From Candidatus Nitrosopumilus koreensis AR1 (GTDB lineage: Archaea > Thermoproteota > Nitrososphaeria > Nitrososphaerales > Nitrosopumilaceae), in contig NC_018655.1 of NCBI RefSeq assembly GCF_000299365.1, positions 1,380,001 through 1,412,000 of the forward strand: DNA of 32,000 bases, read 5' to 3'. The first letter of the stretch is position 1; every line of letters starts with the position of its first letter. The notes under the pieces are model-generated. The model was given only the letters and a program-made list of their open reading frames with translations. It searched no databases and was not told where the DNA came from. The translations under genes and the position numbers were made by a program. Of this stretch, positions 1-32,000 are shown one piece after another.

Positions 1-1540
1 TATAGTCAGGACAACCGTCAGAGTCTTGGAATCTGTTGTAGGTTTCTTTTGCAGTAGGACATTGATCTACATCATCAAATATACCATCACCATCAAAGTC
101 ACCTATTGTTTTGTAAAGAATACTATCAGGACAACCGTCTTCATCTTGGAAGCCGTTGTAACGTTCAGCAATTGCAGGGCATTCATCTAAATGATCTGGA
201 ATTCCATCATAATCAGTATCAATCACATCACCAGCAGTTGTACCTACAACTTCAGGACAACCGTCTTCATCTAAAAATCCATTAAAGTTTTCTGGCTCAA
301 AGATACACGAATCCCATCTGTCTTCGATTCCATCACCGTCAGTGTCTGGGAATGTGTAAGTGGAATCTACAGCATCTACAGAGTCTGGGCAACCATCCCA
401 GTCTTGGAATTTATTATAAGTTTCAGGTTGATATGGACAATCATCTACAATATCAAAAATTCCATCTCTATCAGTATCAAGTTTGTATAAGGAATCATCA
501 GGACAACCGTCTTCATCTTGGAAGCCGTTGTATGTTTCAGGTTGTGTTGGACACAAGTCTACATTGTCAATTATCCCATCACCATCAGTATCAAAGGAAG
601 ATTTGTTATCTGCAACATAGTCAGGACAGCCGTCTTCATCTTGGAATTTGTTGTAAGTTTCAGGACTGAAAGGACAAGCATCATTATGATCTAATAATCC
701 ATCACCATCAGCATCACCAGTAATTTGTAATTGTAAAACATCAGGACAACCGTCTTCATCTTGGAATTTGTTGTAATTTTCACGTTCTAGTGGACATTCA
801 TCTACGGCATCAGGAATACCATCAAAATCAGCATCAGGAGCTTCAGGATTTGTTATTCCAGGAATGTCTGGGCAACCGTCCCAATCTAGATTATTGTTAT
901 AGTTTTCTGGCTCAAAAATACATGAATCCCATCTGTCTTCAATTCCATCACCATCAGCATCTGGGAATGTGTAAGTTGAGGGAACACCATCAATTACATC
1001 AGGACAGCCGTCAGTGTCTTGGAATCTATTATAGGTTTCAGGTTCTAGCGGACATGCATCTTTGCTGTCAGATATTCCGTCTTGATCACTGTCAATTACA
1101 GAACGATCATCATCAGGACAACCGTCAGTATCATCAATTCCATTAAATGTTTCAGGTCGGTTTGGACACAAGTCTAGATAATCAGGAAAACCATCACCAT
1201 CAGAATCAGCAACCCCTTTTGCACCGTCAGGGGACAAATCAGGACAACCGTCTTCATCTTGGAATCTGTTGTAGGTTTCTTTTACAGTTGGACAATTGTC
1301 AACGTGGTCTTGAACACCATCATAATCAGCATCATACCAAGGAACAAAGTCTGCAGGACAACCATCAATATTGTTACCATACTGAGGATCATAGTCTTCT
1401 AAGAGATTAGGACATTGATCAATATCGTTTGGTACACCGTCACCATCAGTATCAATTGTTTCGTTTGCATAGATACTGGGAGACATTCCTATGGATAGGG
1501 TGAGTAAAAGTAAAAATCCTAAAAGATAGTGTTGTTTCAT
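1..1540 (-). CDS. Secreted thrombospondin-type-3 (TSP3)/OmpA-like Ca-binding repeat protein, paralog A; N-terminus complete, C-terminal end runs off the window
   Basis: Absent from the supplied track because it has no stop inside the window. I translated the minus strand by hand from ATG 1540-1538 down to position 2 (513 codons, no stop). It starts MKQHYLLGFLLLLTLSIGMSPSIYA/NETIDTDGDGVPNDIDQCP (signal peptide). About 12 units of DxDxDG(I/V)xDxxDxCPxxxExxNxFQDxDGCPD follow. Confidence 0.85.
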   Translation of the reverse strand, partial: MKQHYLLGFLLLLTLSIGMSPSIYANETIDTDGDGVPNDIDQCPNLLEDYDPQYGNNIDGCPADFVPWYDADYDGVQDHVDNCPTVKETYNRFQDEDGCPDLSPDGAKGVADSDGDGFPDYLDLCPNRPETFNGIDDTDGCPDDDRSVIDSDQDGISDSKDACPLEPETYNRFQDTDGCPDVIDGVPSTYTFPDADGDGIEDRWDSCIFEPENYNNNLDWDGCPDIPGITNPEAPDADFDGIPDAVDECPLERENYNKFQDEDGCPDVLQLQITGDADGDGLLDHNDACPFSPETYNKFQDEDGCPDYVADNKSSFDTDGDGIIDNVDLCPTQPETYNGFQDEDGCPDDSLYKLDTDRDGIFDIVDDCPYQPETYNKFQDWDGCPDSVDAVDSTYTFPDTDGDGIEDRWDSCIFEPENFNGFLDEDGCPEVVGTTAGDVIDTDYDGIPDHLDECPAIAERYNGFQDEDGCPDSILYKTIGDFDGDGIFDDVDQCPTAKETYNRFQDSDGCPDY

Positions 1541-1551
1541 TTTATGAACAC

Positions 1552-3990
1552 CTAAGGGTCAGGACATCCATCAGTGTCTAAGTCACCGTCATAGTCCTCT
1601 GGTTCAAGTGGACATAAATCATATTCATTGATAATGTCATCTAGATCAGCATCATGTTTGTATCTTGATTGTTCAGGTGCAATGTCTGGACAGCCATCTT
1701 CGTCATTGTATTTGTTCCATGATTCTTTGAGGTTTGGACATAAATCAACATCATCACTTATTCCATCTTTATCATTATCAACTATCATATTTCCAAGTGG
1801 AAGAATGTCTGGGCAACCGTCATAGTCAACATATCTATTCCAAGTTTCACTTTGTGTTGGACACATATCCATTACATCAGGAACACCATCGCCATCAGAA
1901 TCAGGTTGAGTATTATCAGTGTCTGGGCAGCCATCATCATCTTGGAAGCCATTATAATTTTCTGCAACTAATGGACATTCATCATCAATATCATTAATTC
2001 CATCATTGTCTGAATCAACTACAAATGACTCAGATATAGTGTCTGGGCAGCCATCATCATCTTGGAATTTATTCCAAGTTTCTTTTGCAGTTGGACATGC
2101 ATCTATTGCATCAGGAATTCCATCTCTGTCTCTATCATGACTTAGAATGTAATTATCTGGGCAACCGTCACGATCAAGAATTCCATTATAGGTTTCAGGT
2201 TGGTTTGGACAATGATCATTGTAATCATTAATTCCATCATGGTCTGAATCTGGTAGACCTTTGTTGTCAGATACAGAATCAGGACAGCCGTCTAGGTCTT
2301 GGAATTTATTGTAAGTTTCTGGACTTAATGGACATTCATCAAGGGAATCTATTATTCCATCAAAGTCAGTATCTAAACTGGTAATAAAGTCAGGATAATC
2401 GGGGCAACCGTCTTCATCTTGGAAGCCGTTGTATCTTTCTCTTTCCAATGGACACTCATCAACTGAATCAAGTATTCCATCATAGTCAGAGTCTGCCTCA
2501 GATGGGTTATCTGGGCAACCGTCTTCATCATTATATCTATTCCAAGTTTCTGCAGTTGAAGGACACTGATCTAATTCATCTCTAATACCATCACCATCAG
2601 AATCTAAAACTGCAATATCGGGACAGCCGTCAGCGTCTTGATATCCATTTACAGTTTCAGGTTCAAGTGGACATTTATCGTTCAAATCAGTAATTCCATC
2701 ACCATCAAAATCTAATGCAGACAATCCAGATGTAGAATCAGGACAGCCGTCTAGGTCTTGGAATTTATTGTAAGTTTCTTTGGCAGTAGGACATTCATCA
2801 AGAGAATCGATAATTCCGTCTCTATCACGGTCTCCAGAACCATAAGTGTCAGGACATCCATCTCTATCTTGGAAGCCATTAAAAATTTCTGGTTGGTTTG
2901 GACACAAATCAATGTTATCAATTATTCCATCACCATCAGAGTCAGATGCTCCTTTGTTATCTGCAACAAAGTCAGGACAACCGTCTAGGTCTTGGAATTT
3001 ATTGTAAGTTTCTTTGGCATTGGGACATTGATCAATACTATTTGGAATACCATCAAGATCAGAATCACTATCACTTGAATAAGGAGGAATATCAGGACAA
3101 CCGTCTTCATCTTGGAAGCCGTTGTAACGTTCAGGTTCTAAGGGACATGCATCATCAATGTCCATTATTCTATCACCATCTGCATCATTTAGGGAACCAG
3201 TAAAAGATGGGATGGAATCAGGACAACCGTCATAGTCAGCAAATCTATTGAAAGTTTCAGGATCAGTAGGACAAATATCAAATTGGTTTGCAATGCCATC
3301 ACCATCAGTGTCAATAAAGGATGAATCTAATGCAACATCAGGACAGCCATCAGTGTCTCTATAATCATTAAACACTTCAGGTTCTGTTGGACACAAGTCT
3401 CTTGAATCTTGGATTCCATCATTATCAGTATCTACAAAAGCAGAGTCAGTAACAGAATCAGGACAACCGTCTTCATCTTGGAATCTATTGTAAGTCTCTG
3501 GACTTAATGGACATGCATCAATTGAGTCAGGAACACCGTCTCTATCACGGTCTCCAGAACCAAAAGTGTCAGGACAACCGTCTCTATCTAAAACGCCATT
3601 AAATGTTTCAGGCTGTGTTGGACACAAGTCTACAGTATCTACAAAGCCATCCCCATCAGAATCAGGCAATCCTCCTTTTCCACCTTGAGGAGAGATATCA
3701 GGACAACCGTCTTCATCTTGGAAGCCGTTGTATCGTTCTTTAAGACTTGGGCATTGATCAATATGATCTTCTATTCCATCATAGTCTTCATCATACCATG
3801 GAACAAAGTTTGATGGACATCCATCTATAGTGCTTTGATAATCTTCACGTAAATTTGGACACGCATCTACAGCGTCATCAACACCATCATTGTCCAAATC
3901 ACCTTCTACTGCAAATGCAGGATTGATGGGCATGCTGGTTAAAGTCGTTAATAATAACAATAGAAATGGTAAAGTATGTATTTTCTTCAA
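1552..3990 (-). CDS. Secreted TSP3/OmpA-like Ca-binding repeat protein, paralog B (812 aa)
   Basis: Long ORF with signal peptide MKKIHTLPFLLLLLTTLTSMPINPAFA. I count 20 DGCP(D) units, each preceded by DxDxDGxxDxxDxCP. The start codon is TTG (no in-frame ATG nearby). Its stop lies 11 nt upstream of the paralog A start, so the two are probably co-transcribed. Confidence 0.9.
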   Translation of the reverse strand: MKKIHTLPFLLLLLTTLTSMPINPAFAVEGDLDNDGVDDAVDACPNLREDYQSTIDGCPSNFVPWYDEDYDGIEDHIDQCPSLKERYNGFQDEDGCPDISPQGGKGGLPDSDGDGFVDTVDLCPTQPETFNGVLDRDGCPDTFGSGDRDRDGVPDSIDACPLSPETYNRFQDEDGCPDSVTDSAFVDTDNDGIQDSRDLCPTEPEVFNDYRDTDGCPDVALDSSFIDTDGDGIANQFDICPTDPETFNRFADYDGCPDSIPSFTGSLNDADGDRIMDIDDACPLEPERYNGFQDEDGCPDIPPYSSDSDSDLDGIPNSIDQCPNAKETYNKFQDLDGCPDFVADNKGASDSDGDGIIDNIDLCPNQPEIFNGFQDRDGCPDTYGSGDRDRDGIIDSLDECPTAKETYNKFQDLDGCPDSTSGLSALDFDGDGITDLNDKCPLEPETVNGYQDADGCPDIAVLDSDGDGIRDELDQCPSTAETWNRYNDEDGCPDNPSEADSDYDGILDSVDECPLERERYNGFQDEDGCPDYPDFITSLDTDFDGIIDSLDECPLSPETYNKFQDLDGCPDSVSDNKGLPDSDHDGINDYNDHCPNQPETYNGILDRDGCPDNYILSHDRDRDGIPDAIDACPTAKETWNKFQDDDGCPDTISESFVVDSDNDGINDIDDECPLVAENYNGFQDDDGCPDTDNTQPDSDGDGVPDVMDMCPTQSETWNRYVDYDGCPDILPLGNMIVDNDKDGISDDVDLCPNLKESWNKYNDEDGCPDIAPEQSRYKHDADLDDIINEYDLCPLEPEDYDGDLDTDGCPDP

Positions 3991-4016
3991 TGCCTAAAAT
4001 ATTCCTGAGGATCCAG

Positions 4017-4024
4017 TTATTAAA
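4017..4024 (-). promoter_or_regulatory. TATA-like box (TTTAATAA on minus strand) for TSP3 paralog B
   Basis: AT-rich octamer with 26 nt between it and the TTG start at 3990. The same spacing is seen at several other first genes in this window. Confidence 0.35.
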
Positions 4025-4098
4025 CCTCACTCTAAATTTGGCTAAAAATATCAAAGGTTTTGGTAAAAATTTCAGTCTTGAACAAAAAACTCGATCAA

Positions 4099-4106
4099 TT
4101 TAAGTA
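4099..4106 (+). promoter_or_regulatory. TATA-like box (TTTAAGTA) for taw1
   Basis: 22 nt upstream of ATG 4129, in the divergent intergenic region shared with the TSP3 gene. Confidence 0.3.
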
Positions 4107-4128
4107 AACCAAAACAAGATCTGGACTC

Positions 4129-5157
4129 ATGAGTTGTTCAGGTGAAGTAGTTGATAATGAAGAACAATTAATTCAAATCAAGCCTGCAATATCTGAACAA
4201 CTAAAGAAAGCAAAGTATGGTGTTTCTGATCATTCAACTGTAGAACTATGTCACTGGACAAAAAAATCATTCAAGCATGAAGGTAGTTGCTACAAACACA
4301 AGTTTTATGGGATTTCGACTCATCGATGTATGGAATTTTCACCAGCAGGAATGCATTGTGAGAATCGTTGTGTTTATTGTTGGAGGCCAATGGAGTTTTA
4401 TGATTCGCTAGAAATGAAACCAGAACAAGTTGCAGAGCCTAAAGAAATTCTAACTAAACTAATGGCTGAAAGAAAAAAATTGATCAATGGATATTATGGA
4501 GATTCAAGAAATGACAAACAAAGATTAGATGAATCATTACTTCCCAGTCATTATGCTATTTCACTTTCAGGAGAACCTACAATGTATCCTAAATTACCAG
4601 AATTAATAAAATATCTAAATTCACTTGAAGCAACAAAATCAATTTTTCTTGTTACAAATGGCCAAGAACCAGATATGATTCAGAGACTACAAGACGAAGA
4701 TGCACTTCCAACACAATTGTATTTATCAACTAATGCAGCAGACTATGAATCATTTTTAAAAATTAACAAACCAAAATATGATGATTCATGGGAAAGATGG
4801 AACAGAACACTTGGCATGTTAAAACACCTTAACACTCGAACGGTTCTAAGAATTACGTTGATTAGAAATTACAATGATCAAAAAGAAATGATTCCAGCAT
4901 TTGCTAAAATGTTTAAAGAATCAAGTCCACATTTCATTGAAATAAAATCTTACATGCACATTGGACGTTCCACTAACAGACTAGAACACTCCAACATGTT
5001 AGAAATGGAAGAAGTGAAAAAATTCAGCGAACAAGTTGCAAAACAGAGTCAGATATTTTCAGTAATGGATGAAAGTTTTGTTTCAAGAATTTCAATTTTA
5101 CAAAACAATAAAAGATTTATTGATCGTTGGATTCCAGCTTATGCAAATACCAATTAG
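4129..5157 (+). CDS. taw1: Radical-SAM 4-demethylwyosine synthase (Taw1/TYW1 family)
   Basis: 342 aa. It has a CxxxCxxC radical-SAM motif (HCENRCVYCWRP). Three upstream Cys precede it (LCHW, SCYK, HRCME), typical of the auxiliary cluster of TYW1/Taw1. ISLSGEPTMYP is a SAM-binding-like stretch. Confidence 0.8.
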   Translation: MSCSGEVVDNEEQLIQIKPAISEQLKKAKYGVSDHSTVELCHWTKKSFKHEGSCYKHKFYGISTHRCMEFSPAGMHCENRCVYCWRPMEFYDSLEMKPEQVAEPKEILTKLMAERKKLINGYYGDSRNDKQRLDESLLPSHYAISLSGEPTMYPKLPELIKYLNSLEATKSIFLVTNGQEPDMIQRLQDEDALPTQLYLSTNAADYESFLKINKPKYDDSWERWNRTLGMLKHLNTRTVLRITLIRNYNDQKEMIPAFAKMFKESSPHFIEIKSYMHIGRSTNRLEHSNMLEMEEVKKFSEQVAKQSQIFSVMDESFVSRISILQNNKRFIDRWIPAYANTN

Positions 5158-5692
5158 AAAATTTTCTTAAAGCCTTGAATCTGTGTGATAATTCATTTTT
5201 ACATTTTATTTCTGCAAATGTTTTTTTAGAATTTTTTGGAATGAAAATTGGATCATATCCCCAACCTTTACCCTTTTGAATTTTCGAAATTGTCCCATCT
5301 AGTTTGGCATCAAATGATTCTAAAATTTTTTTGTCACAGTAAGTAATGATTGAAACAAACTTTGCTTTTCTTTTTGTTGTAACAAGTTTTAGAATTCCTT
5401 TGTTGCCAATTGTTTTGAATACATAAGATGAGTATGGGCCTGGAAATCCATTCAAAGAGTCAATGAATAAACCATCATCTTCAATTATTATCGGTTTTTT
5501 ACATTTTGAAAATGCATCCAGTGCTTTTTTTTCTGCAATTTCTTTTAATGAATTAGATTGTATTTCTTCCAAACTTAATTTAAGAAAACCTAACTTTATT
5601 CCAAACGAGTTCAGAATATTTTTGGCCTCTTTGTATTTATGGGAATTTGAAGATACAAAAAAAATATCAAACGACTTGTGCATACCTACCAC
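5117..5692 (-). CDS. Non-canonical purine NTP pyrophosphatase (HAM1/RdgB/ITPase family)
   Basis: 191 aa with FVSSNSHKYKEA, EDDGLFIDSLNGFPGPYSS, GWGYDPIF and SHR motifs characteristic of ITPases. The 3' end overlaps the taw1 3' end by 41 nt (convergent). Confidence 0.85.
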   Translation of the reverse strand: MVGMHKSFDIFFVSSNSHKYKEAKNILNSFGIKLGFLKLSLEEIQSNSLKEIAEKKALDAFSKCKKPIIIEDDGLFIDSLNGFPGPYSSYVFKTIGNKGILKLVTTKRKAKFVSIITYCDKKILESFDAKLDGTISKIQKGKGWGYDPIFIPKNSKKTFAEIKCKNELSHRFKALRKFSNWYLHKLESNDQ

Positions 5693-6287
5693 GACTTTCT
5701 ATATCAGATACTAATTTAGTAATTTTCACATAATTGGCACTTCCAACTATTGATTTGTATCCAAGTAGAAAATTTTTCCAAGCAGATTCCATGATTTTTG
5801 CATGAGCACTATTCAATATTTCTTTGATTAATCTTAAATCAACAGCATGATCCTCAGGCTTGATTGTATTTTGAGACAAACCAAAATCAATTACATATAC
5901 AGTATTTTTGTATAAAATAAAATTCGAGGTGGTTAGATCTCCATGCATAATGCCATTTTTGTGAAGCATGCCGACTAATTTTCCAATTATTTTTGATAGA
6001 TGAATAATTTTTGATTCTGATAAATCATGAATGGGCTTTCCCGGTATTTCCTGCATAATGATTGAAGAGTTTTCCAAGTTTACAAAATAAACAAGAGGTG
6101 TAGGGATTCCAAATGATTTTACTTGAGAAATTATTTGTGATTCTTTAATTGTTCGTTGCTTACGAATTTTTGAATCAAGTGAAGGATTACGATAATTTTT
6201 TGTTTTTCTAATTTTTAGGATAGCGCGAAAATCTTGCCATGTTATTTGATAAATATCTGCCTCAGCTCCTTTCTTGATTAGTTTCAT
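5667..6287 (-). CDS. bud32: KEOPS kinase/ATPase Bud32 (PRPK family)
   Basis: GAEADIY glycine-loop equivalent, HGDLTTSNFIL catalytic loop and VIDFGLS (DFG). The track ORF starts at TTG 6302. I prefer ATG 6287 (MKLIKKGAEADIY) because it gives the usual Bud32 N-terminus and has a TATA-like TTTTTATTG 22 nt upstream. Confidence 0.85.
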   Translation of the reverse strand: MKLIKKGAEADIYQITWQDFRAILKIRKTKNYRNPSLDSKIRKQRTIKESQIISQVKSFGIPTPLVYFVNLENSSIIMQEIPGKPIHDLSESKIIHLSKIIGKLVGMLHKNGIMHGDLTTSNFILYKNTVYVIDFGLSQNTIKPEDHAVDLRLIKEILNSAHAKIMESAWKNFLLGYKSIVGSANYVKITKLVSDIESRGRYAQVV

Positions 6288-6324
6288 TAACGTTATATTC
6301 AAATGAATTCAATAAAAATTGATC

Positions 6325-6648
6325 ATGGAAGAAGGAGAAAAAAGAATAAAACAAGAAGATTGCAGTGAAGACGTTTTAGGATCAGGAATTCTTACATTAA
6401 CTAACAAAAGATTAGCTTTTGATAAAACCAGAGCAAGAATGATGGATTTCTCAAAACATATGGGAGACACAATATTAAATGTCACATTAGATAATGTGAC
6501 TAAAACATGGAAAGAAGGATTACTAATGAAAAAGGTATGTTTTATTGCAAAAACAAGCGAAGGAGACAAGACCTACAAATTTGGTGTATTTAATACAAAA
6601 AATTGGCTCAAAAGTATCAATGAGGCAATTGAGAATTACAAAAACTAG
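6325..6648 (+). CDS. Small hypothetical protein with PH/GRAM-like signature
   Basis: The ORF codes sensibly, whereas the overlapping minus-strand 86-aa ORF is low-complexity. GSGILTLTNKRLAFDK resembles the first strands of GRAM/bacterial-PH domains, a weak match made by eye only. The track start is TTG 6319; the first ATG is at 6325. Confidence 0.5.
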   Translation: MEEGEKRIKQEDCSEDVLGSGILTLTNKRLAFDKTRARMMDFSKHMGDTILNVTLDNVTKTWKEGLLMKKVCFIAKTSEGDKTYKFGVFNTKNWLKSINEAIENYKN

Positions 6649-7628
6649 TAATTGACTTTAACAGTATCTAATCTCCAAGATTGTGTAACAAAAGTATCTT
6701 TGAGTAAAGCTCCTTTCTTGACTTTAGATTCTAAAAGACCAGTCCAGCAAATTTGGCTACCACAATCGCCAGCATATCTTAATGGAACAACATAAAATTT
6801 GGAACCGTGGCGCTTACACACATCCTGCAGCATTTCAGATAATCTTTTGTTAGCAGCGACACCACCTACAACCATTAATTCCTTTTTTCTTGTAAAAGAT
6901 AAAGCACGTTCTACAGCTTCTGAAATCATTGCAAATGCAGTTTCTTGAAGAGAATAGCATGCATCAGATTTATTTTTTCTTGCTACAGATTTTGTTGCTG
7001 AAAGTAATCCAGAAAATGATACATCATTTCCCTTTACTGAATACGGTAATGTAACATAGTTTGAAGATGTTGACGCTAATTCTTCTATATTTTTTCCACA
7101 AGGAGATGCAAAACCTATTGATCTTCCAAACTGATCAAGCAGTTGGCCCAAAGTAATATCCAGGGTTTCACCAAATACCCTCCATTGTTTATTTAGAAAT
7201 GCCAAAAGCATTGTATGACCACCAGATACTAAAAGAACCAAAGGATTACTTGCACCAGTCAATAATTTTCCCAATTCAATATGTCCTAATGCATGATTAA
7301 CAGGATAAATTGGAATTTTATAAAATGAAGCCAGTGATCTTGCAACTACAGCTCCAACACGCAAACAAGGTCCTAATCCAGGACCTGCAGCATAAGATAC
7401 AATATCTAAATCATTAATTTTGATATTTGCTTCGTCAAGACATTCAGATAATACAGATGAACTGTTCTCAATATGATGTCGTGAGGCCTCTCTAGGATGA
7501 ATTCCTTCTCCATCCGCAGGACGAAATATTTTCCGGACATCTGAGAGAATCTTTCCCTTGTTTCCCTTTTTTTCTATAACTGCACATGAAAATGTATGAG
7601 CTGTGCTTTCTATTCCTAATCCTAACAT
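6645..7628 (-). CDS. kae1: tRNA N6-adenosine threonylcarbamoyltransferase Kae1 (TsaD/Kae1/Qri7 family)
   Basis: 327 aa: LGIESTAHTFS, metal-binding NHALGHIE, SGGHT and VVGGVAANKRL. It starts 1 nt after the ychF stop, with an AGGGGA Shine-Dalgarno-like motif 4 nt upstream. Confidence 0.9.
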   Translation of the reverse strand: MLGLGIESTAHTFSCAVIEKKGNKGKILSDVRKIFRPADGEGIHPREASRHHIENSSSVLSECLDEANIKINDLDIVSYAAGPGLGPCLRVGAVVARSLASFYKIPIYPVNHALGHIELGKLLTGASNPLVLLVSGGHTMLLAFLNKQWRVFGETLDITLGQLLDQFGRSIGFASPCGKNIEELASTSSNYVTLPYSVKGNDVSFSGLLSATKSVARKNKSDACYSLQETAFAMISEAVERALSFTRKKELMVVGGVAANKRLSEMLQDVCKRHGSKFYVVPLRYAGDCGSQICWTGLLESKVKKGALLKDTFVTQSWRLDTVKVNY

Positions 7629-7629
7629 T

Positions 7630-8826
7630 TTATCCCCTGCTTAGAGTTGAAACAATTTTGATCACATCACCATTTTTTAGTTTTTGATCACCACTGATTC
7701 TTTGTTTTGTTTTACAGTCAATTGCATGCAAGAATCCTTTTGCTATATCAGCATGAATTAATCCTGCCAAGTCTTTTGCAGTAGAATCTTGTGGAAGTAA
7801 TTTAGTATCAGGTAAAACCATACCGTCCTTATTGGTAAGTTTAGTCTCATCTTCAACTGGATAAACTACTATAAAGTTAAGAGAGTCAAATACGGCGGTG
7901 TTTAAGATTTTTTGAATCCCAGTAGACGGAATTTTTTCAAATACTGTTTTTACCAAATCAAGAGCTTTTTGTTGAGGAGGTGCAATCTCTTTTCCTTCAG
8001 GAATTGTGAACCCTTCATCTCCAGAAGAGTAATTTACAATACCAGCTTTTGATGCTTTACGTAGTAACAGTTCAGTTTCAGCACTACAAGGAATAACACT
8101 ACCATCAATTTTTTTGATAATTTCCAGATCAGGACACAAATCAGCTTTGTTTGCAGCAATAATCATAGGTTTTGTATTTTTTCGTAGTTCTTTTGCAAAT
8201 GATACCATGTCATCATCATTCCATTCTTTTGGATCTCGTGAGATAAAACCTAGTTTTTGCAAAACATCCTGTACTTGAAAGTCTTTAATTCCCAAACCAG
8301 TAAACCGTTTTGCAATTCCATCTGTAAGTTTAGCTCTTTTTTGATGAATTTCTCTAGTAATTTTATCCCACTCACGTTTTAAAATATCAGCAAACCATTG
8401 ATCAAATTCATCTTGAACAAATTCCACATCTTCAAGAGGATCATGAGTTCCTGGTGGAACAGGTTGTCCTTGAATGTCAGTAGTTCCAGCAATATCAACA
8501 ACGTGAATCAAAACTTCAGCTTGTCTTGCATCATCAAGAAATTGATTTCCTAATCCCTTTCCTTCATGGGCTCCAGGAACCAATCCAGCAACATCAATGA
8601 GTTTGACAGGGATGAATCTAGTTCCTTTAACACATAATTCATTTTGATGTTCAATTTTGAAATGTTTACAAGCACAATCAGATTTTACATATGCAACACC
8701 AACATTGGGCTCAATTGTTGTAAATGGAAAATTTCCTGAAGCTACAGGTGTCTCAGTAGCAGCTGAAAAAAAGGTAGATTTTCCAACATTTGCTTTACCA
8801 AGTAAACCAATTTGCAATGATCTCAA
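7630..8826 (-). CDS. ychF: YchF/OLA1-type Obg-like P-loop ATPase/GTPase with C-terminal TGS-like domain
   Basis: [14 protein letters not shown] (G1), [11 protein letters not shown] (G2), DVAGLV (G3), NKAD (G4), and a C-terminal GDVIKIV TGS-like end. Both candidate starts are TTG (8826 or 8817). Confidence 0.8.
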
Positions 8827-8889
8827 GAATCTAATTCTACTTATTAGTATTGCAGAAATCGTTTAATGGTCACAAAACAAAATTACAGC

Positions 8890-9438
8890 ATGTCAATAGT
8901 CATTACAGGGAACCCAGGGGTTGGAAAACATACCATTGCAAAAGAACTTGCACAAAAAATACAATTAGAAATAATGGATATTAATCAAATAGCAAAAGAT
9001 TCAGGGTTATTTGAAAAAAATGATGAGTCAAATGATGTTGATACAGAAAAACTCAAAGAAATTCTAAAAGAAAAGATTTCAAATAAATGCATAATTGTAG
9101 GCCATTTGGCACCATATGTTCTAGATAAAAATAGAGTCAGTACTGTTATTGTATTGAGACGCAACCCATATGATTTAATCAAAGTCTACAAACAAAGGGG
9201 ATATACTGAAAAAAAGAGTAAAGAAAATGCCAGCAGTGAAATTTTAGGTATCATTACATATGATGCAAAAAATCAATTTGAAGAAAAAGTTGTGCAAATC
9301 AACGTTAGTGAAAATGAAATGCAAGATATTCTAAATAAAATACAGGCATCTATTTCAGGCAATCAGAATTCTGAAGAAATAGATTGGCTTGAGTCAGTTA
9401 CCAAAAATAATGATTTGAAAAAATTTTTTGTTGATTGA
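8890..9438 (+). CDS. Adenylate kinase isoenzyme-6/Fap7-like NTPase (small-subunit rRNA maturation factor)
   Basis: P-loop ITGNPGVGKHTIAKELA at the extreme N-terminus, size about 180 aa, and a VLRRNPYDLIKVYKQRGY LID-like motif. The track start is 8866. I prefer ATG 8890 (MSIVITGNPGVGK), which has TTTAATGG 21 nt upstream. Confidence 0.7.
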   Translation: MSIVITGNPGVGKHTIAKELAQKIQLEIMDINQIAKDSGLFEKNDESNDVDTEKLKEILKEKISNKCIIVGHLAPYVLDKNRVSTVIVLRRNPYDLIKVYKQRGYTEKKSKENASSEILGIITYDAKNQFEEKVVQINVSENEMQDILNKIQASISGNQNSEEIDWLESVTKNNDLKKFFVD

Positions 9439-9463
9439 TTAAATAATACCTTTTGATTTGAAA

Positions 9464-10981
9464 ATGTACTTGTTTGAGATATCAAAAACAGATTTGGCAG
9501 GACGCATAGGTACTATAGAGACAAACCATGGAAAGATTGAAACGCCAGCTTATGTTCCAGTTATTCATCCAGTAAAACAAACAATCCCCTCAAAAAAAAT
9601 CAAAGAGATTGGTTTTGACATAGTAATCACAAATGCATACATTACAAGAAACAACTATGGAGATAAAGCAATAAAAAAAGGAATTCATGAAATTATAAAT
9701 TATGATCGAGGAATCATGACAGACTCTGGAGGCTATCAAGTTTTAGAGTACGGAGATGTTCCAGTATCTCCAACAGAGATGGCAAATTTTGAAGAAGGGA
9801 TTATGACAGACTTTGCAATTCCATTAGACAAACCAACAGGATTTGGACTTCCAATAAAAAAAGCAGAAGCATATGTTAAACATACACTTAGAGTATGTAA
9901 ACAAACTCTTGAGAATAGCAAAGACAATGGACAGATTTGGATTGGGCCAATTCAAGGAGGAGAACATTTTGATCTTGTTGCAAAATCAACAAAAGGTTTG
10001 ATCAAGATGGGTTACAAGATGTTGGCTTTAGGAAGTCCAGTTGAGTTCATGGAGTCATACGAATATAGATTATTAGCTCAGATGATTGTAGCAGCAAAAA
10101 AACAAATTCCACACAATATACCATTACATCTTTTTGGTGCAGGACATCCATTAACGATTCCATTTGCAGTGGCATTGGGTTGCGATACGTTTGATTCTGC
10201 ATCATACATGCTGTATGCAAAACAAAACAGGTACATCACAGAAGACGGAACACGGTACTTATCAGATATAGCAGTGTTTCCATGTAATTGTGAGATATGC
10301 TCAAAGTATACCCCTGAAGAATTACGACAGTTAGAATCAACAGAGAAAATAAACGAACTTGCAATTCATAATCTGTATGCAATAAAATTAGAAGTTGACA
10401 AGGTCAAACAGGCAATACACGAAGGCAGATTATGGGAGTATGTTATAAAAAAAGCAAGGGCACATCCAAAATTATTTGAGATGGTCGAAGTAATGACAGA
10501 AAATGCTGAATTTCTAAAAATTGCAACCCCAAAATTCAAGGAAAGAGCAATTTTTCTATTTGACAAAGAAGATCAATACAGACCTGAAGTGCAATCATTT
10601 CATGAGATAGTTAGGGAATTCAAATCAAAGAAAAAGAAACTGCTAATCACAAAAGAATCATCAACAAAACCAGGATATCTATCTCATCAATTTGTAAACA
10701 TGGCAAAAAAACTCAAAGATTTTGATGAAATTCAAATTTGTCAATATAATCCACAATTAGGATTGATTCCAATTGAGATTTCAGATATGTTTCCTGCTGC
10801 ACATCATGAGACATCAAGAATGAATTTTGATCCTGAAGAATTCCCAGAATTTGGAAAAACATGGCACATATTTTTTGAAAAAAATCAGTTTTCAGAAATT
10901 CGATATGATAAGGATGATGAATTTTTAAAACATTTTGTAAAAACATTGCCAAAAAAAATCAAGAAAAAATCTTTTTCGTAA
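9464..10981 (+). CDS. tgtA: Archaeosine tRNA-guanine transglycosylase (ArcTGT), short form
   Basis: TGT catalytic signatures MTDSGGYQ and LFGAGHP, plus the Zn site CNCEICSKY. The track start is TTG 9458; ATG is at 9464. At about 505 aa it is shorter than the roughly 580-aa euryarchaeal enzymes, and the C-terminus does not look PUA-like. Confidence 0.85.
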   Translation: MYLFEISKTDLAGRIGTIETNHGKIETPAYVPVIHPVKQTIPSKKIKEIGFDIVITNAYITRNNYGDKAIKKGIHEIINYDRGIMTDSGGYQVLEYGDVPVSPTEMANFEEGIMTDFAIPLDKPTGFGLPIKKAEAYVKHTLRVCKQTLENSKDNGQIWIGPIQGGEHFDLVAKSTKGLIKMGYKMLALGSPVEFMESYEYRLLAQMIVAAKKQIPHNIPLHLFGAGHPLTIPFAVALGCDTFDSASYMLYAKQNRYITEDGTRYLSDIAVFPCNCEICSKYTPEELRQLESTEKINELAIHNLYAIKLEVDKVKQAIHEGRLWEYVIKKARAHPKLFEMVEVMTENAEFLKIATPKFKERAIFLFDKEDQYRPEVQSFHEIVREFKSKKKKLLITKESSTKPGYLSHQFVNMAKKLKDFDEIQICQYNPQLGLIPIEISDMFPAAHHETSRMNFDPEEFPEFGKTWHIFFEKNQFSEIRYDKDDEFLKHFVKTLPKKIKKKSFS

Positions 10982-11019
10982 TTAAAAATAAGAAAAAAGA
11001 ATGTGCTAAAAGATTCAGC

Positions 11020-11322
11020 TTATAGTGCTGCGTCTTCGGCCCAACCGTTAATGAAGACACCGTTTTTGTGAAGAGGTACTGGTTGTCCAGCAGTGTAATT
11101 CATTGGTCTCATCCAAAAGATTGATTTTGTTGGGCATACACCGATGCATGCACCATCAGAAATACATCTTTCTGGGTAGAAGACAAATGCTTTACCTCTC
11201 TTCCAGCCTTCAACTGGTTTTACTCTAAGGACATCTGGACCAAGTGTTGTACAGATTTCTACACATAGTGCGCATCCGATACATCTTTGTTCATCAATGT
11301 CTGGAAGTATTGCTATTGGCAT
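11020..11322 (-). CDS. Dicluster ferredoxin (one CxxCxxCxxxC motif and one CxxDxxCxxxCP motif)
   Basis: 100 aa with CIGCALCVEIC and CISDGACIGVCP. Confidence 0.85.
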   Translation of the reverse strand: MPIAILPDIDEQRCIGCALCVEICTTLGPDVLRVKPVEGWKRGKAFVFYPERCISDGACIGVCPTKSIFWMRPMNYTAGQPVPLHKNGVFINGWAEDAAL

Positions 11323-11347
11323 TACAACAGTAAGATTGCTTGGTTAC

Positions 11348-11355
11348 TATTTAAA
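11348..11355 (-). promoter_or_regulatory. TATA-like box (TTTAAATA on minus strand) for the ferredoxin gene
   Basis: 25 nt separate the box from ATG 11322, which suggests a leaderless or near-leaderless mRNA. Confidence 0.4.
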
Positions 11356-11424
11356 CCATGATTGATATCCATAACCCTGTTATGAAATTTGATCGTCAAA
11401 AATCATGCGCAAAGTTTGGACTGA

Positions 11425-11463
11425 AAATTTTAAAAAACAAAAAGATAACGTGATTATCACGTT
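11425..11463 (-). terminator. Hairpin plus oligo-T terminator downstream of the 30-codon ORF
   Basis: On the minus strand the sequence reads TAA-ACGTGATAATCACGTT-ATCTTTTTGTTTTTTAAAATTTT. There is a perfect 8+1+8 palindrome at 11447-11463, followed by T5 and T6 tracts. Oligo-T is the usual archaeal termination signal. Confidence 0.4.
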
Positions 11464-11555
11464 TATTTTCTCATTGCGTCTATTTGACCAGAAGTAACCC
11501 AGTCAAGTAATTCTGCAGAAGATGGATTGAGGTCTGCTTTCTCCATGTTAGGCAT
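11463..11555 (-). CDS. Candidate small protein, 30 aa (MPNMEKADLNPSSAELLDWVTSGQIDAMRK)
   Basis: Below the track size cut-off; found by hand. ATG 11555 has a TATA-like box 25 nt upstream, and a hairpin plus T-tract follows immediately after the stop. No homology could be assessed. Confidence 0.3.
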   Translation of the reverse strand: MPNMEKADLNPSSAELLDWVTSGQIDAMRK

Positions 11556-11580
11556 AATGATCGGTTTTCACTCAAGAAGG

Positions 11581-11586
11581 TTTTAA
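11581..11586. promoter_or_regulatory. Shared, possibly bidirectional, TATA-like element (TTTTAA/TTAAAA)
   Basis: Exactly 25 nt separate it from the minus-strand ATG at 11555 and 25 nt from the plus-strand TTG at 11612. Confidence 0.35.
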
Positions 11587-11589
11587 CGT

Positions 11590-11605
11590 AGATGAAAATT
11601 CATCT
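11590..11605. promoter_or_regulatory. Inverted repeat AGATGAA-aa-TTCATCT between the TATA box and the beta-CASP start
   Basis: 7-bp arms with a 2-nt spacer. The position fits an operator for the plus-strand gene. Confidence 0.25.
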
Positions 11606-11611
11606 TAATTC

Positions 11612-12877
11612 TTGAATGTCAAAGTTTTAGGAGCAGCCAATGAGGTTGGCAGATCAGGTTTTTTAGTAAATTGTAATGGAACAAACCTCCTACTAGATTA
11701 CGGAGTGTTGTTTGGTAGAAGGGGCACACCACCACAATATCCGCTTCACGTAAAACCCAAGGATTTAGATGCAATAATAATTACACATGCTCACTTAGAT
11801 CATTCTGGAAATGTTCCATCACTTTTTGTAAGTGGAAATACTGACGTATATGCAACTCCTCCAACATTTGATTTATCAAAATTATTAATTGAAGATATGC
11901 TAAAAATTGAAAAAAATTCACATCCATTTGACATACCTGAATTAAACAATATGATGAAAAATGCAAAAGAGATTGGATTTAGGCAAAAGGTAACTAAAGG
12001 TAATGCAACGTTTGAGCTAAGAGAATCAGGACACGTGATTGGTGGAAGTACAGTACTAGTAGAATCTGAGGGAAAACGACTATTCTATACGGGAGACATT
12101 AAAACAAATGGATCAAGAATGCTTCGAGAGATGGATTTGGATATTGGAGAAATTGACATGTTAATTACTGAAAGTACATACGCCAAAACAGAACAAAAAC
12201 CAAGAAAAGAGTCCGAAGATGAACTAATAGAATTTGCAAAAGAAGTAATGGACAGAAAAGGCATATTGTTTATTCCATCATTTTCAGTTGAGCGTTCTCA
12301 AGAAATTGCATGCATTTTAAGGAATGCAAATTTTAAACATAGAATCATCATGGATGGGATGGCATTAAAAGTAAATGAAATAATGTTTAGACATCCAGAA
12401 TATCTCCGAGATCCAAAAGTATTTTCTGATGCAATTAAAGGTGCTACTGCAATAACAGATCATGCTGAAAGAAAACGGGTAATGGAAGAACCCTGTGTTG
12501 TTATTTCTCCTGCAGGTATGCTAGTTGGTGGAAATGCAGTTTTCTATTTACAGCATCTAGCATTTAATGATAAAAACGGGATTGCTCTTGTTTCATATCA
12601 AGGCGAAGGCACTCCAGGCAAAAAATTGTTAGAAACAGGAAAGGTATCAGCTAGAGGAAAAGATATCAGCGTAACTGCACAGGTAAAACAGTTTGAGTTT
12701 TCAGGTCATGCAGACAGAAATGAGTTATTTGACATGATAAAAAAAATCAAAGGAAATCCCAAAGTACTCACAGTACACGGAGATTCTGAATCATGTGATT
12801 TGTTTGCACAAGAAATACATGAGAAATTTGGATTAGAGGCACACTCTCCTGCAGTAAATGAAGAAATTACTGTATGA
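11612..12877 (+). CDS. Metallo-beta-lactamase/beta-CASP ribonuclease (archaeal CPSF-like, short form without KH domains)
   Basis: HAHLDHSG (HxHxDH), ITESTYA (motif A), FSGHAD (motif B) and TVHGD (motif C). A TTG start is obligatory: an in-frame TAA lies two codons upstream, and the next in-frame Met lies well inside the conserved metallo-beta-lactamase fold. Confidence 0.85.
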   Translation: MNVKVLGAANEVGRSGFLVNCNGTNLLLDYGVLFGRRGTPPQYPLHVKPKDLDAIIITHAHLDHSGNVPSLFVSGNTDVYATPPTFDLSKLLIEDMLKIEKNSHPFDIPELNNMMKNAKEIGFRQKVTKGNATFELRESGHVIGGSTVLVESEGKRLFYTGDIKTNGSRMLREMDLDIGEIDMLITESTYAKTEQKPRKESEDELIEFAKEVMDRKGILFIPSFSVERSQEIACILRNANFKHRIIMDGMALKVNEIMFRHPEYLRDPKVFSDAIKGATAITDHAERKRVMEEPCVVISPAGMLVGGNAVFYLQHLAFNDKNGIALVSYQGEGTPGKKLLETGKVSARGKDISVTAQVKQFEFSGHADRNELFDMIKKIKGNPKVLTVHGDSESCDLFAQEIHEKFGLEAHSPAVNEEITV

Positions 12878-13721
12878 TATGCAAGTCAAACAACCAATAG
12901 ATGTAGAAAATTCAATAAATAGCGGCCAAGTTTTTCTTTGGAAAAAAAATGACAAGTATTGGTATGGGATCAATGGTCAAGATGTTCTTCAGGTAGACGA
13001 ATATGGAAAAATAAAATCTCTTAAAAATTATAAAACAGATTTTTTTAGAAATAAAGATAATTTTGATAAAATAATAAAGTCCATTTCAAAAGATAAAATA
13101 GTAAAAAATGCTGTAAAAAAATATCCAGGATTAAGAATCACAAAACAAGATCCTTTTCAATGCATAATTTCATTTATTATATCATCTAATTCAAACATCC
13201 AAAAAATTAAAAATAATTTAGAAAATATATCAAAGAGATTTGGGGAAAGAATAGAATACAAAGATCAGGAATTTTTTTTATTTCCTAATGCAAGAATACT
13301 TTCCAAAGCATCAATAAATGAAATTAAAAAGTGTGGTGTAGGATACCGTGCAGAATTCATAAAAGAAGCTGCAAAAATTATATCCTCTGAAAAATTCAAA
13401 ATTGAAAACCTAAAAACAGACAGTTATTCTGATGCAAAAAAGAAAATGTGTATCATTCCAGGCATAGGAAACAAGGTAGCAGATTGTATTTTGTTATTTT
13501 CTCTTGACAAATTAGAAGCATTTCCATTAGATAGATGGATGATTAGAATTTTAGAAAAATATTATTCAAAAAAATTTCAATTGAACACAAAGACAATTAC
13601 AGAAAAACAATATGAAATTCTACATAAAAAAATTGTAGATTATTTTGGCCCATATGCAGGATATGCTCAACAATTTCTCTTCAAAATGGAAAGAGAAAAC
13701 TACAGAAAAAAGTGGCTGTAA
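12858..13721 (+). CDS. ogg: 8-oxoguanine DNA glycosylase/AP lyase (HhH-GPD, Ogg family)
   Basis: HhH-GPD signature IPGIGNKVADCILLFSL...FPLDRWM. ATG 12858 overlaps the upstream gene by 20 nt. An alternative ATG at 12879 lies just after that gene's stop. Confidence 0.75.
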   Translation: MKKLLYDMQVKQPIDVENSINSGQVFLWKKNDKYWYGINGQDVLQVDEYGKIKSLKNYKTDFFRNKDNFDKIIKSISKDKIVKNAVKKYPGLRITKQDPFQCIISFIISSNSNIQKIKNNLENISKRFGERIEYKDQEFFLFPNARILSKASINEIKKCGVGYRAEFIKEAAKIISSEKFKIENLKTDSYSDAKKKMCIIPGIGNKVADCILLFSLDKLEAFPLDRWMIRILEKYYSKKFQLNTKTITEKQYEILHKKIVDYFGPYAGYAQQFLFKMERENYRKKWL

Positions 13722-13724
13722 ACC

Positions 13725-13732
13725 CTTAAAAT
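13725..13732 (+). promoter_or_regulatory. TATA-like box (CTTAAAAT) for tRNA-Arg
   Basis: 22 nt upstream of the first tRNA nucleotide (13755). Confidence 0.35.
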
Positions 13733-13754
13733 GGTAATTAATTGCTAGGTTTTT

Positions 13755-13829
13755 GGGCCCATAGCTCAGCATGGATAGAGTGCCGGACTTCTAATCCGAT
13801 GGTCAAGGGATCGAAGCCCTTTGGGCCCG
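13755..13829 (+). tRNA. tRNA-Arg (anticodon UCU), 75 nt, no intron, CCA not encoded
   Basis: Folded by hand. Acceptor stem GGGCCCA/TGGGCCC; D stem GCTC/GAGT; anticodon stem CCGGA/TCCGA (C27-A43 mismatch); loop CT-TCT-AA; variable loop TGGTC; T stem AAGGG/CCCTT; discriminator G. Confidence 0.9.
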
Positions 13830-13870
13830 CTTAACAAAATTATTTATTCTAACCAGAAGATGGGTTTTTT

Positions 13871-14221
13871 GTGAAAGATATAGAATTCAAATTAAATTCA
13901 ACAGATATTCATCCAAATTCCGAGATTAAAGGAACAATTACTGTGTCATATCCAGGCAGATATGACGGAGTAGTAATCAATACACAGATTTTGGATTCAA
14001 ATGAACACATCACCTACAAGTCATACAATGGAAAAACCATTTCAAATAATGTGGCAAGATTATTTATCAACAAAGACGTCATGATAGATGACAAAGCAGA
14101 ATTTACTGCAGTGATAAAATTTGAGCCAACCCAAGAATATGAAGTAAAATTCAGGGCATCAATTATTGAACAACACAAAGAAATTGAAAGTCAAATAATT
14201 TTTGCAAAGTATTCTAACTAG
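13871..14221 (+). CDS. Hypothetical 116-aa protein, predicted all-beta (weak arrestin-N/Spo0M-like pattern)
   Basis: ORF with GTG start. IEFKLNSTDIHPNSEIKGTITVSYPGRYDGVVI resembles the first strands of Spo0M/arrestin-type sandwiches, by eye only. Confidence 0.45.
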   Translation: MKDIEFKLNSTDIHPNSEIKGTITVSYPGRYDGVVINTQILDSNEHITYKSYNGKTISNNVARLFINKDVMIDDKAEFTAVIKFEPTQEYEVKFRASIIEQHKEIESQIIFAKYSN

Positions 14222-14679
14222 AATCTGCTCTTTTCTACAATAACTGAACCAGTCATCCATGGATGAGGTTGGCAATGATAATGAACTTCTTGTGGCTCAG
14301 TAAATAGAAATTCATAGGTATCTCCAGGTTTTAGAACACCAGTAGAGCCAAAATCACCACTGTACGTATCAGCATGCCTATGATCAGGGGTCACAGTGTG
14401 AGCAGTATCATCATGATTTTCCCAAATCACTTTGTTATTGATTTCTAACAACGCTTCAGCTTTGTTTGGAACGTAGTTTTCATTACCTTCTATAACAGCA
14501 CCAGGAACAATTTGTATAATTAGTTCTTTTTCAGGATTCAAAATGTGTTCAGATACAGAAGGCTTTGCCAAAGATTCTGGAAGGTAGAAAGATGTGTAAA
14601 ATACAACAGTTGCAGACATGCCAACAATTAATGCAATTAATCCTATACCATATGCATGACTTGATGTTGGACTACTCAT
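14218..14679 (-). CDS. Membrane-anchored plastocyanin-like type-1 (blue) copper protein
   Basis: N-terminal TM helix. Cu ligands are H in DDTAHTVTP and C/H/M in YHCQPHPWMTG (C-x2-H-x3-M spacing). An ATGA overlap with the cytochrome b stop suggests translational coupling. Confidence 0.85.
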   Translation of the reverse strand: MSSPTSSHAYGIGLIALIVGMSATVVFYTSFYLPESLAKPSVSEHILNPEKELIIQIVPGAVIEGNENYVPNKAEALLEINNKVIWENHDDTAHTVTPDHRHADTYSGDFGSTGVLKPGDTYEFLFTEPQEVHYHCQPHPWMTGSVIVEKSRF

Positions 14680-16265
14680 AATTTTTTCACCCCATCAAGA
14701 TCATCGGTTCCAATATTTGAGTCATTACTTGCACCAACTCCTAAATCGGATTGAGATTTTGGAGTAGGAATTTCAGGAGCCAATTCTTTTGGTTTTTCCT
14801 CTGGTTTGGTAGTATCTTCTGGAAGTTCACTTTGTTCAGATGTCTCAGGTTCTGCAAGTTTTGGTTTTTCATCAGATACTGGAACTGGTGGTGGCGGTGG
14901 AGCATTTTTTTGTTCACTTAATCCATATCTATACACATGGAAGAATGCTGCAAATACCAACAAAATAATTCCAATAAAGAACAATGATACATTCTTCATT
15001 CCTGTTAATGCTGCATTATATGCTGCAATGTTTAGAAATACTTGGAATGCTAATAATGCAATCAATACCCAATTAATCCATTTTTCAGAAAGATTGATTG
15101 TAGCCACTTTCTTTGGACCAGTACTTTTTGCAATCTTTGATTTTCTTTCTGCTTCATTTGCAAGCTTAATCATCATGTAAGTGAATCCAAATCCTAAAGG
15201 AACCATTAAGATCATTGTAGAATAGAAGAATATTGGATCAATTACCAGACGTTCTACCAATGGAACTGAGATGTCAGGTGAGATATAGAATCCCCAATAA
15301 GTTGTGACCATTATTTGTGCAAGACTAGTAATTCCAAATGCAGTGACAATTGGTCTTTCTCTCCAAGAGAATTTCTTGTATCTATCAATGAATGGAACCA
15401 ATACAAACGATATGATAAATATCAACGGCCAGAGTAACCCTGTTACAAACTTGTCATATTGTGTCCTCATGAACGCGTAAATTCCTGTCAAATACCACTC
15501 AGGAACAGTAACACCAGGCGGTACCGTAGGTTCAAACTTGAATCCCATGTCAATTGGGAACACACCTCCTGTGATGAGAATTGCACCACCAATTGCCATT
15601 ACCATAGGTACATCAAATACTAAGAACCGTGGAAAATGAACAGCCATCAATCCAAGCATAACAATTGGTAACAAGAATACATGTTGAGCATAGAATCTTA
15701 ATACAAAGTCAGAAAACCCACTACCCAACGCTGCATCACGAATTGTCGGGCCTGCAACAGGGATAGACGTTGTTAGAGACGCTGCAATACTAATTGCAAG
15801 TTCTGCTCGTTCACTAAAGATAACATCATATCCAGTAAATGCTTCTAAAATAGTTACAACACCCAAAATAACACCAGTCATCCATAATACTTCATTTCTA
15901 ATTTTGTATCTTCCACTAAAGTATTGATAATACATGTGAAGAACAGCCAAGAGTACCATTGCATTAGAGCCATGATAGTGTATGTTTCTTATATGGAAAC
16001 CAAATGGAACTTCGTCATTGATGAATTGAACACTATCCCATGCCCTATCCAAAATTGGTTGATAATAAAACATGAGTAGAGCTCCAGAAATTCCTAGAAT
16101 GATAAATACAATGAATGTTAACATTCCCAAAAATCCAAATGGACTTACAAATCTTGCAGGAAATGAAAACTTGATTGCAGTAAAGATGGTTCTATCTACA
16201 CCATCCCATAACCAATAAAGAAATTCAACTACACCGTTTCTTCTTTGCTCAAGCGAAACGGCCAT
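14676..16265 (-). CDS. Cytochrome b (complex III, fused b6/subunit IV-like) with extra C-terminal helices and a Pro/Glu/Lys-rich tail
   Basis: Heme-ligand pairs lie in IRNIHYHGSNAMVLLAVLHMY and AQHVFLLPIVMLGLMAVHF, and there are many TM helices. The track start is TTG 16271. I prefer ATG 16265, which has GGAG 9 nt upstream. Confidence 0.85.
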   Translation of the reverse strand: MAVSLEQRRNGVVEFLYWLWDGVDRTIFTAIKFSFPARFVSPFGFLGMLTFIVFIILGISGALLMFYYQPILDRAWDSVQFINDEVPFGFHIRNIHYHGSNAMVLLAVLHMYYQYFSGRYKIRNEVLWMTGVILGVVTILEAFTGYDVIFSERAELAISIAASLTTSIPVAGPTIRDAALGSGFSDFVLRFYAQHVFLLPIVMLGLMAVHFPRFLVFDVPMVMAIGGAILITGGVFPIDMGFKFEPTVPPGVTVPEWYLTGIYAFMRTQYDKFVTGLLWPLIFIISFVLVPFIDRYKKFSWRERPIVTAFGITSLAQIMVTTYWGFYISPDISVPLVERLVIDPIFFYSTMILMVPLGFGFTYMMIKLANEAERKSKIAKSTGPKKVATINLSEKWINWVLIALLAFQVFLNIAAYNAALTGMKNVSLFFIGIILLVFAAFFHVYRYGLSEQKNAPPPPPVPVSDEKPKLAEPETSEQSELPEDTTKPEEKPKELAPEIPTPKSQSDLGVGASNDSNIGTDDLDGVKKL

Positions 16266-16854
16266 ATCCAATTACTCCATTATCATTTGCATTGAAATTT
16301 GGTGGCATGATAAACACCAATCCATCTGAATCAATTTCTAAAGTTAGTTTAGGTAAAGTGTTTGAAGGTGCTGCTTGTACTGATGCAGGACCAACAAAAG
16401 CAGTTCCAGTTACCGGATCATACATACTTCCATGACAAGGACATTCTCCTCTTTTTCTTCCCTCATCAGGCCAATATTTCCATAAACACCAAAGATGTAA
16501 ACAAATCATACTATAAGCTCTAAATGCAGAGATATCATTTTTCCCACCACCTAATTCTTCAGGAAGTCGGATGAATTGCCACTTACGAAATGCTTCTGCG
16601 TCAAGTGCGGCATCCCCTGTAGCTGGATATGTAATGACTTCAGCGTGATTAACTGGATAAGTGTTAACATTTGCTTGAGTGCCATCAGGCAAAATTACAG
16701 GTACCTTTTCAAGAGAAGCCTGATTTGGGTTTGGCATGAAATTTCCAAATGGGACAAACGGAGCAAAAGCTAAACCAGTTCCTGCGGCACCCATTAACTT
16801 TAGAAAGTCTCTTCGGGATAATCCGGCAGACTTTTTTGTCCCCACCTCTGACAT
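16249..16854 (-). CDS. Rieske [2Fe-2S] protein with twin-arginine signal
   Basis: SRRDFLK Tat motif, and cluster boxes CLHLWC and CPCHGS. Confidence 0.9.
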   Translation of the reverse strand: MSEVGTKKSAGLSRRDFLKLMGAAGTGLAFAPFVPFGNFMPNPNQASLEKVPVILPDGTQANVNTYPVNHAEVITYPATGDAALDAEAFRKWQFIRLPEELGGGKNDISAFRAYSMICLHLWCLWKYWPDEGRKRGECPCHGSMYDPVTGTAFVGPASVQAAPSNTLPKLTLEIDSDGLVFIMPPNFNANDNGVIGYGRFA

Positions 16855-16880
16855 TCAAGCTGACGTACTCGCCAAATTGC

Positions 16881-16887
16881 TTATAAA
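16881..16887 (-). promoter_or_regulatory. TATA-like box (TTTATAA on minus strand) for the Rieske/cyt b/plastocyanin operon
   Basis: 26 nt separate it from ATG 16854, inside the 43-nt gap after the subtilase stop. Confidence 0.4.
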
Positions 16888-16897
16888 CCTTGTTCAG

Positions 16898-19800
16898 TTA
16901 CTTGGTAGGTTTTTGTCTAAGAATAAAGACAGAAACAATTCCGATCGCAACCCCTATTGCTATTCCTATTGTTATTCCAGTTGCCAAGGACGAATTTGTT
17001 TCTTCAGAGGAAAATACCACATCTTTTTGAATGGATTCTTTTGTAATATTTTCAGACATTTCTCTTGTCTTTGAATCAGAAACAGGTTGTTTTGATTCTG
17101 TAATTATTTCTGTATTTTGTGAGATTGTTTCCGGAGAAATATCTGTAAATTTAGCTACAAGCGTGATTGGTTCAGTTGTGAAGTTTCCTCCAAACAAGGT
17201 AGAATGCGTCAACAGAGTATAAGTGCCAGTTTGATTGATTGGCACATACAACACAGTTGATGTATCATCTTTGTTTTTTACTGGAAAAAATCCACCACCT
17301 TGACTAAATGGAGTGTTTCCTAACCAGTCAAGTGATGGCCATCCAAGAAAATGACCAAACACACCAGAAGGAACATTTGTTTGAATTATTTGTCCCAAGG
17401 GGTCCATAACAAATACGGACAGATTTGTATCACTGTTTTTCCATGAAATTTCAATTGCTGCAGAATTTACAGATTCGTTTTGTATATCAAAGTAATATTG
17501 TCTCCAGTCACCTGCCATGTAACGATTAACCATATCAAATGCACCTTTAGTGTATCCATTTCCATAAAGAATACTGTCACTTTGTTTTCCTTTGAGCATA
17601 ATTGTAGAATCATTTTCTGTTACTGGTTCTGTTATTACAAAAGATACAGGTGCATTTACTTCATGCAAGTTACTCTGGAAAGTTAAAAATCCTTGATACA
17701 CACCAGTTTCTAAATCATCGGGAGTAACCAAAGTAACATCTATTGTTGAAGAATCATTAGGTGGAACAATTATCATTTCAGATTCAGGCCACAGCATAGA
17801 CCATTTATCATCTTGATAATAACTTGCAGATATAGTATAATCCATTGATGTTGAGTTTTGATTTGTGTTTCCTAACCAGTAAGAGTATCGTGTTGGAACT
17901 GGATAAACGCCAACTAGTGGAACACCATCAAATTTTTCATCTGGTTCTGAAATTCTAATTTCCTGAACGGTTCCCCAAGAGCCTCCTCTATTGACTAGAG
18001 ATATTTCATCACTAGTAACTTTTGTATCATTGTTATTATCCAACCAATCATACAGATACAAGGAAGATATTTTGATATCATCTGCAAAAACATCCGAAGT
18101 ATTATTCAGGAATTGATTAAAAGGAAAATTTACATTAAGAACCATCAAAGAAGATTCATCAGGAACAGGATTTTTCTCATCAAAAAAATCCATTAGATCT
18201 TCATGTTGTTTGACATCAGATAGTTTTACATAGTTTGGAGCAAATGTGTCAGTTTTGTTTAGTATAGAGTCCTGCTGTCTTGGTATTGTTGTTCCATTAA
18301 ATTGAGTTTGTTTGATTAAGGAAAGAGTTTTTGATTTCACATCAATTGAAAGTGGTATATCAGTAGGGTTTTTGATTGTAAAAGTTGCAGTTGTTCTGTC
18401 CCCGGCATTTAATTGTCCTGCAAACCAACTAGTCATTGGAAAGGAATGCGAAGGAAGTTTAAACTGTTCAAACCCTACTTTTGTAGAATTAAAATTGTCA
18501 ATTATAGGGTCAAGTATACTTTTGATGTTTTCATAAGAGTCATTGTTTGATACAATAAACACTTCGTTATTTCCGTGTACATAATCCAAGGCAGACTCTG
18601 TGTTTACCAAACCAGAGCCCTGAGTAAATGGATCATTGTTCATATCAGTTGCAGTGGACATGAGGATATTTTTTATTAAGAAGGGATCATAGTCTTGAGA
18701 TTGTTTTTTCATCTCTTCAATCAATATGGCGGCACTCCCAGATACTAGTGGTGCTGCCATGCTAGTTCCTCCAAATAATGAAAAGGATTCATCTTTGGAA
18801 TTTTTTTGAGTTTTTATCACATTTGAGGGAACAAACCCATGTGCACCCATACTCATCACATCAGGTTTCGGATCACCTATAGCTGTGGGTCCTCTGCTAG
18901 AAAAATCAACTACATGATTATAGTGTTCAGTAGAATTTCCAAATCTTGGTTGTTCTTTGAATGGGCCATAACCAACAAATACATTATTTGTAGTTGCCCC
19001 AACTGCAATTCCAAATGGAGATGCATTTGGCAATCCTATTGTTCCATATCCATGTCCAGAATTTCCAGCACTAGAAACCATGACAACTCCAGGATAATCA
19101 TCATCAAGTGAATGAGGAGTTGCAAGCATACTTTGAATTAAGGACAAGATATCCATTCCAGGTGCAGCATTAAATGATGGAAAATTCGAAACACCCCAAC
19201 TATTAGAAATTATATCTACTCGAGGTTTACCAGAAAATGTCCAACCATTATTTTCATTTTCAAATCCTGCAGACCACAACCATGCATAAACAGTATCTCC
19301 AAACCATAATGCCTTTACAGGTAAAATTTTGGCATCAGGTGCAACTCCTGTTATGGAATATTTTTTCGTGTCATTATAGATATCGTATGTTTCTTGTCCA
19401 CGTGAGATAATTGACGCAGCACTGGATGTACCATGCCCCATAAAATCAGTCATAATACCAAAGAATTCACCATCAGGATCTAATGCAGGTAAAAGCGTTC
19501 CATTAATTGCATTTAATGTATCATCAATTTCAGTAGAGTTGTTTCGAATGACACCATAAACATCTAAAACTTGTGCACCAAATGTTCCTGCACTATAATC
19601 ATTTTTTCCATCAGCATTTGAATCATAAACAAGAAACTCTTTGCCACTTCCTAGAACGATTGGTTTTTCATCGGTAAAATCAAAGTCATAGTTTGGTCTT
19701 TGACCAGAAGGCAGATCAAATCTAGTATAATCCTCCCACGATGTAGTCATGTCTGGAATTATAGTATCATAAACTCCAGGAATAAAAGAATCAATTACAA

Positions 19801-20704
19801 GAACAGGTACAACTTGAATTTTTGCAAGAGGTCCGCTTAATCCCCCTTGATATATCACACCCAAGTGATACACACCACTTTTTGATTTTATGTAGTTTCG
19901 ATTGTCTTGTCCAATTTTCATATCATTTGATAGTGTCCCGTTAAAAACTGGAGAAGAGCCAATTTGAGGAAAGAATGAATTGTAAATTGGAATATCACTT
20001 CCCTTTCCCCCCTTAGAGATATCAAGAAACACCCCTTCCTTTGTTACATACGCAGAGGAGGTCATATGTGGTGGGATTGGCTTACTATAATTTCGGATTA
20101 TTTCGTTTTCATCAATGTATGCAAAAAAAGTTGCATTTGTTAGAACAATCCCTTGTCCATCAGGATCAAGCATAATTGGATGATTAATTTCATCTCGTGC
20201 AAGAGAGTGTTGAATGTCAGGATTTGAGAAATCTACCCCCGTATCCACAATTGCAACTACTATACCATTTCCTGATGCGCCATAATTTTGTTTAGCATTG
20301 TTTGAACCAGTAATTACACCAATTCTTGAAGCATCTGGAATTAAATCATTTGATGAATGAAAGTCAAGTTTAGAATCCTCAATCACATGAAGGCCTTGTA
20401 CAGATAACATTGAAGCTGATTTTTCAGATAATAATGAAACATAAAAAAATCCATTATCAGACTGAGCCCCATAAATGGAGTTATTCTTAAGATAATCAAA
20501 ATTTTGAGAGTTTGTTCCAAAAATCAAATAACGTTTGAAATTATTTTCAATAAAAAAACTATTATCTATATCTATTATTTGAGAATCAAATTCAATTTTA
20601 TTTGGTTCATCTTGCAAATATACATCATCGCCAGTAAATGCATATGAGTTTGTTAGAACACATGATAAGAGAATGATTGAAAAGAAAATAGCCACTTTGG
20701 GCAT
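16898..20704 (-). CDS. Giant membrane-anchored subtilisin-family (S8) serine protease, pyrolysin/TPPII-like architecture
   Basis: Catalytic motifs are VAIVDTGVD (Asp), HGTSSAAS (His), SNSWG (oxyanion Asn) and GGTSMAAP (Ser). Signal peptide MPKVAIFFSIILLSCVLTNSYA; C-terminal TM helix TGITIGIAIGVAIGIVSVFIL followed by RQKPTK. The track start 20794 overlaps the upstream gene. I prefer ATG 20704, which begins the signal peptide. Confidence 0.9.
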   Translation of the reverse strand: MPKVAIFFSIILLSCVLTNSYAFTGDDVYLQDEPNKIEFDSQIIDIDNSFFIENNFKRYLIFGTNSQNFDYLKNNSIYGAQSDNGFFYVSLLSEKSASMLSVQGLHVIEDSKLDFHSSNDLIPDASRIGVITGSNNAKQNYGASGNGIVVAIVDTGVDFSNPDIQHSLARDEINHPIMLDPDGQGIVLTNATFFAYIDENEIIRNYSKPIPPHMTSSAYVTKEGVFLDISKGGKGSDIPIYNSFFPQIGSSPVFNGTLSNDMKIGQDNRNYIKSKSGVYHLGVIYQGGLSGPLAKIQVVPVLVIDSFIPGVYDTIIPDMTTSWEDYTRFDLPSGQRPNYDFDFTDEKPIVLGSGKEFLVYDSNADGKNDYSAGTFGAQVLDVYGVIRNNSTEIDDTLNAINGTLLPALDPDGEFFGIMTDFMGHGTSSAASIISRGQETYDIYNDTKKYSITGVAPDAKILPVKALWFGDTVYAWLWSAGFENENNGWTFSGKPRVDIISNSWGVSNFPSFNAAPGMDILSLIQSMLATPHSLDDDYPGVVMVSSAGNSGHGYGTIGLPNASPFGIAVGATTNNVFVGYGPFKEQPRFGNSTEHYNHVVDFSSRGPTAIGDPKPDVMSMGAHGFVPSNVIKTQKNSKDESFSLFGGTSMAAPLVSGSAAILIEEMKKQSQDYDPFLIKNILMSTATDMNNDPFTQGSGLVNTESALDYVHGNNEVFIVSNNDSYENIKSILDPIIDNFNSTKVGFEQFKLPSHSFPMTSWFAGQLNAGDRTTATFTIKNPTDIPLSIDVKSKTLSLIKQTQFNGTTIPRQQDSILNKTDTFAPNYVKLSDVKQHEDLMDFFDEKNPVPDESSLMVLNVNFPFNQFLNNTSDVFADDIKISSLYLYDWLDNNNDTKVTSDEISLVNRGGSWGTVQEIRISEPDEKFDGVPLVGVYPVPTRYSYWLGNTNQNSTSMDYTISASYYQDDKWSMLWPESEMIIVPPNDSSTIDVTLVTPDDLETGVYQGFLTFQSNLHEVNAPVSFVITEPVTENDSTIMLKGKQSDSILYGNGYTKGAFDMVNRYMAGDWRQYYFDIQNESVNSAAIEISWKNSDTNLSVFVMDPLGQIIQTNVPSGVFGHFLGWPSLDWLGNTPFSQGGGFFPVKNKDDTSTVLYVPINQTGTYTLLTHSTLFGGNFTTEPITLVAKFTDISPETISQNTEIITESKQPVSDSKTREMSENITKESIQKDVVFSSEETNSSLATGITIGIAIGVAIGIVSVFILRQKPTK

Positions 20705-20735
20705 CAAAGAATTTTTGTTTCTTACATTATTATAA

Positions 20736-21704
20736 CTATCTTCTTCGTGCCAAAATTGCAATCTGTAATGCCACAATAATTCCAATAGATGCAATTATCG
20801 GAAAAAGCAGGGAATTTAGTTGGGATGACGCTTCACTGATAAACCCCACAGAAGTAGAAATGGTTCCTGTACTTTCATCGATTTTATTACTTGCAGTTTC
20901 CAATGTAGTACCAAACCCTTCAATTTCAGATTGTAAAACATCTAGTTCTTTGGAAGTCTCATCTAAAATTGTGTTTAGTCTAATTATTTGCTCAGATATT
21001 CCACCTAGATCTTGACTCAAAACAGTTGTTGCAGCAGAACCATGAGATGTTGTGCCCTGGCTAAATGCTACAACATGAAACACATGTGTTCCCTCTTCAA
21101 TTGGAGTGTAATCGACATAGTACAGTCCTTGATGCAAAGTCTTAAAGGAATTAGTTAAAGTAACTGACATTCCTGAAGGCAAATGAACATGTGTAGTCCC
21201 AAGTAATTCAGCGGGTTGATTTCCTATCAACAGTCCGTCACTTGTTATTTGTACAAATACTCTGATTGGTTGATTTATTGCTGCAATCTCTGGTGCAAAT
21301 ACCAATGTGTTTACAATTCTCTGTACAGGAACATTAAGGAGATCAGCAGTTGAGGAAAACTGTACATCAATTTTTTTTGATATACCATCTTGTTCGGTAC
21401 TAATTACCTCAACAGTGTATGTCCCATATGGAAAATTAGTTGATGGTTGGGGCCATGTCAATAAAGAATAATTAAAAGAGCCATCAGGATTTGTAGTTAG
21501 TTGATCAAACTTTGCGATTGTTTCATCAGGTGCAAATAACCTTAGAATCAAATTCTCTTCGGGCAAACCAGTCCCATAAACTTGAAGATTATGTGATGGT
21601 GCATAGACTTTGCTGTTTGTAGATAAATCAAGTGCTGCATAAGAGTTTGGAATTTGCATCATTAACAATATAGAAAAAAATAGAAACAAAATCTGAAATT
21701 TCAT
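20736..21704 (-). CDS. Type-I membrane protein: signal peptide, two beta-rich domains, helical stalk, C-terminal TM anchor (SlaB-like architecture)
   Basis: The signal peptide ends at NSYA/A. Beta-sandwich-like segments (YGTYTVEVIS, GLYYVDYTPIEEGTHVFHVVAF) are followed by a stalk of about 60 aa, heptad-like by eye (ISEQIIRLNTILDETSKELDVLQSEIEGF...). Then come the TM helix LLFPIIASIGIIVALQIAIL and RRR. The function is inferred only. Confidence 0.75.
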   Translation of the reverse strand: MKFQILFLFFSILLMMQIPNSYAALDLSTNSKVYAPSHNLQVYGTGLPEENLILRLFAPDETIAKFDQLTTNPDGSFNYSLLTWPQPSTNFPYGTYTVEVISTEQDGISKKIDVQFSSTADLLNVPVQRIVNTLVFAPEIAAINQPIRVFVQITSDGLLIGNQPAELLGTTHVHLPSGMSVTLTNSFKTLHQGLYYVDYTPIEEGTHVFHVVAFSQGTTSHGSAATTVLSQDLGGISEQIIRLNTILDETSKELDVLQSEIEGFGTTLETASNKIDESTGTISTSVGFISEASSQLNSLLFPIIASIGIIVALQIAILARRR

Positions 21705-21778
21705 TTTAATTTATTGCCAACCTTCTCCTAGATATTACTTCTGGAAAAATTGTCTATAACTTTCGTTAAGTAGGATTC

Positions 21779-21794
21779 AAAAAAGAAAAAAGGG
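21779..21794 (-). terminator. Oligo-T tract (CCCTTTTTTCTTTTTTG on minus strand) after the S-layer-type gene
   Basis: It starts 15 nt after the TAA at 21810-21812 and contains two T6 runs. Confidence 0.45.
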
Positions 21795-21809
21795 TAATGT
21801 GAACTAGTT

Positions 21810-24800
21810 TTATCTTACGTTGATAGTTGTACTAACTGGTGGTGATAATGCCGTTGGATTATCAACAGACTCCCAAACGAATGCAGTTGCCGTGTAGGTT
21901 CCTGCTTGAGTTGGAATCCATGATAAAGCTGGGCTGAATGATTGACCAGCAGATAGTGAACCTGTAATCCATGCTAGTGAGACTGTAACACCGTTAGCAT
22001 CCTGAATCTGTACCAAGTATGCAAATGGTTGCTCTCTATCCTGACCGTTTGCTAAGTCAGCGCTGATTTGTACCTGTTGGTCAACGGAAACAGAATCTAA
22101 GCTGTTACCGAATGCATCAACGGTTCTCAAGTTAGCAGCTGGTGCTCTCTCGAGAGGTGGTACTACAGTGCCAATTAGTGAAGTGGCAGTAATATCAAGT
22201 TCATCTGCAGTTGTGTATGGATCAGGTAGTGTATTGTCCTCATATTCTGCAGTGACAGTGTCACCTTCTGAAACTCTGAGTCTGTGACCAGATGATTCAT
22301 CAAGGGTTGTGAAGAACACAGTTCCCTCAAAGATTCCGGTTGCCTCATTAGTCTCAGTTACAGTAAGGTCAATACCTCCGGCATCGGAGTCAGACCACAC
22401 ATCGACATCGAAGTTGTCGACTGCTTCTGGATCTAAGTTCATGTCTGGATCAATAATTCTTACAACACCTGTTCCGCTAGCTGGATAACTTGCTTCAAGC
22501 CATTGGACCTCACCGATGTTCCATCTGATAAGGGCAGAGCCTACAATTGTTTCATCCTCTGAGAATTCAAAGGAGACAGTAAGTCCGTCATCATCATCAG
22601 TAGCTAAGAAGCCACCTGTTGGACCGCTACCAGTTGTGGTACCGGTTACATCGCCTGTGTTACCATCACCGTCAGCATCATGGGCGGAGAAACCTGTGAG
22701 GATTACTTCACCTGTGAAGATGCCTGTGTCAGTACCAGTTTCGACGAGTTTGTAGTTGTTGAGCTTGTGTCCTCTGGTAGAGACCTTTATTGGATCTTTA
22801 TCAGTATTTCCAATCTCATCAACTAGATCACTGTCAAAGTTGTGATCTGGTGCGACAATGGTAATGTAAACTTTGTCAGTCCATGTGTATACTTTTTGGT
22901 CAAGTTCGACAGTTGCACCGAAGTTTGAAGTGTAGATTGTCAAGTTGACATCTTCATCTTCATCTCCTACATAATCAGATCCGGATGGACCCCAGTCAGT
23001 ATACTCGAGGACAATTTCTTCTCCTCTTTCTAAGTTATCACCATCTAAAGCATCAGGAATTTCGATGACAATCTGGAAGATACCAGTAGAGTCACCTGTT
23101 TCTCTGAAGTCAGTTGGTTCTGGGTCAAATGCGGCTGCTGCGCCACTAACACCCTTGTTACCCATGGTTGTTGTTGCGGCATCAGAGTCCCATTCAATCA
23201 AGTCCAAGTCATAGGTCTCAGCAGCATCATTGTCAAGATCAAGGTCTGGCTCAATGAGTGTTAAGATCATGTCGGAACCGATAATGTATACGGATTTGTC
23301 GGATTGCAATACACCATTTCTAAGATCAAAGGTAGCAGAGTCAGTAACAGTATTTTCGGAACCTGATGCATCAGCTGGATCAGTGTATTCTACTTGGAGG
23401 ATATCTCCTTGCAAGATACAGTATTCTGTTCCAGAAGGTGCTGCGGCATCGAATCTGTTAGTGTCAGCTGTACCAGAGGTACCGTCAAGTGCAGCATATA
23501 GTGTACTATGATTTGCACATGTGGTGGATGCTGGTCCGTCGGTGAATTTAATGTCTACATCCAACTCGTAAATACCTGCATCTGGGGCGATTTCATCAAT
23601 CTCACCGAAGCTTCTAATCTTGCTAGTGGAGTTGTTATCACCAACATCAATTAGTCCAGTGTTTCTTTCTGAAGCGCCTGCATAACCGAGAACGACTTTA
23701 CTTGAACCTCTGATTACAGAGATTTTAAGTGCGTCATCTTGGTTCATTACATCTTCACCAGATGGGTTTACGTCAAAGTCTGGGTCGTTAATTCTTACGT
23801 GAATTGTTAGATCTCCTGATGGCAACTCCTCATCAGAATCAATAGTACCAGAAATGCCTGTGGCATGTATTGGGAATACTGATCTTCCGTTTGGAGATGC
23901 GTTTGCAGTAGCTGAAGATTCGCCTACGGTACCAAATGGTACGGGGTAGACGGTTCTATCAAGACTGACTGAACCAGTGTTTGCTCTAACGCCTGCAGAA
24001 TCACCGACTTCAACGATTTCACCAGAGGCATCTCTAAAGTCAACATAGTTGACTTCAATGTCGAGACCAGTGGTTGATTCGTATTGTCCTGGAGAACCAG
24101 TAGTGGTGGTATCTGCATTTCTACACCAAAATGATGGTATTTGGAAGTCACCTACAAAGACACCAGTTTCTTTACCTGTTTCAATTAGAGTAAATCCAGT
24201 TGCACCAAGTCCAGTATCTGATAGTACATCTTCTAATGATGAAGTTGCAGTTGCAGCTTTACCATCAGATGTACATGTGTTTTCATCAGGTGTTTCCCAT
24301 TGAACATCATCAAATGTGACATCTAGTAATCTACCAAGTTCACCAAAGCTCAATGTTTGAGTTGTTTTGGAACCAACCATATCTTCGGTCTTTCCAGAAC
24401 CTTGTTCGACTACGGTAAAGATGTCAATGAGGTCAGAGTCTACGTTAAGATCTAAGTCTTCTAAAGTAATTACTACAGTATCAGCTATCTTGTATGAATC
24501 TTGATTAAATGATACAACACCAGAGTGGCTTGGAGCCTCTTCTTGATCAGATACAGGAGTTACTACACCATCTGCACCCAAGTCATTATAGTTGACTCTT
24601 GGTGCGTCTTCGTCAGTAAGATCCTCAATTACGATAAATGATGGATCATCTGCGATTGGTGTGATACCAGCAAAGGTATCTGCATCCTGTATGTTAATTT
24701 GGTTAACCATGATATACTCAAGTGAACCTTCGAAGGTACTTGTGTTATCACCTGTTTCTTCGGCCTCAATTCTGATTATTTGGTTTGCAAACCTTTCGCC

Positions 24801-26951
24801 AGCCTGCACACCATCATCAGTGAAACCAAATGAGAAGAAGTCAGCAACGATTACTTCTTTGTCATCAATACTGGCAATACCATTTGTGGTATGTCCAGCA
24901 CTAGCTACGTTAAACTCGAATACGAGACCCAAGTTTTGACTAGATGGATTAGTTGATGTGAACAATTCACTATCAAGTCCATTTAATGATACATAGTCTT
25001 GCATCTTAGTAGAGTTATCTACTAGCAAGAATGCATTGTTTGAAGTACCATTGAATTTATCGTTATCAGCAAGAATTGCAGTTGTTTGGTTAATTAAGAA
25101 GATAGTAACATCTGAGCCTCCAAATGATTCAACGTTATAGTTGAAGAAGTTAAAGGCTACACCTGTTGAACCTGCTTTCTTAATTGTTTTTTGCAATTCT
25201 TCCATTGTTGTTTCCAAGTCTATTATTACCGTATCAAATCCTGCAGTTGTGTTTGCAGTCTGTGAGATTATTGCTCTTTGACTGAAAGTGTCTACTGCAG
25301 CAGTAGAAGTTATGTTATTGTGGTTTGCAGATACGGATACTAGATTATACGTTACTTGATCACCAGCAGCAGGTGAAGATGAACCAATAGTACGTTCTGT
25401 TACATTGAATATTGCAACATCTGGTGCTGTGGTAACTTCACCAATGGTGAATGGATCACCGGTTTTGAGTGCTGGAATTAAGGTTACGCTTGGGTTGTCC
25501 AAATCTAAGTCTTCATCGGCTCTGCTGTTCTTGTTTTGATCAGCATCAACAATGACTACTGGAATCTCTTCACCAGAGGTCCATTCGTCATCGACTGGCT
25601 GAATATCAATACTTGCAAAGTCGAATCCTACAAGAATAGTTTGAGGTGTTTCATTGTAATCGATTGATGCGGAGGTTCCCCTCTTTGCATTATCTGTAAT
25701 CTTTAGTACTGATTTGTCAGATTCATCATAAGTACCAAAGACACCACTGTTTGGACCTTGTTCGGTGAGGGTAACTGGGATGGAACCTATACCTAACTTA
25801 GCTGTCTCATTTGTAATACCAAATGCAGATGCATTGTTGGTACTAGCAGTTGAGTTAAGTTGGTCTAAGACAGTATCGTCATTATCCTGGATTGTCAAAA
25901 CTTTTGTGCCAGAGTTTTGTGCATCGGTGTTTAATTTCAATACACAATTGTCTTCACACATCAAGTCTGACAATGTAGTTCTCAGAGATAATGCGCTTCC
26001 ACCTGAAGCACCGTTTTCATCGAATACTTGGTAAAATGTATCAACATTGAAGGATGATGTTGTATTCTTCACGTTGGTAGCAAATGTCCAAGAGTCTTCA
26101 TCAGTTGGGTCAATGTTTAACCATAAGTCAGTAACTGTTGCGTGAACTTGTGCCAATCTTGGATATACAGCTCTGTCCAAACTCAATTCGGCAAATTGAT
26201 CAACAGTATCAAAAGTAAGTGTTGTTGATTGAACACCACCACCTTTGTTGTACTGTACGACAACGTTACCTGTTGGGTTTAGAGTATAGAGTTGAACGAA
26301 AGGCCAGGCATCATCAGCAGTAAGACCGATTTGGCCTCTGTTGACGTTTGTATTGCCTGCGTTAGGATCTTTTGCTTCTCTTACAACGTTATTGGTACCA
26401 TTAGCTGTTGATCCAGTAAGGCCAGCAAGATTACATGTTGAGGTGATTGTACCACCAGAACTGCTTCCTGTTTGTGTACCGTTACCTGATCCTACTGTAA
26501 TTGGAACTGCAATACCGTTTGTTTCAGAAGTTGAGAATCCTAAAATCGATGTACCAGATGCTGCGGAACAGAATGCACCAAAGTCCAATCCAGAACCTGC
26601 TGTTGTAGCAGTAGAGTCTGCGATTTGGGCTTGGTCTCTGTCTGCAAAGTAACCATACCAGTTACCATCAACTGCTTGAAGCATTCTCAGTTTCTTGCCG
26701 TTAACAGTTACGTCTGGTTCACCTTTTGCCTCATCGGTATCATTGATGTCACTGTCAATTACGACGACCTCAATTACTTGAGGTCCTGACATGTAGTTAT
26801 CAAACTGTGAGTTTTCTGCGGAAACAAAGAGATTGGCGTTGGCTGCATGTGCAGCAGGCATTACACCTGGAACTGCAAATGTCAGTCCACCGGCAATCAT
26901 AATTGTCATTAATGTAAGACTAGTTATTTTACGTCCTATTTCGTTATTCAT
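21810..26951 (-). CDS. Very large acidic secreted protein (1713 aa), probable S-layer protein
   Basis: Signal peptide ...AVPGVMPAAHA/ANAN and no TM anchor. The composition is T/S/D/G/V-rich and strongly acidic. A recurring domain-edge motif hxhxDxDxNxDxxxxD appears many times. G+C is visibly higher than in neighbouring genes. Size and composition match my recollection of thaumarchaeal S-layer proteins. Confidence 0.7.
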   Translation of the reverse strand: MNNEIGRKITSLTLMTIMIAGGLTFAVPGVMPAAHAANANLFVSAENSQFDNYMSGPQVIEVVVIDSDINDTDEAKGEPDVTVNGKKLRMLQAVDGNWYGYFADRDQAQIADSTATTAGSGLDFGAFCSAASGTSILGFSTSETNGIAVPITVGSGNGTQTGSSSGGTITSTCNLAGLTGSTANGTNNVVREAKDPNAGNTNVNRGQIGLTADDAWPFVQLYTLNPTGNVVVQYNKGGGVQSTTLTFDTVDQFAELSLDRAVYPRLAQVHATVTDLWLNIDPTDEDSWTFATNVKNTTSSFNVDTFYQVFDENGASGGSALSLRTTLSDLMCEDNCVLKLNTDAQNSGTKVLTIQDNDDTVLDQLNSTASTNNASAFGITNETAKLGIGSIPVTLTEQGPNSGVFGTYDESDKSVLKITDNAKRGTSASIDYNETPQTILVGFDFASIDIQPVDDEWTSGEEIPVVIVDADQNKNSRADEDLDLDNPSVTLIPALKTGDPFTIGEVTTAPDVAIFNVTERTIGSSSPAAGDQVTYNLVSVSANHNNITSTAAVDTFSQRAIISQTANTTAGFDTVIIDLETTMEELQKTIKKAGSTGVAFNFFNYNVESFGGSDVTIFLINQTTAILADNDKFNGTSNNAFLLVDNSTKMQDYVSLNGLDSELFTSTNPSSQNLGLVFEFNVASAGHTTNGIASIDDKEVIVADFFSFGFTDDGVQAGERFANQIIRIEAEETGDNTSTFEGSLEYIMVNQINIQDADTFAGITPIADDPSFIVIEDLTDEDAPRVNYNDLGADGVVTPVSDQEEAPSHSGVVSFNQDSYKIADTVVITLEDLDLNVDSDLIDIFTVVEQGSGKTEDMVGSKTTQTLSFGELGRLLDVTFDDVQWETPDENTCTSDGKAATATSSLEDVLSDTGLGATGFTLIETGKETGVFVGDFQIPSFWCRNADTTTTGSPGQYESTTGLDIEVNYVDFRDASGEIVEVGDSAGVRANTGSVSLDRTVYPVPFGTVGESSATANASPNGRSVFPIHATGISGTIDSDEELPSGDLTIHVRINDPDFDVNPSGEDVMNQDDALKISVIRGSSKVVLGYAGASERNTGLIDVGDNNSTSKIRSFGEIDEIAPDAGIYELDVDIKFTDGPASTTCANHSTLYAALDGTSGTADTNRFDAAAPSGTEYCILQGDILQVEYTDPADASGSENTVTDSATFDLRNGVLQSDKSVYIIGSDMILTLIEPDLDLDNDAAETYDLDLIEWDSDAATTTMGNKGVSGAAAAFDPEPTDFRETGDSTGIFQIVIEIPDALDGDNLERGEEIVLEYTDWGPSGSDYVGDEDEDVNLTIYTSNFGATVELDQKVYTWTDKVYITIVAPDHNFDSDLVDEIGNTDKDPIKVSTRGHKLNNYKLVETGTDTGIFTGEVILTGFSAHDADGDGNTGDVTGTTTGSGPTGGFLATDDDDGLTVSFEFSEDETIVGSALIRWNIGEVQWLEASYPASGTGVVRIIDPDMNLDPEAVDNFDVDVWSDSDAGGIDLTVTETNEATGIFEGTVFFTTLDESSGHRLRVSEGDTVTAEYEDNTLPDPYTTADELDITATSLIGTVVPPLERAPAANLRTVDAFGNSLDSVSVDQQVQISADLANGQDREQPFAYLVQIQDANGVTVSLAWITGSLSAGQSFSPALSWIPTQAGTYTATAFVWESVDNPTALSPPVSTTINVR

Positions 26952-26978
26952 GTTATTGACATTTTTCTTTAAAATTAG

Positions 26979-26985
26979 TATTTAA
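26979..26985 (-). promoter_or_regulatory. TATA-like box (TTAAATA on minus strand) for the S-layer-type gene
   Basis: 27 nt separate it from ATG 26951. A second AT-rich box at 26968-26977 is an alternative. Confidence 0.35.
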
Positions 26986-27166
26986 CCGTAATGGACGAAT
27001 TGTCCACAATTGCACAAAATATTGAAATTTTTTTAGCAATTATTATATTTTGATATAATTCCTATAAAATTAGCCTATAAGAATTATATATTATACTCTA
27101 AATATTAAAATGATCGTCATATTTTTTATATTTTCAATAGATTTTATGGAATTTTTACAGCATATT

Positions 27167-27958
27167 TTATGCTTTGATCTGTTTGCCGAGGAGGCTTTTG
27201 TACAATGTTATAGCGTCGCCTTCATCTTTTGGTCCAACTACTACCGCAGATCCTTTCTTCATAAAGCTTACAGACAAATCATTAGTTCTCATCGATAACC
27301 CCAAGTCTCCTTGATTGTCTACAATGAATCCTTTTTCTTTTGCAATGTTGGTTACTTGTTCTACATTAAGATCAAATGTATCAGTTGGCGTAATGGAATA
27401 GGTTCTCTTTCCTCTATTTCTTCCACATAACTCTTCTAAAATGAATTCCTCTTTTTGTGTGACTTCAAGTTTTCCTGTTCCACAAATTGGGCATTCATCA
27501 GCTCTAAATGTTCTTGTGAAATTAAAATCAAGATTTTCTAAATCAACATGTAAAATTCTTTCAGAGAGATTTGGTTTTTTTCCAAGAATTATTTTTACAG
27601 CTTCTGCAACTTCAATTGCACCGATAATAGAAAGTATAGGAGGATGAACACCTTCAATACTACATGTTGGCATTGTATCTTCGTTTAATTCTGGAAACAT
27701 GCAAAAATAACATGCAGATTTTTTTGGCAAGATGGTAAAAGCTTGTCCAGATGTTCCAACTGCAGCACCTGTAACAAATGGAATGTTATATTTCACACAA
27801 GCTTTGTTTAATGCATATCTTGCATTAACACTATCAAGCGCGTCAATTACAACATCACATCCTTCAACAACTTCTAATGCAGTATAATCATTTATTGAAA
27901 TAGCTAGTGCTTCAATTTTACATTCAGGATTTAATTTTTGTAGTTTTTTTTGCAGCAA
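27167..27958 (-). CDS. E1-like adenylyltransferase (MoeB/ThiF/UbaA family), C-terminal two-thirds plus an unassigned 99-aa C-terminal domain; downstream part of a frameshifted gene
   Basis: LNPECKIEAL, DALDSVNARYALN, the two Zn-site pairs CYFC and CPIC, and the conserved Cys in PTCSIEGV. There is no ATG start; the frame opens only as a continuation of the upstream ORF via a +1 shift in an A8 run. Confidence 0.8.
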   Translation of the reverse strand: MLQKKLQKLNPECKIEALAISINDYTALEVVEGCDVVIDALDSVNARYALNKACVKYNIPFVTGAAVGTSGQAFTILPKKSACYFCMFPELNEDTMPTCSIEGVHPPILSIIGAIEVAEAVKIILGKKPNLSERILHVDLENLDFNFTRTFRADECPICGTGKLEVTQKEEFILEELCGRNRGKRTYSITPTDTFDLNVEQVTNIAKEKGFIVDNQGDLGLSMRTNDLSVSFMKKGSAVVVGPKDEGDAITLYKSLLGKQIKA

Positions 27959-28499
27959 CTTCTACTTTGACTTGTCCAACGTCATCTTCATCAAACATCA
28001 TTTGTCTATGCAAGTTTGATAATTCAATTACATCTCTATCAATAATTCGTAAATTTCCAACTCCCATTGTAGCTAATCTAGAAATTATTGGATGCCCTAG
28101 ACCTCCAGTTCCAACAACACATACTTTAGCATTTTTTAGTTTTAGTTGTCCACCATATCCAATTTCTTCAAGCATTACTTGTCTCGAAAATTTGTCAAGT
28201 TCTTTTGAGGATAGTTCTTCAGAGCCTCCAGCAACTGCAGGCAAAATGTAAACCTCATCACCATCTTTTAGAGGAGTTTCCATTCCAGAAGAAAATTTAG
28301 CATTCTTACCATTAATGTAGATATTAATCAAAGAACGAGGAGCCCCATTGCCTTCTAAAACTCGTCTCTTAAAATCATCACCCATCAGTTCAGAGATTTT
28401 GGCAAATGCGTCTTGCAATGAATTTGCAGACACTTCAGTTTTCTTTTCCCCCCCACCTTGATTTAGAACGGAGGGAATTGTAAATGTGATATTTGCCAT
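27924..28499 (-). CDS. MoaD/ThiS-like ubiquitin-fold domain (ending ...DGDEVYILPAVAGG) fused to the N-terminal Rossmann part of the E1-like enzyme; upstream part of a frameshifted gene
   Basis: Residues 1-93 have the beta-grasp sulfur-carrier signature with a Gly-Gly. The E1 N-terminus follows directly: LSSKELDKFSRQVMLEEIG...VVGTGGLG...DRDVIELSNLHRQ. The frame stops at 27924 after the A8 run. The ATG overlaps the ThrC-like stop (TAATG). Confidence 0.8.
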   Translation of the reverse strand: MANITFTIPSVLNQGGGEKKTEVSANSLQDAFAKISELMGDDFKRRVLEGNGAPRSLINIYINGKNAKFSSGMETPLKDGDEVYILPAVAGGSEELSSKELDKFSRQVMLEEIGYGGQLKLKNAKVCVVGTGGLGHPIISRLATMGVGNLRIIDRDVIELSNLHRQMMFDEDDVGQVKVEVAAKKTTKIKS

Positions 28500-29713
28500 T
28501 AGTTTACTACCGCCGAAATTTCTGAGATATCTGCTTTGAGTACTTTTGGTTTTTGTAGTACTTCCATAATAGATTCAGTTGCTTTAAGACCATTTCCAGT
28601 TACATAACATACAACCTTATCATTTTTGTCAATCTTACCTTGTTCTACCATTTTTTGCAATACAGAAACAGAAACTCCTCCAGCAGGTTCTGTAAATATT
28701 CCTTCAGTTTTGGCCAAGAGAAGTATTGCATCTAGAATTTCTTTGTTGTTACATTCTTCAGCAAACCCATTGTATTGTTCTAATCTTTTTAACACATATC
28801 GTCCATCTCCAGGATCACCTATTGCCAAACTTTTTGCAATAGTATCAGGATTCTCAACTGGGATTACATCTTTAGATTTTTTCTTGAATGCATCAACAAC
28901 AGGTGCACAACCATGTGGTTGTGCTGCAATCATGTGCATGTTAGATACATCACCAAGTAATGAGACATTTTGTAATTCTTCAAAGCCTTTACAAATTGCA
29001 TTAAGCATTGCACCACTACCAACTGGAACAATTAGTTGATCAGGTACACTCCATTCAAGTTGTTCTGCAACTTCATATGCCAAAGTTTTAGAGCCTTCTA
29101 CATAATGTGAACGCATGTTAATATTTACAATCCCAATTCCCTTAGAGTCACCAATTTGTGCTGCAATTCTGTTTGCATCATCATATGTTCCATCAACTGC
29201 AACATAGTTTGCACCATAAGACAAGGCTTGTGCAATCTTTGCCATTTCAATATTGCTTGGTGCAAATACATGACACGGAAAACCACCTTTTGCTGCATGA
29301 GCTGCAGTGGCTGATGCTAAATTGCCAGTTGATGCACAGCCAACTGCAGACAATCCAAATTCTTTTGCTTTTGATATTGCGACACCTGCAGGTCTATCTT
29401 TGAATGAAAATGTAGGATTTACAGAATCATTTTTTATGTATAGATTATTGAGTCCAAGTTTTTTACCCAAGTTTTCTGCTTTTGTTAATGGAGTCATTCC
29501 AGCATCAATACTAACAATGTTTGATTTTGATTCTATTGGAAGTAATTCGAAATATCTCCAATACGTATGTTCACGATTAGAAAAGGTATCTTTGGTAACA
29601 GTTGGAAAATCATATTTCACATCTAAGGGGCCAAAACAATCATCACAAATATACTTGAAAGCAGTATCATACTGTTTTTTGCATTCTCTGCATTGTAGTG
29701 ATGTTCTAGCCAA
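28499..29713 (-). CDS. Threonine-synthase-family PLP enzyme (ThrC-like) with N-terminal Cys4 zinc ribbon
   Basis: PLP-lysine motif NPTFSFKDRPAG, GCASTGN, PVGSGAM, and the ribbon CRECKK...CDDC. A TTG start is obligatory because an in-frame TAG lies 18 nt upstream. GGAGG sits 11 nt upstream. Sequence alone cannot tell whether this is the housekeeping ThrC or a sulfur-carrier-dependent paralog. Confidence 0.8.
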   Translation of the reverse strand: MARTSLQCRECKKQYDTAFKYICDDCFGPLDVKYDFPTVTKDTFSNREHTYWRYFELLPIESKSNIVSIDAGMTPLTKAENLGKKLGLNNLYIKNDSVNPTFSFKDRPAGVAISKAKEFGLSAVGCASTGNLASATAAHAAKGGFPCHVFAPSNIEMAKIAQALSYGANYVAVDGTYDDANRIAAQIGDSKGIGIVNINMRSHYVEGSKTLAYEVAEQLEWSVPDQLIVPVGSGAMLNAICKGFEELQNVSLLGDVSNMHMIAAQPHGCAPVVDAFKKKSKDVIPVENPDTIAKSLAIGDPGDGRYVLKRLEQYNGFAEECNNKEILDAILLLAKTEGIFTEPAGGVSVSVLQKMVEQGKIDKNDKVVCYVTGNGLKATESIMEVLQKPKVLKADISEISAVVN

Positions 29714-29739
29714 GATCAGTTTTTCCTCCTAAATCATAC

Positions 29740-29747
29740 ATAAAAAA
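29740..29747 (-). promoter_or_regulatory. TATA-like box (TTTTTTAT on minus strand) for the ThrC-like/Ubl-E1 operon
   Basis: 26 nt separate it from TTG 29713. Confidence 0.3.
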
Positions 29748-29757
29748 TCCTAATATC

Positions 29758-29778
29758 AAATTAAGTAATACTTAATTT
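29758..29778. promoter_or_regulatory. Perfect 10+1+10 palindrome AAATTAAGTA-a-TACTTAATTT upstream of the ThrC-like operon
   Basis: All ten base pairs were checked by hand. It lies 10-30 bp upstream of the putative TATA box, a position typical of archaeal activator sites. Confidence 0.35.
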
Positions 29779-29929
29779 TAGTGTATAAAAAATATAGTAA
29801 AAAACTATCAAAAATACCTAGAAAATAGATGTCAAAAATGAAACCATATGTATTTTCTACAAAAAACTAGATTTTAATAGATTTTATACAATAAGGAAGG
29901 TTTTTAGTGATTTTTTATTAATCTGTTTT

Positions 29930-30502
29930 ATGAATGGCAAAGTCATAATTCCCATCATTGCTGTAGTAATTGCAATAGTTGCAATGATTGCAATTAATTT
30001 TGAACAACCAGAAACCATGGAGGTTGAGGATACGGTAAATAAGGAATTGGATCCAATTGAAGAAACAATACCAGAAATTCAAGAAAAATTAGAAGACATT
30101 GAAAAAATAAATCTTGAAAACGAATACACACCAAAAGAGAGAGAGTGGATTACTTCAGGACCATTTCAAATTGATCGAACTGAATATGTGTTGGGAGAGA
30201 AAATTTTTCTCAGAATTGGCGGATTAGATTATGAAGAAAAAGGTCAAGTTGTATTTTTAAAACCAAAAAACAGTACACATTACGAAGTTTATTTATCAAT
30301 TCCATTTGACGGGGCAGAAAAACCAGCATTCAATTATTATTTACAACCACAGCTTTCAAAATCAAGTGGATATTGTTCTGTGGATGAATTTGTAGGAGAA
30401 TGGAGAGTTGTTTTTAGAGGGACCGATTACCCTAATTTAGAATTTAAAATCATAAATAAGATACTTCCAGGAGATGAAGAGAGTTATCAACCTGTTTGCT
30501 AA
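29930..30502 (+). CDS. Hypothetical membrane-anchored protein (N-terminal TM helix, acidic linker, beta-rich ectodomain)
   Basis: 190 aa. TM helix VIIPIIAVVIAIVAMIAI, then the acidic stretch EQPETMEVEDTVNKELDPIEETIPEIQEKLEDIE. No recognisable family motif. Confidence 0.6.
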   Translation: MNGKVIIPIIAVVIAIVAMIAINFEQPETMEVEDTVNKELDPIEETIPEIQEKLEDIEKINLENEYTPKEREWITSGPFQIDRTEYVLGEKIFLRIGGLDYEEKGQVVFLKPKNSTHYEVYLSIPFDGAEKPAFNYYLQPQLSKSSGYCSVDEFVGEWRVVFRGTDYPNLEFKIINKILPGDEESYQPVC

Positions 30503-30503
30503 T

Positions 30504-30839
30504 TTATTTTTCAAGTGAGTTATGAAAACATACTCTCTCTCCAGTGTGACATGCAGGTCCCGATGGTTCAACAAGATAAATAATGGCATCAGAATCACAA
30601 TCGACAAGAATTTCTTTGACTTTTTGAGTATTACCAGATTCTTCACCTTTCATCCAAAGTTTGTTTCTAGAACGACTGAAAAACCAAGAGTTACCAGTTT
30701 TCTTTGTTAGTTCCAATGATTCCTTGTTTGAATATGCAAGAGTAAGTACATCTTTGGTGTTTGCATCTTGAACAATAATTGGAATCAGCCCTCCACTTTT
30801 TTCAAAATCAATTTCTTCAATTGTTTTATCCATAGACAC
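30504..30839 (-). CDS. hisI: Phosphoribosyl-AMP cyclohydrolase
   Basis: GGLIPIIVQD, WMKGEESGN, DCDSDA and ACHTGERVCF motifs. The track start is GTG 30839; ATG 30833 is two codons downstream. Confidence 0.9.
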   Translation of the reverse strand: MSMDKTIEEIDFEKSGGLIPIIVQDANTKDVLTLAYSNKESLELTKKTGNSWFFSRSRNKLWMKGEESGNTQKVKEILVDCDSDAIIYLVEPSGPACHTGERVCFHNSLEK

Positions 30840-30855
30840 TCATGACAGGATTTCT

Positions 30856-31656
30856 TTATAATCGTACAGAGATGTTTTTCTCTCTAAGAATTTCTTTGAC
30901 TCTATTTACCGATTGGTCTTCATAGTGAAAAATTGAGGCAGCTAAAGCAGCATCAACATTAGATTTTTCAAATATTTCATACATGTCTTCTGGTTTTCCA
31001 CATCCTCCAGATGCAATAACTGGTACAGAAACAGTATCAACTATTTTTTTTGTAAGCAAAACATCATATCCATCTTTTGTTCCATCTTTATCTATACTAG
31101 TTAGAAGTACTTCTCCAGCACCAAGTTCTGTTGCTTTTTTTGCCCATTGAATGGCATCAAGTCCAGTTTCCCGTTTACCACCATAAATGAAAACCTCAAA
31201 CCAAAACTTTTTTCCATTTTCTTCAAACATTGTTTTAGTAGAATCCTCAGAATAATTTCGTTTTGCATCTATAGCTATCACAACACATTGTTTTCCAAAT
31301 ACAGTCATAAGTTCAGTTAACAGTGTAGGGTTTTTTACAGCACCTGTATTCACTCCAACTTTGTCTGCACCACTAAGCAAAATATTTCTTGCATCATCCA
31401 TACTGTTTACCCCACCACCCACAGTAAATGGAATATCAATGACTTTAGCAACACTAGCTACCAGTTCTTTGATTGTTTTTCTTTTTTCTTGAGATGCAGT
31501 GATATCTAAAAAAACAAGTTCGTCTGCTCCATCTTTACTATATTTGGCAGCAAGCTCAACTGGATCTCCTGCATCCTTTATTGATTCAAAGTTTAATCCT
31601 TTGACTACTCGTCCATTATCTACATCCAGACATGGAATGATTCGTTTAGTCAACAA
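30856..31656 (-). CDS. hisF: Imidazole glycerol phosphate synthase, cyclase subunit
   Basis: KRIIPCLDV...GRVVKG and the rest of the HisF barrel motifs. The track start is ATG 31692, a 47-nt overlap with hisA. I prefer TTG 31656, which gives (M)[11 protein letters not shown], the canonical HisF N-terminus. It also has GAGGAGG 9 nt upstream. Confidence 0.88.
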
Positions 31657-32000
31657 GTTGTTTTGCCTCCTCAATTGATATCTTGTTTTCATATAGTGCT
31701 TTACCCAAAATTACTGCAAATGCATTTTTTGTTTGTACATTTGATACATCATCAATATTTGATATCCCACCACTTGCAATTACATTTGTATTTTGTATAG
31801 CACATGCTTTTTCTAAAAATTCCAAGTCAGGGCCTTCCATTGTTCCATCCTTGCTTACATTTGTGAGTAAAAATTCGGTAAATCCCATGTTTACAAATTC
31901 ATGTATTGCATCAATCAAAGGTGTTTTTGTACTCTCTTTCCATCCATGTGTAACAATAAATCCATCTACATGATCAACTGAGATTACAATTTTTGAAAAT
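31646..32000 (-). CDS. hisA: ProFAR isomerase (HisA), C-terminal part; N-terminus lies beyond the window
   Basis: The frame stays open to the window edge; by hand it reads [35 protein letters not shown]... before the track [15 protein letters not shown] is typical of the second phosphate-binding site of HisA. Confidence 0.85.

Follow-up and report, generated by a model that had tools for sequence, protein, structure and literature searches.

In Sulfolobus S-layers, the membrane-facing C-terminal domains of SlaA contact the immunoglobulin (Ig)-like domains of SlaB, itself a trimeric coiled coil; across the Sulfolobales, the slaA and slaB genes are neighbours separated by a conserved spacer, slaA being by far the more abundantly transcribed (reviewed previously). 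A SlaB homologue has also been reported in ammonia-oxidizing archaea: von Kügelgen et al. (Nature 2024), in their Supplementary Table 1, label one protein family "SlaB" in about 20 Nitrososphaerota, and for the N. maritimus homologue they give the assignment, a C-terminal transmembrane (TM) helix and a low abundance only, SlaB being much less abundant in proteomes than the lattice protein NmSLP. Their N. maritimus cryo-ET and cryo-EM maps contain no ordered stalk density, and their NmSLP model stops at residue 1616 of 1734, leaving the tenth domain (D10) unresolved in the pseudoperiplasm, where the authors speculate that it binds other molecules. The SlaB homologue of N. maritimus, Nmar_1546, is named in a 2026 preprint.

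An earlier note on the DNA analysed here took Nitrosopumilus to have no assigned anchor, a premise that is wrong because the SlaB homologue had already been published. With a candidate anchor in print, our finding adds no new concept: the pairing of a lattice gene with a SlaB-type gene is real and conserved, but it was reported in 2024. We describe one such locus in Candidatus Nitrosopumilus koreensis AR1, together with the conservation of its parts across species.

Results

The window, the whole 32,000-nt stretch of DNA that was analysed, carries all of the features described below on its minus strand. The first gene of the pair (21810..26951) encodes a 1713-aa S-layer lattice protein that is matched over its full length by PDB 8c8k_A (phmmer against PDB, E=0, 2958 bits) and that, by sequence, is an ortholog or close homolog of NmSLP (Nmar_1547), the N. 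maritimus S-layer protein of solved structure. As had been read from the translation, the protein is strongly acidic (pI 4.05, net charge about -198 (-198.5) at pH 7.4) and ends ...VSTTINVR; it contains 20 sequons. Its only hydrophobic segment is the N-terminal Sec signal region, so that it is secreted without a membrane anchor, again in agreement with the earlier reading, and since neither a C-terminal hydrophobic segment nor a sorting signal was found in it, a separate tether would be needed. The lattice protein has no SlaA-like Pfam match, and a profile of its C-terminal part, searched against the PDB, matched NmSLP only and did not find SlaA. To judge from these searches, the lattice partner is an NmSLP-type p6 protein, an Ig array in which no similarity to SlaA is detectable; the system therefore combines a SlaB-like component with a canopy other than SlaA.

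The second gene (20736..21704), identified by its ORF, profiles, AlphaFold2 (AF2) and Foldseek as a SlaB homolog and ortholog of N. maritimus Nmar_1546/A9A4Y8, begins 105 nt downstream on the same strand, as the ORFs confirm, and encodes 322 aa. Hydropathy and AF2 uphold the order of parts proposed for it: a signal peptide (aa 1-23), a first Ig-like domain (aa 24-118; nt 21351-21635), a linker, a second Ig-like domain (aa 131-229; nt 21018-21314), a heptad coiled-coil helix (aa 230-298; nt 20811-21017), and a TM helix with the tail RRR (aa 299-322; nt 20739-20810). The N-terminus is hydrophobic (MKFQILFLFFSILLMMQIPNSYA followed by A), as expected of the Sec signal peptide of a SlaB, and AF2 models a helix over residues 2-16 and then a low-confidence segment. 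At the other end lies a strong hydrophobic segment (windows of 19 residues with starts at 293-303 reach a Kyte-Doolittle maximum of 2.58) followed directly by the basic tail (...ILARRR), giving the C-terminal TM helix and short basic tail characteristic of SlaB; helix and tail together are 90% conserved. Net charge is -15.5.

AF2 and coiled-coil analysis, which had been suggested as a check on the 322-aa protein, returned two beta-sandwiches and a heptad helix, and the model has SlaB as its top Foldseek match. The model (mean pLDDT 83.3) places the beta-sandwich domains at residues 26-116 and 131-229, with strands of pLDDT mostly 84-94 in both, as expected of SlaB Ig-like domains, and a continuous helix at 233-321. 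Residues from the set LIVMF occupy 76% of the helix's a and d positions versus 13% of the others, a bias reached by 0/10,000 shuffles; within the 322-aa family the a/d positions are 92% conserved, against 67% for the rest, and distant homologs keep the hydrophobic heptad pattern (70% versus 16%). The extended C-terminal heptad coiled coil of SlaB is thus present at half its S. acidocaldarius length.

Profile comparisons relate this protein to SlaB well beyond a likeness of plan. Aligned by hhalign with the named Sulfolobales SlaB family, the thaumarchaeal family gives 98.8% probability and E 1.4e-16 over the N-terminal domain. Searched against all PDB sequences, the family profile finds 8qox_B (S. 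acidocaldarius SlaB) as its best match (E 5.2e-11), with collinear matches covering the N-domain, the second beta-domain plus helix, and the helix plus TM segment. 8qox_B is also the best Foldseek match of the AF2 model among 350,542 PDB chains, first among neighbours that are tandem Ig/MG-domain proteins and include 7ptp. Pairwise BLASTP against SlaB aligns the helical region only (E 9e-5). Exhaustive phmmer searches recover a continuum of intermediates of 378-452 aa that share the architecture of the 322-aa protein and match the SlaB model at 1e-12 to 6e-36. The NCBIfam SlaB model NF040788 matches residues 1-125 (E 3.2e-8); the score, 32.9 bits, does not reach the equivalog cut-off of 700 bits, which is uninformative: the model takes its name from Metallosphaera (S-lay_SlaB_Mtsph), and each of the 16 Sulfolobales SlaB-family members scanned also falls far below the cut-off (best E 2.4e-42; 60.9 bits for P0271). 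On this evidence the 322-aa protein is demonstrably a true, shortened homolog of Sulfolobales SlaB.

Between the two genes lies a 105-nt intergenic spacer (21705..21809), analysed by its sequence and its conservation across species. An oligo-T tract, TTTTTTCTTTTTT (21779-21791), begins 18 nt after the lattice stop codon and is a candidate archaeal terminator or attenuator; a TTATAGA element (21753-21759), 55 nt before the ATG of the 322-aa gene, is a candidate TATA box. Across species the spacer has a median length of 110-111 nt, T5+ occurs in 59/59 of the spacers, and both the tract's consensus and the TTATAGA element are conserved; pairwise identity of the spacer is 0.74, compared with 0.58 at third codon positions of the SlaB-like gene. 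The proposal that the two genes are expressed separately and unequally fits the conserved tract and TATA-like box as well as the published low abundance of SlaB, although terminator and promoter activity are here ascribed to these elements as candidates.

The lattice gene lies directly upstream of the SlaB-like gene, on the same strand, in 60/73 informative species loci. Among the 13/73 loci lacking an adjacent lattice gene are several in which a ThiF-like gene directly abuts the SlaB-like gene, and in one marine clade (P0234) no large gene is found upstream of it. Within the genus the order ThrC, ThiS-ThiF, SLP, SlaB-like, S8, Rieske-like, cytochrome b is conserved as a whole, and close-range synteny alone is therefore weak evidence. 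Distant SlaB-like genes (21-33% identity), too, lie downstream of a large gene, at a distance of 1-61 nt, and in published work slp and slaB occur together in all AOA groups and are both missing from Nitrosocosmicus (mBio 2024). The conservation of the pair, a check proposed in the earlier note, is seen both in gene order and in phyletic pattern.

Which part of the lattice protein accompanies the SlaB-like gene is suggested by its C-terminal D9-D10 module (residues 1480-1713; 21813..22514), delimited by conservation and by matches to the partners of distant SlaB-like genes. Conservation in the lattice protein is highest in this module (86-94% identity versus 21-69% for residues 101-700 in 35 species; 84-98% in 49 paired loci of close relatives), and the upstream partners of distant SlaB-like genes match the lattice protein in D9-D10 only: hhalign relates it to the last 228 aa of one such partner (L092) at 99.9%, and the D9-D10 or D10 module terminates 5/5 of the partners with DNA sequence. 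As the sole lattice part common to these partners, D9-D10 is a candidate SlaB-docking module. Computed net charges are -6.5 for D10 (about residues 1596-1713; nt 21813-22166), -6.4 for Ig1 and -4.3 for Ig2; with all three acidic, a simple electrostatic contact of the kind suggested for SlaA D6 and SlaB is unlikely unless cations bridge the domains.

Downstream of the pair is a gene for an S8 subtilase (16898..20704; 1268 aa from a conserved ATG at 20704; Pfam PF00082 at 4.5e-37), with a Sec signal, catalytic D154/H424/S647 motifs, an Fn3-like domain, and a C-terminal TM helix with a basic tail. It starts 31 nt past the SlaB-like stop with no T-tract between, so that the SlaB-like gene is probably co-transcribed with this membrane-anchored protease. 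The arrangement raises a different reading, in which the SlaB-like protein serves mainly as a pseudoperiplasmic stalk or scaffold that positions or stabilises the subtilase, as tetrabrachion does for the STABLE protease, the lattice itself being held by D10 binding other envelope molecules. The S8 gene is directly downstream in 72/79 loci, split from the SlaB-like gene only by a TnpB-like insertion in 4 more, and no farther than 3 kb away in 76/79, which makes it more tightly linked than the lattice gene (60/73); the spacer is fixed at 30-37 nt, with T5+ in 0/70, and the SlaB-like and S8 pair is kept without a lattice gene at five loci (L032, L048, L057, L058 and L069). The low abundance of the anchor, the binding partners of D10 speculated on by von Kügelgen et al., and the reviewed precedent of an S-layer whose coiled-coil stalk binds a subtilisin point the same way. 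Yet none of the distant SlaB-like genes examined adjoins an S8 gene, whereas a D10-bearing large gene does adjoin them, the subtilase has a TM anchor of its own and would not need a stalk, and anchoring the lattice is the established function of the homolog SlaB. We consider a scaffold in place of a tether rather unlikely, and the two roles are in any case compatible.

Alternatively, the 322-aa protein might be a generic tail-anchored Ig-like surface protein, an adhesin or minor envelope component of SlaB ancestry without a specific lattice-holding role, its adjacency to the lattice gene merely inherited. The genus-wide gene order makes local synteny unspecific, and von Kügelgen et al. reported no stalk density, both of which would suit such a protein. 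Against this, the D10-bearing lattice-type gene stays adjacent at 21-33% identity while other neighbours are lost, the presence and absence of slaB track slp across AOA (mBio 2024), and the Ig domains, coiled-coil core and TM helix are under strong purifying selection; we give this reading little credence.

The name "methyl-accepting chemotaxis protein", whose one support is the source annotation of many NCBI and UniRef orthologs and which most likely derives from the Ser/Thr/Ala-rich helical region, is refuted by domain content (no MCPsignal (PF00015), HAMP or any chemoreceptor Pfam at E<=1 in the 322-aa protein, and no chemoreceptor Pfam domain at E<=0.01 in 24 SlaB-like family members) and by a topology that is wrong for a chemoreceptor, with a cleavable signal, the entire protein on the outside apart from a predicted 3-residue cytoplasmic tail, and only one TM helix, at the C-terminus.

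Discussion

We favour, with a probability of about 0.7, the reading of this locus as a two-component S-layer, as already proposed for Nitrosopumilus, in which the 1713-aa protein forms the lattice (canopy) and the 322-aa SlaB homolog is its anchor, expressed at a lower level. The Sec pathway would export the 322-aa protein, which would then stay in the membrane through its C-terminal TM helix, RRR facing the cytoplasm; its heptad helix of 66-69 residues (about 10 nm) would form a parallel coiled-coil stalk, expected to be a trimer by analogy with SlaB, and hold the two Ig-like domains toward the underside of the lattice, where they may bind D10, possibly D9-D10, the flexible module at the C-terminus of the lattice protein that faces the membrane. 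Most transcripts would terminate at the conserved oligo-T tract past the lattice gene, and the anchor and S8 genes would be expressed at a lower level via read-through, their own TATA-like promoter, or both, making the anchor substoichiometric. The earlier interpretation of the 322-aa protein as a SlaB-like stalk or anchor gains support from the hhalign, PDB profile and Foldseek matches, the heptads and the synteny; here, as in the literature, we infer its anchoring role.

More tentatively, and with doubt outweighing confidence, D9 and D10 may together constitute a module of ancient origin dedicated to docking the Ig-like head of SlaB-type stalks, persisting across Nitrososphaerota and related uncultured lineages despite divergence of the canopy beyond recognition, while in Nitrosopumilaceae the stalk gene would be bicistronic with a membrane-anchored S8 subtilase acting in the pseudoperiplasm, in S-layer maturation or turnover or in peptide scavenging. 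If this were true, S-layers would offer a second case of a stalk linked to a protease, the first being the STABLE protease of Staphylothermus.

The S-layer of marine ammonia oxidisers concentrates ammonium, and its distance from the membrane sets the geometry of the pseudoperiplasm, the site of ammonia oxidation. What we contribute is modest: the candidate docking role of D9-D10, the conserved oligo-T tract in the spacer, and the probable co-transcription with the S8 subtilase. These nonetheless make the mechanism more testable, offering a specific conserved pair of modules for binding (lattice D9-D10 and the SlaB-like Ig domains), an attenuator-like T-tract as a specific candidate for setting lattice-to-anchor stoichiometry, and a conserved protease partner in the context of the envelope.

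Like the S-layers of Haloferax volcanii (csg) and other single-component archaeal systems, the lattice is built from tandem Ig-like domains in a hexagonal array, and 7ptp recurs among the structural neighbours. The csg protein is tethered via its own C-terminal lipid modification (PGF-CTERM/ArtA), unlike the lattice protein here, which ends without a hydrophobic segment or sorting signal. Tetrabrachion with the STABLE protease of Staphylothermus marinus also places a membrane-anchored coiled-coil stalk under an S-layer canopy, in association with a protease of the subtilisin family; at our locus a subtilase gene adjoins the stalk gene, an arrangement conserved across species. In tetrabrachion, however, stalk and arms are one polypeptide, a right-handed undecad tetramer whose stalk binds the protease, whereas here the heptad stalk is a separate protein, a TM helix of its own anchors the protease, and their association is suggested by gene linkage alone.

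With SlaB of S. acidocaldarius (Saci_2354, PDB 8QOX chain B) the 322-aa protein shares a signal peptide, Ig-like domains, a Ser/Thr-rich heptad coiled coil, and a TM helix with a basic tail; as in the Sulfolobales, its gene directly follows the co-oriented lattice gene, and lattice gene expression far exceeds that of the anchor gene. It differs in being shorter (322 versus 396-475 aa), with two beta-domains rather than three (S. acidocaldarius having one more, in the middle) and a helix half as long (about 66-69 versus 132 aa), and in having a single sequon where Sulfolobales SlaB is described in a review as highly glycosylated; its lattice partner is also unlike SlaA.

Closest of all are Nmar_1546 and the other thaumarchaeal "SlaB" entries of von Kügelgen et al., which belong to the family of the 322-aa protein, share its locus arrangement and align with it over its full length at 56-64% identity. 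Their table lists consecutive SlaA and SlaB accessions for N. maritimus, N. piranensis, N. koreensis and Nitrosotenuis aquarius, and the charges computed here for the two proteins resemble the values given there; analyses of D10 co-conservation, of the spacer and of protease linkage are not part of that paper. Nothing essential separates Nmar_1546 from the 322-aa protein, which is its ortholog in another species.

Results

Two consecutive minus-strand open reading frames (ORFs), separated by 105 nt, encode a 1713-aa lattice protein (21810-26951), which ends ...VSTTINVR, and a 322-aa SlaB-like protein (20736-21704), which ends ...ILARRR; the ORFs, C-termini and gap are all as described in the earlier note. 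That note had also called the lattice protein acidic and without a membrane anchor, and its composition agrees: the pI is 4.05 and the net charge about -198 at pH 7.4, with 20 N-x-S/T sequons, and since the N-terminal signal region is the sole hydrophobic segment, the protein lacks a membrane anchor of its own. Against PDB sequences it matches the Nitrosopumilus maritimus S-layer protein NmSLP (8c8k and related entries) over its full length (E = 0, 2958 bits), and on this alignment it is a close full-length homolog of that solved protein. A SlaA homology of the lattice protein was also considered and dropped; its C-terminal profile found no SlaA in the PDB.

The SlaB-like protein starts with a hydrophobic signal region and has a single strongly hydrophobic stretch near its C-terminus, ahead of a final RRR. 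The AlphaFold2 model, based on 24 aligned sequences (mean pLDDT 83.3), places beta-sandwich domains at residues 26-116 and 131-229 and an unbroken helix at 233-321. In the exposed part of this helix, 76% of heptad a/d positions hold L, I, V, M or F, versus 13% elsewhere, a bias reached by 0 of 10,000 shuffles; a/d positions are 92% conserved across 71 orthologs, against 67% for other positions, and the hydrophobic pattern is kept in distant homologs (70% versus 16%). Hydropathy, model and heptad pattern bear out the SlaB-like architecture, C-terminal transmembrane (TM) helix included, that had been read from the sequence. Pfam returned nothing above threshold for either protein.

The closest named ortholog of the SlaB-like protein is that of N. 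piranensis (93% identity), and phmmer, run exhaustively over 1.84 billion representatives, gave 201 relatives. The NCBIfam SlaB model, whose name refers to Metallosphaera, matches residues 1-125 (E 3.2e-8) but stays short of its 700-bit cut-off, as does, by a wide margin, every one of the 16 Sulfolobales SlaB-family members scanned. Among the 201 relatives, proteins of 378-452 aa have the same architecture and match the model with E-values from 1e-12 to 6e-36. With pairwise BLASTP, only the low-complexity helical region could be aligned to a Sulfolobus SlaB, so profile methods were needed. Compared profile to profile with the named Sulfolobales SlaB proteins, the thaumarchaeal family reaches 98.8% probability (E 1.4e-16), the aligned part being the N-terminal Ig-like domain. 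Among all PDB sequences, the thaumarchaeal profile ranks Sulfolobus acidocaldarius SlaB (8qox_B) first (E 5.2e-11), with collinear matches to the N-domain, to the second beta-domain plus helix, and to the helix plus TM segment. Foldseek of the AlphaFold2 model against 350,542 PDB chains likewise puts 8qox_B first (E 2e-10), with a low TM-score, as expected of a flexible multi-domain chain. By these profile and fold comparisons the protein is homologous to SlaB, beyond likeness in outline, and what had been read as SlaB-like architecture is raised to true SlaB homology. One relative, P0001 (439 aa, on a 1713-bp ENA contig), has a tandemly duplicated N-terminal Ig-like domain, which is either genuine or, the contig being very short, an artefact of assembly.

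Among 80 loci from distinct GTDB species, 73 are informative for the lattice gene, and in 60 of these its C-terminus lies at most 400 nt upstream of the SlaB-like gene and on its strand; an S8 subtilase gene follows directly downstream in 72 of 79, with four more displaced solely by a TnpB-like insertion. The whole neighbourhood is syntenic in the genus, which makes such close-range linkage weak evidence alone, and the comparison was therefore extended to distant SlaB-like genes (21-33% identity). Of the seven whose upstream context was available, six are preceded at 1-61 nt by a large same-strand gene, with no confident Pfam match, and an S8 gene is downstream of none of the seven (0/7). The synteny expected by the earlier note is thus found both in the genus and beside distant SlaB-like genes, with exceptions.

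Several loci of other genomes depart from this layout. In five from Nitrosopumilus (L032, L048, L057, L058 and L069), ThrC and ThiS-ThiF lie upstream with no lattice gene between them and the SlaB-like gene (at about 8001); ThiS-ThiF abuts the latter directly in L069, and a 366-aa secreted protein takes the place of the lattice gene in L057. A clade of distant SlaB-like proteins from marine metagenomes of Tara, JGI and ENA (L088-L091, represented by the 410-aa P0234) lacks the large upstream gene and is an exception to the pairing; here the SlaB-like gene is preceded, at about 400 nt, by a 97-aa ORF and followed by a UDP-glucose dehydrogenase-like gene. ORFs resembling TnpB of IS200-IS605 (MxLTRNYKFRLYPN...) stand beside the SlaB-like gene in L007 (1869-3047), L026 (1850-3037 and 9141-10328) and L075 (6014-7198); the two copies in L026, with identical N-termini and opposite orientation, flank the lattice and SlaB-like pair.

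The partners encoded upstream of distant SlaB-like genes resemble the window lattice protein essentially at their C-termini only (residues 1480/1604-1712, 30-48% identity), sharing the motif FVWES..P.ALSP...T..V at the end, and a fifth distant partner matches the lattice C-terminal region by hhalign at 99.9%. The minimal common module (1604-1712) corresponds to the tenth domain of NmSLP, a protein modelled only to residue 1616 of 1734, with the tenth domain appearing as diffuse density in the pseudoperiplasm. Within the genus, moreover, no part of the lattice protein is better conserved than the region spanning the ninth and tenth domains (D9-D10, residues 1480-1713; 86-94% identity versus 21-69% for residues 101-700); in 49 paired loci of close relatives the identity of this region is 84-98%, and that of the SlaB-like ectodomain 66-90%. 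For Sulfolobus, it has been proposed that flexible membrane-facing C-terminal domains of SlaA touch the SlaB trimer at its Ig-like domains. From the C-terminal-only sharing, the peak conservation, the tenth-domain position and this analogy, we infer that D10, possibly with D9, would be the docking module for the SlaB-like head, which refines the published speculation (von Kügelgen et al.) of D10 binding to envelope molecules not further specified. A point of caution is that the D10 side and its SlaB-like partner are both acidic. Across 35 species, conservation of the lattice protein is strongly polarised, from 21-69% identity in the outward N-terminal half (residues 101-700) to 81-93% in the membrane-facing C-terminal 500 residues, a pattern that fits diversifying pressure on the exposed side.

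The oligo-T tract and TATA-like box noted earlier between the two genes are both present: the tract, TTTTTTCTTTTTT, begins 18 nt past the stop codon of the lattice gene, and the box, TTATAGA, lies 55 nt ahead of the SlaB-like ATG. Archaeal RNA polymerase is known to terminate intrinsically at oligo-T tracts. In 59 species this spacer is nearly fixed in length (median 110-111 nt) and always contains a run of at least five T's, with a pairwise identity of 0.74 versus 0.58 at third codon positions of the adjacent gene. The next spacer, between the SlaB-like and S8 genes, measures 30-37 nt and has a T-tract in 0 of 70 species; its shortness and the missing tract point to a putative bicistronic stalk-plus-protease unit. 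In the window, the S8 subtilase gene (16898-20704, minus strand) starts 31 nt after the SlaB-like stop, is possibly co-transcribed with the SlaB-like gene, and encodes a 1268-aa protein that has 25 sequons and, besides a Sec signal, a TM helix at its C-terminus.

The strongest alternative to an anchor is that the SlaB-like protein serves mainly as a scaffold for this subtilase, for which the STABLE protease on the tetrabrachion stalk offers a precedent; the local linkage to S8 is the tighter one, and some loci keep the SlaB-like and S8 genes without a lattice gene, but the deep-divergence pattern speaks against it and the protease carries a TM anchor of its own. Scaffold and anchor roles could coexist. 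The deep synteny argues against a generic surface protein, as does the published finding that slp and slaB occur together, in all AOA groups bar Nitrosocosmicus, where both are absent (mBio 2024); this finding also answers the question of phyletic co-occurrence raised by the earlier note. A chemoreceptor, as the NCBI name of the orthologs ('methyl-accepting chemotaxis protein') implies, is refuted, with no chemoreceptor domain in the window protein or 24 family members and the wrong topology. That name is carried by P0006, P0010, P0011, UniProt A0RXH0 and many other relatives; JGI names include 'tetrahydromethanopterin S-methyltransferase subunit B' for the close ortholog P0041, and 'ATP synthase subunit b' and 'copper chaperone CopZ' for the distant P0230 and P0225. 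All these public names of the family look like misannotations to which the helical region gave rise.

Elsewhere in the window, a ThiS-ThiF fusion (27167-28499, minus strand) is split into two ORFs, 27924-28499 and 27167-27958, that overlap and lie in different frames; the halves share one frame in 26 of 28 sequences with both (window counted), which suggests a frameshift in this genome, whether by pseudogenization, sequencing error or recoding. The organism may secrete a further envelope protein, an 812-aa product (1552-3990, minus strand) that consists largely of calcium-binding thrombospondin type-3 repeats (Pfam TSP_3, E 5e-41). Downstream of S8, a conserved block at 14218-16854 (minus strand) comprises genes for a Tat-signal-bearing Rieske-like protein of 201 aa, which has no Pfam match at 1e-5, for a 531-aa cytochrome b and for a 153-aa plastocyanin-like copper protein; the block would be an AOA complex III-like module, and is syntenic with the S-layer locus across the genus. 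The sole Rfam or ARAGORN match in the window is tRNA-Arg(TCT) at 13755-13830 (plus strand).

Discussion

The earlier note held that no anchor had been assigned in Nitrosopumilus, but von Kügelgen et al. (Nature 2024) had already named a SlaB homologue, with a C-terminal TM domain, as a potential canopy anchor, encoded in most Nitrososphaerota and far below NmSLP in proteome abundance. Their Supplementary Table 1 gives SlaA/SlaB pairs for about 20 species, several with consecutive accessions, including N. maritimus A9A4Y9/A9A4Y8, and the thaumarchaeal 'SlaB' sequences from their file align end to end with the SlaB-like protein at 56-64% identity; a 2026 preprint names the gene as Nmar_1546. The earlier note's reading is supported, but the SlaB assignment is thus already known, and the anchoring role remains a prediction, in the literature as here. 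This analysis adds the pairing of the D9-D10 module with the SlaB-like protein, the conserved attenuator-like spacer and the predicted stalk-protease gene unit.

Two known systems offer parallels. The slaA and slaB genes of Sulfolobales are likewise adjacent and separated by a conserved spacer, with slaA transcripts much the higher, and the S8 gene linked to the stalk gene recalls the stalk-bound STABLE protease of Staphylothermus.

Follow-up and report, generated by a model that had tools for sequence, protein, structure and literature searches.

Candidate MetM/MetO-type homocysteine module with a sulfur carrier fused to its E1-like activating enzyme in ammonia-oxidising Thaumarchaeota

The closest described system is the MetM/MetO route of Streptomyces albulus (Hasebe et al. 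2024, Appl Environ Microbiol 90:e01247-24), cited here as presented in GapMind 2026 and PMC12172450. As far as those accounts go, the gene for a ThrC-homologous PLP enzyme (MetM) lies under a SAM riboswitch and directly upstream of that for a ThiS/CysO-type Gly-Gly carrier (MetO), homocysteine is made from O-phosphohomoserine and the carrier thiocarboxylate, and MoeZ (the E1) and Mec (the peptidase) are each encoded separately, by shared genes. The CysO/CysM/Mec+/MoeZ system of Mycobacterium tuberculosis follows a similar scheme: an E1 activates a free-standing carrier whose thiocarboxylate feeds a PLP enzyme, here a CysM-type cysteine synthase acting on O-phosphoserine, and a JAMM peptidase is encoded in the same operon. 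Another protein-thiocarboxylate-dependent homocysteine pathway, HcyS/HcyD/HcyF/MetY of Wolinella succinogenes, is credited in PMC5764234 to Krishnamoorthy and Begley (2011). Its PLP enzyme is reportedly MetY, a fold-type I O-acetylhomoserine sulfhydrylase whose substrate is O-acetylhomoserine, and its E1 reportedly has no fused rhodanese domain. A JAMM peptidase is said to trim the carrier C-terminus before activation, a precedent for proteolytic exposure of a Gly-Gly, although the carrier loses only a short tail, against a whole enzyme of 350 residues in the fusion described below.

Few microbes of ocean and soil are as numerous as ammonia-oxidising Thaumarchaeota, which grow without added amino acids. 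Our literature search found no account of homocysteine synthesis in these organisms. We analysed 32,000 nucleotides from one of them, Candidatus Nitrosopumilus koreensis AR1 (NC_018655.1, positions 1,380,001 to 1,412,000; hereafter the window), in which two adjacent minus-strand genes probably form a MetM/MetO-type, protein-thiocarboxylate-dependent homocysteine module whose carrier is translated at the N-terminus of the enzyme that activates it. The first gene encodes a PLP enzyme of the ThrC family; the product of the second consists of a ThiS/CysO-type ubiquitin-like (Ubl) domain, a ThiF/MoeB-type E1 and a C-terminal domain. The features, in window coordinates, are as follows.

28499..29713, minus strand: MetM-like PLP enzyme of the ThrC family, 404 aa (PALP E 6e-73; AFS81542.1 / WP_014963921.1)
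29636..29692, minus strand: zinc-ribbon CxxC...CxxC (C8, C11, C23, C26) at the enzyme N-terminus, its four Cys invariant in five Thaumarchaeal orthologues
29399..29401, minus strand: codon of the PLP-binding lysine, K105 in NPTFSFKDRP, aligned with the Lys of NPTGSFKDRG in solved ThrCs
28497..28501, minus strand: TAATG stop/start overlap (translational coupling), read from the sequence
28224..28499, minus strand: beta-grasp sulfur-carrier (Ubl) domain of CysO/MetO type, residues 1-92, ending PAVAGG (ThiS PF02597, E 1.9e-9)
28224..28229, minus strand: codons of the internal Gly91-Gly92, predicted cleavage and adenylation site (conservation, free-standing orthologues, model)
27924..28223, minus strand: linker and N-terminal part of the E1 (GTGGLG, DRD...SNLHRQ) up to a premature stop (ThiF profile 1-87)
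27944..27951, minus strand (T8 on the plus strand): A8 homopolymer with a one-base insertion that breaks the frame, from comparison with relatives
27446..27958, minus strand: remainder of the E1 in the shifted frame (DALDS, two CxxC zinc pairs, the Cys in PTCSIEGV; ThiF profile 80-236)
27170..27445, minus strand: C-terminal beta-beta-alpha-beta4-alpha domain, residues ~352-443 of the intact protein, with conserved ELCGRxxGKR (model secondary structure)

By the PALP profile and the alignment, the 404-aa protein belongs to the ThrC family of fold-type II PLP enzymes and keeps the PLP lysine. It is annotated as 'threonine synthase' in every database checked and passes the NCBI thrC model TIGR00260 (291 bits against a cut-off of 167); it scores 302.9 bits against NF006050 (cut-off 303) and 86 bits against the cysteate synthase model (cut-off 325). 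Five structurally solved threonine synthases represented ThrC in our tree. As a proxy for S. albulus MetM we used a Nonomuraea protein, recognised from the riboswitch and operon of its gene and from being 35.7% identical to B. subtilis ThrC (33% is reported for MetM in the accounts cited above). The Nonomuraea gene follows a SAM riboswitch (RF00162, 68.7 bits) and precedes that of a 91-aa carrier with the C-terminus IIPAVAGG-stop, a layout that agrees with what those accounts give for S. albulus metM/metO.

The Nonomuraea protein is the best non-Thaumarchaeal match to the window enzyme (45.5% full-length identity, E 2e-94), a pairing also recovered in the reverse search; annotated thrC genes reach 31-37%. 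Over the core, the window enzyme is 47-50% identical to its Nonomuraea homologue versus 35-40% to the five solved ThrCs, and the two form one clade with 100/100 bootstrap support, apart from all five and outside housekeeping ThrC as this reference set defines it. They have the N-terminal zinc-ribbon in common, which is missing from the solved ThrCs, whose alignments start at residue 52-56 of the MetM-like enzyme. They also share substitutions at residues invariant in the five solved enzymes: the motifs NPTGSFKDRG, STGNT, NPxR-EGQKT and PVGNAGN are all changed alike in both. Two of the invariant residues, which we take to be the phosphate-binding T88 and R160 of T. thermophilus ThrC, are Leu and Tyr in the window enzyme. 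An Rfam search of the window returned one tRNA only and no SAM riboswitch, a bacterial regulatory feature that is unexpected in archaea. In this the window differs from S. albulus metM as summarised in those accounts. Judged with the Nonomuraea proxy, the window enzyme appears nearer to MetM than to bona fide ThrC, and MetM-type homocysteine synthase activity, with O-phospho-L-homoserine and a carrier thiocarboxylate as substrates, is its most likely function.

The enzyme gene and the Ubl-E1 gene overlap in TAATG, exactly where the original prediction had placed the TAA of the one and the ATG of the other. This pairing of a MetM-like gene with a MetO-type carrier gene recurs in every informative locus, meaning every locus with enough sequence downstream of the enzyme gene (more than 80), across Nitrosopumilus, Nitrosarchaeum, Nitrosotenuis, Nitrosotalea, Nitrosopelagicus, Cenarchaeum, Nitrososphaera, Nitrosocaldus and one unplaced lineage. 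The flanking genes vary, and the junction is tight (an overlap or at most ~45 nt) in all related loci. At the same position, four Nitrosopumilaceae genomes have the Ubl as a free-standing protein; its C-terminus is exactly the Gly-Gly in two of them (L032, L084) and the Gly-Gly plus four residues in the others (L077, L078). L032 has lost its E1 part to a deletion and a DDE transposase but keeps enzyme and carrier intact. The orthologues with a free carrier have reverted from the fusion, and E1 activity in these genomes, L032 with its decayed E1 included, must come from elsewhere.

In the window and in most ammonia oxidisers the E1 follows the carrier directly, leaving no free C-terminal Gly-Gly. 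The Ubl domain ends in ...DGDEVYILPAVAGG and comprises 92 residues, one fewer than predicted, with the Gly-Gly at 91-92. Among solved structures it comes closest to M. tuberculosis CysO (3dwg_C, E 3.8e-11, residues 3-92 against 2-93) and to 4n6e_B, and it aligns end to end with the free Nonomuraea carrier (32% identity, E 1e-16). The internal Gly-Gly is invariant in 19 of 19 diverse Ubl-E1 fusions, and PAVAGG occurs in 80 of 83 Thaumarchaeal sequences. A confident structure model of an intact orthologue (pLDDT 84) shows a beta-grasp pattern over residues 1-87, and residues 89-93, the Gly-Gly linker, are its sole stretch with pLDDT below 50. The E1 core of this model superposes on ThiF/MoeB with a TM score of 0.94-0.95 at 1.4-2.0 Å. 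The E1 motifs (Rossmann, catalytic Asp, the zinc CxxC pairs CYFC and CPIC, and the conserved Cys) are invariant in 35 orthologues and spread over two frames in the window. The model NF009123 covers residues 102-436, including the C-terminal domain, which Makarova and Koonin (2010) termed 'TBP-like'; the same extension is present in Firmicute ThiF/MoeB. It occupies the E1 C-terminus, where we found no rhodanese domain of the MoeZ/MOCS3/Uba4 subtype. Ubl-E1 fusions of the rhodanese type occur in other organisms.

The fusion itself is less odd than it was first thought to be. Makarova and Koonin (2010) had already catalogued the Ubl-E1-TBP architecture for Thaumarchaeota, their supplementary tables listing the 404-aa/443-aa pair of N. 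maritimus and the CENSYa_2045/2046 pair, and Iyer, Burroughs and Aravind (2006) described N-terminal Ubl-ThiF fusions and proposed release of fused Ubls by JAB peptidases. Neither paper assigned a function to the fusions, nor does the main text of either mention threonine synthase or homocysteine; the homocysteine role is proposed here.

Genes for a JAMM peptidase, a rhodanese or a cysteine desulfurase had been noted as lacking, and none lies anywhere in the window; a JAMM gene was also found within 6 kb of the pair in 0 of 86 loci. In this respect the loci of ammonia oxidisers are unlike an Aliarcobacter plasmid on which an M67 peptidase adjoins CysM and a carrier. The lack holds for the window only, since JAMM and rhodanese genes are present elsewhere in related genomes: Table S1 of Makarova and Koonin (2010) gives two JAB peptidases in both N. 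maritimus and C. symbiosum, away from the operon, and five and three rhodaneses, respectively. In the same table the fusion is the only E1 of both species, no free ThiS/MoaD carrier is listed, and MoaA, MoaB, MoaC, MoaE, MoeA, MobA, MobB and ModA all stand at zero. The tables for these two species, containing no Moco biosynthesis genes, exclude a Moco role for the Ubl-E1 protein, which the original prediction had kept as an alternative, and with it the name 'molybdopterin-synthase adenylyltransferase'. Phylogeny, synteny and the exclusion of Moco support the reading of the pair as a homocysteine module.

The arrangement of the genes, which is directly visible, would couple the amount of MetM-like enzyme to that of a Ubl-E1-TBP polyprotein. 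Cleavage of the fusion would be required to free the Gly-Gly of the carrier. A peptidase encoded elsewhere, for which the two JAB/JAMM proteins are the likeliest candidates, would cut behind Gly92 and release a 92-residue carrier ending in Gly-Gly. By analogy with its family, the E1 would adenylate the glycine at the C-terminus, which sulfide or a persulfide would convert to the thiocarboxylate; with no rhodanese domain fused to the E1, the sulfur would come directly from sulfide or from a free rhodanese. The MetM-like enzyme would then remove phosphate from O-phospho-L-homoserine, the carrier thiocarboxylate would join the gamma carbon, and homocysteine would result, possibly after hydrolysis of a carrier-homocysteine adduct by the same JAMM peptidase, as in the CysO/CysM/Mec system. 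The gene order and the presumed chemistry match the description of S. albulus cited at the outset; the window departs from that system in its archaeal host and in the fusion of carrier to E1, which makes the Gly-Gly internal. With M. tuberculosis it shares the logic of activation and a carrier that is most like CysO, whereas its PLP enzyme is of ThrC type.

Other readings of the pair must be weighed. The PLP enzyme might be the housekeeping threonine synthase and the Ubl-E1 protein might serve tRNA thiolation or SAMP-like conjugation, their adjacency reflecting co-regulation or history. The TIGR00260 score and the uniform database name fit this reading, as does the view of Sheridan et al. (2020), who take the acquisition of arCOG01434, the cluster to which the enzyme belongs, as a gain of threonine synthesis. 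Furthermore, if the fusion is the only E1, as in N. maritimus and C. symbiosum, other Ubl functions, such as the Cgi121-Ubl fusion, would depend on it too. We nevertheless regard this reading as unlikely, given the fully supported separation from the five solved ThrCs, the clade formed with a gene under a SAM riboswitch, and the Leu and Tyr at two ThrC-invariant positions. Stop/start coupling is, in addition, preserved over the deepest splits among ammonia oxidisers as the flanks change, the carrier remains beside the enzyme where the E1 is lost or unfused, and this carrier is of the CysO-like type that feeds PLP enzymes.

The last point would also suit a carrier thiocarboxylate used for another product, be it cysteine from O-phosphoserine, by a CysM-like beta-replacement on a ThrC fold, or some other thio-metabolite. 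The closest solved relative of the carrier belongs to a cysteine pathway, the name of arCOG01434 is 'threonine synthase and cysteate synthase', and one member of the ThrC family, cysteate synthase, has O-phosphoserine as its substrate. The score against the cysteate synthase model, far below its cut-off, speaks against this possibility, as does the riboswitch of the sister bacterial gene, which signals methionine/SAM rather than cysteine; the pair also fits the MetM/MetO description, as far as the cited accounts give it. We consider another product quite unlikely. We judge it very unlikely that the fused Ubl is never cut off and carries no sulfur, serving instead for docking or regulation, for instance by holding the E1 and the PLP enzyme together. 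Iyer et al. (2006) inferred a different role for bacterial Ubl-ThiF fusions, which usually have a stand-alone ThiS as neighbour, and the operon has no linked peptidase gene. Yet the E1 would find no stand-alone ThiS/MoaD to activate in N. maritimus or C. symbiosum, the Gly-Gly is invariant among the 19 divergent fusions and forms the only disordered part of the model, and free-standing orthologues stop exactly there.

If the homocysteine reading is correct, the recently described MetM/MetO route reaches a major archaeal phylum, and two systematic misannotations can be corrected, 'threonine synthase' and, in hosts without a Moco pathway, 'molybdopterin-synthase adenylyltransferase'. The locus would also be a test case, provided by nature, for a ubiquitin-like carrier that is synthesised as part of one polyprotein with its own E1, and the free carriers ending at the Gly-Gly would be built-in controls. 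A further, improbable idea is that the MetM-like protein, as the sole ThrC-family enzyme of ammonia oxidisers, splits O-phosphohomoserine between threonine (with water) and homocysteine (with thiocarboxylate) according to the amount of charged carrier, the lone E1, freed by an unlinked JAMM peptidase, acting as the switch; one operon would then set the threonine/methionine balance in some of the ocean's most abundant cells.

The Ubl-E1 gene was at first taken as a single open reading frame with a complete E1. All the motifs are present, but a one-base frameshift at the A8 homopolymer was overlooked, and in the window they are divided between two frames: 27924..28499 (191 aa; ThiS and ThiF profile 1-87) and 27167..27958 (263 aa; ThiF profile 80-236 and ~95 aa more), represented in RefSeq for Ca. 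N. koreensis by WP_232212218.1 and WP_232212217.1. The site reads A7 in 27 of 75 related loci; A8, and a split there, occur in the window only. The closest metagenomic relative has A7. Nitrosopumilus sp. SJ (AJVI01000004.1) agrees with the window over 7503 of 7503 bases save this one, has A7, and encodes an intact 443-aa protein. Because the split is unique to the window and the near-identical SJ locus is intact, A8 reflects either a mistake in the assembly or a mutation that arose very recently in this strain, a sequencing error being the most likely cause. The remaining genes of the window are intact, though it contains about ten further 8-base homopolymers.

The operon is best read as a MetM/MetO-type homocysteine module in which the carrier is made fused to its E1. 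MetM/MetO, a pathway reportedly described in 2024, is the homocysteine route of Streptomyces albulus and combines a ThrC homologue with a sulfur-carrier protein ending in Gly-Gly. The components were known before, the fusion from 2010 and the pathway from 2024; the assignment of the pathway to ammonia-oxidising archaea (AOA) and the fused form of its carrier are new. We infer the sulfur source, substrate and product of the module, while the arrangement of its genes is directly visible in the window, which is from Candidatus Nitrosopumilus koreensis:

28499..29713, minus strand: ThrC-like PLP enzyme, 404 residues, AFS81542.1 (PALP E 6e-73; TIGR00260 thrC 291 bits)
28497-28501, minus strand: TAATG in the sequence, the enzyme TAA overlapping the ATG of the fusion gene
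27944-27951, minus strand: A8 homopolymer on the coding strand, where the reading frame breaks

The enzyme begins with a four-cysteine (zinc) ribbon that is invariant across orthologues. Its neighbour, NKOR_08430, encodes the fusion and opens with a ThiS-family beta-grasp domain (Ubl, the carrier) of 92 residues ending in PAVAGG. The original prediction described a complete E1 after this domain. All the motifs it named are present in a ThiF/MoeB-type E1, but the gene is split into two ORFs (27924..28499 and 27167..27958, minus strand) by a frameshift that the prediction had overlooked, with the ThiF profile divided between both around profile positions 80-87. The closest metagenomic relative has A7 where the window has A8. 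Nitrosopumilus sp. SJ, identical to the window across 7503 bases save one base in the A-run, carries an intact fusion of 443 residues (WP_016939491.1), and the remaining genes of the window are intact. A7 occupies the site in 27 of 75 related loci; A8 with a split there is found in the window assembly alone, for which reason programmed frameshifting at the A-run was rejected. We take the A8 for an assembly error in the homopolymer or for a strain-specific mutation of very recent date, and not for a feature of the system.

The structure model of an intact orthologue is confident (pLDDT 84, pTM 0.73), and its disorder is confined to residues 89-93, where the Gly-Gly passes into the linker. The E1 core in this model fits both ThiF and MoeB with TM 0.94-0.95. 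The C-terminal, ‘TBP-like’ domain is an extension found in ordinary Firmicute ThiF/MoeB and so is no peculiarity of the present system.

Sheridan et al. 2020 interpret the arCOG of the ThrC-like gene as the threonine synthase of these archaea, and a search of the literature and of the Sheridan 2020 supplements for a second thrC returned only that same arCOG. The sequence of the enzyme places it in a different subfamily. Bacterial relatives were sought by tblastn against an annotated plasmid/chromid collection, in which annotated thrC genes reach 31-37% identity to the Thaumarchaeal enzyme and the standout match is a gene on the chromosome of Nonomuraea gerenzanensis (full-length identity 45.5%, E 2e-94), a relationship also recovered in the reverse search. 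The Nonomuraea product has the zinc ribbon in common with the Thaumarchaeal enzyme; its gene is preceded by a SAM riboswitch (RF00162, 68.7 bits) and followed by a gene for a 91-residue ThiS-family protein that ends IIPAVAGG-stop. The S. albulus metM/metO layout, as reported in GapMind 2026 and PMC12172450, matches this locus. The Nonomuraea record (L087, NZ_LT559118.1) is filed as a ‘plasmid’ but is actually an 11.85-Mb chromosome, almost without annotation, with three ThrC-like places, one of them the riboswitch-controlled MetM-like gene. The Nonomuraea carrier and the archaeal carrier domain can be aligned over their entire length (32% identity, E 1e-16). Among solved structures, the archaeal domain is closest to M. 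tuberculosis CysO.

In a tree that also held five structurally solved ThrCs and two zinc-ribbon ‘thrC’ genes lacking a Ubl neighbour, the Thaumarchaeal and Nonomuraea proteins form one clade in 100/100 bootstraps. The phylogeny called for in the original prediction thus groups the enzyme with the Nonomuraea MetM-like protein, apart from the solved ThrCs. Motifs invariant in the solved ThrCs are changed alike in the Thaumarchaeal and Nonomuraea proteins:

Motifs of the solved ThrCs, each followed by its counterpart in the Thaumarchaeal and Nonomuraea proteins
NPTGSFKDRG, replaced by NPT[FYH]SFKDR[PV]
STGNT, replaced by STGNL
NPxR-EGQKT, replaced by [ML]R[SP]xY-EGSKT
PVGNAGN, replaced by P[VI][GA]SG

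The replaced residues include Thr88 and Arg160, which in T. thermophilus ThrC contribute to binding the phosphate by which water addition is directed; that both are gone would be in keeping with gamma-replacement.

The linkage of enzyme and Ubl is conserved across AOA. The fusion has over 100 close homologues of 443 residues with ThiS and ThiF domains, and the ThiS-ThiF architecture extends to Nitrosocaldus, Nitrososphaera and Nitrososphaerales. Ca. N. sediminis, Nitrosocaldus, Nitrososphaera and one unplaced lineage all have the ThrC-like gene directly upstream of the fusion, and the last keeps the pair despite wholly different flanking genes. For a systematic survey, we took the best 80 species-level genomes, all Thaumarchaeota, from a profile search of genome contigs with the enzyme alignment. 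Among these, every locus with sufficient downstream sequence has the Ubl immediately 3' of the enzyme, at a distance of 0-45 nt, an outcome in favour of the original prediction. Besides the pair, only the his operon and a small membrane protein occur repeatedly. JAMM, rhodanese and second ThrC-like genes do not recur around the pair in the loci analysed, and the last are absent from every one of them. A defence-system reading (Cap2/Bil-like E1) was rejected, as the NCBIfam matches are weak and partial and the operon is conserved and housekeeping. A scan for sigma-70 promoters and terminators carries no information where the host is an archaeon. The 440-residue ‘adenylyltransferases’ in the listed ThrC cluster are normal Ubl-E1 proteins that seem to have entered it by a listing quirk, and one ThrC-like homologue of 466 residues (P0121) has an internal tandem duplication of ~60 residues that is probably an assembly artefact.

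Four Nitrosopumilaceae genomes (OZ240211.1, OZ244651.1, OZ250186.1 and CBDCOI010000001.1) have a Ubl-only gene after the enzyme. The loci concerned, named L032, L077, L078 and L084, include the following:

L077 and L078, 7215-7505: free Ubl, 3' of the enzyme
L084, 7213-7491: free Ubl, 3' of the enzyme
L032, 7215-9600: natural E1-domain knockout in the Nitrosopumilus sp. MAG OZ240211.1

The free Ubl ends exactly in AVAGG-stop in L032 and L084, and in GG plus four residues (GGSDLS or GGSGLS) in L077 and L078. L077, L078 and L084 belong to deeper-branching Nitrosopumilaceae with larger genomes (2.1-2.5 Mb); none has an E1 within 6 kb of the free Ubl, and the downstream ORFs of L077 are unrelated to the module. 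In L032, residues 93-148 of the E1 region are deleted and a 408-residue DDE_Tnp_4 transposase lies between the E1 remnants, yet enzyme and carrier are intact. The Gly-Gly is invariant in 19/19 divergent Ubl-E1 fusions, among which three C-terminal architectures occur, and PAVAGG occurs in 80 of 83 Thaumarchaeal sequences. Taken together, the unfused variants, the wrecked E1 and this conservation argue that the carrier functionally ends at the Gly-Gly and has its obligate partner in the PLP enzyme, not in the E1. The L032 E1 is lost, although by the 2010 tables related genomes have no E1 besides the fusion.

In the fused form, the carrier would be freed from the E1 by a peptidase encoded away from the operon. 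The cleaved N. maritimus carrier would have the C-terminal peptide ...DGDEVYILPAVAGG, the uncleaved protein would give the spanning peptide ...AVAGGSEELSSK, and the E1 N-terminus is predicted at Ser93. Ser follows the Gly-Gly in most AOA; autoproteolysis by an N-to-O acyl shift at GG|S was rejected because the residue after the Gly-Gly varies among diverse fusions (S, D, H, A, K, G, E). JAB-mediated release of fused Ubls was already proposed by Iyer et al. 2006. [quoted passage not shown] For each of these two genomes, their tables give a single E1-like gene, no ThiS-type protein and two MoaD-type entries, which by our reading are the Ubl-E1 fusion and the Cgi121-Ubl fusion of their main text. 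They also list two JAB peptidases and three to five rhodaneses, so candidates for processing and sulfur transfer are encoded elsewhere in these genomes. Every molybdenum-cofactor gene scores zero in both, which removes the role in cofactor synthesis that had been proposed as an alternative.

On the Aliarcobacter cibarius plasmid NZ_CP043858.1 (L091, 54000-70000), a sulfur-assimilation island encodes a zinc-ribbon ‘threonine synthase’, a cysteine synthase, an M67 (JAMM) peptidase, a MoaD/ThiS carrier, a rhodanese and a family 2A encapsulin with cysteine desulfurase cargo; a stretch that matches the E1 but has no listed gene separates the carrier gene from an IS5 transposase.

Elsewhere in the window, 29930-30502 (plus strand) encodes a 190-residue hypothetical protein without a Pfam match (arCOG08828 of the 2010 tables) that has a hydrophobic segment at its N-terminus; its gene is divergent from the enzyme gene and keeps this position in 54 of 86 loci. 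A tRNA-modification and translation cluster at 4129-10981 includes a Tyw1-like radical SAM protein (wyosine), Ham1, an Obg-like GTPase, a Bud32/RIO-type kinase beside Kae1/TsaD (KEOPS), a small AAA kinase and an archaeosine-type TGT. The respiratory cluster at 14218-16854 (minus strand) encodes a plastocyanin-like copper protein, a 531-residue cytochrome b and a Rieske protein with a TAT signal. Also on the minus strand, 16898-26951 and 1552-3990 encode secreted or surface proteins of very large size: one of 1713 residues without a Pfam match, a 1298-residue subtilase and an 812-residue thrombospondin type-3 repeat protein. A 322-residue ORF (20736-21704) shares 59 nt with the subtilase ORF, and in N. 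maritimus and strain SJ the operon likewise adjoins the 1713-residue protein.
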